Part shown: positions 1 through 64,000 of the stretch, one piece after another
Numbering within the stretch: position 1 is the stretch's first letter
Layout of the letters: each line of letters opens with the position of its first letter
From: Parcubacteria bacterium C7867-008
Lineage (GTDB): Bacteria; Patescibacteriota; Minisyncoccia; Phycocordibacterales; Phycocordibacteraceae
Direction of reading: 5' to 3'
Assembly: GCA_001189215.1 (NCBI GenBank)
Contig: LFCR01000004.1
Coordinates: 22,153 to 86,152, forward strand
Length of the DNA stretch: 64,000 nt
Program-made: the position numbers and the translations under genes
The notes under the pieces: model-generated
The model's input: the letters and a program-made list of their open reading frames with translations, nothing else
What the model was told of the DNA's origin: nothing
Databases searched by the model: none

Positions 1-12
1 TATGGTCAACTG

Positions 13-83
13 CGGGCCCACGAGGAATCGAACCTCGGCCGACGGTTTTGGAGACCGACGTTCTACCATTAAACTATAGGCCC
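13..83 (-). tRNA. tRNA-Trp (anticodon CCA)
   Basis: Reverse complement folds as a cloverleaf. Acceptor GGGCCTA/TGGGCCC, D-arm with GG, anticodon loop CTCCAAA, T-arm CGAGG-TTCGATT-CCTCG, discriminator G. Confidence 0.85.
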
Positions 84-158
84 TGTACTGAAACGATAGC
101 AGAACCGTGCGTTACGGGCAAAGTGAGGTGTGTGGGGTGGTACCATACGTACAACGAT

Positions 159-1130
159 ATGGTGGTCAAACGAGCACTCCTTAGTTTTGTAGTATTTCTA
201 ATAGCATCGATTCCATTTTCTGTATTTGCAGCAGATACTAATTTCTTCGGTCCAATTATTGCTGGAGAAGGAGACAAATGTTATTGCCCAAATTCCGCAA
301 TGGACTGGGGATGTGTACTTGCTGTTGTGCAGAAAATTCTTAATGCAATCATCGCTGTCGGATTAGTTGCTGTGGTGTTTTTTGTTGCGTGGGCAGGCTT
401 CTCTCTTATTACCAGTGGATCAAACCCTGGAGCACGAACGAAAGCAAAGAACCGTCTTCTCAACGGGATTATTGGAATTGTCTTGATCCTCACGTCTTTC
501 CTTATCGTTGATACGGTAATGAAGGTGCTCTATAACCCTGAAGCCAAGTTTGAAGGAGGATCATTTGGTAACTGGAACGAACTTCTTGAAGGAGAAGGAA
601 ATTATTGTATCGTCCCAACAGTTCCCAATGAAATTAACCACGGCACTCTTATAGAGGTGGTTAAAGAAGCTGGAAAAGAAGTTATTCAACCAGGAACAGA
701 GACTTCATCTACTGGAGGAAAGACACCGGCAGGCACGGTACCTGGATCATTCACTTATGATAATGCTGGAATAAAAGCACAAACATCTCATGCATCCGGA
801 GCACTAACAGGTCTTCTGAGTTGTATGTCTAAGAAATTACCAGCAGGTGTGGGTAAGATATCCTCCATTTCCGATAGCGCTATTCAAAGTGGAAAAGCGA
901 CATTTGAGACATGTGCAGCTAAAGGAACCGCTGCGGGTTGCGCCCACAAAGCACACTCTTGTCACTATGGAGGAAATACCTGCGTTGGGCGATCTCAGGC
1001 TGTCGACTTTGGGGATGAAACGAACGCAACCATTCTTAAGAAAGTTGCAGCTGAATGTGGTGCAACCTACAGTGGCTTTGAAGGCGACCATCTTCATGTG
1101 AGTGTGGGGAAGTCCTGCGGTTGTAACTAA
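159..1130 (+). CDS. TrbC/VirB2-like pilin family protein with a C-terminal Cys-rich domain. The domain has putative LAS/M23-like metallopeptidase motifs (HYGG...AVDFG, DHLHV).
   Basis: Track ORF 48..1130 is trimmed to the ATG at 159, because the upstream part overlaps tRNA-Trp. Signal peptide ending SVFA|AD, conserved FFGPII...AMDWGCV block, and two TM helices (GWAGFSLITSG...ARTKAKNR) are shared with the downstream paralog. The C-terminal domain call is motif-level only. Confidence 0.55.
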   Translation: MVVKRALLSFVVFLIASIPFSVFAADTNFFGPIIAGEGDKCYCPNSAMDWGCVLAVVQKILNAIIAVGLVAVVFFVAWAGFSLITSGSNPGARTKAKNRLLNGIIGIVLILTSFLIVDTVMKVLYNPEAKFEGGSFGNWNELLEGEGNYCIVPTVPNEINHGTLIEVVKEAGKEVIQPGTETSSTGGKTPAGTVPGSFTYDNAGIKAQTSHASGALTGLLSCMSKKLPAGVGKISSISDSAIQSGKATFETCAAKGTAAGCAHKAHSCHYGGNTCVGRSQAVDFGDETNATILKKVAAECGATYSGFEGDHLHVSVGKSCGCN

Positions 1131-1154
1131 GGTACCGTACAATAGACATATCAT

Positions 1155-2228
1155 ATGGGTAACCGTGCCATTCTTATCTTGTCAGGAGCAGCAACTGCGG
1201 TGCTTGCTCCGTTAACAGCACTAGCTGCAGATAGTAGCTTCTTTGGACCAATCATTCCCCAAGCTGGTGAATGTTTATGCGAAGGTTCAGCAATGGACTG
1301 GGGATGTGTAACCATCGTTACTCAAGCGGTGCTTTCAACAGTCATATCAGTGGGTATTGTGGTGGTGGTGTTTTATATCGGATGGGCAGGCTTCTCTCTT
1401 ATTACCAGTGGTGCAAATGCAGGAGCACGTACCAAAGCTAAGAACCGCATGTTGAATGCTGTGCTTGGTCTTGTTGTTGTTCTCACCGCTTTTCTTATGG
1501 TGGATACGGTAATGAAGGTGCTCTATAACCCAGACGCTCCGTTTGAAGGAGGAACCTTTGGTTTTTGGAATGAGATCTTTGTTGGAGATGGAGATAACTT
1601 CTGTGTGAAGAAGAATGAAAACCCAGGCTTTCTTAATAATGGATCATTGGGTGATCCAACAGGAGGTGATGACGATGGGGGTGGCAGTGCACCATCCGGT
1701 CCCCTTAATCCTGGGACAAATACCTCTACCGTTGGTATCACACCAGGTTCTGGAACATGCGCCCCTGAAGTTATTTCCAAAGCAGCTGCTGCTGGCGGAT
1801 ATAGTCTAACTTCTGCTCAAGCTACAACCTTCTCATGTATTGCTAAGTTTGAAAGTAGCTGCGGTAGTCGCATAACAGGTGCTAAAACTGAACAAGGTAA
1901 ACCAACCACTGCCAACGGAATGTTCCAGATTATTCTCGGATATAAGGATAATTGTCATAGCTTGAATCTTCCCGTCTGTAGCACCGCAGCGAAGCGTGCT
2001 GGATATCCCGTCTCAGGAAATCTTAACTGCGCCGCAGCCTTTAGTGGTGGGAAACCGAGACCCGGTAAAGAAAAGGAAGCAGCTGCATGCAAAGCCGCAG
2101 CAGCTAATGTTGATTGCAACACTTCAGCAGCGGCATGTCTCCTTAAAAACAATCCAAGCTTTAGTGATTGGACGTCAGACAGCCGTGCCACAAAACAGAA
2201 AGCATGTATCGCTAAATACAATACGTAA
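1155..2228 (+). CDS. TrbC/VirB2-like pilin family paralog with a different C-terminal Cys-rich domain. The domain has a putative lytic transglycosylase-like motif pair (FESS...GMFQI).
   Basis: The N-terminal ~170 aa are near-identical in motif order to the upstream gene (FFGPII, AMDWGCV, GWAGFSLITSG, VDTVMKVLYNP). A Gly/Asp-rich linker follows. The C-terminal ES-x20-GMFQ spacing resembles family-1 lytic transglycosylase motifs I/II. Confidence 0.55.
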   Translation: MGNRAILILSGAATAVLAPLTALAADSSFFGPIIPQAGECLCEGSAMDWGCVTIVTQAVLSTVISVGIVVVVFYIGWAGFSLITSGANAGARTKAKNRMLNAVLGLVVVLTAFLMVDTVMKVLYNPDAPFEGGTFGFWNEIFVGDGDNFCVKKNENPGFLNNGSLGDPTGGDDDGGGSAPSGPLNPGTNTSTVGITPGSGTCAPEVISKAAAAGGYSLTSAQATTFSCIAKFESSCGSRITGAKTEQGKPTTANGMFQIILGYKDNCHSLNLPVCSTAAKRAGYPVSGNLNCAAAFSGGKPRPGKEKEAAACKAAAANVDCNTSAAACLLKNNPSFSDWTSDSRATKQKACIAKYNT

Positions 2229-2232
2229 CTAA

Positions 2233-2802
2233 ATGACTATGAATAAGAAAGTACTATTTTGGATACTAGGTGTTACCGCGGTAGTGATTGTACTTCTTGG
2301 GGTGCTTGGCATACTCCTGTACATGCAACGTGCTAAGGAACCAACACAACTGGATCCTATCCTCTTCCCAAATACAGGAACAGCAACCAGTACCAGTGTT
2401 AAACCATTTACGATTCCCGATCAGAATGGAAATCCGATTCAAGTACGAGACTTCATTCATAACGGTGAGACCGTTCCTGATGTGGTGAATCCTGGAACAC
2501 AAGTACTTGCCGGTAGTCTTGGCTACTGTCTTGCTGATGGGTCATGCCCTTCAGGTGCTTCAACGACTGATTTCTCAATCTCCTATGATGAAAATGACTA
2601 CTCATTCAATGTGGTGCTGCTCACTGAGCCACTCAGCAAATCAAGACGTACTGCAGAACAATTCCTTCTTAGTCGTCTAGGGGTTACCCAAGCACAACTC
2701 TGCCTACTCAAGTCGTATGTAGGAGTGCCCGCTTTTGTGAATGAGACGTTCGAAGGAAACCTTGGCTATAGCTTCTGTGCCAAGTCTACGAAGCTCCCGT
2801 AA
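2233..2802 (+). CDS. hypothetical membrane-anchored secreted protein
   Basis: ORF with a single N-terminal TM helix and a Cys-containing extracytoplasmic domain. No recognisable catalytic motif. Confidence 0.5.
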   Translation: MTMNKKVLFWILGVTAVVIVLLGVLGILLYMQRAKEPTQLDPILFPNTGTATSTSVKPFTIPDQNGNPIQVRDFIHNGETVPDVVNPGTQVLAGSLGYCLADGSCPSGASTTDFSISYDENDYSFNVVLLTEPLSKSRRTAEQFLLSRLGVTQAQLCLLKSYVGVPAFVNETFEGNLGYSFCAKSTKLP

Positions 2803-3619
2803 GTTTCTTCAACCATTTCTTCTGTTCACGAGCGTAGTGCCATAGCTTTACTGAAAGGGCTCCAAGAAGAGAATCTTCACTCCGCTCACCACGAAGATAT
2901 TCACCAACGACACGATACTCGAGCCCTAGCTCATTAAGTCTTGTATCTCCAAGACGATCACGGGTACGCCGCACTTCTTCAACGAGTCCACGTTCAAGCG
3001 CTTGGGCCAATCGTGCCTCGATACGAGGTCTAAGCTCATCTTTTGGTGGATCAATAACCAACCACTCAACATCATACGCAGCGTCAGTACGGTTGCGCTC
3101 AGGAACAGATCCATGAAGCGCAATCATCTCAGCAGCACGCACTAATCGACGACGATTATGGGGATCCAGCATCTGTGCACGTCTAGGATCTTTAGCAGCA
3201 ATTTGTGCAAAAAGTTCAGCAGTAGGGAGGGTTTCAAGTTCTGCACGAAGTATCGGGTCACTCGCTATTTCAGGGAGACCGTATAGAAGTGCATCGAAGT
3301 AGAAATGGGTACCGCCCGCTAATATGGGCTTCTTTCCCTGTGCGTGTAAATCAGCAATAATCTTGCGCGCATCCGTAACAAAGTCACCAGCACTGTATAC
3401 CTCTTCAGGTTCCCGAATATCAATAAGATGATGTGTAACCCCCTGCATCTCTTCAGTACTAAGCTTTTCAGTACCTATGTCGAGTGTCCGATACACCTGT
3501 CTTGAATCAACAGATATAACCTCACTGTTGTGTTCCTTTGCTAGTGCAATAGCACGCGCAGATTTACCGCTCGCGGTAGGACCTATGACTGCAATTATAG
3601 AAATACGTTGCTCGCTCAT
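2786..3619 (-). CDS. miaA: tRNA dimethylallyltransferase MiaA
   Basis: P-loop GPTASGKS near the N-terminus, DSRQVY motif, MiaA-typical length. The ATG at 3619 is preferred over the GTG at 3640. Confidence 0.85.
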   Translation of the reverse strand: MSEQRISIIAVIGPTASGKSARAIALAKEHNSEVISVDSRQVYRTLDIGTEKLSTEEMQGVTHHLIDIREPEEVYSAGDFVTDARKIIADLHAQGKKPILAGGTHFYFDALLYGLPEIASDPILRAELETLPTAELFAQIAAKDPRRAQMLDPHNRRRLVRAAEMIALHGSVPERNRTDAAYDVEWLVIDPPKDELRPRIEARLAQALERGLVEEVRRTRDRLGDTRLNELGLEYRVVGEYLRGERSEDSLLGALSVKLWHYAREQKKWLKKLTGAS

Positions 3620-3649
3620 GTATGCAGGCGATGCTACCACAAAAAGCTT

Positions 3650-3676
3650 AGACCCGCCGGCGAACCAGGCGGGTCT
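3650..3676. terminator. hairpin agacccgcc-N10-ggcgggtct with a U-tract on the minus strand (bidirectional)
   Basis: Perfect 9 bp inverted repeat. On the minus strand it is followed by AAGCTTTTTGTGG. It sits after a small minus-strand ORF and downstream of tRNA-Leu. Confidence 0.5.
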
Positions 3677-3681
3677 TGCGC

Positions 3682-3864
3682 TTACGCGCGTGCGTCGGTG
3701 ACGCTCGGGTCGGAGGATTGATTTTCACGAAGCCTGCGTCCATGGCGGATCATATCTGCCAGCATGCCTTCTGGAAGGTCCGGACGCACTAATCGGACCT
3801 TCTTTGGGAGTGGTTCTTCAAAACCACCCAGTACCAATCCAACAATATTTAAAATACTTTTCAT
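3682..3864 (-). CDS. small hypothetical protein (60 aa, N-terminal hydrophobic segment)
   Basis: ATG preceded by GAGGG. Upstream are TTTACT-17-TATAGT promoter-like hexamers. The stop is followed by the terminator hairpin. No homology recognised. Confidence 0.3.
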   Translation of the reverse strand: MKSILNIVGLVLGGFEEPLPKKVRLVRPDLPEGMLADMIRHGRRLRENQSSDPSVTDARA

Positions 3865-3921
3865 GTTGCCCTCACAACTAGCCAAAAATACTATAGCACA
3901 TGTATTAAATAAAGTAAAGTG

Positions 3922-4003
3922 TGCCGGGGGAGGGAGTCGAACCCTCATGCCTTGCGGCAGTGGGTTTTGAATCCACCGCGTATAACCATTCCGCCACCCC
4001 GGC
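3922..4003 (-). tRNA. tRNA-Leu (anticodon CAA), class II with a long variable arm
   Basis: Reverse complement reads GCCGGGG...GTGGA-TTCAAAA-CCCAC...GAGGG-TTCGACT-CCCTC-CCCCGGC-A. Acceptor stem perfect, discriminator A. One A-C mismatch closes the anticodon stem. Confidence 0.85.
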
Positions 4004-4072
4004 GATAGGGACATCGTACTCCAGTGATACGTGCATAGCAAAGTGATATGCGGATGATACAATTGCTACAAC

Positions 4073-5065
4073 ATGACCGACGCAAATTACGTCCCAACGA
4101 AATACGACTCAGTATTTTGGGTACCTACCGATCGCATCCAGCCCAATCCGTATCAGCCACGACGTGAATTTGATGAGGACCGTCTCAAGGCACTTGCAGA
4201 GAGTATTCGTCAGTATGGTGTCCTTCAGCCACTTGTTGTTACACGCACCGAAGTAGAGACCCTTAGTGGCGGTCTACAGAGTTCCTACGAACTTATCGCA
4301 GGAGAACGTCGTCTCCGTGCCTCTAAACTCATTGGTCTTAAAGAAGTTCCGGTCGTTATTCGTGTTGGCGAGCAGAGTGATAGTGTAAAACTTGAACTGG
4401 CTATTATTGAAAATGTTCAGCGTGAAGATCTGAACTCTATCGATCGCGCTAAGGCACTTGCACAGCTCGCAGCAGAGTTTGGTCTATCTCATGGTGAGAT
4501 TGGCGCTAAGGTGGGACGTAGCCGTGAGTATGTATCTAACTCCATTCGTTTACTTCTTCTTCCTGAAGCGATTCAACAAGCAGTAGTTGATAAGGAAATC
4601 ACGGAAGGTCATGCGCGTGCACTTCTCATGCTTAACGATAAGCCTGAAGAACGAGACACGCTCTTCAAGGAAATTGTTCTTAAGAAGACCTCAGTGCGTA
4701 TGGTAGAGCAACTCGCGCGTCGTCTTGCACAAGACAAGATTCGTAAACATGACAAGACACCGGAAATGATGGCGCTTGAGAAGTCTCTCACAGAAACTCT
4801 TGGTACCCGCGTGCTCATTGAGAATCGTCCCAAGGGAGGTCGGGTACTTATCGAGTTCTTCTCTTCTGAAGATCTCGCACACATCGCACAAATACTTGCT
4901 GAACGGCAGGAGCAAGAAGCAACCATGAGTAAGGCGGCACAATTGAGCGTTGTTGAAGCAGCAACACCAGACATGCCTATACATCCGAATACAACACAAC
5001 TAGCACCTATCGTTGAGGAAGCGGTTGATGAAGATCTGTACGCGGTAAGCAGCTTTTCAGTCTAG
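4073..5065 (+). CDS. parB: ParB/Spo0J-like partition (ParB N-terminal nuclease-like domain) protein
   Basis: YELIAGERRLRAS and NPYQPR-type ParB boxes, followed by an HTH region. No adjacent parA. Confidence 0.85.
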   Translation: MTDANYVPTKYDSVFWVPTDRIQPNPYQPRREFDEDRLKALAESIRQYGVLQPLVVTRTEVETLSGGLQSSYELIAGERRLRASKLIGLKEVPVVIRVGEQSDSVKLELAIIENVQREDLNSIDRAKALAQLAAEFGLSHGEIGAKVGRSREYVSNSIRLLLLPEAIQQAVVDKEITEGHARALLMLNDKPEERDTLFKEIVLKKTSVRMVEQLARRLAQDKIRKHDKTPEMMALEKSLTETLGTRVLIENRPKGGRVLIEFFSSEDLAHIAQILAERQEQEATMSKAAQLSVVEAATPDMPIHPNTTQLAPIVEEAVDEDLYAVSSFSV

Positions 5066-6708
5066 TGTTTTGAAGAACGTTTCTTGTGTGTCTTGTTTGG
5101 TTTCAGATCTCCTTTCACTGACGTAGTGCCACGCTCTGGTATTTCAAGAGAGACGCGGATATGTCTGCGTGCCATACTGGTGCGCGCGTAATCAAGCCAC
5201 TTAGTGGTTGGGTGTGCTGATGCCTTCTCAAGAATCTCCACTACGTCACCGTTGCGAAGTACCGTATCAAAGGAAACCATCTTGCTGTTCACCTTTGCTC
5301 CATACATATGGTTGCCTAGTTCGCTATGAATAGCATAGGCAAAGTCGATCGCCGTTGAGTTGATCGGGAGATCTATAACGTCACCCTTTGGAGTAAACAC
5401 AAATACACGGTGGGAGAAGAAGTCTTCACGCAAACCCTGTACAAAGTCTTCACTACCCGCAGTCGGTGCATGTGCATCCGCAAGCTCAGAAAGCCAGCGT
5501 GGTGATTCTTGAACTTTCTTGGCTTTCGCTTTAGTCACTGATGTTGGAACAACAGGTAATGTACCTTTCCCTCGAGAAAGATTCAGAAGGCTTGGTACGA
5601 GACCGCGCATCCATGAGAAGGAGAGCCGTTCAAAGGCAACACGCTGTGCTTGTTTCTCCATCGTCTTGCCTTTTTCACCTAACTGTTTATAGGACATGTG
5701 CGAGGCAATACCGTACTGCGCATTCTGGTGCATCTCCTCGGTGCGAACCTGCACTTCAACGATACCTGCATCCCCGGTGATGATGGTGGTGTGGAGAGAC
5801 TGATACCCGTTTGGTTTTGTGAAGGATATGTAGTCTTTAAATTCTCCCGGTAGCGGTCTCCAGAGTGAATGGATAACACCAAGCACGGTGTAGCAATCAT
5901 CAACCGTTGGTACTATGACACGAAGCGCTGCTATGTCATGAATTGCAGAGATATCATCATTCTTGCGTACCAACTTTTGGTGTAGGCTCCAGAGTCCTTT
6001 CATACGGATGTCCGTACGGAAATTCTTTAGAGCACGACGAGCAAGTGCATGCTGCAATTCTTTTTGTACACGAATAAGACCCTGCTCTGTTTCTTTTGTC
6101 TTAAGCTTACGAACCTCCATCACGTGCGCATACGCATCGGCATCAACATACGGGAAGGAAAGATCTTCAAGATCACGCTTTACAAGACCCATACCAAGAC
6201 GATCTGCGAGTGGTGCATATATCTCAAGAGTCTCGAGTGCAATACGCCGACGCTTCTCCTCAGGCACATGCTCAAGAGTGGTCATGTTGTGATAGCGGTC
6301 TGCTAATTTGATGATTAGCACCCGAACATCAGCTGATGTCGCAACGAGAAGACGTCTGAGAGACTCTGCATGGCGCTCTGCGCCCCGATACTTATGTTTT
6401 CCGAGCTTAGTAACACCTTCAACAAGGAAGCGCACGTCAGAGCCAAATTCTTGCTGTACTTGTTCTTCGGTAATACCCGCATCTTCCACCGTGTCATGGA
6501 GGAGACCAGCAGCAATAGTGTCTGCATCCATACCGAGTTCAGCAAGATGCTTAGCAACGGCAGCAGGATGGAGGAAATACTGTTCGCCAGAATAGCGCTT
6601 ATGGTCCTTGTGCGCTTCTTCTGAAAAGGCATATGCCTTTCGTATGAGCGTCTCCTCTTCCGGAGAGACGTCTCGCATGGCTGCCAGGATTTCCTTGACG
6701 GTCGTCAT
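5062..6708 (-). CDS. rel: RelA/SpoT-family bifunctional (p)ppGpp synthetase/hydrolase (short; no ACT domain)
   Basis: HD hydrolase motif LLHDTVEDAG, synthetase block, and TGS domain are present. The start is moved to the internal ATG (MTTVKEIL) at 6708. Confidence 0.85.
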   Translation of the reverse strand: MTTVKEILAAMRDVSPEEETLIRKAYAFSEEAHKDHKRYSGEQYFLHPAAVAKHLAELGMDADTIAAGLLHDTVEDAGITEEQVQQEFGSDVRFLVEGVTKLGKHKYRGAERHAESLRRLLVATSADVRVLIIKLADRYHNMTTLEHVPEEKRRRIALETLEIYAPLADRLGMGLVKRDLEDLSFPYVDADAYAHVMEVRKLKTKETEQGLIRVQKELQHALARRALKNFRTDIRMKGLWSLHQKLVRKNDDISAIHDIAALRVIVPTVDDCYTVLGVIHSLWRPLPGEFKDYISFTKPNGYQSLHTTIITGDAGIVEVQVRTEEMHQNAQYGIASHMSYKQLGEKGKTMEKQAQRVAFERLSFSWMRGLVPSLLNLSRGKGTLPVVPTSVTKAKAKKVQESPRWLSELADAHAPTAGSEDFVQGLREDFFSHRVFVFTPKGDVIDLPINSTAIDFAYAIHSELGNHMYGAKVNSKMVSFDTVLRNGDVVEILEKASAHPTTKWLDYARTSMARRHIRVSLEIPERGTTSVKGDLKPNKTHKKRSSKH

Positions 6709-6762
6709 AGGTATCGCATAGTCTATCACCAGAGACGCACACCACCAACTTGGGGAATAGCC

Positions 6763-6957
6763 ATGGCCGATATCTACTGCGACAGCGGAGCAGCCTGTTC
6801 TATCTGTAAGGTCTGTCAGGAAGGACATTCAACGCTTGATTGCCCATCCATCAAAAGCCTCGAAGCATCTGGCTTCTTTGCCGATGATGGAGACCATGAG
6901 CCACTGACCGAAGATGAACTCCGTGAATGCGGAGTACCCAATCTGGTATTCCTGTAA
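6763..6957 (+). CDS. small Cys-rich hypothetical protein (64 aa; CxxxxxCxxCxxC...C)
   Basis: ATG with GGGGAA 6 nt upstream. Divergent from rel. Followed by a strong hairpin terminator. Confidence 0.35.
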   Translation: MADIYCDSGAACSICKVCQEGHSTLDCPSIKSLEASGFFADDGDHEPLTEDELRECGVPNLVFL

Positions 6958-6975
6958 ATTTGAACAGGAATACTA

Positions 6976-7010
6976 GGACGCCGCGTTTCCAAGCGCGGCG
7001 TTTCCTATTT
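6976..7010. terminator. hairpin acgccgcg-N8-cgcggcgt plus T-run (bidirectional; also overlaps the topA stop)
   Basis: Perfect 8 bp stem followed by ttcctattt. Confidence 0.6.
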
Positions 7011-9410
7011 AAGATAGTCTGCAGCTTCTAGGGGAGTCAGTTCGTCAGGCTTCTGTGACTCTGGTAGATATATGCGACGGAGGCCTTTCTTCAGGAAGAG
7101 TCCTTGTTTGGACTTATACAGCACGATAGTCTTTCCAGTCTTTGGATGCTTTCCAACTTCCAGAACAATCTCCACCCCACGTGGTGGCTGCTTTGGTTGA
7201 TTAAGTACCGCAACTGCCTCATCAAGGGTGACGGTGTACGGATCAAGTTTCTTAATAGAACGGAATTCACCGTCGTGTGCGACATACGGACCAAAACGTC
7301 CAGTGTTTGCAAGAATTACCTTTCCACTATCAGGATGTGCTCCAAGTTCGCGAGGAAGGGAAAGATACTTTACGGCGTCAGCGAGTGTGACACTTCCTAA
7401 ATCTGTTCCTGCAGGAACACTCGCACGCTTCACATTGAGCTTTGGTTTCTTTGGCTTTGCCACTCGCTTCGCACCTTTTTTCTTTGGTGCCTCCTCCTTA
7501 ACTTCAGCAACTACTTCAGGAGCTGTTTCAAGTGGCATTTCTACGTAAGGGCCATAGCGACCTGTGCGAATGAAAATAGGGAAGCCAGTTTCAGGGTGCA
7601 TGCCAATAGGCTCATCTTGTTTAAGCTCGGTACCATCTTCCTGACGTGCGCCGGTGCAGTCTGGATATTTAATACAGCTCATGAATATGCCACCCCGACC
7701 CAGTTTGAATTCCATCTTTGCGCCGCATATGGGACAAGGGAATTCATCCGATACGTCTCCTAGTGATGTTGCTTTAGGAAGTTTGTCCTTGGCAGCAATA
7801 GCTTTTTCAAAGGGACCATAGAATGCAGTCATAGTTGGAAGATAGCCACGCTCACCTCGTGCTATTTCATCAAGCTCGTCTTCCATCTCGGCCGTGAATA
7901 CATCTGAGATATATTCCGCAAAATGTTCTTCGAGCCACCCTGATACCACCATGCCGGTTGCGGTTGGTGTGAGCGTACGACCCGTCTTTTCTACATAGCC
8001 ACGATCCTGAATAGTCTTCATGGTGGAGGCGTATGTTGAAGGGCGTCCGATACCACGTTTCTCAAGCTCTTTAATGAGACCTGCTTCGGTATAGCGATTA
8101 GGTGGTTCGGTCTGTTTCTCTTCTTCGCCGAGAGAGATAAGCGTTAGAGACTCGTTTATCTCAAGCTTAGGAAGTTCTACATCTTCTCCACGCGCTCGAG
8201 TGTCACACGCAAGCCATCCTGGAAAGAGGATGCGAGAACCAGTAGTGGTGAATGCAGGAATCTCTGCATCTGCCTGACTGGTAACGGTAGTACGAAGGGT
8301 GCGAGCTGCTTTCATCTGAGAAGCTACCGTACGACGGCGAATCAAATCATAGAGTGATTGCTCATCACCTACTGCACCAGCACTTGCACGGCTTGGATCT
8401 GTTGGACGAACTGCCTCGTGTGCCTCCTGCGCATTCTTGCTCTTGGTCTTGTATACATGCTTCTCCGCATACTCTTTGCCGTATTCCTTTTCTGCAACAG
8501 ATAAGAGTTTTGCAATAGCATCCATGCCCAAGTTCACAGAGTCCGTACGCATGTACGTAATATGGCCCGCCTCGTAGAGCTTCTGTGCTGCACGCATCGT
8601 TCTGCTTGGTGAGAAACCAAGACGGGTACTTGCTGCCTGCTGGAGTGTTGAAGTTGTAAACGGTGGACGTGGTACGCGCTCTTCTTCACGCTCTTTGATA
8701 TCTGCAATCTTCCACTTTGATTCACGGCCAAGCGTAACAATGCGCTCTGCCTCTTCACGTGTTGCAGGTTGCTCAACACACTTAGCTACAAATTCTGTAC
8801 CCTTACCCTTTAGTATCGCTTCAAGTACGAAATAGGTAACAGGGATGAATGCTTTAATCTCTCGTTCACGCTCAGCAAGAATACGAAGTGCAGGAGACTG
8901 AACACGGCCAGCTGAAAGTCCGTAGCGAACCTTCTTCCAGATAAGACCGGAGAGATCATAGCCCACGATGCGATCAAGGACACGTCGTGCCTCCTGTGCT
9001 TCACGAAGATGTTCATCGATAAGGCGTGGGTGTGCCAATGCCTCTTCAACCGCAGCTTTGGTGATCTCATGGAAGACCACACGCTTTGGTTTCTTGAGAC
9101 CAACAGCTTGTTGGATATGCCAAGCAATAGCTTCACCTTCGCGGTCAGGGTCTGTCGCAAGAAAGATGTCACTCGCCTTTGCTGCTGCCTTCTGGATCTT
9201 CTCGATCACCTCACGCTTATCTGCGTTGATTACATACCGTGGCACAAAGCCACCTTCAATATCAACCGCGTCTTTATTGGTCTTAGGAAGATCACGCACG
9301 TGACCCACAGAGGCAAGCACCTCGTATTCATTACCGAGGTACTGCTGGATTGTCCGTGCCTTTGCCGGAGACTCTACGATGAGAAGCTTTTTTCCTGTAG
9401 TGGTTGCCAT
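7005..9410 (-). CDS. topA: DNA topoisomerase I
   Basis: TOPRIM N-terminus (LLIVESPAKARTI), C-terminal zinc ribbons, and a Lys-rich tail. Confidence 0.9.
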   Translation of the reverse strand: MATTTGKKLLIVESPAKARTIQQYLGNEYEVLASVGHVRDLPKTNKDAVDIEGGFVPRYVINADKREVIEKIQKAAAKASDIFLATDPDREGEAIAWHIQQAVGLKKPKRVVFHEITKAAVEEALAHPRLIDEHLREAQEARRVLDRIVGYDLSGLIWKKVRYGLSAGRVQSPALRILAEREREIKAFIPVTYFVLEAILKGKGTEFVAKCVEQPATREEAERIVTLGRESKWKIADIKEREEERVPRPPFTTSTLQQAASTRLGFSPSRTMRAAQKLYEAGHITYMRTDSVNLGMDAIAKLLSVAEKEYGKEYAEKHVYKTKSKNAQEAHEAVRPTDPSRASAGAVGDEQSLYDLIRRRTVASQMKAARTLRTTVTSQADAEIPAFTTTGSRILFPGWLACDTRARGEDVELPKLEINESLTLISLGEEEKQTEPPNRYTEAGLIKELEKRGIGRPSTYASTMKTIQDRGYVEKTGRTLTPTATGMVVSGWLEEHFAEYISDVFTAEMEDELDEIARGERGYLPTMTAFYGPFEKAIAAKDKLPKATSLGDVSDEFPCPICGAKMEFKLGRGGIFMSCIKYPDCTGARQEDGTELKQDEPIGMHPETGFPIFIRTGRYGPYVEMPLETAPEVVAEVKEEAPKKKGAKRVAKPKKPKLNVKRASVPAGTDLGSVTLADAVKYLSLPRELGAHPDSGKVILANTGRFGPYVAHDGEFRSIKKLDPYTVTLDEAVAVLNQPKQPPRGVEIVLEVGKHPKTGKTIVLYKSKQGLFLKKGLRRIYLPESQKPDELTPLEAADYLK

Positions 9411-9566
9411 GTTGCTAACTCATACCGCGCATACCTATATATGGTCAAGCGGGGGATAGTTTGATAGTGACATATATAAGATGAAGGTTTGCTCAATTAC
9501 TCGTAAACAAATCCTGATCCTATATGCCTTTCCGGAAGGGTAAACCTGTCGTAGAATGCGACTAAC

Positions 9567-27864: not shown

Positions 27865-28329
27865 ATGAAAACAATGGGATTTTATATAATAGGCATACTT
27901 GCTGTCGGCGCCCTGGCGTTCTGGATACAGACGTTGGTGGGATTCCCGAAACTTGCGGTACCAAGTATCAAAACGCTGGTTGAAACTAAACCAGTCACTA
28001 TCACTGCTAGTGTTGCGAACGCCGTAAACACTGGCCAGGATCAGTATGTAGATATAACTGGCATGATTCTGCTTGATATAGCAGGAAGCAATTCAGTACC
28101 GTACATACAATACGCAACAAAAAATGAGAAGGTGGCAACGAAACAACTCATCTTTGCAGGTAGCCGTGGCTGTGCCGCTAATGCAGGAGATTTACCGTGT
28201 GTGGCGGTTGATACCGATGCGGCATATCCGCAGTACCCAACCGGTACTAATGTACGGGTGCGGGGTATGCAGACGGCAGACCGTATCCTGGTGTATCAGA
28301 TAGATGTAGTAACCCCAGCGGCAAATTAG
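27865..28329 (+). CDS. hypothetical membrane-anchored secreted protein
   Basis: N-terminal TM. Confidence 0.5.
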   Translation: MKTMGFYIIGILAVGALAFWIQTLVGFPKLAVPSIKTLVETKPVTITASVANAVNTGQDQYVDITGMILLDIAGSNSVPYIQYATKNEKVATKQLIFAGSRGCAANAGDLPCVAVDTDAAYPQYPTGTNVRVRGMQTADRILVYQIDVVTPAAN

Positions 28330-28352
28330 CTTCTAGGCTTTATACTGAGCCT

Positions 28353-28928
28353 ATGACACGATTCGGCTGGTTGGTGCTTGGATTAATTCTGTTATTCATA
28401 GCTGGTATCGGCGCAGGGTGGTATCTGGTAAGCAGGTACGATGCCGCTGAGAAACCAACTCCTATGGCAACCTCAACGCCAGGTACCGATCTTTCTTCTA
28501 GCTCAATCTATACCAATGGTACCTATGGGTTCTCAATCGTATACCCAGCGGCTGATCAACTCACTGAAATGTTTACTCCATGGAGATCTGGTGCGATGGC
28601 GAGTGGTACTCCCCTTGTGGCTATTGCCGATCCGGAAGGAATGATACGTATTGGAGCTAACGCGGACGCTAAGGCGATCGATGCCTGTACCAAACCTGGT
28701 CAAGCAGAGAAAGTACAAGCAACGATGGCGCTTGGTAGTACTACCTTTAGTACTTTTACGCATGACGAAGTGGGAACTGATAATGAGCGACGTGTTACCA
28801 GTTATCGTGCCGTACATGAAAAGGCATGTGTTGCCATTGAGATATTCCAACCAATTACAGATGGACTTCCTACTCCAAGCACAGCTCTTATGGAGATCGT
28901 AAACAGCTTCTCGTTTGCCCGCCTCTAG
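28353..28928 (+). CDS. hypothetical membrane-anchored secreted protein
   Basis: N-terminal TM. Confidence 0.5.
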   Translation: MTRFGWLVLGLILLFIAGIGAGWYLVSRYDAAEKPTPMATSTPGTDLSSSSIYTNGTYGFSIVYPAADQLTEMFTPWRSGAMASGTPLVAIADPEGMIRIGANADAKAIDACTKPGQAEKVQATMALGSTTFSTFTHDEVGTDNERRVTSYRAVHEKACVAIEIFQPITDGLPTPSTALMEIVNSFSFARL

Positions 28929-29005
28929 TGCATCGGTCTTCATTGAATCTACGTAAACTAGCGGTACCATAGAGGAACACCTATCAGATATAACTGCTAA
29001 TCCGT

Positions 29006-29341
29006 ATGATGCTTATTGTTCACTGGATCATTTCTGCAATTGCTATTGTTGTTTCCGCATACCTTATTCCAGGAGTTGAAGTCACTATCGTTAGCGCACT
29101 AGTGCTTGCTGTGGTGCTTGGAATCATCAACATATTCCTTAAGCCAATCGTTACTCTGATTACACTTCCGATAAACATCCTCACGCTTGGATTGTTCTCA
29201 TTGGTAGTGAATGCGTTACTTATCCTTCTTGCCGCACAGGTGGTACCAGACTTCTCGGTTACCGGTTTCTGGCCAGCATTCTTCTTCGCGATTGTACTAT
29301 CGCTTGTGAACGCTGTGCTAGGTGCAATGAGTCGCGATTAA
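29006..29341 (+). CDS. phage-holin-4-like (DUF360/YvlD) membrane protein
   Basis: About 110 aa with 4 TM helices and the TLPINILTLGLF core typical of this family. Confidence 0.65.
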   Translation: MMLIVHWIISAIAIVVSAYLIPGVEVTIVSALVLAVVLGIINIFLKPIVTLITLPINILTLGLFSLVVNALLILLAAQVVPDFSVTGFWPAFFFAIVLSLVNAVLGAMSRD

Positions 29342-29356
29342 GTTCAGATACAAAAG

Positions 29357-29395
29357 CAACACTCGGCGAGCAATCGCCGAGTGTTGTGTATTGAT
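29357..29395 (+). terminator. hairpin caacactcggcga-gcaa-tcgccgagtgttg
   Basis: Perfect 13 bp stem. Confidence 0.6.
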
Positions 29396-29445
29396 ACTGG
29401 GAATATAACCGGTAAGAATGGGATAGGTATCGTATACTTATAGTA

Positions 29446-32196
29446 ATGGCACTAGAGGGACCAATGCGACCAATACAGTCGCCGGAAGAAGAACTTGCAT
29501 ACCTTCGTGCGGAAGTACTTGCGAAGGAGCAAGAACTTGCATCTCTGCGCGTAGATAAACCTCGTGAGACGGTTGTACATGAACGCATCACGCACCACAT
29601 GGAGCAACCTGCCCACGCAGTACTTGATTCTCGGTATCAAATAAAGCAGGAGGAGGCCCACGAACTTGCGCTTAACCTTGAACCTCGTGCAGATGATGAA
29701 ACGATGGAGGAGCTCCGTAAGATCATTGAAACGAAGGGTATTCATAATGCGTTTAATGTTCTGGAAAAGCTTAAGAACCCGCATCTTGAGGACGATTTCC
29801 ATCGTTTCTTGGTCCAGTATCTTCTAGCAGGAATGCCGATCGGGTTAAACGAGAAGCAGCCTGAGTGGAAGAGTCTCCATATGACGCTCTACGAGGTTCA
29901 GCTACCTGAAGCAAACGCAGACGATGAGTCTCGCAGAAAGTCTCTTAAAGAGCTTATTTCTGCAATGGAACAGTTCTATTCCGGCATGCTTTCGCTGGAG
30001 CACGCGGTTCCTGGTGAAGCTGCACACTTCACGCTCGAGCTCGCTGTTCCGGTGAACAAGGCACATCTCATGTTCTATGCAGCGGTGCCAAACACCAAAC
30101 GTGACCTCTTTGAGAAACAATTGCTCGCTATATTCCCAAATGCGCACATTGAACCGCAGCCAAACGACTACAACATCTTTACTGATGGAGGCACTTCATT
30201 TGGCTCAGTTGCGTCACTGGGAAACCCAGCAGCACTTGGTCTTAAGGAATACACCGAATTTGATTACGATCCGATCAACTCAATACTGAACGCTTTTGCA
30301 AAGATTGCACCAGAAGGCGAGGGAGCATCACTCCAAATTGTTATTTCTCCCCAAGGTGATCATTTTACTAAGCATTATCGTAAAGTTCTCAATGCACTTC
30401 GTGATGGTGAAGATAAATACACAGCGCTCCACTTGCCTGAAACATTCCTTGCTGAGGCAGCACGAGATATTGGTAAGACATTCTTTAGTAAGCCAAAGAC
30501 CGAAGATGATGCACAAGAGAAAGCTAAACGCGCTGAGACTAACAAAGCAGATATTGAACATGTAGAAAGAAAGCTTTCAACACAGATTGTTGCAACAAAC
30601 CTGCGTCTCGTTGTTTCATCTATGGATGGTGGTCGTGCAGAGCAGATACTAGGAGAACTTGAATCTGCCTTTCATCAGTTTGAGAACCCAACCAGTAATC
30701 GTATTGAATGGAAGCGCGTATCTCGCAATACTCAGCGTACTCTGTTCCATGACTTCACCTTCCGTACCTTTGAAAAGGGTAGCCAAGTACCGCTTTCACT
30801 AAAAGAGCTCACTACTATCTTCCACTTCCCTCCAACAGGAGTTGCTTCGTCACCACATCTTAAGCAATCACGCTTCACAGCGGCAGCTGCACCACTTGAA
30901 CTTGGACACGATGGTATTCAGCTTGGCAGCAATACTTTCCGTGGCCAACAGACCGATGTATTCCTTGCCCCTGAGGATCGTCTCAGGCACCTCTACGTAA
31001 TTGGGCAGACCGGTACTGGTAAGACGTCCTTTATGAAGACCCTTATTGAGCAAGATATTAAAGCTGGTAACGGTGTGTGTTTTATCGATCCCCATGGCAA
31101 CGACATTCTCGATGTGCTTGCCTGTGTACCTCCTGAACGCTACGAGGATGTTATTTATTTCGATCCCGCATATCTTGATCGGCCCTTTGGTCTCAATCTT
31201 CTAGAATACGATCCGGCCTTCCCAGAACAGAAGACATTCATTGTGAACGAACTTCTTGCCATCTTCCGTCGTCTGTACGGCGATGTTCCAGAATCAATGG
31301 GCCCTGCATTCGAACAGTACTTCCGTAACGCAACACTGCTGGTAATGGAAGATCCAGCTTCGGGTTCAACGCTCATGGATATTGGTCGCGTGCTTTCAAA
31401 CAAAGAATTCCGTGAACTCAAACTCTCACGCAGCATGAACCCTATCGTGAATCAGTTCTGGAATGAGATCGCCTCACAAGCAGAGGGTGATGCATCACTC
31501 GCTAATATCGTTCCGTATATCACCAACAAGTTTGATGATTTCACGGCAAACGACTTCATGCGTCCGATCATTGGTCAGCAAGAATCCTCGTTTAAGTTCC
31601 GAGACATCATGGATAAACGAAAGATTCTCCTAGTGAATCTCTCAAAAGGTCGTCTGGGTGAACGCAACGCAAACCTTATCGGTCTTATCATGGTCGGTAA
31701 ATTGTTCATGGCTGCGCTCTCACGTGCCGATGACCCTCGTGGTGTCTTCCCACCGTTCTATGTATACATCGATGAGTTCCAGAACATAACTACAGACTCT
31801 ATTCCAGCAATTCTCTCTGAGGCTCGTAAATATAAGCTTTCTCTGACTATGGCGCATCAGTTCTTGGCGCAGGTAGATGAGAAGACGCGCGATGCGGTGT
31901 TCGGTAACGTAGGATCTATGGCTGTGTTCCGTGTTGGACAAGAGGATGGAGAATTCTTCGCAAAGCAGTTTGCACCAACCTTCTCTGCGCCAGACTTCAT
32001 TAACATTGAAAACTACAATGCATACATCCGCATGCTTGCTAATGGCGTACCACAAAAACCGTTCAACATCCATTCACTGAAACCTGTTGAAGGAAATCCA
32101 AATCAGATTGATGACCTTCGTGAACTTTCCTATCTTACGTATGGTCGTGACCGTGCTACTGTTGAAGGAACTATTAGGCAACGATATCTTTCATAA
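29446..32196 (+). CDS. VirD4/TraG/TraD-like (HerA-FtsK superfamily) ATPase with a large N-terminal domain
   Basis: Walker A GQTGTGKTS, followed by FIDPHGND (IDPKG-like). Walker B VYIDEFQN. AHQFLAQ near the C-terminus. Confidence 0.5.
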   Translation: MALEGPMRPIQSPEEELAYLRAEVLAKEQELASLRVDKPRETVVHERITHHMEQPAHAVLDSRYQIKQEEAHELALNLEPRADDETMEELRKIIETKGIHNAFNVLEKLKNPHLEDDFHRFLVQYLLAGMPIGLNEKQPEWKSLHMTLYEVQLPEANADDESRRKSLKELISAMEQFYSGMLSLEHAVPGEAAHFTLELAVPVNKAHLMFYAAVPNTKRDLFEKQLLAIFPNAHIEPQPNDYNIFTDGGTSFGSVASLGNPAALGLKEYTEFDYDPINSILNAFAKIAPEGEGASLQIVISPQGDHFTKHYRKVLNALRDGEDKYTALHLPETFLAEAARDIGKTFFSKPKTEDDAQEKAKRAETNKADIEHVERKLSTQIVATNLRLVVSSMDGGRAEQILGELESAFHQFENPTSNRIEWKRVSRNTQRTLFHDFTFRTFEKGSQVPLSLKELTTIFHFPPTGVASSPHLKQSRFTAAAAPLELGHDGIQLGSNTFRGQQTDVFLAPEDRLRHLYVIGQTGTGKTSFMKTLIEQDIKAGNGVCFIDPHGNDILDVLACVPPERYEDVIYFDPAYLDRPFGLNLLEYDPAFPEQKTFIVNELLAIFRRLYGDVPESMGPAFEQYFRNATLLVMEDPASGSTLMDIGRVLSNKEFRELKLSRSMNPIVNQFWNEIASQAEGDASLANIVPYITNKFDDFTANDFMRPIIGQQESSFKFRDIMDKRKILLVNLSKGRLGERNANLIGLIMVGKLFMAALSRADDPRGVFPPFYVYIDEFQNITTDSIPAILSEARKYKLSLTMAHQFLAQVDEKTRDAVFGNVGSMAVFRVGQEDGEFFAKQFAPTFSAPDFINIENYNAYIRMLANGVPQKPFNIHSLKPVEGNPNQIDDLRELSYLTYGRDRATVEGTIRQRYLS

Positions 32197-32206
32197 TTAT
32201 TCCTGT

Positions 32207-34240
32207 ATGTCAGAGTGGCCACCAACCAAAAGAATAAACAAAAAGGAAGAAGAGGCGCAAGTAGAGCCTGCTGAGACTCATATTGAACTCGTATCACGCA
32301 CCCACGACGCAGGTGAGAAGATTGATGGACTAGAAACATTTCAGGCTACTAACGAAGACTTTGGTCACGAAGCAGATCTGTTGGAGCAAGGGGCAACAGA
32401 ACATTATATGGCCATTGCAGCAGATATACGTGCAAAAGGGGTGGAGCCGAATGATATTAGAGCAGCATGGGGTCCTGCTTATAGTTTGCTTAGTCGTATG
32501 CGTGGTGCAGCACGTTCTTATGGAAAAGCAGAGTCTGTGAAAGATCGTAAGGAGCTCCTAAAGCTCTACAACAAACTTAGCGAAGAACTCTCCACTACCG
32601 TTGCACAAGAAACTAATGCTGCAGCAGACGAATGGCTAGAAGATCACGAACCAAAGGAGGTGCCACCAGAAGCCGGTCTAGAGCAACTAGAAGTTGAACA
32701 GATTTCTGAGGAACCGGTAGAAATGCCAACGGCTCCAGAGACTCCAACCTCTGCACCTGAACCTGTTTCTGAAATAAAGCCTGAGAGAACGGTTCAGACA
32801 GGCATTCCTGGTATTGATATAGATGCCGATGGACCTATCTTCATGCAAAATCCTGTGCTTAATAAACTGTTTGAGGGAAAGCAAAAGAAACCTAAGGCGA
32901 AGAAACCACGTAAGTCGGTGAGTATGGGGGGTGAGACATACCAAGGTCATGTGTTCACTGAACCTGAGTCGTGGATGCGTAAACCAGAAGAACGAGTTGC
33001 ACCGGCACCAATCAGCGCAGATGCAAGTGTTCCAGAAACATATGCAGAACAGAAAGCTGCACTTAGACGAAATGTTGCGGAGATTCAAAGGGATCTCGAT
33101 ACTAAGCAAGCAATACTTAGAGCCTTTTACGCAAATGCTTCAAAGACAGGTGGCATTGTTGAAACCGAACGATTCCAAGCGCATAACGGAGGAACCATTG
33201 AAGATAGTCTTGAAAAGAAGATAGTTGATACAGAAACAGAAGTGCGAAAACTAGAACAAGAGCGTGCAGAGGCACGAGATAGAGAACATAACCCAGTACC
33301 AGAAGAGGTGGTAGAGGCTCCTGTAGATACTGAAAGTCTAGATGCGAATGAGGCACCTGAAATTGAATCAAATGTTGTTTCTAATGAAGAACTTCTTGAA
33401 GCAAAGCGTGCACGTGAACGTGCTCGCGAAGAAGCGAAAAAAGTAAATGCACGAAAGCGTGGAAGACGCGGTCTCACAGGTGCTTTGGCTGGGCTCGTTG
33501 GTTTCTTTGGCATAGCAAGCACCGACAGGAGTGACGCTGCGACCGGTCGTGTTGATGCTACTCGCCAAGCAACTGCAGAAGCTCCTGCCTCTCCAAGCAC
33601 CGCTGCAGGGGAAGGTCCAAAAGGCGTACTTAATGGAGAAAAACCAAGACCAGTTGTTATTCCGAGAAATGCGAGTCCACGTGTTCGTGCAGAGACCGCA
33701 AATATAGATCCTGATCGCTCAAAAGAGATTGCTGCAATATACAAAGCTGAGTCAAAACCAGGTCGCCCTATTCAAGAACAAGGACTTGCACCAGGAACGG
33801 ATGCTCGTATTCTTGATTTCCTTCAAGAACTTGAAACAGAAGAGGCTGCAGCACCTGTCGCAAAATCAGTACCTGCTTCTGCCCCCGCTACAGAAAAGAA
33901 AATATATCGCAGCAAGAATAATCTTGAAGTGCCAGTGCAAGAAACGCATCTATACTCAATTGCTGGAGATGGAGAAGAGTCACTCTTTGTGTATGGGGGT
34001 GGAGATATGAACGATAAGGATTTTCTTGAAGCATTACAAAAGTTCGCGAAAGAGAATCCGGGTAAGACCATATACTTTGATCCCGGCATTAAAACAACCG
34101 TGAATGGAACCTTGCAGTCATACATAGCGTCTGGTGTGTTTGACCCATCAATTGGATCATTCCAAATTGCCGGATTACCTGAGCCTGGGCTTGTTGGAAT
34201 GGTCATAAACCCCGACTCATTCACAAGAATGGTCAAATAG
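32207..34240 (+). CDS. hypothetical acidic protein (677 aa) with a central TM segment
   Basis: The ATG lies 10 nt after the previous stop. Low-complexity acidic, coiled-coil-like sequence. Confidence 0.45.
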   Translation: MSEWPPTKRINKKEEEAQVEPAETHIELVSRTHDAGEKIDGLETFQATNEDFGHEADLLEQGATEHYMAIAADIRAKGVEPNDIRAAWGPAYSLLSRMRGAARSYGKAESVKDRKELLKLYNKLSEELSTTVAQETNAAADEWLEDHEPKEVPPEAGLEQLEVEQISEEPVEMPTAPETPTSAPEPVSEIKPERTVQTGIPGIDIDADGPIFMQNPVLNKLFEGKQKKPKAKKPRKSVSMGGETYQGHVFTEPESWMRKPEERVAPAPISADASVPETYAEQKAALRRNVAEIQRDLDTKQAILRAFYANASKTGGIVETERFQAHNGGTIEDSLEKKIVDTETEVRKLEQERAEARDREHNPVPEEVVEAPVDTESLDANEAPEIESNVVSNEELLEAKRARERAREEAKKVNARKRGRRGLTGALAGLVGFFGIASTDRSDAATGRVDATRQATAEAPASPSTAAGEGPKGVLNGEKPRPVVIPRNASPRVRAETANIDPDRSKEIAAIYKAESKPGRPIQEQGLAPGTDARILDFLQELETEEAAAPVAKSVPASAPATEKKIYRSKNNLEVPVQETHLYSIAGDGEESLFVYGGGDMNDKDFLEALQKFAKENPGKTIYFDPGIKTTVNGTLQSYIASGVFDPSIGSFQIAGLPEPGLVGMVINPDSFTRMVK

Positions 34241-34307
34241 GTCTGTATTTTGGGTTTTATAGATGATGGTATACTTTCATCACTAACAATTAATATCTGG
34301 TACTTGT

Positions 34308-34841
34308 ATGCAGGTGACTTCAACTGGTATTGCGGTGGCTCTCGCGGTCGTCGTTGCACTTAGCATTCTGTTTTTTGGGCCTCGTGTGTTTGCGCCGTTC
34401 GAAACACAGTCAACTGAGACCGCAACAACCACTCTGCAGATGGGTACTTCAACCGAATCAACAACTATGGATACTTCTTCTATGACCGCAGCACCTATTT
34501 CTGGACCACTTCCAACTGAACTTACCGGAACTGACGTGGTTGTTGGTACTGGTGCAGAAGCAACAAGTGGAAAGACCGTGACCGTTAACTATGTAGGCAT
34601 GCTTCCTGACGGAACCGTCTTTGATGCGTCTGCGAACCATGGCACAACGGGCTTTTCATTCCCACTTGGAGCTGGTCGTGTAATTAAAGGATGGGATGTT
34701 GGTGTTGCAGGTATGAAGGTTGGTGGAAAGCGTCACCTTATCATTCCTCCAGACCTCGCATATGGAAATCAGGCGGTTGGTGGAGTAATTCCAGCAAACG
34801 CTACACTTATTTTTGATATTGAACTTCTAAACGTTCAGTAG
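34308..34841 (+). CDS. FKBP-type peptidyl-prolyl cis-trans isomerase (secreted)
   Basis: FKBP domain VTVNYVGMLPDGTVFD...GWDVGVAGMKVGGKR...ANATLIFDIELL. Confidence 0.85.
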   Translation: MQVTSTGIAVALAVVVALSILFFGPRVFAPFETQSTETATTTLQMGTSTESTTMDTSSMTAAPISGPLPTELTGTDVVVGTGAEATSGKTVTVNYVGMLPDGTVFDASANHGTTGFSFPLGAGRVIKGWDVGVAGMKVGGKRHLIIPPDLAYGNQAVGGVIPANATLIFDIELLNVQ

Positions 34842-34856
34842 CACTAAATTAATGAA

Positions 34857-34895
34857 AACCACCCGACACAGATTGCTCTGTGCGGGCGGTTTTTA
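34857..34895. terminator. imperfect hairpin plus T-run between convergent genes
   Basis: ccacccgacacag...ctgtgcgggcgg followed by ttttt. Confidence 0.45.
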
Positions 34896-34919
34896 GATTG
34901 AATGGCGTTGTAGCTTGTG

Positions 34920-35507
34920 CTACTTACGCTGCGATTGCGCCGAAGGCGGAACCGCACCGGCGGGCATGGCCCACGCGGGAGTTTCTTGGCCGTTCCTGGT
35001 GCGGACCGGCGAAGCGACCACGTGGACGCCCGGCGCCTTGCGCATCGTCAGACTGTCCTTCAGATCTTCCGAAGTGCAGCTGGCGGTGGAACTGACGACT
35101 GCACCACTCTTGGCGATGAGGCCGTAGACCCCACCGTTCACAGTGTTCAGCGCCCCGATCTCGAGCGGCAGACCTGTCGTCGAGCCTTTGAAGCCGCTGA
35201 TGGCGGTGGGGGCTGCGAGCGTGGCAGGGATGCCGTAGACGCCGGCGCCGGTCAGGACGGATTCCACCGTTCCCGATTGCTGACGCTTGACGTCGGCGAA
35301 GCAGGAATTGGCGTGAGTCACGACCACCTGGTACTCACCGAGCAGCCAGTCGCCGTAGTCGGGGTTCTTGTGGACGATCAGCATTGCCATCGGCTCGTTG
35401 CCCAGTCCGTTAAGGGGACCGGGCGGTGAGAGACGTTTGGCGTTGGTACCGCAGGCACTCAAGGTCAGTGCGACCAAGACAACCGGCAGGATCGGAACAG
35501 TACGCAT
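34920..35507 (-). CDS. lipoprotein (lipobox LTLSAC), anomalously GC-rich
   Basis: Signal peptide plus lipobox. GGAGAG RBS before the ATG at 35507. About 65% GC versus about 47% in the flanks. Confidence 0.6.
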   Translation of the reverse strand: MRTVPILPVVLVALTLSACGTNAKRLSPPGPLNGLGNEPMAMLIVHKNPDYGDWLLGEYQVVVTHANSCFADVKRQQSGTVESVLTGAGVYGIPATLAAPTAISGFKGSTTGLPLEIGALNTVNGGVYGLIAKSGAVVSSTASCTSEDLKDSLTMRKAPGVHVVASPVRTRNGQETPAWAMPAGAVPPSAQSQRK

Positions 35508-35651
35508 GGGATCTCTCCGTGTTGCATTCAATATGTAGGGGATAAGAACGACGCCCTCTGGGTACAGTTATATCACACTAAAAAGAGTATTGTCAAGCCC
35601 TGTATAAGGCGGTAGCTTGCCTAAATAGCAAGGGCCGGATACGGTAGGACT

Positions 35652-36866
35652 ATGAGTTCACTTAGGTTTTCTATAGATGCAAGAGAGGGTATGGCGCGTG
35701 CCGGTACCCTTACCACCCTGCATGGAGAGATACAGACACCGGCGTTTGTGCCAGTGGGTACCAAGGCTGATGTAAAAGGTATTCTTCCAAGCGTCCTTAC
35801 CTCACTTGGTGCACAGGTGGTACTTGCTAATACCTATCACCTCTATCTTCAGCCTGGAGAAGAAATTGTTAAACAGGCAGGTGGCCTCGCGACGTTTATG
35901 GACTGGAAGGGACCAACCATGACTGATTCTGGTGGCTTTCAAGTCTTTTCCCTTGGCGCTGCATTTGGACGAACCATTACGAAGATTGCTAAAGGAGAAG
36001 AACTGCCTCGTGAGCAAGGAGTGTCTGTGTTTGATCAAGAAGTGCAGAGTCAGCACGGACAGTTAGCAATCATTGATGATCAGGGTGTTACCTTCACCTC
36101 GCATCTTGATGGCTCACTACATCGCTTCACTCCAGAACGTTCTGTTGAAATTCAACATGCCCTCGGTGCAGACATGTTCTTTGCTTTTGATGAGTGTACC
36201 GCTCCAACAGAACCGTATGAATATCAGAAAGAAGCTATGGAACGTACCCATCGTTGGGCACAGCGATCTCTTAAAGCGCATCGACAGAATATTGAAGCAA
36301 GTCGTACGCAAGCAATCTTTGGAATAGTACAAGGAGGACGTCACGCAGATTTAAGAAAGGAAAGTGCAAAGGAGATTGCATCACTAGGTTTTGATGGCTT
36401 TGGTATTGGTGGATCCTTTAGCAAGGAAGACATGCAGGGTGCACTCCAAGCAGCAATACCAGAACTTCCTGATGAATTTCCACGACACTTTCTAGGTATT
36501 GGAGAGCCAGGAGATATTCTCACCGGCATTGCTGAAGGCATGGATCTCTTTGACTGCGTTGCAGCGACACGCATCGGGCGTCACGGGTCTATCTATACCA
36601 AGCGTGGTCCTATTCACCTTAAGGGAGAGAAATACAAGAATGATTTTGGTCTACTAGATCCTGAGACACCAGTTCCAGGTATGGAAGGATTCACGCGTGC
36701 GTATGTAGCACATCAATTGCGTGCTGGAGAAATGCTGGGTGGGATACTCTGCTCAATGCATAATCTTGGGTTTATTATCCAACTGGTTGATGGAGCTCGA
36801 GTAGCAATACGTGAAGGACGCTTCGCTGCGTACCGTGAAAACTTCACCAGGAATTACTACTCATAG
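35652..36866 (+). CDS. tgt: queuine tRNA-ribosyltransferase
   Basis: TGT family conserved blocks across its length. Confidence 0.9.
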   Translation: MSSLRFSIDAREGMARAGTLTTLHGEIQTPAFVPVGTKADVKGILPSVLTSLGAQVVLANTYHLYLQPGEEIVKQAGGLATFMDWKGPTMTDSGGFQVFSLGAAFGRTITKIAKGEELPREQGVSVFDQEVQSQHGQLAIIDDQGVTFTSHLDGSLHRFTPERSVEIQHALGADMFFAFDECTAPTEPYEYQKEAMERTHRWAQRSLKAHRQNIEASRTQAIFGIVQGGRHADLRKESAKEIASLGFDGFGIGGSFSKEDMQGALQAAIPELPDEFPRHFLGIGEPGDILTGIAEGMDLFDCVAATRIGRHGSIYTKRGPIHLKGEKYKNDFGLLDPETPVPGMEGFTRAYVAHQLRAGEMLGGILCSMHNLGFIIQLVDGARVAIREGRFAAYRENFTRNYYS

Positions 36867-36903
36867 ATATACATGTACTAGGGCCGATCCTCTGGATCGG
36901 CCC

Positions 36904-37212
36904 TTACTTAACTCGCCAGAAGCGCATTCTTCCGCCATTTATACAGCAAACCTTTTCGTGTAGTTGTGCCGCGTAAAAGCATTGCTCATTTAATTCAGGT
37001 AGTTTTCTGTGAGAGCCTGAAGAAGCCTGTTCTAAATGATCAAAGATTATTTCTAATAGAGGAAGTTGAAAATCGGTGCCAGTCCATCCCATTGATACGG
37101 GCCTGCTCACATCAATTAAATATCGTCGAATACCTGGGTATGCGTCCAAGACTTCTTTAAACGCTTCCAGCATTCCTGTTGCTGCTTCTTGATATATTGT
37201 CTGATATCTCAT
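36904..37212 (-). CDS. hypothetical protein (102 aa)
   Basis: ORF with GAGGT 7 nt upstream. Divergent from uvrB. Confidence 0.3.
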   Translation of the reverse strand: MRYQTIYQEAATGMLEAFKEVLDAYPGIRRYLIDVSRPVSMGWTGTDFQLPLLEIIFDHLEQASSGSHRKLPELNEQCFYAAQLHEKVCCINGGRMRFWRVK

Positions 37213-37262
37213 TCAGGTACCTCGTGCACTGTTCCATAAATAACTATACAATTGAGACATCT

Positions 37263-39335
37263 ATGAGCAACTTTAAGCTCCATATACCGTTTCCACCTGC
37301 AGGAGACCAGCCGAAAGCCATTGAATCGCTTGTACAAGGCGTGAAGGATGGACTGCGGTATCAAACGCTCCTTGGTGCTACCGGAACAGGTAAGACATAC
37401 ACCATTGCTAATATTGTGGCGCAGATTGATAAGCCAACCTTAGTAATGGCCCATAACAAAACACTTGCTGCACAGCTTGCACAAGAGTACCGAGAGTTCT
37501 TTCCCGAGAACGCGGTACATTACTTCGTCTCCTATTACGACTACTATCAGCCAGAGGCATACATTGCACACTCTGATACTTATATAGAGAAGGAAGCTCA
37601 GATCAATGCAGAAATTGATCGACTCCGTCATGCTGCGACTCAAGCACTCCTAACTCGTAAGGATGTGCTTATTGTTGCCTCAGTATCTGCAATCTATGGT
37701 CTTGGCTCTCCAGCACAGTATGAAAAGGTCCATATCAAACTCGTTAAGGGAGGGAAGGAAGATCGTGCGTCACTCATTCGTAAGCTGGTAGGGATCTACT
37801 TCGAGCGTACCAATGCAGACCTTGAGCCTGGAAAGCTTCGAGCGGTAGGGAACTCACTTGAACTTATGCCAGTGAACGAGCGCGCTATATACCGCATCGT
37901 CTTTGAAGGTGAGGAGATTAGTTTGATTGAATGTCTTGATCCGGTATCACGTGCAAAAACAGGGGAGCCAGATTCCCTATTCGTATTCCCTGCAAAACAC
38001 TTCGTATCAAGTGAAGAAGAGCGTAAACATGCGCTTGAAAGTATTCGTGCAGAACTCGATGAACGTCTCGAACAACTTAAGCGTGAAGAGAAGCCACTTG
38101 AAGCAGAGCGTTTGAAACGACGCACACTCCATGACATCGCGCTTATTCGAGAGATCGGCTATTCAGGTGGTATTGAAAACTACTCACGACACTTTGATGG
38201 TCGTGCACCGGGTGAACCACCGCATACATTGCTCTCCTATTTCCCACACAAGAAGGATGGTTCAGCAGACTTTCTTACGGTTATCGATGAATCGCACGTT
38301 GCAGTTTCGCAGATTGGTGGCATGTATGCAGGAGATAAATCTCGCAAAGATATCCTTGTTGAACATGGATTCCGACTCCCCTCTGCACGAGACAATCGTC
38401 CACTGAAGTTTGATGAGTTTGAGAAGCGTATTGGGCAGGTGATCTTCACTTCTGCTACTCCCGGCAACTATGAGAGAGAACACTCAGTTCCCCCTGAAGG
38501 AAAGATCGTGCAACAGATAATCCGTCCAACAGGTCTTGTTGATCCTGAACTAGTGGTGCGTCCTATTAATGAGACCGGAGACTATAAGGGTCAGGTTGCA
38601 GACTTCATTATCGAAGCGGAGAAAACCATTAAGGGTGGTGGTCGTGCACTTGCCACAACCCTTACCAAACAGATGGCAGAAGATCTTGCAGACTTCCTTA
38701 GACAAAAAGGTATTAAGTCTGAGTATCTACACAGTGATATTAAAACAATTGAACGTATTGATATCCTGACCGCCTTCCGAAGAGGAGAATTCGATATTCT
38801 TGTGGGTGTGAACCTCCTTCGTGAAGGACTGGACCTTCCTGAAGTTGAACTAGTGGGTATTCTTGATGCCGATAAGGAAGGATTCCTTCGTTCAGAAACA
38901 TCACTCATACAAACCATTGGTCGTGCTGCCCGTAACATATTGGGGCGGGTGATTCTCTATGCGGATGTTATGACCGGCTCTCTAACCCGCGCTATCGAAG
39001 AGACTGACCGACGCCGTACCATCCAGCTTGCATACAACAAAGAGCACGGCATCACTCCTGTAACAATCAAGAAGGAGATTAAGGATATCGCAGAGAGTAT
39101 GCGCAGTGAACACCAGAAGACCGTACACTCACTCCTTGAGCTTGATGCGAAGCTCTATCAGGAAGATCCAAAGACGTTTATGGCTGATAAGCGTAAACAA
39201 ATGAATGAAGCAGTGGAGGCACTAGACTTTGAAACCGCTGCAATCATTCGTGATGAGATATACACCCTTGAAGGAAAGGAAGTTCCAGAGAAGAAAGCCA
39301 CACGTGCACGCACAGGAAGACGAAAAGGACGATAG
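37263..39335 (+). CDS. uvrB: excinuclease ABC subunit B
   Basis: Helicase motifs (GATGTGKT) and a C-terminal UVR domain (AAIIRDEIYTLEG). Confidence 0.9.
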   Translation: MSNFKLHIPFPPAGDQPKAIESLVQGVKDGLRYQTLLGATGTGKTYTIANIVAQIDKPTLVMAHNKTLAAQLAQEYREFFPENAVHYFVSYYDYYQPEAYIAHSDTYIEKEAQINAEIDRLRHAATQALLTRKDVLIVASVSAIYGLGSPAQYEKVHIKLVKGGKEDRASLIRKLVGIYFERTNADLEPGKLRAVGNSLELMPVNERAIYRIVFEGEEISLIECLDPVSRAKTGEPDSLFVFPAKHFVSSEEERKHALESIRAELDERLEQLKREEKPLEAERLKRRTLHDIALIREIGYSGGIENYSRHFDGRAPGEPPHTLLSYFPHKKDGSADFLTVIDESHVAVSQIGGMYAGDKSRKDILVEHGFRLPSARDNRPLKFDEFEKRIGQVIFTSATPGNYEREHSVPPEGKIVQQIIRPTGLVDPELVVRPINETGDYKGQVADFIIEAEKTIKGGGRALATTLTKQMAEDLADFLRQKGIKSEYLHSDIKTIERIDILTAFRRGEFDILVGVNLLREGLDLPEVELVGILDADKEGFLRSETSLIQTIGRAARNILGRVILYADVMTGSLTRAIEETDRRRTIQLAYNKEHGITPVTIKKEIKDIAESMRSEHQKTVHSLLELDAKLYQEDPKTFMADKRKQMNEAVEALDFETAAIIRDEIYTLEGKEVPEKKATRARTGRRKGR

Positions 39336-39355
39336 GCAGGTGCTATCATACGTTC

Positions 39356-40456
39356 ATGAAGTTAAGTATTCGCATGATGATGGCGTTGCTCTTTGTGGGT
39401 ACGCTCGGTCTCTCATACGGATTTGTACTCTTAACCATTGTCCTACTTGAAGGACAATTAAAAGTCTTGCTCCCTGCAGACGTTCTGCCACAGGTGCTTA
39501 ATGGAGTGCACGCATTGTTGATGTATCAGGTTATCGCTATTGGTGTGGTGGCGGTCGTTCTTGCTATATTGGCATTCCTTATATTGAGTGCGCTGGTCGT
39601 AATACCACTTCGAAAGATTCTTGGTGTAATGGCAGCATTCTCTGAGCGTGGGGAACGGCAAGTAATGCCTGCAGGCGGCATGATGCCTTCTGAACTAAGC
39701 ACTCTTGCCGATGTTCTCTCGAACTACATGGATAGAGTGGAAGCTGCTCATAATAAGGATACAGAGATCTCACGCGTTAAGTCTGACTTTATTTCAACGG
39801 CTGCACACCAACTCCGTACCCCGCTTACGGGTATTCGTTGGGCACTTGAAGCACTTGAACGTGAAGCGCTTTCTCAGGAGCAACAAGTTCTTGTTAAGAG
39901 TGCCGTTGATAAGAGTCATGATCTTGTAGCAATTGTTGGTACGCTCCTCGACATCTCTTCTATTGAATCTGGTAAGTATAAGTACACGTTTGTGCCGGTG
40001 GAAATGAGTCAGCTCGTTTCTGAAGTAACGACAGACTTCTCAACGCTCGCCTCACAGCGTAAAGTTGCGCTTAACTACGTTCCAAGCAAAGATCCTCTCC
40101 CAGAGGTAAAAGCAGATCGTGATCGCATCAAGTGGATTCTTAATAACCTTATCGAGAACGCCATTCGGTACACGCCAGATGGTGGATCAATCACTGTTTC
40201 AACAAACCTAGCAGCAAGGCAGGTACAGGTGCGGGTGCGCGATACAGGTATTGGTATTCCAGAGAAGGAACGAGGAAACATATTTGAACGCTTCTTCCGT
40301 GCTGGCAACGCTATCACCAAGGAGAACCAGGGAAATGGTTTAGGTCTGTATATCGCCCGCACCATTGCCACAGACCACGGTGGTGACCTTGATTTCATAG
40401 CTAATACAGAGGGTCCAGGCACCACCTTTATCCTTTCATTCCCAATTCCAGGCTAG
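39356..40456 (+). CDS. sensor histidine kinase
   Basis: TM N-terminus, H-box AAHQLRTPLTG, and N/G1/G2 boxes. Confidence 0.85.
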   Translation: MKLSIRMMMALLFVGTLGLSYGFVLLTIVLLEGQLKVLLPADVLPQVLNGVHALLMYQVIAIGVVAVVLAILAFLILSALVVIPLRKILGVMAAFSERGERQVMPAGGMMPSELSTLADVLSNYMDRVEAAHNKDTEISRVKSDFISTAAHQLRTPLTGIRWALEALEREALSQEQQVLVKSAVDKSHDLVAIVGTLLDISSIESGKYKYTFVPVEMSQLVSEVTTDFSTLASQRKVALNYVPSKDPLPEVKADRDRIKWILNNLIENAIRYTPDGGSITVSTNLAARQVQVRVRDTGIGIPEKERGNIFERFFRAGNAITKENQGNGLGLYIARTIATDHGGDLDFIANTEGPGTTFILSFPIPG

Positions 40457-40474
40457 TGCTATAATTTATCTACT

Positions 40475-41233
40475 ATGGCTGAAACGAAATTCATTCTTGT
40501 TGTTGAAGACGACCCAATCCTTAAAAACCTTCTTGGGCATACCTTTGCTGGCAAGTACCAGACGCTGTATGCATCAAATGGCGCAGAGGCTCTCGCTCTC
40601 ATAAATCAGTACACTCCTGCGGTTATCCTTCTGGATCTCATGCTTCCTGACATGGACGGGTTCACTATTCTTCAGAACATCCGAGCACGTGCTGATGCTG
40701 CAAAGTCTGTTCCGGTTATTATCGTTTCTAACCTTGGCCAGCAAGCAGATAAGGATCGTGCACTTTCAATCGGCGCTAACGACTACATCGTAAAAGCAGA
40801 AGTTGATATCGAGGAGATTGTTGGACGTATTGAAAAGATGCTTGGTACCACTCCAGAAACAGCTCCTGCTCCTGGAGTGCCATCAATGGCAATGCCTTTG
40901 GTAAACCCAGATCCAACACTGGTGCAGGCGCCAATGTCTATACCAACAGCAACGGGTCCAATAGGGATGGCCATGACTCCAACACCTACACCCGTTCCTG
41001 CGCCAGAACCAGTAGCGCCTGTTATGCCAGTTAGTGTTCCTATGCCAGCTCCTATGCCTGAACCAGTAGCACCGATTGCTATGGCAATGCCAGAGCCTGT
41101 AGCAGTTGTAATACCTGCTGCTCCAGCTCCCGCAGCTGCACCTCAGATGCCTGACGCACTTTCTGGTCTTATGCCAAGCAATCCAGATGCAAGCCTTGCT
41201 GAAGGCACTCAAGAGAAACCCTTCATCGTTTAA
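40475..41233 (+). CDS. response regulator receiver protein with a Pro/Ala-rich C-terminal tail (no recognisable output domain)
   Basis: REC domain (VVEDD...LLDLMLPDMDG). The C-terminal ~120 aa are PAP/MP repeats. Confidence 0.75.
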   Translation: MAETKFILVVEDDPILKNLLGHTFAGKYQTLYASNGAEALALINQYTPAVILLDLMLPDMDGFTILQNIRARADAAKSVPVIIVSNLGQQADKDRALSIGANDYIVKAEVDIEEIVGRIEKMLGTTPETAPAPGVPSMAMPLVNPDPTLVQAPMSIPTATGPIGMAMTPTPTPVPAPEPVAPVMPVSVPMPAPMPEPVAPIAMAMPEPVAVVIPAAPAPAAAPQMPDALSGLMPSNPDASLAEGTQEKPFIV

Positions 41234-41291
41234 TTAGAGGGTAAGCGCAAAATAGACGAATGCGCTATACTCACTACGTACCGGTCCCGCC

Positions 41292-43973
41292 ATGGACTGG
41301 GGCAATTCCATAGACATGAAGAAAACGTCAAAGACGACAGAAGACGCACACGCACAATTCACCGGTGAGAACTGGATTGAGGTGAAGGGTGCACGTACGC
41401 ACAATCTTAAGAACCTCTCGGTAAAACTACCGAGAGGAGCTATGACCGTGCTCACTGGACTCTCTGGTTCCGGCAAGTCTTCTCTAGCGTTTGATACCAT
41501 CTTCGCCGAAGGTCAGCGTCGCTATGTGGAATCGCTTTCAGCCTATGCCCGCCAATTTCTCAATCAAATGCAGAAGCCAGATGTGGATGAAATCACTGGC
41601 CTTTCTCCTGCCATTTCTATAGACCAGAAGTCTCGTTCTAATAACCCTCGTTCAACCGTAGCCACCGTAACCGAGATCTACGACTATCTTCGCGTCCTCT
41701 ATGCACGTGCAGGCCAGCCGTATTGTACGCAGCATGATGTACCTATCGCGCGTCTGTCAAAGGAAGAGATGATTCGTTTGGTGTGGAATAAGGTACAGGC
41801 TAAGACTGGTGAGGGTGAAAGGGTAATGGGTGTTGAGTTTGATCGTTCAACGGTAACCATCTATGCGCCTGTAGTGGTGGGACGTAAGGGTGAATACTAC
41901 CAACTCCTTTATGATCTTCTCGGTCGTGGGTATGAGCGTGTGGTGATTAACGGTACGGAGCAATCTCTACGTGAGAAGGCTGTTCTCGATCGTAACAAGC
42001 GTCATGAGATTGATGCCGTAGTAGATTCTATTTTTGTGTCTGAGTTCGTTCGTACTCCAGACGGTGCACGTGAGCGTCTTTCAGAAGCACTTGAGCTCGC
42101 ACTTAAGGAAGCAGACGGTCTTGTGAAGATAAAGCACGCAGACGGCACTATTGAGACACTGTCTTCAAAGTTTATTTGTCCGGACGATGGCATGTCATTC
42201 CCAGAAGTGGAGCCTCGTCTCTTCTCCTTCAACAGTCCTTATGGTGCCTGTCCTGCCTGTAACGGACTCGGCACCAAGTCTCTCTTCTCTGATGAGATTT
42301 GCCCGGTATGTGAAGGGAAGCGTCTGCGTCCTGAAGCGCTCCGTGTGTATCTTGCCCAGAAGAAGAATACCAAGGAGCATCCACTTGGTCGTAACGTTGT
42401 TGATTTTACTGACTTCTCAATTAAGGACGCCAAGGATTTTATGGATAGTCTGCAGCTCTCTGATATGCGCATGGAGATTGCGAAACCAATCATTCGTGAG
42501 ATCACCGCACGTCTCGACTTCATGTTGAACGTTGGTCTTGATTACCTCACCCTCAACCGTTCTGCAGCAACACTCTCTGGTGGAGAGTCTCAGCGTATTC
42601 GTCTCGCCTCACAACTTGGTACCGGTCTTGTGGGTGCGCTTTATGTGCTAGATGAGCCAACCATTGGACTTCATCAACGTGATAACGATCGTCTTATCAA
42701 AACCATGCTCACCCTTAAGGAGTTGGGCAACACTATTCTTGTGGTGGAGCACGATGAAGATACGATCTACGCAGCAGATTACATCGTAGACATCGGCCCA
42801 GGAGCTGGAGTGCATGGGGGACGAGTGGTAGCGGAAGGATGGCTTGATGATCTCCTCACCGCACCTAAGAACGACTCTGGTTCACTTACCCTTTCATATC
42901 TTCGCGAAGAGACACGTATTGAGCTTCCTGAAGAGCGTCGTACCAGCGACAAGGGGAGTATCAAAGTTAAGGGAGCAACACTCCATAATCTTAAGAATCA
43001 GAATGTTGATATCCCTCTTGGAAAGCTCGTTTGCATCACTGGTGTGTCTGGTTCAGGAAAGTCCACATTCCTCTATGACATTCTCCACCGTAACGTAGCA
43101 GCACGTTTCGCTAAGCGTGAAGTGAAACTTGAACATGTCGCCAGCATGACCGGTACCGAGTATCTCGGGCGTGTGGTGCTTATCGACCAGTCTGCCATTG
43201 GTCGTACACCACGATCTAACCCTGCTACATACACAGGAGCATTCACCCATATTCGTGATCTCTTCTCTTCAACCAGTGAAGCGCGTGCTCGTGGATGGAA
43301 GCCAGGACGCTTCTCATTCAACGTGCCAGGTGGTCGCTGTGAGGCATGTCAGGGCAACGGAATGATTGCCGTGGAGATGCACTTCCTTCCAACGGTGTAT
43401 GTAACGTGTGACGTGTGCGAAGGAAAGCGATTCATGAAAGAAACACTTGAAGTTACCTATCGTGGAAGGAATATTCACGACGTTCTTCAGATGACGGTGG
43501 AAGAGGCAGCTAAGTTCTTCGAAGATATTCCATCTATCGGTGAACGTCTCGAAACACTTAAATCAACCGGTCTTGAGTATCTGACCCTAGGACAGTCTGC
43601 AACCACACTTTCTGGTGGTGAAGCGCAGCGTGTAAAGATTGCGTCTGAACTCTATCGTCCAACCACCATGAAGACGCTCTATCTTCTCGATGAACCAACG
43701 GTGGGTCTGCACTATGAAGATGTTCGCAAGCTTATTGAGATTCTTCAGGAGCTTGTTCGTCGTGGAAACACTGTTGTTGTGATTGAACACAATCTCGATC
43801 TCGTAAAATCTGCGGACTATCTCTTGGACTTTGGCCCTGAGGGTGGTATCAAGGGAGGAAAGGTTATTGCAAAGGGAACTCCAGAGGAAGTATCAGAAAC
43901 AGAAGGCTCTTATACCGGAGAATATCTAGCAAAGATTCTTAAGAAACATCGTAAGAAAGTAAAGGAGGCATAA
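41292..43973 (+). CDS. uvrA: excinuclease ABC subunit A
   Basis: Two ABC modules with zinc-finger insertions (CPAC, CEAC). An alternative start lies at 41316. Confidence 0.9.
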   Translation: MDWGNSIDMKKTSKTTEDAHAQFTGENWIEVKGARTHNLKNLSVKLPRGAMTVLTGLSGSGKSSLAFDTIFAEGQRRYVESLSAYARQFLNQMQKPDVDEITGLSPAISIDQKSRSNNPRSTVATVTEIYDYLRVLYARAGQPYCTQHDVPIARLSKEEMIRLVWNKVQAKTGEGERVMGVEFDRSTVTIYAPVVVGRKGEYYQLLYDLLGRGYERVVINGTEQSLREKAVLDRNKRHEIDAVVDSIFVSEFVRTPDGARERLSEALELALKEADGLVKIKHADGTIETLSSKFICPDDGMSFPEVEPRLFSFNSPYGACPACNGLGTKSLFSDEICPVCEGKRLRPEALRVYLAQKKNTKEHPLGRNVVDFTDFSIKDAKDFMDSLQLSDMRMEIAKPIIREITARLDFMLNVGLDYLTLNRSAATLSGGESQRIRLASQLGTGLVGALYVLDEPTIGLHQRDNDRLIKTMLTLKELGNTILVVEHDEDTIYAADYIVDIGPGAGVHGGRVVAEGWLDDLLTAPKNDSGSLTLSYLREETRIELPEERRTSDKGSIKVKGATLHNLKNQNVDIPLGKLVCITGVSGSGKSTFLYDILHRNVAARFAKREVKLEHVASMTGTEYLGRVVLIDQSAIGRTPRSNPATYTGAFTHIRDLFSSTSEARARGWKPGRFSFNVPGGRCEACQGNGMIAVEMHFLPTVYVTCDVCEGKRFMKETLEVTYRGRNIHDVLQMTVEEAAKFFEDIPSIGERLETLKSTGLEYLTLGQSATTLSGGEAQRVKIASELYRPTTMKTLYLLDEPTVGLHYEDVRKLIEILQELVRRGNTVVVIEHNLDLVKSADYLLDFGPEGGIKGGKVIAKGTPEEVSETEGSYTGEYLAKILKKHRKKVKEA

Positions 43974-44039
43974 AAGGAAGGAGGCGGAAGACCATTACAG
44001 TCGTCCGCCTCGATATTTCCCCAATGTACTTGTGTTTGC

Positions 44040-44402
44040 CTATTCAGCCGCGTGAAGGACCGCCACCGGCTCCTCCAAGGACGATTCCCAACAGGATTCA
44101 CTGCAGAGCAGCGTGATCCTGAAAGCCGGACACTCGTCCGTCGACACGATCACGAAGCGATCACAGGGGTGACCATGCAGCGAATCATCCGGACGGTACC
44201 CACAGTCTCCGTCCTTGATGTGCTTCACGCTGGCGAAGTGCAGCACGTTCACGCCGAGGCGAACGGCGATGCTTCTGAGGAACGAACCTTCTTCATGGTC
44301 GGCGAATCCGCCAGCCATGAAAACACGTTCGCTCTTGAGGTCGATCTCTCCAGAGCCTTTAGCGCGATCACGGACCGCGCGCATTCCTGAAATGCTTACC
44401 AT
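44040..44402 (-). CDS. hypothetical protein (about 120 aa), GC-rich insert between uvrA and uvrC
   Basis: Opposite strand to the uvr genes. About 57% GC. Contains the weak motif RVFMAGGFADHEE. Confidence 0.45.
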   Translation of the reverse strand: MVSISGMRAVRDRAKGSGEIDLKSERVFMAGGFADHEEGSFLRSIAVRLGVNVLHFASVKHIKDGDCGYRPDDSLHGHPCDRFVIVSTDECPAFRITLLCSESCWESSLEEPVAVLHAAE

Positions 44403-44479
44403 GTGTTCTCTCTCCACAAAACCTTAAATACCATAGCGTAATTCGCCCTAATGTCAATTTACTGGCATACTAACTATCT

Positions 44480-45733
44480 ATGCAGCGTGGTGAATTAGCA
44501 AAGTTTGATCTTCCAGATTGCCCCGGTGTCTATCTGTTTACACAGGGTAAAGGGAAGTCTAAGAAGGTCTTGTACGTAGGTAAGGCAACTTCCCTGCGTG
44601 ATCGCGTACGTTCCTATTTTGATATTGAGCTCATAGCTACCCGTGGCCCTCGTATTGTGGACATGGTCACGCAGGCAGATGGAATGATGCACGAAACCAC
44701 ACCTACGGTACTTGAAGCGTTGGTTCGTGAAGCAGCGCTCATTCGTCACTACGATCCACCAGCAAATACCTTAGGAAAGGACGGAAAGTCTTTTCTCTAT
44801 GCCGTTATCACTGATGAGCAGATTCCACGAGTACTTGCGATACGAGGCAAAGATATAGATTTTGATAATCTACGTGCTGGAGAGACCAAACTTAAATCTA
44901 CCTACGGACCGTTCCCGTCCGGCTTCCAGTTACGAGAGGCACTTCGTCTCATACGTCGTATCTTTCCCTTCTATGACACATCACGCCCTGTAGGAGAAGG
45001 AAATAAGCACCTGCAAGCAAAAGTAGAATTCAATCGTCAGATTGGGCAGTACCCAAAAGATATGAGCAAGAGTGAATACATGCGTTCTATTCGTAACGTT
45101 GGTATGTTCCTAGCGGGTAACGTAAAGGCACTTCGTACCCAGTTAACTAAGGACATGAAAGCTGCTGCTAAGGCAGAGAACTTTGAAGATGCTGCAGTAA
45201 TGAGAAAGCAGTTATTTGCACTCGATCATGTTCAGGATGTGTCTCTAATCAAAGAGGATCGTGGAGAAGATAAAGCAGCACCACGAATTGAAGCCTATGA
45301 CACGGCACATCTTTCAGGTACCAATGCCATCGGTGTTATGACAGTGATTGAGAATGGAGTAACGGTAAAGCGAGACTATCGCACCTTCCGCATTCAAGGT
45401 CGAGGAGGTAAGTCTACCAATGATGATATTGCATCTCTTAAAGAGATACTTTCACGCCGTCTAGGGCACCCAGAATGGCCTATGCCACGAGCAATAGTGG
45501 TGGATGGTGGTAAGACACACAAGAAGGCTGCAGAGGATGTCCTGTCTCAGTATCAGATTGGTATACCAGTAGCAGCGGTAGTGAAGGATGATAAACACCG
45601 CCCCCGTGAAGTGCTTGGTGCACTACGAGCTGGTATCACTGAAGCGGATGCAGTCCTTGCTAACAGTGAAGCGCACCGATTCTCCATAACACTTCACCGT
45701 AAAGCTCGGTCCAAAAGCATGCGTAAAGGATAA
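44480..45733 (+). CDS. uvrC: excinuclease ABC subunit C (short form)
   Basis: N-terminal GIY-YIG (GVYLF...VLYVGKA), UvrBC-interacting region, and RNase H-like endonuclease EAYDTAHLSG. No C-terminal HhH. Confidence 0.8.
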   Translation: MQRGELAKFDLPDCPGVYLFTQGKGKSKKVLYVGKATSLRDRVRSYFDIELIATRGPRIVDMVTQADGMMHETTPTVLEALVREAALIRHYDPPANTLGKDGKSFLYAVITDEQIPRVLAIRGKDIDFDNLRAGETKLKSTYGPFPSGFQLREALRLIRRIFPFYDTSRPVGEGNKHLQAKVEFNRQIGQYPKDMSKSEYMRSIRNVGMFLAGNVKALRTQLTKDMKAAAKAENFEDAAVMRKQLFALDHVQDVSLIKEDRGEDKAAPRIEAYDTAHLSGTNAIGVMTVIENGVTVKRDYRTFRIQGRGGKSTNDDIASLKEILSRRLGHPEWPMPRAIVVDGGKTHKKAAEDVLSQYQIGIPVAAVVKDDKHRPREVLGALRAGITEADAVLANSEAHRFSITLHRKARSKSMRKG

Positions 45734-45777
45734 CTTCCTTGACGTATTTCTATACAGGAGTATCTTCACTTCTACGG

Positions 45778-46135
45778 ATTGAGGCACCGGTACCGATGGG
45801 ACCACCGTTGCTGTCCGTAGGGGGAGTTCACATGGACTTTGTTTTTAAGTTGCGTTGTAGCGTGAGGTAGCTGGCCACCGATTGCCAGTGATCCTTACGC
45901 GGCGGTAATCACAGCCGGGCACATTCTGCTGGCACAGCCGCCACCAGCAAACCCCCGACCGACTTGCACTACCTGGGCACATAGGCGGAGCATCGGGTTA
46001 CAGAACAGGGATACATACCTCCAAAGGCGTGACCGCTATACGCGCACGCGATGCCTTCAAAGGCTGGAAGGGAGTAACACCGGGGCGACGCAGCTGCCAC
46101 ATGCAGCAACGCGTCGCCCCATTCCTTTTGACTGC
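45778..46135 (+). ncRNA. candidate structured ncRNA or gene remnant (family not identified)
   Basis: A roughly 360 nt GC-rich region with no credible ORF. Promoter-like TTGACG-16-TATCTT at 45741-45770. Internal stems. Ends in a strong terminator. Confidence 0.25.
46082..46130 (+). terminator. hairpin ggggcgacgc-N19-gcgtcgcccc plus attcctttt
   Basis: Perfect 10 bp GC stem followed by a T-run. Confidence 0.6.
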
Positions 46136-46149
46136 TATACTCTTTTCAT

Positions 46150-47133
46150 ATGCGTGGCACAGTAGTTGGAGTATTGCGCGGAGGTCCTTCACGAGAACAT
46201 GAAGTGTCACTTGCCAGTGGTCATGCGATCATCGCCAACCTTCCAAAGGAACACTTCACCGTTCGTGATATATACATAGACAAGCAAGGTGTGTGGCATG
46301 AACGTGGTCGTGTAGTAACACCACATCGTGCACTTCATTCAGTGGATGTGGTCATCGTTGGCCTCCACGGTGAATATGGAGAAGATGGAGAAGTACAGAA
46401 GCTCCTAGAGAAGAGTGGAGTTCCATACACTGGCTCAGATTCCTTTTCATCCTTTGTGGCAATGCACAAAGTGCTTTCTAAGGAGAAAGCAAAGCAAGCT
46501 GGACTCAAGACTCCCAACTACTACTACATAGAAGAAAGTACTCCACCACATCATGTGGAGCAGATGTTGCGTGATGTCGTGCGAACGTACCCACAACCAG
46601 TAGTGGTGAAGCCAACACGATGGGGATCATCCGTAGGGATAACTATGACAACGGGCTATGCACCACTTCATACCGCTGTAACAGGCCTTTTGGCGCAAGG
46701 AGCAGGTGGTGTATTGGTTGAAGAGTATATAAGAGGGACTGAAGCCACCACCGCAGTAGTAGAGGATATGCGTGGAGAGAAACTCTATGCACTACCATCA
46801 ATAGAAATCATTCCGCCAACATCAGACTTCTTCTCTTATCAGGCAAAGTATTCAGGCGACACACGAGAAATCTGCCCAGGACGTTTTGATAAGCAAACAC
46901 ATGCAGAACTAGAGCGTCAGGCACGCCTTATGCACGATGTACTTGGTCTCAGACACTATTCACGTTCTGATTTCATCGTCACCCCTAAAGGTATCTACTA
47001 CCTTGAAACCAATTCTCTGCCTGGATTAGCCCCCGAATGTCTCCTACCCAAGTCCCTTGATGCGGTAGGGGTATCATTCAGTGATTTCCTATCCCACTTG
47101 GTTGCACTTGCACGGGCAGGCAAGAAACGGTAA
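46150..47133 (+). CDS. ddl: D-alanine--D-alanine ligase
   Basis: ATP-grasp with an N-terminal Ddl domain (VLRGGPSREHEVSLASG). Confidence 0.85.
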   Translation: MRGTVVGVLRGGPSREHEVSLASGHAIIANLPKEHFTVRDIYIDKQGVWHERGRVVTPHRALHSVDVVIVGLHGEYGEDGEVQKLLEKSGVPYTGSDSFSSFVAMHKVLSKEKAKQAGLKTPNYYYIEESTPPHHVEQMLRDVVRTYPQPVVVKPTRWGSSVGITMTTGYAPLHTAVTGLLAQGAGGVLVEEYIRGTEATTAVVEDMRGEKLYALPSIEIIPPTSDFFSYQAKYSGDTREICPGRFDKQTHAELERQARLMHDVLGLRHYSRSDFIVTPKGIYYLETNSLPGLAPECLLPKSLDAVGVSFSDFLSHLVALARAGKKR

Positions 47134-47169
47134 AGTTTCCCCTATAGAAACGGCTTTTAGTCGTTTCTA

Positions 47170-47214
47170 TGCGGGCCGTTAGCTCAGTTGGTAGAGCGCT
47201 TCATTTGCAATGAA
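47170..47214 (+). pseudogene. truncated tRNA-Ala(UGC) gene, 5' half only (acceptor 5' strand, D-arm, anticodon stem-loop TTTGCAA)
   Basis: GCGGGCCGTTAGCTCAGTTGGTAGAGCGCTTCATTTGCAATGAA. No T-arm or acceptor 3' strand downstream. Overlaps the 3' end of the recombinase gene. Confidence 0.55.
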
Positions 47215-48685
47215 ATAACTTCTCGTCAAAAAGGAAGAAATAGAGACTGTGCTGCTCCCGTGTGTTGAGCTTGGTCCATATAGAATATGGCCTTTCGACC
47301 AACGTCTTTGATTTCTTTAGAGCAGTTTGAAATGGAATCGCAAAGTCCAATTTCGCACCCGATTCTGCCTCCAGTCCCTCTATCTCGCGGGCAGTCTGCT
47401 CCATTTCATGTTCGTATACATCCCTCAACTGTTCTGTCTTTGCTCGATAGGCCATATCAGCTAAGCCTCGTAGTTTCTCCCGTAACTTCTCGATTTTATG
47501 CGCATGAGTTGCCTCACGTTTTCCAACCTCAGCGATCTCCTCTTTCCAAACCGCTCTAAATACCTCCTCTACAACTTTAGAAACAGAAGGTTTGAGCTTC
47601 GAGGCGTGCATAACCTTTAAGAAATTACCTTCCAGCTCGGCTTTCTTTATAGACTTATTTTTAAAAACACATCCGGCAGTTTTACAAAGATAATACGGGT
47701 ATCTGTTACCATTATGGTTCTTACTAAAGGCTGCTGTTAATGATGCGCCACATACGCAGTTAATTAAGCCGCGCAAAGGGAAGTCAGATGATATATCCTG
47801 GCGCACCCATTTTGATACCTGAACCTTTTGAAGCCGCGCCTGAGTGGCTTCATAAGTGTTTGGAGAAATAAGTCCTTTATGGTGGCCCGGTCTGCGGCTA
47901 ACCTCCCATTCGATGTGCTCCACATAACCAGCGTAAAAAGGATCTTCAAGTAAGCTAGTAACTTGGGTGATATAGCTTTCGGGCGCCGGCCTCTTCCAAA
48001 AGCCTTTATCAATTAGATAGCGCGCCATATCAACCTTACGGACTAGCTTTCCATCAGCAAAGGCCTCTAGGGCCGGTTTAAGCACGTCCAAGCCCTCCCT
48101 GGAGGGCTCCAGGACCTTTGTGGTCTTGTTTCTTTGGTAGCCACGTTTTGTACCGCCAATGCAGTAGTAACCCGCCTCCATGCGCGCCTTCATTTTCTGT
48201 ATAACCTGTCTTCTGTTTTGCTCTCGCTCAAGCTGAGCCTGTGCTGCATGTATGGTCTCTATAAACCTAGCCTCGGGACCTTCGTTAAATGCAAAGTTAG
48301 GGCTTTCTGGTCGAGCTCCCCTAGCCTCAATTTCTAACCTGAGTTCAAGATAAGCCTGAGTGTCGCGAGCAATACGCTTCATGTCATCAAACAAAACAAC
48401 GTAACTTCTATGCGGGAACTTATCCAAGTACTTCAAGAGTTGAACAACACCAGCTCTGTTCCTAAAATCCCCGCCGCCCGTGAAGACATCTTGGAATACC
48501 TCGTCAATCTGATAGCTTCTTTGTTGCGCGTACTCTCTACAGCGAGCCTCTTGTGCTTCCATCCCATGACCTTCAGACGCCTGCTTGTCAGAAGAAACCC
48601 TGCAATAGATAACCGCATGCTCCTCAACAGAAGCTGATGTGGGTTGCAGTGTAATGTTACTTTTTTGTTTGGGCTTTTTGGACAT
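47201..48685 (-). CDS. large serine recombinase (integrase)
   Basis: N-terminal resolvase catalytic motif AVIYCRVSSDKQ, recombinase domain, zinc ribbon (CVCG...CKTAGC), and a C-terminal coiled coil. Confidence 0.85.
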   Translation of the reverse strand: MSKKPKQKSNITLQPTSASVEEHAVIYCRVSSDKQASEGHGMEAQEARCREYAQQRSYQIDEVFQDVFTGGGDFRNRAGVVQLLKYLDKFPHRSYVVLFDDMKRIARDTQAYLELRLEIEARGARPESPNFAFNEGPEARFIETIHAAQAQLEREQNRRQVIQKMKARMEAGYYCIGGTKRGYQRNKTTKVLEPSREGLDVLKPALEAFADGKLVRKVDMARYLIDKGFWKRPAPESYITQVTSLLEDPFYAGYVEHIEWEVSRRPGHHKGLISPNTYEATQARLQKVQVSKWVRQDISSDFPLRGLINCVCGASLTAAFSKNHNGNRYPYYLCKTAGCVFKNKSIKKAELEGNFLKVMHASKLKPSVSKVVEEVFRAVWKEEIAEVGKREATHAHKIEKLREKLRGLADMAYRAKTEQLRDVYEHEMEQTAREIEGLEAESGAKLDFAIPFQTALKKSKTLVERPYSIWTKLNTREQHSLYFFLFDEKLFHCK

Positions 48686-48944
48686 AGCTGTCTATTTCAT
48701 TTCGTGTGATCGTTCTGCAAAACTCTTCTAGGTATCGCAGTTGCTCAAGTACTTCTTCATCACTACTTCGATAATCATTAAGGATGTTACGAAAACGCTC
48801 TATTTTGATTATAGACCTGGATTCATGAGCAAACTGAGGCTGCCTGATATCAGCCTCAACGTTTACAAATGTTAACAATGGTTTTTTACGGTTTTTCCGG
48901 GTCATTTGTGTGACCTCGCAAGATAGAAAAGCAAAAAACTCCAA
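48657..48944 (-). CDS. small hypothetical protein upstream of and overlapping the recombinase start (possible regulator or directionality factor)
   Basis: The ORF overlaps the recombinase start by 29 nt. An internal ATG at 48905 gives an 82 aa product. Confidence 0.4.
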   Translation of the reverse strand: MEFFAFLSCEVTQMTRKNRKKPLLTFVNVEADIRQPQFAHESRSIIKIERFRNILNDYRSSDEEVLEQLRYLEEFCRTITRNEIDSYVQKAQTKK

Positions 48945-49157
48945 AACCAGATGCGCCTCTTATGAGGTGCACTTAGTTTTGGAGCCTTACTACTTACGGT
49001 GTCTTCCGTTTGTTGATCACGTCTTGCGACGCGTCCTATTGGCCTGTTTCTTTTCGCCGGCGGGGCCTGCTTAGAGTATAACCCAAAAGTACTGCATGCT
49101 AGGATATGCTAGGAACCAGCGCCTAAACCTACCAATCTGGTAGGCATGGCCAAATAA

Positions 49158-49311
49158 AACCTACGCGAGCAGAAGCGGCCTCATAGGCTGGCTCTACTCG
49201 CGTAGGTCGGGTGTCTCGAAAGGGCCCCGGGTGATGTCCGAAAGGGTGTCATCGCCGGTTCTGTGGGGCCGCTTCTGCGTACCTACAGATACGGATTACA
49301 AAACCTACGCG
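49158..49311. repeat. cluster of direct and inverted repeats: aaacctacgcga x2 direct plus one inverted copy, and a gcagaagcggcc/ggccgcttctgc inverted pair
   Basis: Seen directly, with mutually exclusive pairings. It sits in a 375 bp non-coding gap inside the putative element. Confidence 0.5.
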
Positions 49312-49318
49312 AACTAAT

Positions 49319-49537
49319 ATGAACACAAGAAAAGACGGACTTCTATCCGTAAAGGATTGGACCAGGAATGAGTATGGCCGGAATGCGCTGATCGCGTTAC
49401 TTGGTGGCCTAGTGCTCAATATGTCAGGTTATACGATTGGAGAGGTGTTTGGTTCAATACTGGCTCTGCTTGGGTTTGGATTAGGGGTAATATGGGCCTA
49501 TTTGAAGATAAGCAAGAAGGAGCCGGCATACAAATAA
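49319..49537 (+). CDS. small membrane protein (72 aa)
   Basis: Two TM helices. Confidence 0.4.
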   Translation: MNTRKDGLLSVKDWTRNEYGRNALIALLGGLVLNMSGYTIGEVFGSILALLGFGLGVIWAYLKISKKEPAYK

Positions 49538-49595
49538 CACTTTGACATTTGCAATCAGCATGTCCTTGCAGACTGGCTTCATGAAGCTACAATGA

Positions 49596-50789
49596 GTGTA
49601 CATGGATGCAAACACCCTACTCGAACTTATTCAACTGCTTGAAGCAGACGAAGGGCAGTTTACTATTGGCGCCCGCATAGAAGAGATAAGGACGCTTCTT
49701 TCTCAGAACGATCCAGCACAAAGTACAGCAATATCTACAAAACTAACCGAACTATTTACCGAAATAGCTTCCAGTAGGGCAAACCTTTTTAGCCAGACAG
49801 AGCTCGCAATCCTCAAAGGTCTCGATGCGGTTGACTACTTCGGAAGTGGATTGACCCAAGCACTTACAGAAATTACATCTGGATCAAAGACATACGAGCT
49901 TACATCTCGGCTTAGCGAGTTCTACACAGAGCGCAGTACAAAGTACAACAAGCTAGTCCAAATGAAGAACTCCATGCTGGAGAATGGCTTGGTAGCATAT
50001 GAACAAGAAGAAGATGAAATTGCTCTTACTATCCCAGGAAAGGAGGTGGATGCCTCAGAGCTCGCAGAGCATCTAAAGACATTTTCTGAATTCCTTCGTG
50101 CGGTTCAGGAGTGCACGCTTCCAGCAGGCCAAACGCCAACACCGGCAGAGATTGTGCGTGTAAGTCGAGGTAGCCTGAACTTTTTCGCGCAGGTAGATCC
50201 TGCAACACTAAAGGCTGTTCTGGAGATTATCGGCTCCCTCGCAACAATTTACCTTGCTGGAGTTGATATACGTAAGAAATTCAACTCAAAAACTCCTTTA
50301 AGTGAAGATGAGCAGGCCTCAATAAATCAGCTGGCTGAGACAATAGCGCAGAAGCGGGTGGATGCCTTTGTGGCTGAGACGGCTGCAAAACTGGCTAAGG
50401 ATAATCATGAACTCGGAAATCGAGTAAGTCGTTATTTGAAAATCCTTATAAAGTGGATGCCGTTAGGCATACATCTTGAGGTTGTCGTTGCAAAGACCGT
50501 TGAACCTGTCGACCTTAAAACAAGTGAAGGTAAGCAGATAAGGGCAAAACAGGCGACACTTCTGAAGGTAAATGAGATGTATAGCCTACCTATGGAACAC
50601 CTCAAGCTCCCTGAACCGCAAATAGCCGAGCAAGACGTAGCTATTCCGGCAGAAGAACCAACTGTTCCAATTGAGCCAGAACAAGAAGTGCCTATCGAAC
50701 CAGTGGCGCCCGCTGAACCTGAGAAGCTAGAACCAATGACAGAAAAAACTGTCGAAAACAGTCCTGAGCCAGATGAGCCAAGTGCGTAA
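49596..50789 (+). CDS. hypothetical alpha-helical protein with an acidic Pro/Glu C-terminal tail (397 aa)
   Basis: First gene of the three-gene operon. No catalytic motifs. Confidence 0.55.
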   Translation: MYMDANTLLELIQLLEADEGQFTIGARIEEIRTLLSQNDPAQSTAISTKLTELFTEIASSRANLFSQTELAILKGLDAVDYFGSGLTQALTEITSGSKTYELTSRLSEFYTERSTKYNKLVQMKNSMLENGLVAYEQEEDEIALTIPGKEVDASELAEHLKTFSEFLRAVQECTLPAGQTPTPAEIVRVSRGSLNFFAQVDPATLKAVLEIIGSLATIYLAGVDIRKKFNSKTPLSEDEQASINQLAETIAQKRVDAFVAETAAKLAKDNHELGNRVSRYLKILIKWMPLGIHLEVVVAKTVEPVDLKTSEGKQIRAKQATLLKVNEMYSLPMEHLKLPEPQIAEQDVAIPAEEPTVPIEPEQEVPIEPVAPAEPEKLEPMTEKTVENSPEPDEPSA

Positions 50790-50802
50790 ATGAAATCATT
50801 AA

Positions 50803-51417
50803 ATGATCTGGTATTACCACCATCATCCTGAAGTTCTTTCGCTCGTAAAGGATTTGGCTACGATATCAGCGGCCATAATTGCTTCATACGTTGCTCTTGC
50901 AGGTTTAGGTGCTTGGAAAAGACAATTGCACGGAAAGGAAGACTATCAATTGGCGAGACGTTATTTACGCGAGGTATATCGTTTGCGCAACGGTCTTAAA
51001 TCAGTAAGAAATCCTTATATATCAGTAGGAGAAATGCATGCAGCATTGAAGGAAAGCGGTGAAGAAAACCCAGACCCTATCGCCGATAGAAAGAAAACAG
51101 ACTTCGCTGTCTACAGCCGAAGATGGGAAGAAGTAAAGCAGGCGTCAGTTGCTCTTGATGTCGAGCTTCTCGAAGCAGAGGTACTCTGGGGCAAAGAAGC
51201 TGTTTCTAAGCAGAAGCCCTTGCGTCAAAAATCCAACGAGCTATTTAGTGCATTACAACAGCATCTAAATGAACGTCCGCGTGTGAATATAGATGATTTA
51301 CTGTACGACGCAGGCGATAAGGATAAATTCACTCTTCAAGTTGAGGAAGCTATAAAGCCCATAGAAGAATACTTGGCCCCGCATTTGAAAATAGAAGGAA
51401 GAATCTCAACAAGCTAA
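50803..51417 (+). CDS. hypothetical membrane-anchored protein (204 aa, one N-terminal TM)
   Basis: Its stop overlaps the next start (ATGA). Confidence 0.55.
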   Translation: MIWYYHHHPEVLSLVKDLATISAAIIASYVALAGLGAWKRQLHGKEDYQLARRYLREVYRLRNGLKSVRNPYISVGEMHAALKESGEENPDPIADRKKTDFAVYSRRWEEVKQASVALDVELLEAEVLWGKEAVSKQKPLRQKSNELFSALQQHLNERPRVNIDDLLYDAGDKDKFTLQVEEAIKPIEEYLAPHLKIEGRISTS

Positions 51418-52151
51418 TGATTTCAAGAACCCGTCTCGACCGGATCGCTTTTCTTTCGTTTCAAAATGCTTTGCGTCTGCATCATGATGCAATAATCCTC
51501 TTTAAGGAGAAGAGTTATCCATCGGCTTTTTTCCTTTCAATACTTGCGCAGGAAGAGATAGGGAAAATGCACCTTGTTAATGATCAGTCATGGCGTTCTG
51601 GAGAAAATGAAGCTGGGTTGGCTGAAATCAAGGACGAAGTCAAAAAGAAAAAATACCAGGCAGAATTGGAGAGTATGGAAGAATATGTAATTAAGGCTCT
51701 GTATCAACATCCACTTAAGCAAGGACACTTTTATCGTAATTCTCCAGCGGAAGAGCTGTGGATTCCGAAGAAAGGGAAACTCAGAAAGGAGTACCAAGGC
51801 ATCTGGGATGGAATGCTTGAGGCAAGAAAACAAAACGCTGTGTATGTTGGCTTTGCAAGAAGGAGAGGGAAGATAGATACCACTAGACTTCACCATCCTT
51901 GGGAAATTACGAACGGAATGGCCGCAAGTCATATCACCAGAGTAAATGATTATCTATTGGTTTTTGGGTTGGGTTTAAGATATACGTCCTATGCGTATGA
52001 GAACGAGGAAATAGTTTCAATGATTAAGCATAGACGCTTTTTGAAGGAGATTGCTGCTAGTTGGATGCGTAGCGGTACGTTAGCTCAGAAGGAGATAGAG
52101 AAGCTCGAAAGGGCATTAAAGGATCCAATAGTTTCTGACGCTCGATTTTAA
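51417..52151 (+). CDS. AbiV-like abortive-infection family protein (putative)
   Basis: N-terminal FQNALRLHHDAIILFKEKSYPSAFFLSILAQEEIGK resembles the AbiV family signature. Assignment is from memory of the family alignment. Confidence 0.4.
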   Translation: MISRTRLDRIAFLSFQNALRLHHDAIILFKEKSYPSAFFLSILAQEEIGKMHLVNDQSWRSGENEAGLAEIKDEVKKKKYQAELESMEEYVIKALYQHPLKQGHFYRNSPAEELWIPKKGKLRKEYQGIWDGMLEARKQNAVYVGFARRRGKIDTTRLHHPWEITNGMAASHITRVNDYLLVFGLGLRYTSYAYENEEIVSMIKHRRFLKEIAASWMRSGTLAQKEIEKLERALKDPIVSDARF

Positions 52152-52301
52152 ATCCTCTTCTGTGGTAGCAGATGGGAGAAATCCTTAGTGTTCCGCAAGG
52201 GCTAATTGCAATGGAATGCACGTTTGATAGTAGTCCCAGAAGCGAGATAGATAGCTTTTTAAGGAGTTCAAAGTCTTGATTGATATGTCCACCCAAACAA
52301 G

Positions 52302-52330
52302 AAAAGACCCCGCAAGGGTCTTTTCTTGTT
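52302..52330 (+). terminator. hairpin aagaccc-cgcaa-gggtctt plus ttcttgttt
   Basis: Perfect 7 bp stem plus T-run. Confidence 0.65.
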
Positions 52331-52355
52331 TCAATCACAACCATATACTTATGAC

Positions 52356-52862
52356 ATGGAAGGCCCTCCCCCAAAGCTCGATAAGCAACCTGTAAACTCA
52401 GAAGATATAGCAAACCCGAACAGAATATTTGAGTGGGGTTTTATGCCAGACAATACTGATGTTCCAACAAAACCAGAGAATGTATACAGACAAATCAAGG
52501 TAGAAGGAGTCGATGATCTTAATGAGAGTGGTGTGGTACGAAATGCAGGAAGTGCAGGAAAAGGACGAGTACGTAAATACGGAGACCGTGTGTATTGGAC
52601 ACAAGGTAAAGAGGGAGAATTTCATAATGTACAACCAGGCCACGCGGTACTTGAAGCACCGCTATCTGTTGTAAGTTCCCGTGTGGTGACTGCAGAGGAC
52701 ATCATTGGTATTCATGTACGCAATGAAGCAGGAGAGGTTGAGAACCGCGCCCGCGCCATACCTGAAGTAGCTGTTGATGCATCAGGTACTGAGCAGAAAC
52801 CAGAAGAAGGTTCTAATCTAGAAGATGTTCGAAATAGGCTTGGTTTGTCTCCAAAGGAGTAA
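52356..52862 (+). CDS. hypothetical protein (168 aa)
   Basis: The track ORF starts at a TTG inside the terminator; it is trimmed to the ATG at 52356. Confidence 0.45.
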   Translation: MEGPPPKLDKQPVNSEDIANPNRIFEWGFMPDNTDVPTKPENVYRQIKVEGVDDLNESGVVRNAGSAGKGRVRKYGDRVYWTQGKEGEFHNVQPGHAVLEAPLSVVSSRVVTAEDIIGIHVRNEAGEVENRARAIPEVAVDASGTEQKPEEGSNLEDVRNRLGLSPKE

Positions 52863-52872
52863 TTTAGATTCT

Positions 52873-53055
52873 ATGCACACTGAATTAATAGCTGGAGCAG
52901 CATATTTGTTTAATTCAGGTCTACGCGAAGGAATGAATGATCCCATTCACGCGCTGTATACAATGGTTGGTATTGCGGTGCTGGTTGTGGCTGGAATCTC
53001 CGTTGGAGTGTATAGGAACAGACAAAAAAGAATGAAGAAACGTGATTCCTGGTAG
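52873..53055 (+). CDS. small membrane protein (60 aa)
   Basis: Single TM plus basic tail. Confidence 0.35.
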   Translation: MHTELIAGAAYLFNSGLREGMNDPIHALYTMVGIAVLVVAGISVGVYRNRQKRMKKRDSW

Positions 53056-53056
53056 A

Positions 53057-54181
53057 TCAAGCGCGCTTGAATATAAAGCGTGAAAGTACAAGAAAGCTTT
53101 CAACAGCAATAATGAGCGCAGCAATTGCCTGCGCCAATATGTACCAAACTCCTAGGTAGTGCACGAGAAGGAATACAATTCCCGTATTTAGAACAAGATT
53201 AATGGAAGCAACAAGCAAGTGTAAGGGAACTTGTATTGCAGTAGATTTTTGATGCTTGTAGTTGAAGGTCCAGTACTTGTGGAGAAGGAAGTTAGCTATT
53301 CCTGAGGTTGCAAAAGCAACAATTGATGAGATTAGATACCAGACATGGGAGATGTCGGTAAGGAGGTAGAGGACAGTAACATTAACCAACACGCTTATAG
53401 CTCCTGTAGTGAGGAAACGTAATGCCTTAGGAACCTCTTTACCCATGGGGGCGCTATGTATACCAAGTCTGAAGAACACGATCGCTAGGAGGCAATATAT
53501 GCCATGTCTGGCACGTATCTTCTTTCCTTCCGTGACGGTACGCGGATGGTAGGTGATTGGCACTTGAGCAACGGTACCTGCGTGCTGGAGGATATATGTC
53601 ATCTCAATAGCATCAAATACGAAGTCGTCACTAGGAGCTTCTAGGAGTGCTGGTATGCGCTCTCGAGGGAAGACTTTGTAGCAACACGGAACGTCCTTAA
53701 ATGAGCTACTGAAGGCAAGATTATAAAACGAGGAAACAACACGACCTCCAAAAAACAGCATGCGATTGCGATGAGCATCTTCTTCGGTAAGAGTGCGGTA
53801 TCCAAACACGGTATCTACCTTTCCTTCAATGATCGGAGCAAGTAAAGAAGGATACTGACCTGGATCAATCTCAAGGTCTCCATCTTGAATGATGCAGTAT
53901 GCACCGGTTGCATTACGAAGACCTTCCTTAACCGCACCTCCTTTGCCGAGGTTCTGGGGAAGATACACAACCTGTACGGTATTCCCTGCATCACCAGATG
54001 AAAGTGTACCCAATGCTGCGTGTGTTTCTTCGTTAGATCCATCATCCACAACAATAATCTCTTTGGACCAGCCAGAAGGAAGTCCTGTTGCAATGACTCG
54101 TTCAACAACCAATGCAATAGTGTCAGCTTCATTGAAGCAAGGAATGATTACACTCAGGAGTGTTTTCGGAGTGTTACTCAT
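53057..54181 (-). CDS. family 2 glycosyltransferase (Dpm1/GtrB-like) fused to a GtrA-like C-terminal TM domain
   Basis: LSVIIPCFNEA...VVDDGS GT2 motifs. C-terminal 4 TM GtrA-like region. Confidence 0.75.
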   Translation of the reverse strand: MSNTPKTLLSVIIPCFNEADTIALVVERVIATGLPSGWSKEIIVVDDGSNEETHAALGTLSSGDAGNTVQVVYLPQNLGKGGAVKEGLRNATGAYCIIQDGDLEIDPGQYPSLLAPIIEGKVDTVFGYRTLTEEDAHRNRMLFFGGRVVSSFYNLAFSSSFKDVPCCYKVFPRERIPALLEAPSDDFVFDAIEMTYILQHAGTVAQVPITYHPRTVTEGKKIRARHGIYCLLAIVFFRLGIHSAPMGKEVPKALRFLTTGAISVLVNVTVLYLLTDISHVWYLISSIVAFATSGIANFLLHKYWTFNYKHQKSTAIQVPLHLLVASINLVLNTGIVFLLVHYLGVWYILAQAIAALIIAVESFLVLSRFIFKRA

Positions 54182-55775
54182 AGAATTTTACGAGTGCATA
54201 CTTCCCAGACCGCACCACAGCTCTCTTCTCACAAGACGCAACACCTTCCGTGAAGTCCGTCATATCAATGAAGCCGTATTGAAGATCATGTGCCTTTCCA
54301 TAGTCTGCAAAGGCAACACAATCCTTTGTTTTAAGTACATCACGTACTTCGTTGTATCTAGCAAACCACTGGTCCGCTGCGTCCCCATCATATAGAGCCA
54401 CGTTACCATCCTTAGAAGACACGTATGTTGGCTTATTAGCGTATGCGCGTATGAGATTTGCTTCACCATTTGGATTAGCAAGAATCATAGTTTGAGGTCT
54501 AAGAAGAGTATCAACTTCAACGAGTGCAGAGATGAGTTCCTTTGTATCTTTAGACTCCCTATATCCGTCACTAAGCCCCTCAACAACATTCATTACAGAT
54601 GTCTGCGCGCAAAGTATGCCTATGAGTAGTACAGCAAAGATGACCTTCATCCTGCGACTAGTTCCAAACTTAGCCGTGAAAAGTATGTATCCATACGTAC
54701 CAACAAGAACCATTGATGAAAGGTAGAACCATACAGAAGCTCGAGCCAACAGATACTTTGCATACGGTGTGAACTCAAGACCAACACCAATAAGAGAAAG
54801 GATAAGCGTGCTCCACCACAGAGCCATCCACACAGTCATAGAAGGTCCTTCTGGTAAATTTTTCTCTCTACGACACCAGAACCATAGTCCAAGCACGAGT
54901 GCTACATAAATAATCTGCTTACGGAGATAGTGCAGAAGAAGATAGGACCACGAGTGCAGTACTGCCGTGTAGTGATCAAGGATTATGGATGGATTGGGAG
55001 GTGAGAACTGTCCTATACGGAAAAACACATCATAGAGCGCAAGGGGAGCAGCAGCTAAGAACACGAGTCCGTATGCAATGAACTCAAGCTTGATAGAACG
55101 TGTTCGTATAACCTCAGCAAACAAAACGATCATCGCCACATGGAAGAAGATAACGGGATACCAGTTCGATAGAAGACCAAGCAAGGCAAAGAAGATAAAG
55201 AACTTCTTTCGTGAGCCCCCCTCAACTGCTTTGAAATACAGAATGAGCAACCAAACAATAATTCCAAGTCCTAATTCCTTAGGTACAAAGCCTTTCACTA
55301 AGAACCCCCAGCCAGACAATCCCAAGGATATAACGGGAATAATGCTAACTAGTGCAATACAGAAGGCGAGTACTCTGTTACGTGTTGTATAGAGAACCAA
55401 TGAATAGACTCCGCTCAGGAATATAAGAAGGGAAATAGTAGATATAAAAATACTCCAATCCAGTACTCCTACGCCAAAGAAGTCTCCAATACGAACAAAC
55501 ACGGCATCGATAAACAACTGCCCGGTTGGCCAGGAACGATTATTTTGGAACATGACATCGTTCTCAAAGTTTCCTGCGTACGAGGTAGAGAACTCAGTCC
55601 AATGGACTGCATGTACGAAGGCGTCAGAAGAGAGTTGATATTTAAGGGGTACTCCAGAAACAGCTAGAAAGGAGATGTTAAGCAGGAAGGCACAAAAGAA
55701 TACGATAGCGATAAGAATAAGATCAGTCTTGATCCGTGCGAGTCCCTGCCAGTGCATTGCATGGAAGTATAGCAA
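54174..55775 (-). CDS. polytopic membrane protein, GT39/GT83 (PMT/ArnT)-like glycosyltransferase candidate
   Basis: More than 10 TM helices plus a C-terminal soluble domain. Overlaps and is co-oriented with the GT2 gene. Confidence 0.45.
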   Translation of the reverse strand: MLYFHAMHWQGLARIKTDLILIAIVFFCAFLLNISFLAVSGVPLKYQLSSDAFVHAVHWTEFSTSYAGNFENDVMFQNNRSWPTGQLFIDAVFVRIGDFFGVGVLDWSIFISTISLLIFLSGVYSLVLYTTRNRVLAFCIALVSIIPVISLGLSGWGFLVKGFVPKELGLGIIVWLLILYFKAVEGGSRKKFFIFFALLGLLSNWYPVIFFHVAMIVLFAEVIRTRSIKLEFIAYGLVFLAAAPLALYDVFFRIGQFSPPNPSIILDHYTAVLHSWSYLLLHYLRKQIIYVALVLGLWFWCRREKNLPEGPSMTVWMALWWSTLILSLIGVGLEFTPYAKYLLARASVWFYLSSMVLVGTYGYILFTAKFGTSRRMKVIFAVLLIGILCAQTSVMNVVEGLSDGYRESKDTKELISALVEVDTLLRPQTMILANPNGEANLIRAYANKPTYVSSKDGNVALYDGDAADQWFARYNEVRDVLKTKDCVAFADYGKAHDLQYGFIDMTDFTEGVASCEKRAVVRSGKYALVKFYE

Positions 55776-55801
55776 AGATATCTATGCGTTATACTGACGC
55801 C

Positions 55802-56206
55802 ATGAACACGAAACTCATAAAACTATTCTTTATAACGTTGCCTATATTGGCAGTAATAGACTTCTGCTGGGCCGGCATACTCGCTACTGATTTCTATCGC
55901 GGACAGGTGGGAGATTTACTCTCAATGAATCCAATCCTTCCTCCACTGGTTCTCTTCTACATTATCTACACGGCAGCGGTTGCATACTTTGTAATCAGTC
56001 CTGCACTAGCTGTTCGTTCATACAAGTTACTTGTCATTAACGCAGCGTTCCTTGGTCTGACCGCATACGGTACCTATGATCTCGTTACGCTTGGTCTCAC
56101 ACCCGGATGGACCCCCCTTGTTACCGTTGTAGATATTATTTGGGGTATGGTACTTACCACCGCAGTTTCTTCTATCGTGTACGCAATCGCTATACGTTGG
56201 AAGTAG
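55802..56206 (+). CDS. small integral membrane protein (DUF2177-like?)
   Basis: 4 TM helices. The family name is tentative. Confidence 0.45.
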   Translation: MNTKLIKLFFITLPILAVIDFCWAGILATDFYRGQVGDLLSMNPILPPLVLFYIIYTAAVAYFVISPALAVRSYKLLVINAAFLGLTAYGTYDLVTLGLTPGWTPLVTVVDIIWGMVLTTAVSSIVYAIAIRWK

Positions 56207-56215
56207 CAAGCCTGT

Positions 56216-56252
56216 AAAAAGAATCCTCCGCAACAAGCGGAGGATTCTTTTA
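56216..56252. terminator. hairpin aagaatcctccgc-aacaa-gcggaggattctt (bidirectional)
   Basis: Perfect 13 bp stem between convergent genes. Confidence 0.65.
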
Positions 56253-57317
56253 CTTACCTTGTCCGTAGAACTTCTTGAGCATCTTTACGTGCTCTTCGTA
56301 TGTCTTTGAGCAGTGGAACTCTCCTTTTGAATCATGGAAATAGAAGAGACAGTCTGTCTTCTTTGGATTAAGTGCTGCAACAACAGCTGCTACTGATGGA
56401 TTTGAGATAGGACCAGGTGGAAGTCCTTTATTCTGGTACGTGTTGTATGGAGACTTTATGTATTTATCCTTTGGTACTACTGGTGGCCACCACGTACCTT
56501 GCTTACCAGTGGTTTGATTTGCCTTCGCATACTGAAGTGTTGCGTCTATTTGTAGGTTCATACCAACAAACATACGATTCCAGATGATACCTGAGATGAG
56601 GCGCATATCGTCCCACCCACCTGCTTCACGTTCAATAAGTGAAGCAACGGTAATAGCGTCAGCTACGGGAACCTGCTCCTCAGTGCTACTGCTGTACCGC
56701 GCAAGAATATCTTCTTCAAAGCGATGATGGAGAAGTACTTCAACTTGATCAGGATCGGTAACGCTAAGGAAATAAGTTCCAGGAACAAATTGTCCTTCAG
56801 GTAATTCTTCGTCACGAGCGGTTGCGTACTTCAAGAACTCAGCTTTCTCTGCAGGAGTCCAATGAAGTGTTCCTCCAACTAGATTTGCAACTTGTTCCTT
56901 ACGAAAGCCTGGTTTGATCGTAACGAACAGGGTATTTGCACCAGCGACTTGCCTATAGGCAGGGAAGTTTGAGATAGCAACAGCAACCTGCGTAAAGATA
57001 TTGCCTGCCTGAGTCGCTGCAGCGGTAAGACTTGTTGGCTTCACATCAAGAATAGCTTCAACCTGCGGGTTCTCAATAATGGTCTTGTTTGCTGGATCAA
57101 CGGTAACTGTGAACTTAGGTTGCGGTGGTCGGACACTATCTTGGATCGCTAGATCAATGGCAAGAATGGTAGGCAGCGAAAAGAAACCGATCACGAGCAC
57201 TAGTGTGCTCGCCGCAACGGGGAGCAGATTTAGTACGCGCTTCTTCGGTGATGATTTCTTGCGGGACGGACTGGTACCTGTTGGTATCAGTGGGCCGGAA
57301 AATTTCATCTTCGGCAT
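56250..57317 (-). CDS. mltG: endolytic murein transglycosylase MltG (YceG family)
   Basis: N-terminal TM and the YceG core (LIEREAG, YNTY, GLPPGPISNP). The start is trimmed to MPKMKF at 57317. Confidence 0.75.
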   Translation of the reverse strand: MPKMKFSGPLIPTGTSPSRKKSSPKKRVLNLLPVAASTLVLVIGFFSLPTILAIDLAIQDSVRPPQPKFTVTVDPANKTIIENPQVEAILDVKPTSLTAAATQAGNIFTQVAVAISNFPAYRQVAGANTLFVTIKPGFRKEQVANLVGGTLHWTPAEKAEFLKYATARDEELPEGQFVPGTYFLSVTDPDQVEVLLHHRFEEDILARYSSSTEEQVPVADAITVASLIEREAGGWDDMRLISGIIWNRMFVGMNLQIDATLQYAKANQTTGKQGTWWPPVVPKDKYIKSPYNTYQNKGLPPGPISNPSVAAVVAALNPKKTDCLFYFHDSKGEFHCSKTYEEHVKMLKKFYGQGK

Positions 57318-57420
57318 TGCACGTATTGTAACGAACGAATGCAACATCGTGAAATGTATTTGTCCACTGATTTCATCTTCGTTGTATAGACATACCCTCA
57401 GACGGTGGTACGGTCTATCT

Positions 57421-57969
57421 ATGAAGCCAAAGGCTCTCCCTCCTACTCTCACTGAACGCGTAACGACGTGGATCGGTTCACGCATGTCACTTGTTGCACA
57501 TACGATATTCTTTATCGGGTGCTTCTTCACTGTGGTACTTGGACTTATCACTCTTGAAACTATGCTCCTTGTTCTCACCACAGCGGTCTCTCTTGAGGCC
57601 ATTTATCTTGCCATCTTCATTCAGATGACGGTTAACGCTAACACCGCTAGTCTTCGTGAAGTGGAGGAAGACATTGAAGAAATTCAGGAGGATGTGGAAG
57701 AACTGGGAGAAGACTTGGATGAGATTCAGGAAGACATTGGAGAGATTCAGGAGGATGTCGAGGAAATCAGCGAAGACATCGATGAAATTCAAGAAGACGT
57801 TGAGGAGTTGAGTGAAGAGGAGGAGAAAGAGAAAGAAGAAGCTGCAAAGCCAAAACGTAAGACAGTAAAAAAGACTACAGCAACAGAAGCAGAACTCCTT
57901 GAGCAGCTCTCACAAGATGTTGCTAAGCTTCTCGCAGATCTAGAGGCACTAAAGAAAGGTAAGAAATAG
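57421..57969 (+). CDS. DUF1003-like membrane protein with acidic EEIQEDVEEL tandem repeats
   Basis: Two TM helices, then 4-5 copies of a roughly 8 aa acidic repeat. The track ORF N-terminus, which overlaps mltG, is rejected. Confidence 0.5.
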   Translation: MKPKALPPTLTERVTTWIGSRMSLVAHTIFFIGCFFTVVLGLITLETMLLVLTTAVSLEAIYLAIFIQMTVNANTASLREVEEDIEEIQEDVEELGEDLDEIQEDIGEIQEDVEEISEDIDEIQEDVEELSEEEEKEKEEAAKPKRKTVKKTTATEAELLEQLSQDVAKLLADLEALKKGKK

Positions 57970-57973
57970 CGAA

Positions 57974-58001
57974 ACCCGCCCGGTCTAGGACGCGGGCGGG
58001 T
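57974..58001. terminator. hairpin acccgcccg-N10-cgggcgggt
   Basis: Perfect 9 bp GC stem between convergent genes. Confidence 0.55.
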
Positions 58002-58025
58002 GATAGCTGAAGAGTCTGTCGACCG

Positions 58026-58346
58026 TTATTCAACGACCTCACAGCACTTTTTGGTGAACTGGAGATAGTCACCAAACATCTCACGATCCCAATACACAGC
58101 AACACCCTCTCGACCAGCTGTGCGAAGTGCGTCGATTGCTTTCGAACGCAGCACGATGTGGACATCCTTATGCTGTTCGCAGGGTGTCCCCCTCATCGGA
58201 ACCCGAAGGAAATCCTCCTTCGTTGCGAGTGGAATTTCAACTCCCACCCATTCCTTACGAACTCCAACAGGCGCAATAGAACCTGGTGGTGTGCTGACAA
58301 TACGAATAGAACTCATCAGTGCCTCCTTGCGACTGGTTGTGCGCAC
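58026..58346 (-). CDS. hypothetical protein (about 100 aa)
   Basis: ORF only. An alternative start lies at 58316. Confidence 0.35.
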   Translation of the reverse strand: MRTTSRKEALMSSIRIVSTPPGSIAPVGVRKEWVGVEIPLATKEDFLRVPMRGTPCEQHKDVHIVLRSKAIDALRTAGREGVAVYWDREMFGDYLQFTKKCCEVVE

Positions 58347-58433
58347 AGTACCACAATCAGAATTTTAGTCCTAAACAACCTAAATATACTGTTTGGTCAT
58401 ATCAATCCAGGCTGATACCATAGAGAAAAGGCT

Positions 58434-59180
58434 ATGGAGAAAGGCATTCACGTCGTCCTGAAGGCGGAGCAGCTTGGCACGTTCTTAGGGTTACCTATAA
58501 CAAACTCGCTCATAATGACGTGGATCGTCATGGCGGTGCTTATTGGTTTTGCGCTCATATTCCGATCAAAGCTCGCTATGATCCCTGGAAAGTTGCAGGC
58601 AGGAGTTGAATGGCTCTTTGAGAGTGTCCTTAATTACATGACCGAAACACTTGAGGACGAGAAGATGGCTCGCAAATTCTTCCCTCTCATCATGACCATC
58701 TTCTTATTCCTACTCGTTGCTAATGAGTTAGCGTTCCTTCCGGGTGTTGGATCCATTGGTATTACTGAACATGGAGAATTCCTTCCATTTCTTCGTGCAC
58801 CTTCGGCAGACCTCAATCTCACCCTTGCACTCGCAATAATCTCCTTCCTAACCATAGAGATCACAGGAATCGTTGCTTTGGGCTTTTATAAGTATGCCGG
58901 CAAATATGTTAATTTTAGTTCACCGGTGAACTTTGTGGTGGGCATCATCGAGCTCCTTTCTAACCTAGGGCGTCTCATTTCCTTCTCCTTCCGTCTCTTT
59001 GGAAACATCTTTGCAGGAGAAGTGATGATCTTGGTAGCAGGATTCTTTGTTGCATACCTTTTGCCGGTGCCACTCATGGCATTTGAGGTATTCGTTGGCT
59101 TCATTCAGGCAGTGGTGTTCTCAATGCTCACCCTGTTCTTCATCAAGCTGGCAATCATGGATCCGCACGAATCGCACTAG
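58434..59180 (+). CDS. atpB: F0F1 ATP synthase subunit a
   Basis: LRLFGNIFAGE motif. 5-6 TM. Confidence 0.9.
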   Translation: MEKGIHVVLKAEQLGTFLGLPITNSLIMTWIVMAVLIGFALIFRSKLAMIPGKLQAGVEWLFESVLNYMTETLEDEKMARKFFPLIMTIFLFLLVANELAFLPGVGSIGITEHGEFLPFLRAPSADLNLTLALAIISFLTIEITGIVALGFYKYAGKYVNFSSPVNFVVGIIELLSNLGRLISFSFRLFGNIFAGEVMILVAGFFVAYLLPVPLMAFEVFVGFIQAVVFSMLTLFFIKLAIMDPHESH

Positions 59181-59236
59181 GACACTAGTGGGTTCATGCG
59201 GCTCCGGGATGGAGCAGATTATTTGGTAACTAGTAA

Positions 59237-59470
<234 letters not shown>

Positions 59471-59485
59471 TACTACGATTGGTAC

Positions 59486-59932
59486 ATGGATCAGCTTCTT
59501 GAAGCATTCGGCATTCAACTCCCTCTACTGCTCGCGCAGTTGGTGAACTTCGGTGTGCTCTTTGTAGCACTTACATATCTGCTCTATAAGCCGGTTATGA
59601 AGACACTGGATGAGCGTCGTACCAAGGTTGCGCAAGGTGTACTTGATGCAGAAGAAGCTGCACAAAAGCTTGCCTCTGCAGACGAGGAAGCATCCACCAC
59701 TGTGCAAACTGCGGAAAAGGAAGCTGAAGGTATTGTCGCTACGGCTCGTGAAGAGGCAGGTAGTGAGAAGACACGCATTGTTAAGGAAGCTGAGGCACGT
59801 GCCGCAAGTGTTGCAGCAGATGCTGAAGCACGTGCAAAAGAAACCGCAGAGAAGTCTCTACGCGAAAGCGAGAAGGAGATTGCGCGGCTTGCGATGCTTG
59901 CTGCTGAGAAAGCGATGCGTAAAGAATCCTAA
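59486..59932 (+). CDS. atpF: F0F1 ATP synthase subunit b
   Basis: N-terminal TM plus a long Ala/Glu/Lys coiled coil. Confidence 0.85.
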   Translation: MDQLLEAFGIQLPLLLAQLVNFGVLFVALTYLLYKPVMKTLDERRTKVAQGVLDAEEAAQKLASADEEASTTVQTAEKEAEGIVATAREEAGSEKTRIVKEAEARAASVAADAEARAKETAEKSLRESEKEIARLAMLAAEKAMRKES

Positions 59933-59933
59933 T

Positions 59934-60296
59934 ATGGAGAAAGCATACGCACAGGCAATTCAGAAACTTCTTAGTGAGCCAAACGCTGACGAAGCTAAGA
60001 TCGTGACGAATCTTGTTTCGCATCTTGAGGCAACAGGAAAATTGAAGATGCTACCGCGTATCAATCGTGAGCTTAAAACATTGCTTGCTCGTGAACTTAA
60101 ACCTTCTGTTGAAGTTGCTCACCGTGACGAAGCTGAAGACGCATTGAAGGCTGCTGCAAAAGCAGGTATCCATGCAGAACATGCAAAGATTAATCCATCC
60201 CTTATCCATGGATGGCGTGCTCGCCAAGGCAGCACCCTCGTGGATCATTCAGGCAAACGAGCGTTGATAGATCTCTATCGTCGCATCACTGCATAA
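59934..60296 (+). CDS. atpH: F0F1 ATP synthase subunit delta (short)
   Basis: Position between b and alpha. 120 aa OSCP-like C-terminal part. The track ORF 59610..60296 N-terminus, which overlaps atpF, is rejected. Confidence 0.7.
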
Positions 60297-60318
60297 TTAT
60301 TTATTTACCAACGTACGT

Positions 60319-61875
60319 ATGGAAAGCATCATCAAACGCATCGAAAGTGAGATCGCTGGCTTCGCTCCAAGTGGAAGCACTGAGGAGACGGGTATCGTCC
60401 GTACTACCGGAGACGGTATTGCGGAGATCGACGGACTCCAGAACGCACTCATGAGTGAGATGGTGCTCTTTGATCCAACCTTTGATCGTACCCTTGAGGC
60501 TGCACTTAAGGATGCAGATCCTATCTATGGTCTCGTCCTTAACCTTGAGGAGGACGGTGTACGCGCCGTAATTCTTGGAGACGCATCAAAGGTGTATGAG
60601 GGTATGCTCGTACGTCGTGTGGGACGTCTTCTTTCAGTACCTGTGGGTGAGTCTCTTATAGGCCGCGTTATCAATCCACTTGGTGAAGCGGTTGATGGTA
60701 AGGGCGCAACACACGCAAAGGATATTCGCCCTATCGAACGTGAAGCATACGGCGTTATGGACCGAGCAGGTGTTAACCAGCCTCTTCATACCGGAATCAA
60801 AGCTATTGATGCCATGATCCCCATTGGTCGTGGTCAGCGTGAGCTCATCATTGGTGATCGTGGTGTAGGAAAGACCGCTATTGCCATTGATACCATCTTG
60901 AACCAGAAGTCTGAAGATCCGAAGACTCGTCCTATTTGTATCTATGTGGCGATTGGTCAGAAGGAATCTAAGACCGCAAAGATCGTAGCGCAGCTCGCTG
61001 ATGCGGGGGCAATGGAATACACCATAGTTATTACCGCACCAGCATCAAGCCCTGCAGCCTTCCAGTTTCTTGCACCATTTGCAGGAGCAACGGTAGGTGA
61101 ATTCTTTATGGAACAAGGCAAAGATGCACTCGTTATCTACGATGACCTCTCCAAGCACGCAGTCGCATATCGTCAAATGTCTCTTCTCCTTCGTCGTCCA
61201 CCAGGGCGTGAAGCATATCCAGGAGACGTCTTCTATCTTCACTCTCGACTACTTGAGCGCTCAGCAAGGCTTTCTAAGGAAAAGGGTGGCGGTTCACTCA
61301 CCGCACTCCCTATCATCGAAACACAGGAAGGTGATATCTCTGCATACATTCCAACCAACGTGATTTCAATCACAGATGGACAAATCTTCTTGCTTGCTGA
61401 TCTCTTCAACAAAGGACAGCGTCCCGCTATTGATGTCGGTAACTCAGTGTCTCGTGTGGGATCGTCTGCACAGACCAAGGCGATGAAGAAGGTGTCTGGA
61501 AAAATCAAACTTGAGCTCGCTCAGTTCCGGGAACTTGAAGCATTCATGCAGTTCGCGTCAGATCTTGATGCTGAAACCAAGCAGCGCATTGATACTGGTC
61601 GTCGTATGACGGAGGTCCTTAAGCAGAATGTTGGCGAGCCGCTTCCATTTGAGATGCAGGCTGCCGTTATCTTTGCTGCAACAAATGGATACCTTAATAC
61701 ATTTGCTCCTGAAGAAACCCATGGCGCTGAGATTCGCCTCCGTGACTACCTTGAGCGTGAGGTTGATGGAGTTCTCTCTTCAATCCGCGAGGAGAAGCAG
61801 ATCAGTGAGGAAACAGAAGCAACACTTCGTGCTGCACTTGAGAAGTTCGTAGAGCGCACTAGTGAGTCTAAATAA
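60319..61875 (+). CDS. atpA: F0F1 ATP synthase subunit alpha
   Basis: Walker A GDRGVGKT and alpha-subunit blocks. Confidence 0.95.
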
Positions 61876-61880
61876 CCACA

Positions 61881-64000
<2,120 letters not shown>

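What the first reader, a model, noticed from the sequence alone, without database searches (positions are those of the whole stretch)
159..2228. Tandem VirB2/TrbC-like pilin paralogs fused to two different putative cell-wall hydrolase-like C-terminal domains
The two genes share roughly 170 aa of signal peptide plus two-TM pilin core, with near-identical DNA stretches (for example gcaatggactggggatgtgta, and gggcaggcttctctcttattaccagtgg). They then diverge completely.

Gene 1 ends with a Cys-rich domain carrying HYGG...AVDFG and DHLHV, matching the LAS/M23 Zn-peptidase HxxxD/HxH logic. Gene 2 ends with FESS-x20-GMFQI, matching lytic transglycosylase motifs I and II, as in VirB1.

Pilin subunits carrying peptidoglycan-remodelling modules would be an unusual architecture. 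The conserved repeats could also drive recombination between the paralogs.
Basis: partly seen in the sequence, partly recalled or inferred. Interest (0 to 1): 0.55.

Follow-up and report, generated by a model that had tools for sequence, protein, structure and literature searches.

The report
Pilin-anchored cell-wall-cutting enzyme pair
Two neighbouring genes of an ultrasmall groundwater bacterium (Parcubacteria) each join a conjugation-type pilin module to a different cell-wall-cutting enzyme, an arrangement that recurs across this bacterial group, seems undescribed in the papers searched, and may supply the wall-opening step of their secretion/pilus machinery.

Summary
Genes 159-1130 (g1, 323 aa) and 1155-2228 (g2, 357 aa) are tandem paralogs. 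They are 53% identical over aa 19-193 (E 2e-57) and unrelated after that. Both N-terminal parts pass Pfam's cut-off for T4SS_pilin (PF18895).

The architecture is not a one-off. The g2 domain defines 106 clusters (50% identity), and 88 of the 105 members scanned carry PF18895. The g1 domain occurs in 32 proteins, and in two genomes it sits beside PrgI/TraC-like/VirB4 genes.

Two new points emerged. A third gene, g3 (2233-2802), follows the lysozyme fusion in 7 of 7 loci. The three genes also evolve at least 3 times (MiaA) and up to about 30 times (ClpB, ParB) faster at non-synonymous sites than their flanking genes.

Most likely these are pilin-tethered, VirB1-like wall hydrolases. A host-directed effector/inhibitor system is not excluded.

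The parts
159..1130 (+). g1: modular VirB2-like pilin fused to a LAS (Hedgehog/DD-peptidase-type) zinc peptidase, 323 aa
   Evidence: ORF. The same gene was called on the source contig L001. PF18895 at 38.9 bits. The AF2 model has a confident pilin hairpin and C-terminal domain.
159..230 (+). g1 predicted Sec signal peptide (aa 1-24, ...SVFA|AD)
   Evidence: Hydrophobic segment aa 1-29, modelled as a helix. The cleavage site is inferred from the A-x-A-like motif and was not tested.
306..533 (+). g1 pilin core: two long hydrophobic helices (aa 50-85 and 90-125) joined by the basic loop GARTKAKNR
   Evidence: PF18895 matches aa 57-119. AF2 helices at 50-85 and 90-125, pLDDT 79-89. Hydrophobic segments at 50-88 and 98-126.
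534..755 (+). g1 linker, predicted disordered (aa 126-199), with conserved Cys150
   Evidence: pLDDT below 50 for aa 145-188. Sequence shown.
756..1127 (+). g1 C-terminal Hedgehog/DD-peptidase-fold domain (aa 200-323). Putative zinc ligands H269, D283, H313; also H263, E308, H311.
1155..2228 (+). g2: modular VirB2-like pilin fused to a lysozyme-like domain, 357 aa
   Evidence: ORF. Exact protein found on two public contigs. PF18895 at 31.2 bits. AF2 mean pLDDT 82.
1155..1226 (+). g2 predicted signal peptide (aa 1-24, ...TALA|AD)
   Evidence: Hydrophobic segment aa 4-25 and helix 4-22. Cleavage is inferred.
1299..1526 (+). g2 pilin core helices (aa 49-84 and 89-124) with the basic loop GARTKAKNR
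   Evidence: PF18895 matches aa 59-118. AF2 helices. Hydrophobic segments at 50-87 and 97-125.
1527..1748 (+). g2 Gly/Pro/Asp-rich linker, predicted disordered (aa 125-198)
   Evidence: pLDDT below 50 for aa 166-193. Sequence shown.
1749..2225 (+). g2 C-terminal lysozyme-like domain (aa 199-357). Catalytic Glu233 lies in the ES motif, followed by G255-x-F-Q258-I. Ten Cys are conserved in close relatives.
2233..2802 (+). g3: membrane-anchored 189-aa protein of unknown fold, the conserved partner of the lysozyme fusion
   Evidence: One hydrophobic segment at aa 3-35. No Pfam, NCBIfam, PHROG or PDB match. A g3-family gene directly follows the g2-type gene in 7 of 7 loci with downstream DNA.
346..602 (+). 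Direct repeat copy 1 (74% identical to 1339-1595), with exact 29-nt runs at 390-418 and 510-538
1339..1595 (+). Direct repeat copy 2

Best explanation
g1 and g2 encode 'modular' VirB2-like pilins. Each has these parts in order:
- a Sec signal peptide;
- a helical hairpin typical of conjugative (type IV secretion) pilins, with a short basic cytoplasmic loop;
- a 40-70 aa flexible linker;
- a disulfide-rich enzyme domain outside the membrane.

g1 carries a zinc peptidase of the Hedgehog/DD-peptidase (LAS, M15-like) type, which would cut peptidoglycan peptides. g2 carries a lysozyme-like glycosidase or lytic transglycosylase, which would cut the glycan strands. Together they supply the two activities that single VirB1-like hydrolases of Gram-positive conjugation systems combine (SLT plus CHAP or other peptidase). 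Here each activity is tethered to the pilin module. The enzymes would therefore be held at, or built into, the pilus/secretion apparatus and open the wall locally. g3 acts together with the lysozyme fusion.

**Shown:** the domain identities, topology features, family-wide conservation of the fusion, linkage of the fusion to VirB4/PrgI clusters in other Patescibacteria, g3 coupling, and fast evolution.

**Inferred:** enzymatic activity, the substrate, incorporation into a pilus, and the role of g3.
For: **Pilin module.**
- PF18895 scores above the cut-off in both proteins.
- 88 of 105 g2-family members hit PF18895 and 10 hit TrbC PF04956.
- There are sub-threshold hits to a Mycoplasma ICE pilin-like family.
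- AF2 models a hairpin of two helices of about 36 residues.

**Peptidase domain (g1).**
- The profile aligns S-x-HY-G...VD and H-x-H-VSV to the Hedgehog zinc site.
- H263, H269, D283 and H313 are invariant in 33 sequences.

**Lysozyme domain (g2).**
- The profile matches C-type lysozymes at E 5.7e-5.
- Among relatives, 11 hit SLT_3 and 5 hit SLT.
- E233 is invariant.

**The fusion is a conserved family.** The g2 domain defines 106 clusters at 50% identity, and 92 of the 105 aligned have the pilin core.

**Link to type IV secretion.**
- In L008 (Komeilibacteria) and L009, the g1-type domain sits at the end of a PrgI / TraC-like / VirB4 / DsbA / long-pilin cluster.
- In L009 the real ORF is pilin core plus LAS domain.

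**A glycosidase-plus-peptidase pairing recurs.**
- L003 has pilin-LAS plus pilin-SLT_3.
- L014 has pilin-lysozyme plus a third long pilin whose C-terminus shows, by eye, an M15-like motif.
- In Southlakia, the essential T4SS cluster carries a separate lysozyme-like protein and an M15B-like protein next to VirB4 and short PF18895 pilins (PMC10633639 Table S2).

**The organism has a wall.** It makes peptidoglycan: Ddl and YceG/MltG are in the window.
Against: - No VirB4, PrgI, TraC-like or short pilin gene lies in the 64-kb window or in the 9 kb upstream. The locus sits among housekeeping genes (ClpB, L33, MiaA, ParB, RelA).
- The only T4SS-type ATPase in the window (29446-32196) is a weak VirD4/TraD-like match, 27 kb away.
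- No Pfam peptidase or lysozyme model reaches its cut-off in g1 or g2 themselves.
- No evidence shows that a pilin with a 200-aa extension can polymerise.
Confidence: 0.55

Rival explanations
1. Host-directed polymorphic effectors with a cognate inhibitor. The conserved pilin module is a delivery or display scaffold for interchangeable wall-degrading 'warheads' aimed at the host bacterium's peptidoglycan. g3 is an inhibitor or immunity protein that protects the producer from the lysozyme. This overlaps with the best explanation and differs mainly in the target and in the role of g3.
For: **Fast evolution against a close relative (C7867-007).**
- The flanking genes are 89-97% identical in protein (dN 0.02-0.08).
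- g1 is 63-65% identical (dN 0.27), and the g2 N-terminal part is 63-65% identical (dN 0.29).
- The g2 C-domain is replaced by a different lysozyme-like subtype.
- g3 is 36-37% identical (dN 0.72).
- dS is similar for all of these genes, though saturated.

**g3 tracks the lysozyme domain.** The g2 C-domain and g3 resemble the distant genome L004 more (52% and 54%) than they resemble the close relative.

**g3 follows the lysozyme fusion in 7 of 7 loci** and is absent from 3 LAS-only loci. In L014 it lies directly after the lysozyme gene, not at the end of the array.

**A g3 homologue with a signal peptide stands alone in a proteobacteria-like contig.** This is what one would expect of a defensive inhibitor.

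**The abrupt switch from a conserved N-terminal part to unrelated C-termini** is the hallmark of polymorphic toxin loci.
Against: - g3 matches no known lysozyme inhibitor or immunity family.
- The co-variation rests on only two genome comparisons.
- Fast evolution is also expected of any surface-exposed protein. High variability within VirB2 arrays of Patescibacteria is already reported (PMC12102498).
- There is no evidence of host contact for this clade.
Confidence: 0.25
2. Ordinary housekeeping autolysins. A pilin-derived hairpin has been reused as a plain membrane anchor. The two enzymes remodel the cell's own wall during growth and division, and no secretion system or pilus is involved.
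For: - The same chromosomal position among housekeeping genes recurs in several genomes: L33/ClpB ... fusion(s) ... g3 ... MiaA.
- No T4SS genes lie nearby in this clade.
- Reduced genomes need some wall hydrolases.
Against: - Housekeeping enzymes would not be expected to evolve 3 to 30 times faster than their neighbours or to swap catalytic domains between close relatives.
- In other Patescibacteria the same fusion lies inside VirB4/PrgI clusters.
- The anchor keeps a full pilin signature above the Pfam cut-off.
Confidence: 0.15
3. The C-terminal domains are not enzymes. They are binding or adhesion modules that retain only the folds (Hedgehog-like ligand, lactalbumin-like), so the proteins would be adhesive minor pilins.
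For: - The closest solved structures to g1 are Hedgehog signalling domains, not bacterial peptidases.
- alpha-Lactalbumin is among the g2 fold matches.
- g2 has Ala at the position of the second catalytic Asp of C-type lysozymes.
Against: - All catalytic and zinc positions are invariant in both families: E233, and H263/H269/D283/H313 with H311 nearly invariant. Pure binding modules usually lose this pattern.
- Lytic transglycosylases and goose-type lysozymes also work with a single Glu (established knowledge of families GH23 and SLT).
Confidence: 0.05

Closest known systems
VirB2/TrbC-type T4SS pilins of Patescibacteria (Pfam PF18895; tandem VirB2 arrays described in PMC12102498; the essential pilin array of Southlakia epibionticum, PMC10633639)
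   Same: - Signal peptide, two hydrophobic helices and a basic loop, with an above-threshold PF18895 match.
- Tandem, sequence-divergent paralogs in a monoderm Patescibacteria genome.
   Different: - Those pilins are about 100-185 aa with no extra domain. g1 and g2 are 323 and 357 aa, with a linker and an enzyme domain.
- Here the genes are not next to virB4.
VirB1-like cell-wall hydrolases of Gram-positive conjugation systems: CwlT, TraG of pIP501, PrgK, TcpG (as summarised in PMC12102498, plus own knowledge)
   Same: They combine a glycan-cutting lysozyme/SLT-type domain with a peptide-cutting domain, held at the membrane, to open peptidoglycan for a type IV secretion channel.
   Different: - There the two activities sit in one protein, with a simple transmembrane or lipid anchor and a CHAP/NlpC-P60 or M23 peptidase.
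- Here they are split over two paralogs, each anchored by a pilin module, and the peptidase is a Hedgehog/DD-peptidase-type zinc enzyme.
Hedgehog/DD-peptidase (LAS, MEROPS M15) family, including bacterial Hedgehog-like M15A peptidases (PMC6027127, PMC8052667)
   Same: - The H...D...H-x-H zinc and catalytic motif, including the counterparts of Sonic hedgehog H135, H141, D148, E177, H181 and H183.
   Different: - No Pfam M15 model matches.
- The first His and the Asp are 13 residues apart, separated by a Cys-containing insert.
- The domain is Cys-rich and fused to a pilin.
C-type lysozymes (GH22) and family-1 lytic transglycosylases (GH23, SLT; Pfam SLT_3 PF18896)
   Same: - A C-I-A-x-x-E-S ... 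G-x-F-Q-I core aligned to Glu35 and the GIFQIN strand of human lysozyme.
- A lysozyme-like fold.
- Multiple disulfides, as in GH22.
   Different: - The second catalytic Asp of GH22 is Ala.
- I did not see an AYNxG-type third SLT motif by eye.
- The Pfam SLT_3 score is below its cut-off in g2 itself.
Modular type IV (T4P) pilins such as PilB of Streptococcus sanguinis (PMC8179133)
   Same: The concept is the same: a pilin module with a functional globular domain grafted onto its C-terminus, giving the filament an added function.
   Different: This is an unrelated pilin superfamily (type 4 filaments, not VirB2-like). The grafted modules there are adhesins, not wall hydrolases.

Membership tests
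VirB2/TrbC-like T4SS pilin (PF18895 / PF04956) | Match to the family profile above the curated cut-off | tested here: met
   PF18895 scores 38.9 bits (g1) and 31.2 bits (g2) against a cut-off of 26.6. PF04956 is not hit by g1 or g2 themselves, but 10 of 105 g2-family members hit it.
VirB2/TrbC-like T4SS pilin (PF18895 / PF04956) | Signal peptide followed by two hydrophobic helices joined by a short basic loop | tested here: met
   Hydrophobic segments at aa 1-29, 50-88 and 98-126 in g1, and at 4-25, 50-87 and 97-125 in g2. The loop is GARTKAKNR. AF2 models the helical hairpin.
VirB2/TrbC-like T4SS pilin (PF18895 / PF04956) | Small protein (mature form about 70-130 aa) without further domains | tested here: not met
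   The proteins are 323 and 357 aa, each with a folded C-terminal domain of 125-160 aa.
VirB2/TrbC-like T4SS pilin (PF18895 / PF04956) | Encoded with VirB4 and other T4SS genes | tested here: not met
   No homologue of PrgI, TraC-like or VirB4 lies in the window or the 9 kb upstream. The feature is met in the relatives L008 and L009. The rest of the genome could not be examined.
VirB2/TrbC-like T4SS pilin (PF18895 / PF04956) | Polymerises into a pilus | not testable with these tools
   Needs microscopy or biochemistry.
LAS / Hedgehog-DD-peptidase zinc peptidases (MEROPS M15-like) | His...Asp and His-x-His zinc-binding and catalytic motif | tested here: met
   H269, D283 and H313 are invariant and H311 is nearly invariant in 33 sequences. 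They align to the Hedgehog zinc site.
LAS / Hedgehog-DD-peptidase zinc peptidases (MEROPS M15-like) | Hedgehog/DD-peptidase fold | tested here: met
   [not shown]
LAS / Hedgehog-DD-peptidase zinc peptidases (MEROPS M15-like) | Match to a curated M15 family profile | tested here: not met
   No Peptidase_M15 model was hit by any of 33 members. One member gave a weak HH_signal hit, E 0.092.
Peptidase M23 (lysostaphin/LytM) | HxxxD and HxH motifs on the M23 beta-sheet fold, or a profile match | tested here: not met
   [not shown]
Lysozyme-like superfamily (GH22 C-type lysozyme / GH23 SLT) | Catalytic Glu in an E-S motif, followed by a G-x-(M/F)-Q-I strand | tested here: met
   E233, G255 and Q258 are invariant and S234 is nearly invariant in 105 sequences. 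They align to Glu35 and GIFQI of human lysozyme.
Lysozyme-like superfamily (GH22 C-type lysozyme / GH23 SLT) | Lysozyme-like fold | tested here: met
   [not shown]
Lysozyme-like superfamily (GH22 C-type lysozyme / GH23 SLT) | Second catalytic Asp of GH22 (Asp52/53) | tested here: not met
   The aligned position is Ala253, nearly invariant in the family.
Lysozyme-like superfamily (GH22 C-type lysozyme / GH23 SLT) | Match to a curated SLT or lysozyme profile above its cut-off | tested here: not met
   g2 scores 14.3 bits on SLT_3 against a cut-off of 27. Among relatives, 11 of 105 hit SLT_3 and 5 of 105 hit SLT at E <= 0.01. The C7867-007 paralog scores 25 bits.
VirB1-type T4SS wall hydrolase | Peptidoglycan hydrolase encoded in, and required for, a type IV secretion system | tested here: inconclusive
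   The g1-type fusion lies in VirB4/PrgI clusters in L008 and L009 but not in this window. Whether it is required cannot be tested here.

The most novel reading that the evidence does not exclude
A conjugative-type (VirB2-like) pilin has been turned into a display scaffold for interchangeable wall-degrading enzymes. Ultrasmall Patescibacteria would use these to breach the peptidoglycan of the bacteria they live on. g3 would be a new family of membrane-anchored lysozyme inhibitor that protects the producer, and host bacteria would also have acquired it as a defence (the orphan homologue in L010). That would be an effector/immunity system built on a pilus subunit.
Probability: 0.2. Interest if true: 0.85.

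Novelty: new variant of a known kind. Interest (0 to 1): 0.6.

Why it matters
Type IV secretion systems are essential for the one genetically tractable member of Patescibacteria, and their role is unknown (PMC10633639, PMC11665869). A survey of the group found VirB2-like pilins everywhere. It rarely found VirB1-type hydrolases next to virB4, and it left open which enzymes open the wall (PMC12102498).

Fusions of the pilin module to a glycosidase and to a peptidase would be a direct candidate for that missing function. They would also extend the 'modular pilin' idea from type 4 pili to conjugative-type pilins.

The locus evolves fast and has a tightly linked partner gene. That makes it a concrete, testable handle on how these bacteria deal with cell walls, whether their own or their host's.

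Tried and rejected
**Searches that found nothing**
- Single-sequence PDB searches of g1, g2 and g3.
- The word-indexed search with the g2 C-domain. The exhaustive HMMER search was needed instead.
- PHROGs, and tblastn against phage and plasmid collections. These results argue against a phage endolysin or plasmid/ICE origin.

**Searches that failed or were uninformative**
- The search for related loci with the large alignments A1 and A4 failed because no conserved stretch was available.
- The promoter and terminator scan gave no more sites than shuffled sequence.
- The metagenome scan with g3 returned only one locus, which was not from Patescibacteria.

**Negative results about the window**
- No further pilin paralogs were found in the window.
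- No homologues of the T4SS proteins of L008 and L009 were found in the window.

**Assignments rejected**
- M23 for g1 was rejected on motif spacing and on the absence of any M23 match.
- The 360-aa TTG start of g1 was rejected because it overlaps tRNA-Trp.
Full report
**1. What is there**

The start of the window holds these features, in order:
- tRNA-Trp on the minus strand at 12-83;
- three co-directional genes with 24-nt and 4-nt gaps: g1 (159-1130, 323 aa), g2 (1155-2228, 357 aa) and g3 (2233-2802, 189 aa);
- a convergent miaA gene, whose end overlaps the end of g3.

The exact g2 protein occurs on two public contigs. One is a 13-kb JGI groundwater contig that extends the window 9 kb upstream. 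It carries RbfA, IF-2, an aminotransferase, ClpB, L33, RidA and three small unknown genes. Downstream in the window lie MiaA, tRNA-Leu, ParB, RelA/SpoT, TopA, SerRS, Dus and DnaX. The locus therefore sits in housekeeping surroundings.

The closest genome found is Parcubacteria bacterium C7867-007 from Hanford groundwater. Its ClpB is 96.9% and its ParB 95.8% identical in protein (PMC4508563). The window therefore comes from a Parcubacteria (Patescibacteria) genome of that clade. The organism makes peptidoglycan: Ddl and YceG/MltG are present.

**2.

g1 and g2 are 53% identical over aa 19-193 (E 2e-57) and unrelated after that. The repeated block 346-602 / 1339-1595 is 74% identical.

Identity within that block is patchy. 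It holds two exact 29-nt runs. Codon-wise shuffles gave one run of 28 nt or more in 1.5% of 20,000 trials, and never two. No further paralog is in the window.

**3. The N-terminal module**

Both proteins pass the Pfam gathering score for T4SS_pilin PF18895. Both give sub-threshold hits to an NCBIfam family of pilin-like conjugal transfer proteins from Mycoplasma ICEs.

Each has three hydrophobic segments: a signal peptide ending in an A-x-A-like site, then two long helices joined by the basic loop GARTKAKNR. AlphaFold models the two helices as a hairpin with pLDDT about 80-94.

By the positive-inside rule (inference), the loop is cytoplasmic and both ends are outside. This places the Cys-rich C-terminal domains outside the membrane, where disulfides and peptidoglycan are. 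The linkers (aa ~126-199) are predicted disordered.

**4. The C-terminal domain of g1**

A word-indexed search found only 2 relatives. Searching again with their alignment found 32 proteins. Those that carry names are from Falkowbacteria, Komeilibacteria, Minisyncoccia and 'Patescibacteria group'.

D239, C261, H263, S267, H269, Y270, G271, S279, D283 and H313 are invariant, and H311 is nearly so.

A profile of the family matches only Hedgehog N-terminal domains in the PDB. The match is marginal (E 0.08) but runs exactly across the zinc site, S-x-HY-G...VD and H-x-H-VSV.

This is the Hedgehog/DD-peptidase fold of the LAS group, to which bacterial M15 peptidoglycan peptidases belong (PMC6027127, PMC8052667). 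It is not M23: the spacing is H-x13-D, and no M23 entry appeared in any search.

**5. The C-terminal domain of g2**

The word-indexed search found nothing. The exhaustive HMMER search found 106 cluster representatives, 80 of them at E <= 1e-10. Nearly all are 310-360 aa with the domain at the C-terminus.

Of the 105 members aligned and scanned:
- 92 carry the pilin core according to my own HMM;
- 88 hit PF18895, 10 hit TrbC, 11 hit SLT_3 and 5 hit SLT.

E233, C236, G255 and Q258 are invariant.

The family profile matches C-type lysozymes (6ukc at E 5.7e-5, human lysozyme at 1e-4). It aligns C-I-A-x-x-E-S to the catalytic Glu35 and G-x-F-Q-I to GIFQI. The position of the second catalytic Asp is Ala.

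The domain is therefore lysozyme-like with a single conserved catalytic Glu. Whether it hydrolyses the glycan or forms anhydro-muropeptides cannot be told from sequence.

**6. The fusion is a family, and it is linked to type IV secretion elsewhere**

Section 5 showed that the g2-type fusion is a large family. The g1-type domain is also usually preceded by a pilin hairpin.

In two long contigs the g1-type gene closes a cluster of PrgI, TraC-like, VirB4, unknown genes, DsbA and a long PF18895 protein:
- **L009:** the cluster is beside dnaA. The gene call was truncated, and the full ORF 7374-8300 is signal peptide plus pilin core plus LAS domain.
- **L008 (Komeilibacteria):** the pilin ORF and the LAS ORF are separated by a single in-frame TAA.

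Other long PF18895 proteins in these loci have C-terminal extensions with no known domain.

The published survey of Patescibacteria T4SS reports VirB2 arrays of 2-11 divergent pilins. It also reports that VirB1 homologues are mostly not associated with virB4, and it does not mention pilin-hydrolase fusions (PMC12102498). In Southlakia the essential T4SS cluster has short pilins, plus a separate lysozyme-like protein and an M15B-like protein next to VirB4 (PMC10633639 Table S2).

The same two activities are therefore associated with the system in different physical arrangements.

**7. New observations**

(a) *The three-gene module is syntenic.* C7867-007 has pilin-LAS, pilin-SLT_3-type lysozyme and a g3 homologue between ClpB/tRNA-Trp and MiaA/ParB. 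L004, L013, L015 and L016 have a pilin-lysozyme followed by g3. L014 has pilin-lysozyme, then g3, then a third long pilin. By eye, the C-terminus of that third pilin shows another M15-like motif, TEGYPPSRTH...CH..GTCVD...SHFS.

(b) *g3 is coupled to the lysozyme fusion.* A g3-family gene directly follows the g2-type gene in 7 of 7 loci where downstream DNA exists. It is absent from the 3 LAS-only loci. g3 has one membrane anchor and a domain of about 130 aa with no match in any library. A homologue with a signal peptide stands alone in a GC-rich, proteobacteria-like contig.

(c) *The locus evolves fast.* Comparison of the window with C7867-007:

| Gene | dN | Protein identity |
|---|---|---|
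| ClpB | 0.021 | 97% |
| ParB | 0.030 | 96% |
| MiaA | 0.082 | 89% |
| g1 | 0.27 | 63-65% |
| g2 N-terminal part | 0.29 | 63-65% |
| g3 | 0.72 | 36-37% |

dS is comparable across all of these genes (1.2-2.8) but saturated. The g2 C-domain has no tblastn match in C7867-007 at all.

The g2 C-domain and g3 are closer to the much more distant genome L004 (52% and 54%) than to C7867-007. This suggests that the catalytic domain and g3 change together.

(d) *Concerted evolution.* In C7867-007 the two paralogs are 72% identical over the N-terminal 200 aa, against 60% between orthologs. The excess is concentrated in the second helix and the linker, the pattern expected from gene conversion.

**8. Interpretation**

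The domain assignments, the topology features and the family-wide fusion are well supported. The function is inferred.

The reading I favour is this: the proteins are pilin-tethered wall hydrolases, one cutting glycan and one cutting peptide. They would do the job of the bifunctional VirB1-like enzymes of Gram-positive conjugation systems. The pilin module would bring them to, or build them into, the T4SS/pilus apparatus.

From my own knowledge rather than a tool result: Agrobacterium VirB1* promotes T-pilus formation and interacts with VirB2, which makes a fusion of the two functions plausible.

The main weakness is that no T4SS gene lies near the locus in this clade.

The fast evolution, the domain swapping and the tight g3 linkage keep a second reading open. 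In it, the enzymes are host-directed effectors and g3 is a cognate inhibitor. A purely housekeeping autolysin role fits the genomic position but not the evolutionary rate.

**9. Novelty**

All the parts are known kinds: VirB2-like pilins of Patescibacteria, LAS peptidases and lysozyme-like domains. The proteins already sit unannotated in public databases. As an inference, Pfam's consecutive accessions PF18895 and PF18896 suggest the curators saw the two domains together.

I found no paper in the searchable library that describes pilin-hydrolase fusions, the paired glycosidase/peptidase arrangement, the g3 partner or the hypervariability. I therefore rate it a new variant of a known kind, of moderate to good interest.

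Noticed in passing
window 2233-2802: g3 is a membrane-anchored 189-aa protein with no match in Pfam, NCBIfam, PHROGs or the PDB. It directly follows the pilin-lysozyme gene in 7 of 7 loci and is absent from LAS-only loci. It is a candidate inhibitor or partner of the lysozyme.
   Followed up: partly
L010 2267-2830: A g3-family protein with a signal peptide stands alone in a GC-rich, proteobacteria-like metagenome contig, among TtcA-like, histidine-phosphatase and HAD-phosphatase genes. It is far from any pilin fusion.
   Followed up: no
window 29446-32196 and 32087-34240: A 916-aa ATPase has DUF87/HerA and TraG-D_C domains and weak TraD/VirD4-like NCBIfam hits. It is followed by an overlapping 717-aa ORF of unknown function in a stretch with strong AT skew. 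No other T4SS gene is nearby, and a 111-aa four-helix membrane protein lies just upstream (29006-29341).
   Followed up: partly
window 47201-52862: A large serine recombinase (47201-48685, minus strand) lies next to several genes of unknown function and an AbiV/HEPN protein (51417-52151). The region 50-56 kb has unusual GC and AT skew. This is probably an integrated island carrying a defence gene. A serine recombinase also sits just upstream of the pilin fusions in L014.
   Followed up: no
L008 6846-8606: In a Komeilibacteria genome, the long pilin ORF and the LAS-domain ORF are in the same frame and separated by a single TAA codon. This could be a recent split, a sequencing error or a read-through. 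They lie at the end of a PrgI / TraC-like / VirB4 / DsbA cluster.
   Followed up: partly
L003 9021-11002: In Parcubacteria C7867-007 the two paralogs are 72% identical over their N-terminal 200 aa, against 60% to their orthologs in the window. Its second gene carries a different lysozyme-like subtype (SLT_3, 25 bits). The pattern suggests gene conversion plus replacement of the domain.
   Followed up: yes
L001 7333-8776 (upstream of the window): Three small minus-strand genes of unknown function (112, 150 and 77 aa) and RidA lie between L33 and g1. They have no counterpart in the otherwise syntenic C7867-007 locus, so the variable region extends upstream of g1.
   Followed up: no
window g1 aa 41, 43, 52, 150; g2 aa 40, 42, 51, 150: Four Cys flank the pilin hairpin on the outside, three before helix 1 and one after helix 2, at equivalent positions in g1 and g2. 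They could form disulfides that lock the two ends of the hairpin together. A DsbA-like gene sits in the T4SS clusters of L008 and near the fusion in L006.
   Followed up: no

Follow-up and report, generated by a model that had tools for sequence, protein, structure and literature searches.

The locus studied here is the gap between uvrC and ddl in Parcubacteria bacterium C7867-008, which was analysed within a stretch of 64,000 nt of this genome, hereafter the window. The uvrC gene (44480-45733, + strand), whose product bears UVR and UvrC RNase H endonuclease domains, ends with its stop codon at 45733, and the ddl gene (46150-47133, + strand), whose product has both the N and the C domains of D-Ala-D-Ala ligase, starts at 46150, which leaves a gap of 416 nt (45734-46149). 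The G+C content of this gap is 0.555, with a local peak of 0.615, against 0.471 for the whole window, and it is the highest among the 13 ORF-free gaps of at least 150 nt in the window; an earlier inspection of the letters by a model, here called the sequence-only reading, had likewise placed it above the coding neighbours. That reading had also seen no credible ORF, and neither do we, as the start-to-stop ORFs in the gap reach at most 57 aa and overrun the promoter, the terminator or ddl. The genome bin of C7867-008 comes from oxic Hanford groundwater and has 808 kb with 48% G+C; about 90% of the genome is coding, and pseudogenes are reported as few in such genomes (PMC4508563). The DNA of the element in the gap has two further occurrences in the searched sequences, a JGI contig and a Logan contig, both 100% identical, and none besides, and the strain variants sought for population-level covariation turned up as identical copies alone. 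The element is an orphan known solely from identical C7867-008 copies, and tandem repeats or arrays were not found in it.

Just past the uvrC stop codon, a sigma-70-like promoter is predicted on the + strand (45739-45766), consisting of a -35 hexamer TTGACG (45739-45744), a 16-nt spacer and a -10 hexamer TATCTT (45761-45766), downstream of which transcription would start at about 45773-45775. The same two hexamers had been pointed out before, though at 45741-45770, a place that has to be corrected. They match the consensus at 9 of 12 positions, and promoter-like hexamer matches as a whole are not enriched across the region (5 seen vs 8.4 expected). The pattern TTGAC-N16-18-TANNNT, however, has just three matches in 64 kb, each directly 5' of a unit, namely tRNA-Trp, a 125-aa ORF and the element, and about 1% of the 75-nt windows in related loci contain a promoter-like pair of such quality. 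Under a strict definition, at least 9 of 38 units in relatives have a promoter at the same position, compared with about 1% of random 75-nt windows, and by eye strong TTGACA promoters are seen there in relatives' units. A hairpin of 49 nt follows at the 5' end of the predicted RNA (45772-45820, + strand), built of an outer stem CTACGGA/TCCGTAG and inner stems. Its folding energy is -24.3 kcal/mol (z = -3.3) with none of 200 shuffles equally stable, and it makes up the sole 5' 100-nt sub-window with z < -3 (z = -3.6), on the + strand only. The outer stem had been noticed in the sequence-only reading as well; its arms lie at 45772-45778 and 45814-45820, enclose 35 nt and not the 38 nt then given, and form the outer part of this longer hairpin. 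The U-run that was said to follow the stem proves to be TTTGTTTTT (45838-45846), 17 nt away and inside a short ORF, where it supplies Phe/Val codons, and it is no terminator tail.

This short ORF is a putative micro-ORF of 12 codons (45832-45870, + strand), whose translation would give MDFVFKLRCSVR before the stop codon. A Shine-Dalgarno (SD)-like GGGAG (45822-45826, + strand) stands 5 nt upstream of its ATG, and by its sequence the ORF is translatable. Among 16 ORF-less units found between uvrC and ddl, units that were picked after inspection, 10 have an SD core with an ATG on the + strand and none on the - strand, whereas shuffles give a mean of 2.25 and a maximum of 7 in 500 trials; the micro-ORFs in these units have 4-28 codons. 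A '+x+' stalling motif (R/K-x-R/K), spotted by eye in the micro-ORFs, was abandoned, as it cannot be told statistically from composition.

At the 3' end of the element, an intrinsic terminator is predicted (46082-46131, + strand), with a 10-bp stem GGGGCGACGC/GCGTCGCCCC (arms at 46082-46091 and 46111-46120), an inner 5-bp stem and the tail ATTCCTTTTGA, exactly as the claim of a terminal hairpin with a T-run had it. The hairpin has -31.4 kcal/mol and z = -7.5, with z about -5 in 100-nt windows, its pairing probability within the full transcript is about 1.0, and the T-rich tail is present on the + strand only. Between the micro-ORF and the terminator lies a central segment (45875-46075, + strand) that is C/A-rich, with G+C about 0.60, and is without excess folding or coding signal. 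For the central 146 nt, z is -0.93 and 41 of 200 shuffles fold equally well, and the 100-nt windows give z = -2.0 at 45850-45949 and between +0.7 and -0.6 over 45875-46100. Since the centre folds like shuffled sequence, its high G+C is unexplained by structure, and could simply reflect a foreign origin. Folds of the whole gap, the first that were made, gave z = -4.4 on the + strand and -1.4 on the - strand; for the whole predicted transcript the values are -3.15 and -0.85, where background windows have -0.71 +/- 1.58 and 10 of 120 are lower than -3.15. The description of the region as a structured one of about 360 nt is thus right for the 5' hairpin and the terminator but not for the centre (about 150-200 nt with z near 0), and the element is not clearly structured as a whole. 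Its layout, with a promoter 5' and an intrinsic terminator 3' on the + strand and no long ORF, is that of an sRNA-type unit whose transcription is a prediction.

The right boundary of the element, already outside it, is the extended -10 of ddl, TGCTATACT (46133-46141, + strand), with 12 nt between it and the terminator hairpin and with the ddl ATG at 46150. As a TGnTATACT element 8 nt before the ATG, and without SD, it is alike in relatives with and without an insert. Moreover, 90 out of 142 distinct relatives show a -10-like hexamer at a distance of 4-11 nt before ddl, in 70 cases with TGn, and none carries an SD-like 4-mer. From this pattern ddl looks leaderless and self-sufficient, and because of its own conserved leaderless promoter geometry, the element would not be needed for ddl expression. 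The expression "upstream of ddl" in the sequence-only reading is accordingly valid as a position and nothing beyond, ddl having its own conserved -10 element. A target-site duplication or a duplicated ddl promoter was considered as well, as TGACCGCTATAC (46030) resembles TGACTGCTATAC (46129), and it was rejected with about 0.3 such 12-mers expected. We observed besides that TTCCTT..GAC..CTATAC is present at both ends.

The element does not belong to a known RNA family as far as Rfam covers them. At gathering thresholds no match is obtained in the region, nor in the loci of 16 relatives, and a search of 45600-46300 on both strands at E<=10 with relaxed filters yields only two matches at chance level, a Hairpin ribozyme (15.8 bits, GA 65) and mir-1207 (15.8 bits, GA 90); in the whole window the Rfam matches are tRNAs and LOOT only. 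ARAGORN finds no tmRNA in the window, and the SD-led micro-ORF has no typical tag ending. Thus the judgement made by eye, that the region is not RNase P RNA, tmRNA, SRP RNA or a cobalamin element, is confirmed by Rfam, with nothing real at E<=10, and by ARAGORN for tmRNA; a resemblance to RNase P P4/ACAGAA, also noticed by eye, was dropped. On the protein side, the stop-free segments of at least 25 aa in six frames have no match at E<=10 among 5.8 billion proteins, the frames of the gap give nothing in Pfam at E<=1, and the longest frame in an exhaustive HMMER search matches three proteins, all of which are tandem-repeat artefacts. The G+C of the three codon positions is flat in the gap (0.60/0.60/0.53), compared with 0.61/0.41/0.38-0.44 in the neighbouring genes and 0.63/0.44/0.67 in the equally G+C-rich neighbour orf125, the local periodicity range of 0.136 is at the level of shuffles (mean 0.152), and the stop-free frames are almost without Lys or Glu. 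A protein pseudogene, which the sequence-only reading had set against an ncRNA, therefore did not emerge, with no homologue for any frame and no codon periodicity. A pseudogene of the Cys-rich cassette family, which other genomes encode at this site, was considered in particular, from LRC, TD and GYIPP read by eye in frame +2, and was discarded, as an HMM of six members of the family scores no frame of the window.

To place the element in a phylogenetic frame, we compared 80 loci from GTDB, 80 from metagenomes and 7 contigs from the relatives closest by Ddl. The order uvrC then ddl is conserved in the clade, and the gap between them ranges from 13 nt to 3 kb across 137 syntenic loci, being at most 60 nt in 60 loci, 61-150 nt in 14, 151-700 nt in 45 and more than 700 nt in 18. 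The closest relatives each have a different gap: it is an ORF-less 284 nt in L003 (Ddl identity 89%), only 14 nt in L163 and 28 nt in L167 (both 83%), about 740 nt in L164 (84%), where it includes a 157-aa gene on the opposite strand, 1094 nt with a homologue of the same gene in L004 (82%), and 355-406 nt, by the ddl start chosen, with a 98-aa ABM-like gene in L168 (82%). Elsewhere the cargo includes nucleoside-diphosphate kinase (NDK), HicAB toxin-antitoxin, a Cys-rich protein family and further ORF-less units. In the alignments, homology ends at the uvrC stop codon and picks up again at the TGnTATACT of ddl. Many cargo units open with a strong promoter, its -35 adjoining the uvrC stop or overlapping it, and many close with a hairpin and T-run just before the ddl -10; the element is laid out alike. 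In relatives where the gap is short, uvrC is followed by no terminator. In Kaiserbacteria-like Parcubacteria, the junction between uvrC and ddl forms a hypervariable slot.

No homologue of the element could be detected in relatives by blastn, nhmmer, tblastx or shuffle-calibrated Smith-Waterman alignment, the best local-alignment P of 0.005-0.015 among 38 comparisons being the multiple-testing expectation. An 11-mer common to the element and L085 (AGTTGCGTTGT after CACATG) has E = 1.5 and was set aside. Phages, plasmids and viral contigs contain no match of the element either, and 10 viral matches to the terminator-stem pattern share nothing further with it. Neither the conservation nor the covariation by which an ncRNA was to be recognised is therefore to be found, the element being without a homologue in more than 160 related loci as well as in phages, plasmids and viral contigs. 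As for the closest relative L003, whose unit aligns with the element at P = 0.56, its uvrC and ddl have just 52-55% identity to those of the window at third codon positions, so that unconstrained DNA would be unalignable at this distance; an initial wording of non-orthologous replacement relative to L003 was softened on this account, as lack of alignment does not prove non-orthology. In the sequence comparisons we see no sign of constraint on the element. Other ORF-less units in the slot behave differently: those of L013 and L086 are 65% identical, compared with 38-46% at third codon positions in the genes on either side, and those of L022 and L025 are 71% identical against 59-62%. As these units are more conserved than third codon positions, an ORF-less unit can be functional in the slot, with the L013/L086 unit under purifying selection.

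Besides these parts taken one by one, the 3' end of the micro-ORF and the terminator are complementary to each other. A segment made of the micro-ORF 3' end plus 3 nt (45852-45873, + strand) can form 20 pairs with 46091-46112 (+ strand), that is, with the loop and the start of the 3' strand of the terminator, at -34.2 kcal/mol vs -31.4 kcal/mol for the terminator's own hairpin. It is the strongest terminator partner among all upstream 24-mers (median -13.4 kcal/mol); when the upstream region is shuffled, 12 of 1000 sequences contain a partner as good, and when only Watson-Crick pairs are counted, 7 of 300 shuffles equal the complementarity. If the transcript is cut before the terminator 3' strand, the MFE structure pairs 45852-45873 with the terminator 5' strand, while in the full-length transcript the alternative fold costs 12.5 kcal/mol relative to the MFE, with its arms 217 nt apart. 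The L013/L086 units, unrelated to the element, have the same complementarity (rank 4/77 and 1/81), and their best-conserved blocks are the micro-ORF end and the terminator; most other ORF-less units do not have it. The test was post hoc, devised after the repeat had been seen, and applies to one sequence without conservation support, with which limits the complementarity may be regarded as the signature of a translation-sensitive terminator.

Taking these observations together, we tentatively prefer, at somewhat less than an even chance, the interpretation that the element is a strain-specific and independently transcribed unit of the + strand, whose RNA would have about 355 nt and include a micro-ORF. 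The sigma-70-like promoter just past the uvrC stop would drive this RNA, roughly from 45774 to 46130, which would start with a protective 5' hairpin, bear the SD-led micro-ORF and run on through the G+C-rich and C/A-rich stretch without detectable structure, until the strong intrinsic terminator ends it and thereby may insulate the leaderless ddl promoter immediately 3'. The unit would then be one cargo of a slot that in relatives is empty or occupied by small protein genes or by other ORF-less units. In its favour, the promoter, the 5' hairpin and the terminator are each better than chance and all on one strand, and the compact genome with little pseudogene evidence gives a prior against junk; against it, the central part is no better folded than shuffles, and the closest relatives carry a different unit, a protein gene or 14-28 nt in its place. 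The anatomy of the element, its strandedness, its orphan status and the absence from it of a known family or a coding signal are direct observations. What we infer from them is a transcribed unit with a translated micro-ORF and a functional RNA, most likely a small regulatory RNA or a micro-ORF mRNA rather than a riboswitch or a large structured RNA.

The sequence-only reading had left the choice between an unidentified ncRNA and the decayed remnant of a foreign gene, of which neither is proven; we somewhat favour the ncRNA-like side, though not in the form of a large highly structured RNA. The remnant nevertheless makes the main rival, somewhat unlikely as we consider it and without positive support from homology or periodicity. 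It supposes an acquired small-gene cassette of which the promoter, the 5' UTR, the SD, the ATG and the terminator survive while an ORF of about 80 codons was destroyed, leaving a non-functional unit that awaits deletion. The constant turnover of cargo in the 137 loci would suit such a fate, all the more as intact cassettes in the slot have the same promoter-SD-ORF-terminator layout and a similar length, and the 250 nt from the ATG to the terminator would fit a gene of about 80 aa. Moreover, the G+C of 0.56-0.61, which folding does not explain, is like that of the neighbouring and probably acquired orf125 (0.58), the enrichment of SD and ATG in ORF-less units is the residue to be expected of truncated genes, and the element is an orphan. 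However, no frame has a homologue in the 5.8 billion proteins, in Pfam or among the cassette proteins of relatives, the matches of the longest frame being tandem-repeat artefacts, and no codon periodicity remains either globally or locally, which a recent GC-rich gene should keep; the stop-free frames are besides almost devoid of K and E. Pseudogenes are reported as rare in these genomes (PMC4508563), and the complementarity of the micro-ORF and the terminator is not readily due to chance.

The same complementarity is the basis of another explanation, namely that the element acts in cis as a translation-sensing leader of ddl, a ribosome-mediated attenuator. Here a ribosome that finishes the 12-codon ORF would mask 45852-45873 and let the terminator form, while with failed or early-stalled translation this segment would pair with 46091-46112, so that no terminator forms and transcription reads through into ddl. 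The micro-ORF is SD-led, no other upstream segment is as good a partner of the terminator as its 3' end, which also pairs with the terminator 5' strand in the truncated transcript, the unrelated L013/L086 units have the same property, and the terminator is directly 5' of ddl. Yet ddl has its own extended -10 and no SD whether or not an insert is present, and a gap of at most 60 nt in 60 of the 137 relatives, together with closest relatives that have nothing similar, is unexpected for the regulator of an essential gene. With the energy cost and the distance of the alternative fold, the lack of such complementarity in most other ORF-less units, and a test devised after the repeat was seen, we regard the attenuator as unlikely. 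A broader version, which we consider distinctly unlikely, would put the element in a class of fast-evolving RNAs with SD-led micro-ORFs in the Kaiserbacteria-like uvrC-ddl slot, in which translation of an ORF of 6-19 codons decides on the terminator and so couples the ribosome status to transcription across the ddl promoter, by read-through or occlusion. It is very unlikely, in turn, that the element is just a long 3' UTR of uvrC with its terminator, the promoter hexamers and the micro-ORF having arisen by chance. The imperfect hexamers and their lack of regional enrichment would permit it, and the terminator would suit uvrC equally; but relatives with short gaps do without any terminator after uvrC, many relatives have a promoter-like pair at exactly the same position, the background being about 1%, and the 5' hairpin begins right at the predicted transcription start. 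Least of all do we believe in a highly diverged known large RNA, such as RNase P RNA, tmRNA, SRP/6S RNA, a riboswitch, a group I/II intron fragment or an omega/HEARO-type guide RNA, which is extremely improbable. Its length of about 355 nt, the tiny internal ORF and an ACAGAA-like motif give it by eye a superficial likeness to tmRNA or RNase P RNA, but Rfam at E<=10 has no real match on either strand and none in the loci of 16 relatives, ARAGORN sees no tmRNA, the centre is unstructured, neither an adjacent partner protein nor tandem repeats are present, and the closest relatives lack the element, which is impossible for an essential RNA.

Compared with known systems, the preferred small-RNA-like unit comes near to the orphan, strain-specific sRNA genes of bacteria, which likewise have a sigma-70-type promoter, a 5' stem-loop, no long ORF and a Rho-independent terminator; like theirs, its conservation ends at the strain, and it has a C-rich single-stranded stretch including ACCUCC (46017-46022). 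For an sRNA, however, it is long, and it is G+C-rich without excess structure. It also shares with the dual-function sRNAs, for example RNAIII/hld, SgrS/SgrT and SR1/SR1P, a very short SD-led ORF in an otherwise non-coding RNA with its own promoter and terminator, though its ORF has just 12 codons and no detectable homologues, and the likeness is one of architecture only. In the ribosome-mediated attenuators, of the trp/his type as well as in erm, cat and ARE-ABCF leaders, the 3' part of the leader ORF can pair with the terminator in a mutually exclusive way and the terminator directly precedes the gene, of which the latter is the case here and the former may be; unlike them, the element has arms 217 nt apart and no run of regulatory codons, the downstream ddl has a leaderless promoter of its own and no SD, and the element is not conserved with ddl. 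The same window contains a LOOT RNA (RF03000, 49120-49253), another G+C-enriched and ORF-free unit of this genome. LOOT, however, is conserved as a family and has a covariance model, while the element fits none and has no sequence in common with LOOT. As for the slot, conserved flanks (the uvrC stop and the ddl -10) with a cargo that varies among close relatives, TA modules and small genes included, recall integration hot spots, from which it differs in that no recombinase, att-like repeats or target-site duplication could be linked to it. A serine recombinase is encoded on the far side of ddl from the slot. To sum up, sRNA-like orphan units in variable slots between genes are familiar, and the element adds to them a new and unclassifiable instance.

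The importance of the element itself is limited, because it is without relatives and its function is putative. Provided that it is transcribed, it would join a very small number of candidate regulatory RNAs from uncultured Parcubacteria with reduced genomes. The slot, with its ORF-less units enriched in SD-led micro-ORFs, may be more useful than the element, as it offers a defined place to seek small RNAs and micro-proteins in CPR metatranscriptomes.

The genes bordering the variable gap between uvrC and ddl differ in their initiation signals from the small genes that it carries in related genomes. Upstream of ddl, TGCTATACT lies 8 nt before the ATG (window 46133-46152), and it is kept in more than 90 relatives (loci L003-L169), without a Shine-Dalgarno (SD) sequence; for uvrC, TGGCATACT is likewise found 8 nt before the ATG (window 44457-44482). 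These core genes look leaderless, whereas the cargo genes of the slot bear strong GGAGG SD sites. The uvrC product itself (44480-45733) is only 417 aa in length, and such a short UvrC, of 417-422 aa, is common to the whole clade; Pfam assigned to it a UVR motif and an RNase H-like endonuclease domain, while neither GIY-YIG nor the C-terminal HhH domain was detected by the same search.

A second variable slot is located between uvrA and uvrC (43974-44479), where a 125-aa ORF lies on the minus strand (44040-44417) with its own promoter, TTGACA-16-TATGGT (44457-44430, minus strand). This ORF is rich in G+C (0.58), has a clear codon periodicity (0.63/0.44/0.67) and matches no Pfam family. A homologue with 59% identity is present in the relative L003; in other relatives, unrelated ORFs of 88-124 aa occupy the position. 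On the other side, an island of about 9 kb (47201-56200) separates ddl from the syntenic yceG and ATP-synthase genes; it contains a large serine recombinase (47201-48685, minus strand), a LOOT RNA (49120-49253, plus strand, 61.5 bits), an AbiV/HEPN abortive-infection protein (51417-52151), a GT2-GtrA glycosyltransferase and unknown proteins. Relatives have a tRNA and small ORFs there instead, and the strain's own JGI contig breaks off 61 nt past ddl. In the window as a whole, further long ORF-free gaps are found at 10836-11434 (599 nt), 32197-32686 (490 nt), 57603-58025 (423 nt) and 14669-14863 (195 nt), and 357-nt windows at 6800, 29900, 56150 and 48800 fold strongly, with z from -3.7 to -7.2, all lower than that of the uvrC-ddl element; in these gaps and windows Rfam matched nothing but the LOOT RNA, near 48800-49250.

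The core of the ddl promoter (TGACTGCTATAC, 46129-46140) has a near-copy inside the uvrC-ddl element, at 46030-46041 (TGACCGCTATAC), and the two ends of the element (45735-45755 and 46122-46140) share a looser TTCCTT..GAC..CTATAC likeness. These resemblances could be a trace of how inserts originate at this site, or they could be due to chance, which would by itself yield about 0.3 12-mers of this kind.

Closely similar terminator stems, GGGCCGGA...TCCGGCCC followed by TTTC, close non-homologous units of different species in this slot (L016, two units in L017, L020, L023, L059, L085 and L133), which may reflect a preference for this terminator across the clade, or else a boundary element that the units have in common. 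Some ORF-less units in relatives' slots (L013:3664-3975 and L086:467-791; the uvrC-ddl gaps of L022, L023 and L025) are conserved between species above the level of synonymous sites: sequence identity between the L013 and L086 units is 65%, as compared with 38-46% for third codon positions, and both units have an invariant 23-mer, UUCGAAGUAGUCCCGCGCUGGGA, which overlaps a micro-ORF and mimics the 5' strand of the terminator. Of these loci, L013, L022 and L023 were scanned with Rfam, which gave no match; the units are candidate members of a new family of RNAs or micro-ORFs.

Follow-up and report, generated by a model that had tools for sequence, protein, structure and literature searches.

Does a mobile element of Parcubacteria bacterium C7867-008 reside within a tRNA gene that it has destroyed? 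This question is raised by a 64,000-nucleotide stretch of contig LFCR01000004.1 (hereafter the window), in which a truncated tRNA-Ala(UGC) gene adjoins a gene for a large serine recombinase (LSR) on the opposite strand. An earlier note on this DNA had regarded the interval as an LSR-mobilised integrated element with cargo that is tied to tRNA-Ala, and this general view was borne out by our analysis. It had further placed the integration in the anticodon loop, between cores at 47204-47216 and 52205-52217, with the tRNA left dead. The evidence presented here favors a different reading, to which we assign a probability of about 85%: positions 47215-52292 represent an LSR element of ~5.17 kb at the 3' end of an intact tRNA-Ala gene, and the apparent break in this gene is an assembly error. 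The features on which this reading is built are collected in Table 1.

Table 1. Features of the element and its borders (positions refer to the window).
Feature	Position	Strand	Evidence
tRNA-Ala(UGC) 5' part: acceptor 5' strand, D arm, anticodon arm	47173..47214	+	Sequence, Rfam partial match
Assembly junction, 121 bp missing	47214..47215	.	Comparison with L005 and L006
LSR gene, codons 1-490	47215..48685	-	Pfam domains, L005 ORF, family alignment A2
Small ORF, 82 aa, stop overlaps LSR start	48657..48905	-	Homologues in same overlapping position
LOOT RNA (Rfam RF03000)	49120..49253	+	61.5 bits vs gathering score 46.4, E 3.6e-10
Small membrane protein, 72 aa, first gene after LOOT	49319..49537	+	ORF list
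Cargo gene 1, 395 aa	49602..50789	+	ORF; gene calls in L005 and L006
Cargo gene 2, 204 aa, stop overlaps AbiV start	50803..51417	+	ORF list
Cargo gene 3, predicted AbiV-family HEPN abortive-infection protein	51417..52151	+	Pfam, TIGR04498, PADLOC
Displaced LSR 3' end: 33 codons ISIKTLNSLKSYLSRFWDYYQTCIPLQLALAEH and stop	52185..52286	-	Matches contiguous C-terminus of P0011/L093
attR: P arm motif AGTTCAAA (52265-52272), 14-nt spacer, core GTCCAC (52287-52292)	52265..52292	+	Conserved in 6/6 elements
Original tRNA-Ala Rho-independent terminator (attB B' side)	52295..52331	+	dG -22.9 kcal/mol, z -7.2

The tRNA-Ala gene in the deposited record

The tRNA fragment is 42 nt long, not 44 nt as first given, and its match to a tRNA runs past the anticodon loop, where divergence had been reported, and takes in 4 nt of the 3' strand of that stem. 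With the Rfam tRNA model it scored 25.5 bits, which is under the 29-bit threshold; ARAGORN called no tRNA at this site, and a search for the tRNA 3' half throughout the 64-kb window gave no hit. The fragment is identical to the start of an intact 73-nt tRNA in L005, L089 and L008. Two contigs from other assemblies of the same population as the window were available, JGI contig J055_10000359 (L005) and Logan contig SRR2043728_25785 (L006). To the right of position 47214 the window is 100% identical to L005 over 14,937 nt and to L006 over 11,121 nt, and both reveal sequence that is absent from the window between 47214 and 47215: L005 spans the complete tRNA-Ala, while L006, which begins inside the T arm, holds most of the missing 121 bp. 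The missing stretch comprises 31 nt of the tRNA 3' part, including the attL core, followed by 89 nt of the element with LSR codons 491-522 and a hairpin. An intact 3' half elsewhere, which had been named beforehand as the sign of an assembly artefact, is thus present in other assemblies, and the gene thought to be unrestored is whole in a contig that is otherwise identical to the window. The LSR ORF of 494 aa (47201-48685) does exist in the deposited record as had been described, and its last four codons (FHCK, then stop) arise from the 121-bp assembly deletion.

C7867-008 and the co-occurring sister species C7867-007 have an exact repeat of 132 nt in common, and the window junction falls precisely 99 nt (k-1 for k = 100) into it. 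Within this repeat the JGI contigs stop or start 79 nt in and the Logan contig stops ~31 nt in; the offsets of the breaks therefore differ by assembler and track the k-mer size of each. In the deposited record of the sister MAG C7867-007 the cut falls on the same base and 45 bp are lost, and the tRNA-Ala of this species is intact in the JGI contig L089. A target truncated in the real genome, as expected for gene-inactivating integration, was not found, and the site carries the signature of a k-mer artefact. As judged from the assembled contigs, the broken tRNA and the end of the 494-aa ORF are an assembly deletion across an inter-species repeat.

The best surviving alternative is that the 121-bp deletion is real, either in a sub-population or in the true genome, in which case the element would be immobilised and tRNA-Ala(UGC) inactivated. 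The junction, which reads ...GCAATGAA followed directly by ATAACTTCTCG, stands in a deposited contig without Ns, and the similar deletion with the same left end in the sister MAG could hint at a hotspot; the right edges of both MAG deletions are not at k-dependent positions. However, the left end coincides with the k-mer offset, other assemblers break at offsets of their own, and the broken junction was found in none of the JGI metagenome contigs. The complete tRNA is moreover spanned in both species, and Ddl-tRNA-Ala(UGC) is kept and intact in 69 related loci; the loss of such a tRNA would probably be deleterious. Taken together, we consider a real deletion improbable.

Attachment sites and the recombinase gene

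With the tRNA restored, the crossover core GTCCAC is located at the tRNA 3' end (attL, lost from the window in the assembly deletion) and at the right end of the element (attR). In the tRNA this core takes in the 3' strand of the acceptor together with the discriminator base and one further base. The layout of attR is identical to the real contiguous attP in L093. In 6/6 elements the P arm reads GGTTCRAA-N14-core, and in tRNA-Ala (two variants) and tmRNA the B arm reads GGTTCGAW-N9-core; the B arm of attB is formed by the T-arm and acceptor of the tRNA, with GGTTCGAA of the T-loop 9 nt from the core. The motif-core spacing is thus 5 bp longer in the P arm than in the tRNA/tmRNA B arm. In serine integrases the distal motif bound by the zinc-ribbon domain (ZD) lies 5 bp further from the centre in attP than in attB (PMC3783163), and the 14- and 9-nt spacers therefore fit the shift known for such sites. 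The short core, (G/C)TCCAC, and the arm offset of ~5 bp are both as expected for att sites of LSRs. The window/L005, L091, L092, L094 and L102 all have conserved attL and attR cores and conserved P arms; in L094 the target is a tmRNA and the core reads CTCCAC. Little symmetric sequence conservation was seen in the P' and B' arms.

A strong terminator had been noted just outside the right end, and this hairpin directly follows attR. It is now 5.2 kb from the tRNA and closely resembles the one directly after the unoccupied tRNA-Ala in relatives, e.g. L012. These unoccupied tRNA-Ala genes with their terminators resemble the reconstructed attB, and the homologous element in L093 has a contiguous attP. 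For the element of this exact strain neither an empty site nor a circular excised form was found, and its boundaries consequently rest on homologous elements and relatives. The arrangement of the sites suggests that the element's own LSR inserted it by recombining attP with attB at the final bases of tRNA-Ala(UGC). A crossover at this position leaves the tRNA intact and moves its terminator to the opposite end of the element. What now comes after the tRNA is the hairpin from within the 3' coding sequence of the LSR, which may serve as a substitute terminator.

The LSR carries Resolvase (PF00239, 4.5e-22), Recombinase (PF07508, 2.6e-5) and Zn_ribbon_recom (PF13408, 1.2e-5) domains, all above the Pfam cutoffs, and thus has the three-part architecture of LSRs. 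In alignment A2 the catalytic residues R29, S31, S32 and Q35 are nearly invariant, and D100, D101, R104 and R107 are invariant. The ORF comprises 540 aa in the true integrated state (L005) and 555 aa in the reconstructed free state. Within this ORF lies attP. On integration the final 33 conserved codons are separated from the gene, with which they are contiguous in the excised (attP) form alone, and the ORF continues instead along the antisense strand of the tRNA as far as a stop in the D-loop. The tail is contiguous with the LSR in P0011, P0054 and P0108, and in five integrated elements (that of the window and four others) the same peptide lies at the end opposite the LSR, where the sequences show it to be kept through synonymous changes. 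Among 120 LSR homologues, 95 end in an antisense tRNA/tmRNA (T-arm) peptide and 3 are in the unintegrated form. The exchange of tails might alter the activity or stability of the LSR, a hint being the protein-level conservation of these 33 residues.

In L092 the same Ddl-tRNA-Ala site holds an LSR of 47% identity with different cargo, and the closest relative is without the element, which implies a recent gain or loss. LSR 3'-end remnants lie beside tRNA-Ala in L016, L023 and L067.

It could be argued that the element is a decayed island fixed in the lineage, with a domesticated or dead LSR and ends that are relics; the remnants at these three loci demonstrate that decay occurs, the excised form of this copy was not seen, and the integrated LSR is without its native tail. 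We regard this as very unlikely, since the LSR of L005 has a complete ORF in which no invariant residue of the family is missing, both att sites are intact, as is the displaced tail ORF together with its stop, and the tail peptide has been maintained through synonymous changes; the absence of the element from the closest relative implies, besides, a recent gain or loss. Integration in the anticodon loop can practically be discarded: although the window itself shows a truncated tRNA and a 12-mer (47205-47216) recurs 5 kb away (52206-52217), other assemblies of this very population have an intact tRNA, the homologous elements join at GTCCAC at the tRNA 3' end, the right end holds no displaced 3' half of the tRNA, and the 12-mer recurs at chance level (3 hits with at most one mismatch vs 1.0 expected, equalled in 5/100 shuffles), its right copy being codons I-P-L-Q of the displaced LSR tail and not an element boundary, with the true attR core ~75 bp further right.

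Element backbone, LOOT RNA and cargo

The element at the tRNA 3' end shares its backbone with its homologues: a small conserved ORF is followed by the LSR, and the LOOT RNA, in divergent orientation, precedes the cargo, which varies. The gene content that the earlier note had listed (a small ORF overlapping the LSR start, a small membrane protein and a three-gene operon) was confirmed by the ORF list and Pfam, and what it had called a repeat-dense non-coding region proved to be the LOOT RNA. Homologues of the small ORF occupy the same overlapping position in L092, L093, L094 and L102. A comparison of this ORF with Pfam, PADLOC, NCBIfam and PHROGs gave no match; it is possibly a regulator or directionality factor.

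LOOT is transcribed divergently from the LSR and ends 66 nt upstream of the first cargo gene. It was also detected in L091, L092, L093, L094, L102 and L029, and is present in every full element examined. Compensatory changes were found in 25 of 38 pairs among six copies, and the RNA of the window is a member of the family by both its score and its covarying helices. In L029, L091, L093, L094 and L102 the genes directly 3' of LOOT encode, as read from the sequence, a hydrophobic segment at their start or inside. The literature searched describes LOOT (RF03000, Weinberg group) as a metagenome-derived family, with no function or genetic context stated. The window RNA exceeds the family threshold and forms the same covarying helices, but here it is set in serine-integrase elements of Parcubacteria, directly upstream of the first cargo gene.

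Cargo gene 1 had no significant match among the family models of Pfam, PADLOC, NCBIfam and PHROGs, and cargo gene 2 likewise gave no match to family models. The product of cargo gene 3 matched HEPN_AbiV (PF18728, 2.7e-19, 70.3 bits with a cutoff of 27.1), TIGR04498 (61 bits, cutoff 27) and a PADLOC model (8e-8). These matches assign it to the AbiV family, and the gene is predicted to act in phage defence.

Relation to known integration systems

With its Resolvase, Recombinase and zinc-ribbon domains, the LSR resembles those of phages and ICEs (Listeria A118/LI, phiC31, Bxb1, SPbeta SprA), which likewise use short att sites with few identical bases and an attP motif 5 bp further out (PMC3783163). 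It differs from them in that the target is the 3' end of a tRNA or tmRNA and not a protein-coding gene, and in that attP lies inside the integrase ORF, so that the C-terminus changes on integration. The element is moreover only ~5 kb in size, neither phage nor conjugative, resides in a Patescibacteria host and carries the structured RNA LOOT in its backbone. According to Mageeney et al. (2020), use of t(m)RNA genes by serine integrases was unreported and was predicted in only 14/297 cases (PMC7192596).

Islands of tyrosine integrases (Islander/TIGER type) also insert into the 3' part of t(m)RNA genes, which stay functional, have their integrase gene adjoining the tRNA and often carry defence genes as cargo. 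However, their recombinase family is unrelated, and here only a 6-bp core is present, with neither a long identity block nor a duplicated tRNA 3' segment. An attP within a coding sequence, with C-termini that differ between the free and integrated state, is known from Myxococcus Mx8 (intP/intX) and from int of Sulfolobus SSV1. The same was described for integration-dependent immunity of mycobacteriophages (PMC8092301). In all three cases the integrase is a tyrosine integrase, whereas a serine integrase is found here and the replacement tail is antisense tRNA sequence; in the mycobacteriophages the affected gene is, in addition, the repressor.

As a tentative suggestion, the elements might form a class of their own, so far undescribed, in which small cassette carriers of Patescibacteria are moved by a serine integrase and three features are combined. 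The recombinase may read the T-loop and acceptor end of a tRNA or tmRNA as attB, the change from the 33-aa tail to the tRNA-antisense tail may be a switch of activity, stability or directionality, and LOOT may be a dedicated regulatory RNA for the downstream cargo or the small membrane protein.

For the organism, a false signal is removed: tRNA-Ala(UGC) is broken neither in MAG C7867-008 nor in the sister MAG C7867-007, and each of the two deposited records has a small deletion that assembly introduced at a repeat shared between the species. For the recombinase family, several loci provide evidence at the sequence level that LSRs can target tRNA/tmRNA genes, which by 2020 had rarely been predicted and never shown (PMC7192596), and they include a case in which the gene of the serine integrase is itself split when the element integrates. 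The att sites, which are defined precisely, follow the known attP/attB geometry and use the universally conserved T-loop, which could help to design broad-host-range integrases. Finally, the orphan LOOT RNA gains a host phylum and a genetic context, by which its function becomes testable.

The tRNA-Ala gene at the left end of the element

The earlier note was right that a serine-recombinase element is associated with tRNA-Ala; it had described the tRNA as broken in its anticodon loop and left unrestored. At 47173-47214 no tRNA was called by ARAGORN, and the Rfam tRNA model scored below its threshold (features of the window are collected in the table). A search for the T-arm motif and for the 3' strand of the acceptor showed that the 3' half of tRNA-Ala is absent throughout the 64 kb; only three intact tRNAs matched.

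The population represented by the window is also contained in the JGI metagenome 3300001199 (contig J055_10000359, L005) and in the Logan assembly (SRR2043728_25785, L006). To the right of 47214 these contigs are identical to the window over 14,937 of 14,937 and 11,121 of 11,121 bases, respectively, and their sole difference from it is an additional 121 bp at the 47214/47215 junction. The missing 121 bp comprise 31 nt of the tRNA, a hairpin and the continued recombinase ORF. The 31-nt remainder yields a G3:U70 pair, which is typical of tRNA-Ala.

The closest relative genome is MAG C7867-007 (L007, GenBank LFCQ01000003.1; Ddl 89% identical), in which tRNA-Ala is cut at the identical base (11020-11080) and followed by a different island. 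In a JGI contig of C7867-007 (J055_10000581, L089) the gene is intact, and the MAG is short of 45 bp there. Both species share an exact 132-nt stretch reaching from window position 47116 to the tRNA end, and the offset of the break within this repeat differs by assembler. Both deposited MAGs break exactly 99 nt into the repeat (implied k of 100, k-1 being 99), the JGI contigs end 79 nt into it and begin 79 nt short of its far end (implied k about 80), and the Logan contig ends about 31 nt into it (implied k about 31). The breaks track the k-mer size of each assembler, as breaks caused by a repeat between genomes do in a de Bruijn graph.

The broken junction of the window reads GCAATGAA followed directly by ATAACTTC. 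It is unlikely that the deletion is a rare real variant in the population. The JGI metagenome contigs were scanned for a tRNA-Ala diverging after ...AATGAA, and the sole match was a chance one inside a CDS; an intact tRNA-Ala(UGC) in the Ddl-tRNA-Ala(UGC) arrangement was found at 69 related loci. Because of the intact assemblies, the k-dependent breaks, the junction scan and these 69 loci, we regard the truncation of the tRNA as a probable assembly artefact, and likewise the four codons (FHCK*) that close the 494-aa ORF.

Features of the element and its left junction in the window (LSR, large serine recombinase)
Feature	Position	Strand	Remarks
tRNA-Ala(UGC) fragment	47173-47214		First 42 nt of the gene, match ends there; acceptor 5' strand, D arm, anticodon arm as far as 4 nt into its 3' strand; Rfam tRNA model 25.5 bits (threshold 29)
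LSR ORF, 494 aa	47201-48685	-	Resolvase, Recombinase and zinc-ribbon domains
Small ORF overlapping the LSR start	48657-48905	-	Conserved across the LSR family
LOOT RNA (RF03000)	49120-49253	+	61.5 bits (gathering score 46.4)
13-nt direct repeat (AAAACCTACGCGA)	49156-49168 and 49300-49312		5' strand of the long LOOT helix; again just ahead of the membrane-protein start codon
AbiV cargo gene	51417-52151	+	Final gene of the three-gene operon; AbiV/HEPN abortive-infection protein
Detached LSR tail (ISIKTLNSLKSYLSRFWDYYQTCIPLQLALAEH and stop)	52185-52286	-	Adjoins the distal core; matches the P0011 continuation
Second GTCCAC (distal core)	52287-52292		
Hairpin	52295-52331		dG -22.9 kcal/mol, z -7.2; unlisted by the consensus terminator scan, clear on direct folding

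Attachment sites of the element

Once the missing 121 bp are put back, the recombinase ORF has 540 aa, runs antisense across the whole tRNA and stops in the D-loop (tail ...NVD-RTGFEPATSSLQMKRSTN). Recombinases 62%, 47% and about 45% identical to that of the window were found in elements with different cargo at tRNA-Ala (L091), at the same Ddl-tRNA-Ala site (L092) and at a tRNA with the UGC anticodon-loop sequence (L102), respectively. In all three, GTCCAC of the tRNA 3' end is repeated 6-8 kb off with a terminator hairpin directly after it; in the window the second GTCCAC is likewise followed by a hairpin. An element targeting tmRNA (L094) has the same layout with the core CTCCAC. To the left of the distal core the arm reads GGTTCRAA-N14-core in 6/6 elements, and the tRNA or tmRNA arm reads GGTTCGAW-N9-core, the motif being the T-loop. 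In the published geometry of serine integrase sites, the distal motif of attP, the site of the free element, lies 5 bp further out than that of attB, the unoccupied target (Rutherford et al., 2013, PMC3783163). The arm motif GGTTCRAA is proposed to be the zinc-ribbon-domain (ZD) motif. The window sequence on the right of the distal core (CCAAACAAGAAAAGACCCCGCAAGGGTCTTTTCTTGTT) closely resembles the flank that follows the unoccupied tRNA-Ala in relatives (for example ACACAAAAGAAAGAGCCCTCTTGGGCTCTTTCTTGTT in L012).

From the recurring GTCCAC, the spacing of the arm motif and the likeness of the terminator-side flank it follows that the left element end, attL, would consist of the tRNA 3' end, GTCCAC and the element, and would lie within the part deleted from the window, while the right end, attR, would consist of the P arm (an arm of attP), GTCCAC at 52287-52292 and the original tRNA terminator. 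The element is about 5.17 kb long and the crossover dinucleotide lies somewhere inside the GTCCAC core. The free attP junction would run from window ...52286 through GTCCAC to ATTAGAGGAGTC, and excision would leave an attB junction from tRNA-Ala ...ACGGTCCAC to CCAAACAAGAAAAG. This putative DNA-level mechanism is well supported by comparison across elements. A look-up of the flanking proteins for an empty site or for exact copies of the element gave solely the same JGI and Logan contigs.

Whether the hairpin of the P' arm serves as a substitute terminator throughout the family was also considered. In the tRNA-Ala subgroup this hairpin is strong, but inspection by eye of the L094 and L102 sequences showed no equivalent inverted repeat, and the feature does not seem to extend to the whole family.

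The integrase reading frame and its targets

The recombinase family is conserved up to ...RLFE.F....V(D/E) (family alignment A2), and the V-D codons (GTGGAC) are the crossover core on the opposite strand. One homologue, P0011 on contig L093, runs on beyond V(D/E) with IAHKSLNPIKSYLSRFWLYYQSSPALQNALANA; a convergent cargo gene comes next, an arrangement that would be expected of the unintegrated form. The detached tail in the window has matching peptides at the far ends of L091, L092, L094 and L102. Because P0011 is contiguous and the tail peptides lie at the far ends of the elements, integration detaches the last 33 integrase codons, with codons antisense to the tRNA taking their place. The reconstructed free form of the recombinase has 555 aa compared with 556 aa for P0011. 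The tail is kept through synonymous changes (the Arg of YLSRFW is CGC versus AGG), which argues for selection on the protein.

The location of the displaced tail also accounts for the proposed right core of the earlier note (TTGCAATGGAAT, 52206-52217), which is made up of its codons I-P-L-Q. The 12-mer taken as a core occurs twice in the window; with one mismatch allowed it has 3 matches against 1.0 expected, equalled in 5/100 shuffles, and is at chance level. The native tail was further compared with ssrA-like degrons (window 52185-52200, minus strand, against the tmRNA of L094, 10558-10963). The resemblance was too weak, as tails end in ...ALANA, ...ALAEH and ...ILEDA and the host tmRNA tag in ...YALA.

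No description of a serine integrase whose own reading frame contains attP was found in the literature searched. The split integrase gene is comparable to Mx8 intP/intX and SSV1 int, both of which use tyrosine integrases. The nearest concept is the integration-dependent immunity of mycobacteriophages (PMC8092301), which uses tyrosine integrases, unlike the serine recombinase described here.

Among the 120 best homologues of the recombinase, 95 carry an antisense T-arm peptide directly after the V(D/E) boundary and three have the native tail contiguous. At least 30 different hexapeptides occur among the antisense T-arm endings, implying many different tRNA and tmRNA targets. One family member, P0016, is found on about 20 contigs; in L094 (9001-10963) it sits in the tmRNA 3' end beside smpB, with cargo that includes SMEK_N/DUF2326, a trypsin-like protease and a MerR-family protein. 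Serine integrases were described as not known to target t(m)RNA genes; such use was predicted in 14/297 cases and experimental proof was called for (Mageeney et al., 2020, PMC7192596). No relatives were found among IMG/VR viral contigs with either the recombinase alone or the family alignment, and there is thus no sign of a phage.

Among the 69 tRNA-Ala(UGC) loci from related species, L056 holds a full or partial copy of the window recombinase type, and L016, L023 and L067 retain the hairpin of the recombinase 3' end alone beside tRNA-Ala. This hairpin may be kept since it now terminates the tRNA transcript. At least the final 75 nt of the integrase gene are left in these three loci (about 230 nt in L023, 11070-11300), the remnant hairpin encodes AARLFE.FAA and the remainder of the element is gone. 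Four further loci (L011, L029, L062 and L068) contain a second, distant recombinase type. Its ORF likewise ends within tRNA-Ala(UGC), read in another frame; in L029 (2991-4683, 554 aa) a primase/helicase-like gene and a LOOT RNA are found alongside it.

Between the right end of the element and the glycosyltransferase gene, no homology was found between the window (52293-53060), which holds a 168-aa ORF, and L007 (11066-14977), where five unknown genes form a 3.9-kb island that lacks a recombinase. These non-homologous flanks indicate that the tRNA-Ala flank is a general variable hotspot. Past the terminator, 40-70 nt after tRNA-Ala, part of the tRNA 3' end is repeated in inverted orientation (...GTAGGGCCGTACAGGATTCGAA...) in L013, L032, L046, L047, L061, L058 and L009, forming a long inverted repeat with the acceptor and T arm.

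LOOT RNA and cargo

To the right of the recombinase comes the small ORF that overlaps its start; beyond a non-coding stretch lie the gene for a 72-aa membrane protein and an operon of three genes. The small ORF (family motif EEYRKILNDY..SD..V.ERL.YLE.FCR) may encode a regulator or a directionality factor. Neither it nor the membrane protein or the two other cargo proteins had a significant match in PADLOC, NCBIfam, PHROGs or Pfam.

The non-coding region noted previously as repeat-dense is indeed present, and its content is a LOOT RNA. This RNA was found in every full serine-integrase element examined (L029 9331-9468, L091 4168-4291, L092 9349-9458, L093 407-525, L094 7174-7292 and L102 8898-9019). 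A covariance model was built from six copies, which have compensatory changes in 25 of 38 pairs, and 1.32 Mb of related Parcubacteria loci from 88 sources were searched. Below E = 0.1 it matched only loci with elements of this recombinase family and L029; weak matches were obtained in L008 (13.0 bits, E 0.11) and L009 (11.1 bits, E 0.49). In 7/7 loci the RNA directly precedes the first cargo gene and shares its strand, at a distance of 34-66 nt in six of them; in L091 it overlaps the called gene start. It is divergent from the integrase in 5/6 loci of the window family and co-directional in L091, and the first gene after it is usually a small membrane protein. The literature found on LOOT describes a metagenome-derived family only, with no stated function. 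The 13-nt direct repeat in the window could allow alternative pairing; L091 and L029 have comparable repeats (11 nt or longer), the other four loci none.

Taken together, the window holds a small integrative element, and no description of its family was found in the literature searched. As judged from sequence comparison, this family is characterized by a large serine recombinase at the 3' end of t(m)RNA genes, by an attP within the integrase ORF with a swap of the C-terminus upon integration, and by a conserved LOOT RNA that leads into putative defence-type cargo, which is AbiV in the window.

Follow-up and report, generated by a model that had tools for sequence, protein, structure and literature searches.

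By its layout, the ssrA-specific genomic island of Dehalococcoides may be regarded as the closest described system to the locus studied here; its serine integrase, DsiB, is encoded by a gene that overlaps attL (McMurdie et al. 2011, PMC3146451). A further point of comparison is provided by the SSV-type 'suicidal' integrases of archaeal viruses and plasmids, which are described in a review as tyrosine recombinases found exclusively in Archaea, the self-partitioning layout being exclusive to these archaeal tyrosine integrases (PMC8371274).

We analyzed a stretch of 64,000 nucleotides (the window) from the NCBI metagenome-assembled genome (MAG) of Parcubacteria bacterium C7867-008 (hereafter 008), for which an initial annotation had reported half of a tRNA-Ala gene, described as a pseudo-tRNA. 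We estimate at roughly 85% the probability that this half tRNA is a repeat-induced assembly artefact and that the organism has a complete, ordinary tRNA-Ala(UGC) at this place. The biology of the locus, which involves a mobile element encoding a large serine recombinase (LSR), is of more interest than the artefact itself. The coordinates of the features are collected in Table I.

Table I. Features of the tRNA-Ala locus and of the adjacent element (window coordinates)
Feature	Coordinates	Strand	Remarks
D-Ala-D-Ala ligase (Ddl)	46150..47133	+	Conserved host gene upstream of tRNA-Ala; Pfam, synteny
Retained part of the 132-bp repeat, both NCBI MAGs	47115..47214	+	Runs from the last base that differs to the breakpoint; exactly 100 nt
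tRNA-Ala 5' part	47173..47214	+	Acceptor 5' strand GGGCCGT, D-arm, anticodon stem-loop without G43
LSR ORF as deposited	47201..48685	-	494 aa; converges on the half tRNA
Junction without the 121 bp	47214..47215		Compared with L003 16968-17088 (BLAST)
Small ORF	48657..48944	-	95 aa (ORF list), 82 aa (JGI gene call); overlaps the LSR start, just upstream
LOOT RNA (RF03000)	49120..49253	+	61.5 bits, gathering score 46.4; divergent from the LSR gene, part of the element
Element cargo	49319..52151	+	72-aa ORF, 397-aa and 204-aa proteins, 244-aa AbiV-type HEPN protein
Detached LSR C-terminal segment	52185..52292	-	VD-ISIKTLNSLKSYLSRFWDYYQTCIPLQLALAEH, then stop; far end of the element
attR core GTCCAC	52287..52292	+	Same bases as tRNA positions 68-73 plus 1 in attL (intact assembly)
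Native hairpin	52295..52331	+	Fold -22.9 kcal/mol, z -8.8

The tRNA-Ala fragment in the deposited sequence

The window contains an exact copy of positions 1-42 of the Parcubacteria tRNA-Ala(UGC). It parses as GGGCCGT-TA-GCTC-AGTTGGTA-GAGC-G-CTTCA-TTTGCAA-TGAA, where GGGCCGT occupies tRNA positions 1-7, the single G is G26, CTTCA covers positions 27-31, the loop TTTGCAA holds the anticodon UGC and TGAA corresponds to positions 39-42. Six other Patescibacteria genomes have complete tRNA-Ala(tgc) genes that begin with the same 42-mer, which places the half tRNA far beyond chance. The Rfam tRNA model (RF00005) scores it at 25.5 bits, short of the gathering score (29), the window version of the tRNA folds poorly (-10.6 kcal/mol, z +0.7), and ARAGORN, one of the programs that the initial annotation had proposed as a check, calls no tRNA at this place, its only calls in the whole window being tRNA-Trp, tRNA-Leu and tRNA-Gln. 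Judging from the 42-mer, the acceptor 5' strand, D-arm and anticodon arm of the initial annotation are real, and its anticodon loop, TTTGCAA, agrees with the parse; the acceptor strand, on the other hand, is GGGCCGT from 47173 and not GCGGGCC. The breakpoint had been placed within the anticodon loop, which is incorrect: the loop and four of the five bases of the 3' strand of the stem are retained, and the divergence starts after the anticodon arm, between tRNA positions 42 and 43 (hereafter 42/43), at window 47214/47215.

Regular expressions for a T-arm or an ACGGYCC acceptor 3' strand returned nothing downstream in the whole window, and what had been claimed for the next 2 kb thus holds well beyond them. 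The true tRNA 3' half has no copy anywhere in the window (exact 31-mer, or up to 6 mismatches), no acceptor 3' strand complementary to GGGCCGT is present near the locus on the correct strand, and group I and group II intron families gave no match at the gathering score in the window and none at E <= 10 within 46000-64000. A downstream 3' exon with its intron, named in the initial annotation as possible counter-evidence, was therefore looked for in the window and not found, in agreement with the earlier view that the gene is not an intron-containing tRNA.

Other assemblies of 008 and of its sister MAG

Contigs for comparison came from one JGI sample (3300001199) and one SRA run (SRR2043728, Logan), reached by exact-protein look-ups; the JGI and Logan assemblies may share raw data with each other. 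In the BLAST alignment of JGI contig J055_10000359 (L003), window 47215-64000 has an ungapped 100% match of 16,786 bp; we then observe 121 extra bp, followed by window 47214-47169 (46 bp), again at 100%. Logan contig SRR2043728_25785 (L004) matches window 47215-58335 (11,121 bp, 100%, no gaps) and goes on through 116 of the 121 missing bases before it stops, within the tRNA, at position 48. The 121 bp comprise tRNA positions 43-73 (GATGTCGCAGGTTCGAATCCTGTACGGTCCA), with the T-arm and an acceptor 3' strand that forms a G3:U70 pair, the attL core GTCCAC, a hairpin, and the remaining codons of the LSR, whose conserved C-terminus (...CYHPKNGFQTRNIATAARLFEGFAAVDSSNVD...) is restored. Writing breakpoints as slashes, the intact form of 008 reads GCAATGAA/GATGTCGC ... 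GTGGTAGC/ATAACTTC and the deposited junction GCAATGAA/ATAACTTC (also written GCAATGAA/ATAACTTCTCG), with no microhomology. At the tRNA locus of L003, ARAGORN calls a tRNA-Ala(tgc), Rfam gives 73.1 bits and the sequence folds as a cloverleaf (-27.3 kcal/mol). The missing 3' half, which was to be sought elsewhere in the genome according to the initial annotation, is carried in place by L003, and the presence of an intact tRNA-Ala at the same spot in other assemblies does not bear out a genuine pseudo-tRNA.

Scanning a genome collection with the 42-mer retrieved a second MAG of the same submission, C7867-007 (LFCQ01000003.1; hereafter 007), with approximately 80% sequence identity to 008. Both have UvrC, Ddl, the tRNA, an island and a glycosyltransferase in synteny, and the homology between them is lost past the tRNA and picks up again at window 53061. 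The breakpoint is observed at the same 42/43 in the two MAGs, with different sequence after it in 007, where 45 bp are missing and the deposited junction is GCAATGAA/TAAGTCAAC, also written GCAATGAA/TAAGTCAA; the only bases shared at the 007 endpoints are the AA in front of each. JGI contig J055_10000581 (L018) has the complete tRNA and is otherwise identical to NCBI 007 over 10,559 bp, and Logan contig SRR2043728_292663, starting at tRNA position 46, carries the 3' part of the 007 tRNA. Scans of a metagenome contig collection for the deletion junction and for a 30-mer downstream of the 007 tRNA returned no match; as that 30-mer is present in L018, the collection lacks this sample and neither negative bears on the junction.

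The two genomes have in common an exact repeat of 132 bp, made up of a 57-nt leader, the 73-nt tRNA and CA. Upstream, the last base that distinguishes them is 47115 (G in 008, A in 007), from which it is observed that the part of the repeat retained before the breakpoint is of the same length in both MAGs (Table I). JGI and Logan contigs (L001, L002, L003, L004, L018 and L019) end or break inside the repeat, as expected for an unresolved repeat across genomes. The other tRNA genes of the window, 71-83 nt long, are shorter than the repeat and intact.

The large serine recombinase and its attachment site

The 494-residue ORF that converges on the half tRNA encodes a large serine recombinase: Pfam recognizes the domains Resolvase (PF00239, E = 4.5e-22), Recombinase (PF07508, E = 2.6e-5) and Zn_ribbon_recom (PF13408, E = 1.2e-5), all of the serine recombinase type and none a tyrosine recombinase catalytic domain, and the serine motif YCRVSSDKQ is visible in the translation. 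The window protein is 100% identical to the record of Parcubacteria bacterium C7867-008; the exact-protein look-up with the 494-residue recombinase returned nothing on record. Its genuine coding sequence within the window is 47215-48685 (minus strand), and the four codons and stop that close the deposited ORF (FHCK, stop) come from the antisense strand of the tRNA anticodon arm, as a consequence of the 121-bp gap. The intact LSR in L003 has 541 residues and ends inside the antisense of the tRNA D-loop, and homologues, with 37-62% identity, are mostly about 510-600 residues long. They possess a conserved tail, ...Y..K.G[YF][RQ]T.....A.RLFE.F......V[DE]..., which is missing only from the window protein and from a few other short or truncated matches. 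In 81 of the best 120 homologues the protein ends in V[DE]xxG[FIVL]EP..., which is the antisense translation, in a fixed frame, of the acceptor and T-arm of a tRNA or tmRNA. A few homologues (P0011, P0054 and P0108) have an alternative ending, ...VD-I..K.L..IK.YLSRFW.YYQ..P.LQ.AL...

When the tails of these three proteins were used in tblastn searches, each recovered the segment at the far end of the element that is listed in Table I as detached (E = 5.7e-10, 5.2e-5 and 2.6e-4 for P0011, P0054 and P0108, respectively). On the recombinase strand this tail runs from window 52292 to 52188, and equivalent detached segments are found in L012 (3390-3497) and L013 (3470-3568), with E-values from 2.6e-4 to 1.2e-13 across the elements; the LSR genes of these relatives and of L020 are located at 10001-11626 (L012), 10001-11641 (L013) and 1067-2737 (L020). 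It was by means of this protein tail, and not of DNA repeats, that the far end of the element was located, as BLAST found no att direct repeats, the core being only 6-9 bp long. In the sense of the recombinase gene the cores are GTGGAC in 008, TGTGGAC in L012, where the target is the tRNA-Ala next to Ddl, and TGTGGAGAT in L013, where it is a tmRNA; in all three cases the core is the 3' end of the RNA gene. Joining the 008 ORF in silico at GTGGAC to the reverse complement of the sequence that ends at 52286 yields an ORF of 555 residues, which aligns with un-integrated homologues, and in P0011 (L020), P0054 and P0108 the ORF is contiguous across GTGGAC; no contiguous form was observed for the 008 element. 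The circular attP junction of the 008 element is accordingly predicted as ...GATTGATAT-GTCCAC-ATTAGAGG....

The same core is observed at both ends, the recombinase gene lies next to one of them and the synteny of the host is interrupted, as in an integrative element. On these sequence grounds, the intact tRNA-Ala is the predicted attL of an LSR element of about 5.2 kb, and the order of the true locus would be Ddl, intact tRNA-Ala, attL and the element. The attP site is predicted to lie within the LSR ORF. By integrating at tRNA positions 68-73 plus 1, the element would swap the last ~33 residues of the LSR, detaching the corresponding codons, which in the un-integrated (attP) form would be contiguous with the ORF. 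With the crossover core at its very 3' end, the tRNA is left whole by integration.

Content of the element

The small ORF that overlaps the start of the LSR gene has no family match and might encode a regulator or a directionality factor. The LOOT RNA has counterparts in the same arrangement in L012 (9349-9458), L013 (8174-8292) and L020 (407-525); in four of the five elements checked it lies 0.4-1.8 kb upstream of the LSR gene and divergent from it; neither L021 nor any of five related loci without recombinase has it. LOOT RNA appears to be a component of LSR mobile elements, which gives this orphan RNA a genomic context. In the cargo, the 72-residue ORF has no family match and the 397- and 204-residue proteins have no Pfam or PADLOC match, and the AbiV-type HEPN protein (51417-52151) is recognized by both Pfam (PF18728, E = 2.7e-19) and PADLOC (AbiV, E = 8e-8). 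Together, the genes of the last three proteins (49596-52151, plus strand) may constitute a three-gene defence module.

The hairpin that follows attR is presumably the original terminator of the tRNA-Ala, displaced by about 5.2 kb by the element. A simple terminator scan did not list it, and no T-tail follows its stem. Directly 3' of the tRNA, the element supplies another hairpin (-27.8 kcal/mol, z -4.9), situated at about 17000-17045 of L003 and missing from the window. It sits in the coding region of the LSR (residues ATAARLFEGFAAV) and is conserved in L012 at about 11500-11560. This DNA may serve at once as tRNA terminator and as conserved protein-coding sequence.

Host locus and related tRNA-Ala loci

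Upstream of the tRNA, the window contains genes for UvrA, UvrC and Ddl. The last of these is found directly upstream of tRNA-Ala also in 007, L007 and L012, a Ddl-like 3' end is present in L008, and in a related organism Ddl, an intact tRNA-Ala and the recombinase gene are located on one 117-kb contig.

Several further duplications were observed at loci of this kind. In the 007 contig L005, the 3' end of the tRNA (GGTCCA) occurs with native downstream sequence in two tandem copies (2277-2325 and 3297-3345), the downstream sequence matching that directly after the tRNA in L007 and L008; the same contig has a 63-nt direct repeat (3078-3140 and 4973-5035). The repeats of L005 look like several recombinase-less island remnants accreted at the same tRNA-Ala. 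L010 and L011 contain, no more than about 100 nt downstream of tRNA-Ala and immediately past the tRNA terminator, a partial copy of its 3' region in inverted orientation (GGACCGTACAGGATTCGAA), which in L011 is interrupted by an insertion; this copy could be what is left of a recombinase tail, or else a convergent pseudo-tRNA. A hairpin-like sequence of L007 (4985-5024) contains a second copy of the 11-12 nt with which the tRNA starts (GGGCCGTTAGCT), approximately 40 nt upstream of the complete tRNA-Ala.

Origin of the truncated gene

Most likely, the half tRNA is present in the record without being a feature of the organism. The exact repeat common to the co-occurring 007 and 008 would have led to a mis-join or collapse, and in this way 121 bp would have been lost between 47214 and 47215 of the NCBI 008 MAG; the exact software step is one that we infer. 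As in repeat-induced mis-assembly of MAGs, the defect lies inside an exact repeat of two co-assembled organisms, this repeat exceeds the length of a 100-nt read, contigs from other assemblers are broken there, and the retained length is 100 nt in both MAGs. This length fits a limit set by the sequencing reads, whereas an exact limit of 100 nt would be respected by no biological process. What differs here from such mis-assemblies is that the join is seamless, without Ns, and that the loss extends past the shared repeat into unique sequence, by 88 nt in 008 and by 12 nt in 007, right-hand endpoints for which a simple read-length rule does not account.

As the junctions stand in the deposited NCBI sequences of two MAGs, the losses of 121 bp (008) and 45 bp (007) could also be real deletions in the sequenced populations, or a minority or sample-specific allele. 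A real deletion in 008 would inactivate the tRNA, remove attL, cut the tail of the recombinase and lock the element in place. We regard this explanation as unlikely. Indeed, two organisms only about 80% identical would need independent deletions starting from the same nucleotide, in an apparently single-copy tRNA: the 42-mer occurs once in 007, and GCA and GCG, for which this tRNA is needed, make up 61% of the 394 alanine codons of ten window genes, making its real loss from both organisms implausible. Further arguments against deletion are that the breakpoint is situated exactly 100 nt from the last strain-specific base and that in the JGI and Logan contigs the sequence continues uninterrupted across both junction points. 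Deletion mediated by the recombinase was considered and rejected, neither junction having the two-base ambiguity expected of exchange at a shared central dinucleotide, which makes a serine-recombinase product unlikely. A hairpin or direct repeats as the cause of the endpoints were likewise rejected, as no similarity of the flanks was seen by eye. That the truncation is real in both Parcubacteria, with a tRNA-Ala(UGC) made from a separate 3' half joined as RNA or supplied by a second copy, appears very improbable.

The half tRNA has the recombinase gene as its immediate neighbour, with an ORF that enters the anticodon arm, as if the element had integrated in the middle of the tRNA and carried the 3' half to its other end. 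The chances of this are slight in the extreme: in three integrated elements and in un-integrated homologues the core GTCCAC is placed at tRNA positions 68-73 plus 1, the tRNAs next to the integrated copies of L003 and L012 are intact, and the far end (52287-52331) consists of the 6-bp core and the native hairpin only, with no 3' half. A splitting of the tRNA at 42/43 by the recombinase is refuted by the mapping of the core to the tRNA 3' end and by these intact tRNAs, and the recombinase therefore does not explain the break. The clean 5' half with its intact anticodon arm, and the lack of any other tRNA-Ala in the window, would also suit a split tRNA whose 5' half is joined at the RNA level to a distant 3' half, or a gene with a long intron. 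Split tRNA genes of Nanoarchaeota have a separate gene for the 3' half and complementary GC-rich leaders flanking the halves. They and intron-containing tRNAs resemble the NCBI record in having a 5' tRNA portion without an adjacent 3' portion; the break here is at 42/43 instead of 37/38, and the window has no 3'-half gene, leader or intron. To our knowledge, no split tRNA gene of such a kind is known in Bacteria. This explanation is scarcely credible in view of the 64 kb without a 3' half or a match to group I or II intron families, the antisense recombinase coding sequence that follows the half in place of a complementary leader, and the contiguous gene in other assemblies of the same organism.

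The reading as an assembly artefact has consequences for the records. The deposited sequences of 007 and 008 need corrections of +45 bp and +121 bp, respectively. The gap would otherwise wrongly suggest two small-genome bacteria without tRNA-Ala(UGC) and a truncated recombinase. More generally, caution is called for with tRNA "pseudogenes" in MAGs, since behind such a call there can be an assembly gap induced by a repeat.

Comparison with known integrases and islands

The element of 008 and its relatives point to a widespread family of LSR elements in Patescibacteria that integrates at the 3' ends of tRNA and tmRNA genes. The DsiB islands (PMC3146451) likewise have an LSR gene of about 540 codons next to attL and oriented towards the RNA gene, with an ORF that crosses attL into the antisense of this gene (541 residues in the intact form here). 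They also integrate into the 3' end of a tRNA-like gene that occurs in a single copy and is left intact, and they are short, carry cargo and undergo tandem accretion, here seen in 007. On the other hand, the target is a tRNA-Ala in the present case (a tmRNA in the related L013), the hosts are Patescibacteria, and the core repeat measures 6-9 bp as against 20 bp. No counterpart of the small serine recombinase DsiA or of the six-gene integration module was found, the neighbouring ORFs having no Pfam or PADLOC resolvase match. For the DsiB islands, the parts of PMC3146451 drawn on here mention no conserved C-terminal coding segment at the distal end, such as the present elements have.

It is in this detached segment that the elements resemble the SSV-type integrases, in which the attachment site is also located inside the integrase ORF and the gene is partitioned on integration, as in the three integrated elements described here. 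They differ in that the enzyme is a bacterial LSR and that only the last ~33 codons are detached. A self-partitioning layout in an LSR contrasts with the review that limits it to the tyrosine integrases of Archaea (PMC8371274).

What the first reader, a model, noticed from the sequence alone, without database searches (positions are those of the whole stretch)
49596..52151. Three-gene operon ending in an AbiV-like protein: candidate uncharacterised defence system on the element
Three tightly spaced or overlapping genes make up the operon: a 397 aa alpha-helical protein with an acidic Pro/Glu tail, a 204 aa single-pass membrane protein, and a 244 aa protein. The stop and start of the last pair overlap as ATGA.

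The N-terminus of the 244 aa protein, FQNALRLHHDAIILF...SAFFLSILAQEEIGK, resembles the AbiV abortive-infection family signature. It is carried next to a serine integrase, which is typical defence-island cargo. AbiV is normally a standalone gene. The two upstream partners are not a known combination.
Basis: partly seen in the sequence, partly recalled or inferred. Interest (0 to 1): 0.6.

Follow-up and report, generated by a model that had tools for sequence, protein, structure and literature searches.

The report
AbiV defence gene with unrelated neighbours
A small mobile element in a Parcubacteria genome carries a genuine AbiV-type anti-phage toxin gene, but the two genes in front of it never accompany AbiV, or each other, in any other locus I examined, so this looks like mixed cargo, not a new three-gene defence system.

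Summary
The three co-oriented, tightly packed ORFs exist as described, with one correction: the B/C junction is TAATG, a 1-nt overlap, not ATGA.

- **Gene C (244 aa)** is a clear AbiV-family HEPN protein. It scores 70 bits on Pfam PF18728 and 61 bits on NCBIfam TIGR04498; both cut-offs are 27.
- **The trio is not a conserved system.** I examined 26 other loci with a B homologue, 9 with an A homologue and 8 with a C homologue. No two of the three families were ever neighbours.
- **Gene A** belongs to an unnamed family of at least 319 clusters. Where flanks were available, its neighbours were housekeeping genes.
- **Gene B** is a membrane-anchored four-helix-bundle protein. About 12 of 27 loci (a hand tally) place it beside defence or mobile-element genes, and twice it lies inside a type I restriction-modification operon.
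- **What recurs with C** is a homologous large serine integrase and, divergent from it, the orphan LOOT RNA (Rfam RF03000), inserted at tRNA or tmRNA genes.

Best reading: this is mosaic cargo on a LOOT/serine-integrase integrative element, and C is the only recognisable defence gene. [quoted passage not shown] Interest is modest.

The parts
47171..47215 (+). 5' two-thirds of a tRNA-Ala(TGC) gene (acceptor 5' strand, D arm, anticodon arm). It overlaps the 3' end of the integrase gene and is the probable attachment junction of the element.
   Evidence: The sequence is GCGGGCCGTTAGCTCAGTTGGTAGAGCGCTTCATTTGCAATGAAAT. Rfam gives a partial tRNA match of 25.5 bits, below the gathering score. ARAGORN calls no tRNA here. 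No 3' half was found anywhere in the window. The geometry matches L018, L034 and L036, where an intact tRNA or tmRNA overlaps the integrase 3' end.
47201..48685 (-). Large serine integrase (494 aa).
   Evidence: Pfam: Resolvase E=4.5e-22, Recombinase, Zn_ribbon_recom. PHROG 95 integrase E=1.8e-55. It is 36-39% identical to the integrases next to C's closest homologues in L034, L036 and L169.
48657..48944 (-). Small basic ORF (95 aa from TTG; 82 aa from an internal ATG) directly upstream of, and overlapping, the integrase start. A role as an excision or regulatory factor is possible; its function is unknown.
   Evidence: ORF list. There is no significant family hit, and BLASTP of the element's ORFs against the related loci compared matched only the integrase and C, not this ORF.
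49120..49253 (+). LOOT RNA (Rfam RF03000). It is divergent from the integrase and lies upstream of the cargo genes on the same strand.
   Evidence: cmscan 61.5 bits against a gathering score of 46.4. The region folds far better than shuffled sequence, z = -7.3. Unlike the four other copies compared, it is not followed by a U-tract.
49319..49537 (+). 72-aa ORF with one predicted membrane helix. It is the first ORF after LOOT.
   Evidence: ORF list and hydropathy. No family hit.
49596..50789 (+). Gene A. It is a member of an unnamed, metagenome-only family of about 350-400 aa. The fold is mostly helical, and the Pro/Glu tail is unique to this copy.
   Evidence: The full HMMER scan found 319 representative clusters at E<=1e-3, 115 at E<=1e-10 and 21 at E<=1e-30. 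None of 77 members has a convincing Pfam hit: ten families matched one member each, all at E>=0.0014. The AlphaFold2 model has pLDDT 66.7. No homologue locus has B or C nearby.
50803..51417 (+). Gene B. It has an N-terminal membrane helix that runs into a cytoplasmic four-helix bundle. The family is uncharacterised and often lies in defence or mobile-element neighbourhoods.
51417..52151 (+). Gene C. An AbiV-family HEPN protein and a predicted RNase toxin or abortive-infection effector.
   Evidence: Pfam PF18728 E=2.7e-19, 70.3 bits, cut-off 27.1, covering profile positions 8-151 of 155. TIGR04498 61 bits, cut-off 27. PADLOC AbiV E=8e-8. Solved AbiV structures 9bj5/9bj7 match at E=4e-4 over profile positions 21-54. 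Invariant residues across 20 relatives are N17, H22, D24, E46, E47, G49, K50, H98, K101, Q102, K138, Q139, Y143, V144 and G145.
52295..52331 (.). Perfect 16-bp inverted repeat with a 5-nt loop, 144 nt after C's stop codon. It is the likely terminator of the cargo transcript.
   Evidence: the repeat finder I10, 100% complementary; sequence.

Best explanation
The 2.5-kb stretch is mosaic cargo on a small integrative element in Parcubacteria bacterium C7867-008. It is not a dedicated three-component system.

The element's backbone is a large serine integrase and a divergently oriented LOOT RNA, inserted at a tRNA-Ala gene. Downstream of LOOT, on the same strand, lie a 72-aa membrane ORF, then A, B and C, ending at a strong hairpin. 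They are probably co-transcribed (inferred).

C is an AbiV-family HEPN protein. By analogy with lactococcal AbiV, it most likely acts as an RNase toxin that cuts ribosomal or other RNA during phage infection and so aborts it (inferred from family membership).

B is a membrane-anchored helical-bundle protein from a separate family. That family is found mostly on its own and often lies among defence or mobile-element genes. It is plausibly an independent defence-related or membrane-acting gene (inferred).

A belongs to a third, unrelated family of unknown function whose other members sit among housekeeping genes.
For: - **C is AbiV.** HMM scores are well above curated cut-offs. It matches solved AbiV structures. 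Family-wide invariant residues are retained.
- **No co-occurrence around B.** HMMs of A and C were searched at E<=1 against all ORFs of the loci then fetched (26 other non-redundant B loci plus three A loci). C was found only in the window, and A only in its own three loci. BLAST clustering of B's neighbours found no recurrent partner family.
- **No co-occurrence around C or A.** C's five closest independent loci and three distant viral loci contain no A or B. Nine other A loci contain no B or C, and their neighbours are housekeeping genes.
- **What does recur with C.** A homologous serine integrase (36-39% identity) is present in L034, L036 and L169. LOOT lies within about 100 nt upstream of the AbiV-containing operon in the same three loci.
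- **LOOT follows the integrase, not the cargo.** 8 of 9 LOOT loci have a serine recombinase within about 3 kb, always in divergent orientation. This includes three IMG/VR contigs with no A, B or C.
- **B's neighbourhoods.** They include type I restriction-modification operons (L017, L019), a PADLOC candidate PDC-M68B protein with an SNF2 helicase (L016), Mrr (L021), AIPR (L001), a weak AbiU2-like HEPN (L013), ParE and PIN toxin-antitoxin pairs (L002, L009), and serine recombinases (L003, L018).
- **Lactococcal mechanism.** AbiV is reported as an rRNA-cleaving HEPN RNase held in check by the abiV2 RNA (10.1101/2024.05.05.592566).
Against: - B and C are translationally coupled (TAATG), and A-B are only 13 nt apart. 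In this genome the three are therefore expressed together and could cooperate.
- Lactococcal AbiV alone is toxic and needs an antitoxin. No antitoxin is identified here, so a neighbour (B, A or LOOT) could play that part.
- In three other loci B abuts proteins that may be HEPN-like: L013 (weak AbiU2 hit, Rx5H motif), L019 (RNNVAYH motif only) and L001 (weak DUF5677 hit).
- Sampling is thin. Only about three A loci have useful flanks, and only five close C loci were seen.
- The right end of the element is not defined.
- C lacks a canonical Rx4-6H motif, so its RNase activity is an inference.
Confidence: 0.7

Rival explanations
1. The three genes form a dedicated three-component defence system. 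A and B would sense infection or regulate the AbiV-like effector.
For: Same strand, a 13-nt gap and a 1-nt overlap, no internal terminator and a hairpin after C. C is a genuine AbiV-family protein.
Against: No pair of the three families is adjacent in any other locus examined: 26 B loci, 9 A loci and 8 C loci. A's relatives sit among housekeeping genes. A and B have no PADLOC hit.
Confidence: 0.05
2. B and C form a lineage-specific two-gene module. The membrane-anchored B would restrain, localise or be triggered together with the AbiV RNase. B could be a protein antitoxin or a membrane co-effector, loosely like Csx28 with the HEPN RNase Cas13b.
For: - B and C are translationally coupled by a TAATG overlap.
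- Lactococcal AbiV is toxic without its partner, and there is no intergenic space upstream of C for an abiV2-like RNA.
- B lies directly beside possible HEPN-like proteins in L013, L019 and L001.
Against: - None of the five closest C homologues has a B-like neighbour, and none of 26 other B loci has an AbiV-family gene, even at E<=1.
- The HEPN assignments for B's neighbours are weak. hhalign against the C profile is negative, and there are no PADLOC hits.
- The Csx28 match is no better than matches to dozens of generic helical bundles.
Confidence: 0.15
3. LOOT RNA is the RNA partner of the AbiV-like toxin, a type III-like antitoxin analogous to lactococcal abiV2. The functional unit would then be LOOT plus C, with A and B as passengers.
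For: - LOOT lies upstream of the AbiV-containing operon in 4 of 6 independent loci of this AbiV subfamily: the window, L034, L036 and L169.
- Lactococcal AbiV needs an upstream non-coding RNA.
- In the window LOOT is on the same strand and is not followed by a U-tract, unlike four other copies.
Against: - LOOT occurs without any AbiV gene in 5 of 9 loci: L014, L018, L102, L072 and L118.
- It tracks the serine integrase instead: 8 of 9 loci, always divergent.
- In L034, L036 and L169 it is on the strand opposite to AbiV.
- The AbiV loci that lack this integrase family (L037, L171) also lack LOOT.
Confidence: 0.08

Closest known systems
Lactococcus cremoris AbiV (abiV1 HEPN RNase plus abiV2 RNA; PDB 9bj5/9bj6/9bj7; Zhu et al., bioRxiv 10.1101/2024.05.05.592566)
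   Same: C matches the family HMMs above their cut-offs. It shares the N-terminal helix and the EExGK signature, which align to the solved protein. It is carried as accessory, mobile DNA.
   Different: - Sequence similarity to the lactococcal protein is detectable only over about 34 residues.
- By my reading of the two sequences (no residue-level alignment of this stretch was obtained), the catalytic 91-RNHKSKH-97 motif corresponds to YQHPLKQ (H98, K101 and Q102 invariant), with no conserved Arg.
- C and its two closest relatives carry an extra insertion of about 25 residues.
- The gene immediately upstream is a protein-coding gene that overlaps C, not a small RNA.
- The host is a CPR bacterium.
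Defence genes carried as cargo of integrase-bearing genomic islands at tRNA or tmRNA genes (for example, defences mobilised with serine-recombinase SCCmec elements, PMC11470126)
   Same: There is a large serine integrase at a tRNA-derived junction, with variable defence cargo beside it. Related islands at tmRNA/SmpB carry AbiV together with NACHT, AAA_13 or DUF2326 genes.
   Different: - The element is very small; in L036, LOOT to the end of the integrase gene spans about 3.5 kb.
- It is found in Patescibacteria.
- It carries a conserved structured RNA (LOOT) divergent from the integrase operon. I found no published description of this link; only two papers in the searched library mention 'LOOT RNA' at all.
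Restriction-linked ORFs embedded in type I restriction-modification operons (such as PrrC, and the HEPN families in R-M operons noted by Anantharaman et al. 2013, PMC3710099)
   Same: B homologues sit between or just after hsd genes, with overlapping or near-zero spacing, in L017 (HsdM-B-DUF4760-HsdS) and L019 (HsdR-HsdMS-B-247 aa).
   Different: - B has no nuclease or HEPN signature. It is a membrane helix plus a helical bundle.
- Only 2 of about 27 loci show this arrangement.
- No function has been tested.
Cas13b with its accessory membrane protein Csx28 (HEPN RNase plus small membrane protein)
   Same: The layout is conceptually similar: a small membrane-anchored helical protein is encoded next to a HEPN-family protein.

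Membership tests
AbiV family (Pfam PF18728 HEPN_AbiV / NCBIfam TIGR04498) | Full-length match to the family HMM above the curated cut-off. | tested here: met
   PF18728: 70.3 bits against 27.1, residues 13-178 on profile positions 8-151 of 155. TIGR04498: 61 bits against 27. PADLOC AbiV: E=8.1e-8, partial match.
AbiV family | N-terminal helix and EExGK signature shared with the structurally solved lactococcal AbiV. | tested here: met
   A profile of C and 19 relatives hits 9bj7_A and 9bj5_A at E=4e-4, aligning LHxD...PSAFFLSILAQEEIGK with LIKD...SIT(I)IEEVGK. E46, E47, G49 and K50 are invariant.
AbiV family | Catalytic Rx4-6H motif (91-RNHKSKH-97 in L. cremoris; the R91A mutation abolishes RNase activity). 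| tested here: inconclusive
   C has YQHPLKQ at residues 96-102, with H98, K101 and Q102 invariant and no conserved Arg 4-6 residues upstream. It also has K138-Q-N-A-V-Y143. No residue-level alignment to the lactococcal motif was obtained. Both Anantharaman et al. 2013 and Zhu et al. state that the motif is not conserved across the family.
AbiV family | HEPN four-helix fold and dimer. | not tested
AbiV system (type III toxin-antitoxin-like, per Zhu et al.) | A non-coding RNA (abiV2) immediately upstream that inhibits the RNase. | not testable with these tools
   There is no model of abiV2 to search with. In the window, C's start overlaps B's stop, so there is no upstream intergenic space. The nearest structured RNA is LOOT, 2.2 kb upstream.
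AbiV system | Abortive-infection or phage-resistance phenotype, and toxicity of the protein. | not testable with these tools
   This needs experiments. The host is an uncultivated CPR bacterium.
   No A or C lies within about 6 kb (less where a contig ends sooner) of 26 other B loci. No B or C lies near 9 other A loci. No A or B lies near 8 other C loci.
Known or candidate defence systems in PADLOC-DB v2 (for A and B) | Match to any component HMM. | tested here: not met
   A and B have no hits at E<=1. They also have no significant Pfam, NCBIfam or PHROG hits.
Large serine recombinase (integrase at 47201-48685) | Resolvase catalytic domain plus Recombinase domain plus zinc ribbon. | tested here: met
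   All three Pfam domains score above their cut-offs. PHROG 95 integrase E=1.8e-55.
LOOT RNA (Rfam RF03000) | Covariance-model score above the gathering threshold over the full model. | tested here: met
   61.5 bits against 46.4, model positions 1-121.
Csx28-like membrane partner of HEPN RNases (for B) | Specific structural or sequence similarity to Csx28. | tested here: inconclusive
   [not shown]

The most novel reading that the evidence does not exclude
The conserved unit here is not the protein trio. It is an RNA-plus-recombinase backbone: the orphan LOOT RNA is a functional component of a family of tiny serine-integrase elements in CPR bacteria. It could control integrase or cargo expression, or serve as the RNA partner that keeps cargo toxins such as the AbiV RNase (and perhaps B) in check. 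In the window, LOOT lacks the U-tract seen in other copies and may read through into the A-B-C cargo. If so, a long-orphaned structured RNA would gain a function, and CPR AbiV would be a type III-like RNA-protein pair.
Probability: 0.12. Interest if true: 0.65.

Novelty: new member of a known kind. Interest (0 to 1): 0.3.

Why it matters
- It adds a divergent AbiV-family member, lacking a canonical Rx4-6H motif, to the sparse catalogue of defence genes in the reduced genomes of CPR/Patescibacteria. It also shows how the gene travels: on very small serine-integrase elements at tRNA or tmRNA genes.
- It warns against reading tight operon spacing as evidence of a multi-component system.
- It yields two by-products worth testing. 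The first is an uncharacterised membrane-anchored family (B) that turns up inside restriction-modification operons and other defence neighbourhoods. The second is a consistent physical link between the orphan LOOT RNA and large serine integrases, which makes LOOT's function experimentally approachable.

Tried and rejected
- **LOOT as a guide-like RNA for the integrase.** I compared the longest exact matches between each LOOT copy and the 300 nt around the integrase 3' junction in 8 loci. They were no longer than matches to random windows of the same locus. Rejected.
- **Hidden AbiV or HEPN homology in B's tight neighbours.** hhalign of the C-family profile against L001 259 aa, L019 247 aa and L013 190 aa gave probabilities below 1%. 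PADLOC and PDB sequence searches were uninformative.
- **B as a DUF4760 relative.** hhalign gave E=0.004 and probability 8.6%, confined to the membrane helix. Not accepted.
- **Finding the 3' half of the split tRNA-Ala to fix the element's right end.** No match was found in the window, and direct-repeat searches gave only chance-level hits.
- **A or B as phage genes.** Pattern-based scans found no relatives in IMG/VR.
- **A as an orphan.** The first, word-indexed search found only two relatives. This was an artefact of candidate capping; the full HMMER scan found 319 clusters.
- **AlphaFold database search.** The afdb50 fold library was unavailable.
Full report
**Observation**

The window comes from Parcubacteria bacterium C7867-008, a CPR metagenome-assembled genome. 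Exact-sequence hits P0001, P0029 and P0032 carry locus tags AB203_00440, AB203_00435 and AB203_00445.

- A is 49596-50789. That is 397 aa from a GTG; the deposited product is 395 aa, which fits a start at the ATG at 49602.
- B is 50803-51417 (204 aa).
- C is 51417-52151 (244 aa).

All three are on the + strand. A and B are 13 nt apart. B's TAA stop and C's ATG share one base (TAATG), not the ATGA overlap reported. The consensus scan finds no terminator-like site on the + strand inside the cluster. A perfect 16-bp hairpin lies 144 nt after C (I10).

A large serine integrase lies just upstream on the opposite strand, at 47201-48685. It has Resolvase, Recombinase and zinc-ribbon domains and matches PHROG 95 at E=1.8e-55.

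**Gene C is a real AbiV-family protein**

- Pfam HEPN_AbiV scores 70.3 bits against a cut-off of 27.1, covering almost the whole profile.
- NCBIfam AbiV_defense scores 61 bits against 27.
- The PADLOC AbiV model gives E=8e-8.
- A profile of C and 19 relatives hits the solved lactococcal AbiV structures (9bj5, 9bj7) at E=4e-4, across the LHxD...EExGK region.
- Twenty relatives share invariant N17, H22, D24, E46, E47, G49, K50, H98, K101, Q102, K138, Q139 and Y143-V-G.

A canonical Rx4-6H motif is not evident. By my reading of the two sequences (no residue-level alignment of this stretch was obtained), the place of the lactococcal 91-RNHKSKH-97 is taken by YQHPLKQ. This fits published remarks that the motif is not conserved in the AbiV family and that an alternative upstream His is conserved (PMC3710099; bioRxiv 10.1101/2024.05.05.592566). 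RNase activity for C is therefore an inference from family membership, not something shown here.

**The current view of AbiV**

The 2024 preprint from the Moineau and Shi laboratories reports the following:
- Lactococcal AbiV is a metal-independent HEPN RNase that degrades rRNA in vitro.
- Cloning abiV1 alone selected mutant clones, and the protein appeared toxic to E. coli.
- Protection against phage needs an upstream non-coding RNA, abiV2, which inhibits the RNase. The authors describe this as type III toxin-antitoxin-like.

The relevant question becomes what, if anything, restrains C.

**Genes A and B have no known family**

Neither has a significant hit in Pfam, NCBIfam, PHROGs or PADLOC.

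Gene A:
- The word-indexed search found only two relatives. That search scored only the 8,000 candidates sharing the most words with the query, and I suspect the low-complexity tail crowded out true relatives.
- An exhaustive HMMER scan of 1.84 billion cluster representatives found 319 clusters at E<=1e-3 and 115 at E<=1e-10. Nearly all are 350-400 aa and aligned end to end.
- None of 77 members has a convincing Pfam domain: ten families matched one member each, all at E>=0.0014. Of ten sampled clusters, the only source name was "hypothetical protein".

Gene B:
- It has 28 homologues in the protein search and 23 genome loci. These span Parcubacteria, Saccharibacteria, Acidobacteriota, Gemmatimonadota, Proteobacteria, Planctomycetota, Clostridia and a Synechococcus.
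- The AlphaFold2 model is confident (pLDDT 90.3). An N-terminal hydrophobic helix runs straight into a four-helix bundle.
- A cluster of basic residues immediately after the membrane helix (WKRQLHGK...ARRYLR) suggests that the bundle is cytoplasmic. This is an inference from the positive-inside rule.

**Is the trio, or any pair, conserved? No**

I built HMMs of the A, B and C families. I searched them at E<=1 against every ORF of at least 50 aa in the 33 loci fetched up to that point (26 non-redundant B loci other than the window, plus three A loci), with up to 6 kb of flank on each side (8 kb in the first look-ups; less where a contig ended), and in window 40-60 kb. C was found only in the window. 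A was found only in its own three loci.

BLAST clustering of B's neighbours produced no recurrent partner family. The largest shared cluster was four serine recombinases.

C's closest independent homologues are L034/35 (52% identity), L036 (47%), L037 (55%), L169/170 (44%) and L171/172 (42%). None of these, nor three distant IMG/VR loci, contains A or B.

Nine other A-family loci contain no B or C. Where flanks exist, the neighbours are housekeeping genes (NUDIX, GNAT, a trypsin-like peptidase, MgsA, an HI0933-like flavoprotein), often beside a tRNA gene.

A caveat applies: many A loci are short contigs, so A's context rests on about three informative loci.

**What does recur with C: the element backbone**

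In L034, L036 and L169 the AbiV gene lies 0.8-1 kb upstream of a large serine integrase that is 36-39% identical to the window's. The 3' end of that integrase gene overlaps a tmRNA gene in L034 and L036; all three loci have smpB just beyond it. L037 also has a recombinase next to AbiV.

In each of L034, L036 and L169, an Rfam LOOT RNA (RF03000) lies on the opposite strand within about 100 nt upstream of the operon that contains AbiV and the integrase.

The window has the same two backbone parts. LOOT is at 49120-49253 (61.5 bits against a gathering score of 46.4). It is 435 nt from the integrase and divergent from it.

LOOT also lies next to B homologues in L014 and L018, where there is no AbiV. 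In L018 it again lies divergent from a MerR-like gene, a serine integrase and a tRNA.

Scanning IMG/VR with a LOOT sequence pattern and then a covariance model built from five copies gave three strong hits (L102, L072, L118). Each has a serine recombinase within about 3 kb in divergent orientation, and none has A, B or C.

Overall, 8 of 9 LOOT loci carry a serine recombinase, and 8 of 8 of those are divergent. Only 4 of 9 carry AbiV and 3 of 9 carry B. LOOT and the integrase therefore form the backbone, and AbiV, B and A are interchangeable cargo.

**The window element**

The integrase's 3' end overlaps the 5' two-thirds of a tRNA-Ala(TGC) gene at 47171 to about 47215. The T arm and 3' acceptor strand are missing, and ARAGORN calls no tRNA there. 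This is the same geometry as the intact tRNA or tmRNA overlaps in L018, L034 and L036, so this is very probably an attachment junction.

I could not find the tRNA's 3' half anywhere in the window. The right-hand boundary is therefore undefined. It lies somewhere between the hairpin at 52331 and the glycosyltransferase gene at 53057.

Here the cargo sits downstream of LOOT on LOOT's own strand, unlike in the five loci where genes lie between LOOT and the integrase on the integrase's strand. The window's LOOT also lacks the U-tract that follows the four other copies compared. Read-through from LOOT into 72aa-A-B-C is plausible but unproven.

The LOOT region folds far better than shuffled controls (z = -7.3). 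An 18-nt segment downstream (49261-49278) can pair with the 5' arm of LOOT's long hairpin (I9).

**What is B?**

B's neighbourhoods are variable but often defence-related or mobile:
- In L019 it follows HsdR and a fused HsdM/S gene, with overlapping reading frames.
- In L017 it lies between HsdM and a DUF4760 gene followed by HsdS.
- In L016 it follows a DUF2326 protein, which matches the PADLOC candidate PDC-M68B at E=8e-57, and an SNF2 helicase.
- In L021 it precedes Mrr.
- In L001 it is two genes from an AIPR Abi protein and close to a replication-initiator gene.
- In L013 it follows a weak AbiU2-like HEPN.
- In L002 and L009 it lies beside ParE and PIN toxin-antitoxin pairs.
- In L003 and L018 it lies beside serine recombinases.

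By my hand tally from these calls, about 12 of 27 loci have such neighbours within roughly three genes. The rest show housekeeping or unannotated genes. I have no background rate, so this is suggestive of a defence-island gene rather than proof. B was not found in IMG/VR.

**Mechanism I commit to**

- *Shown:* C is an AbiV-family member. The genes share an operon-like layout. The families are distributed independently. The integrase and LOOT form a recurrent backbone.
- *Inferred:* C is an RNase toxin that aborts phage infection in the manner of lactococcal AbiV. B is an independent membrane-anchored accessory gene with a probable defence-related role. A is unrelated cargo. The cluster is co-transcribed from the LOOT side.

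I give this 0.7.

The main rival (0.15) is that B and C are functionally coupled in this lineage. It rests on the translational coupling, on AbiV's known need for a restraining partner, and on B's occasional adjacency to possible HEPN proteins. Those HEPN calls are weak, however: Rx5H motifs in L013 and L019, negative hhalign results and no PADLOC hits.

The idea that LOOT is an abiV2-like antitoxin gets 0.08, because LOOT follows the integrase rather than AbiV. The full three-component system gets 0.05.

I also tested and rejected a guide-RNA-like role for LOOT: it shows no above-chance complementarity to the integrase-proximal junction.

**Novelty and interest**

The finding as filed reduces to a new, divergent member of a known defence family, sitting as cargo on a small integrative element. 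That is useful but ordinary, so I score interest at 0.3.

Two leads are more interesting. One is the uncharacterised B family that appears inside restriction-modification operons. The other is the consistent LOOT-serine integrase linkage. From memory only, LOOT is an orphan motif from the Weinberg et al. 2017 survey, named after the OD1, OP11 and TM7 lineages; I could not verify this with the tools. The paper's searchable text mentions "Loot" only as an author name in its reference list.

Noticed in passing
window 49120-49253 (+); also L014 5799-5920, L018 6877-6988, L034 5233-5349, L036 5812-5932, L169 5793-5911, L102 5001-5120, L072 8399-8518, L118 5232-5345: The orphan LOOT RNA (Rfam RF03000) is physically linked to large serine recombinase genes. 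8 of 9 LOOT loci have one within about 3 kb, always in divergent orientation, with 0-6 cargo genes in between. Three of these loci are on IMG/VR 'viral' contigs. I found no published description of this link; only two papers in the searched library mention 'LOOT RNA' at all.
   Followed up: partly
window 49156-49312: An 18-nt segment downstream of LOOT (49261-49278) is 89% complementary to the 5' arm of LOOT's long hairpin (49169-49186). A perfect 13-nt direct repeat, AAAACCTACGCGA, occurs at 49156 and 49300, just before the 72-aa ORF. Together with the missing U-tract, this could form an alternative, read-through-controlling structure.
   Followed up: no
window 47171-47215 (+): A truncated tRNA-Ala(TGC) gene overlaps the integrase 3' end. 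The 3' third is replaced by integrase-derived sequence, and no 3' half was found elsewhere in the 64-kb window. The tRNA appears to be disrupted by the insertion rather than reconstituted.
   Followed up: partly
L017 1008-5337 and L019 986-7310: B-family genes are embedded in type I restriction-modification operons. The layouts are HsdM-B-DUF4760-HsdS, and HsdR-HsdM/S-B followed by a 247-aa protein with an RNNVAYH (Rx5H) motif. Gaps are near zero or the frames overlap.
   Followed up: partly
L034 1-9700, L036 5800-9600, L169 1-9100: The tmRNA/smpB site is a recurrent island position in Patescibacteria. It carries AbiV plus, variously, a 1,595-aa NACHT protein, an AAA_13 ATPase, a DUF2326 protein, and a conserved ~180-aa protein (weak HTH_28 hit in L036) that swaps position relative to AbiV between loci.
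   Followed up: partly
[not shown]
   Followed up: partly
L012 5216-5472 (+): A group I intron (Rfam RF00028, 73.8 bits) lies about 540 nt upstream of a B homologue (6010-6579) in an unclassified bacterial MAG.
   Followed up: no
window 51000-56000: G+C content drops to 0.42-0.45 across C, two small ORFs, a GT2 glycosyltransferase gene (53057-54181, -) and a 533-aa multi-pass membrane protein gene (54174-55775, -). The surrounding sequence is about 0.47-0.50. The horizontally acquired region may therefore extend beyond the AbiV cluster.
   Followed up: no
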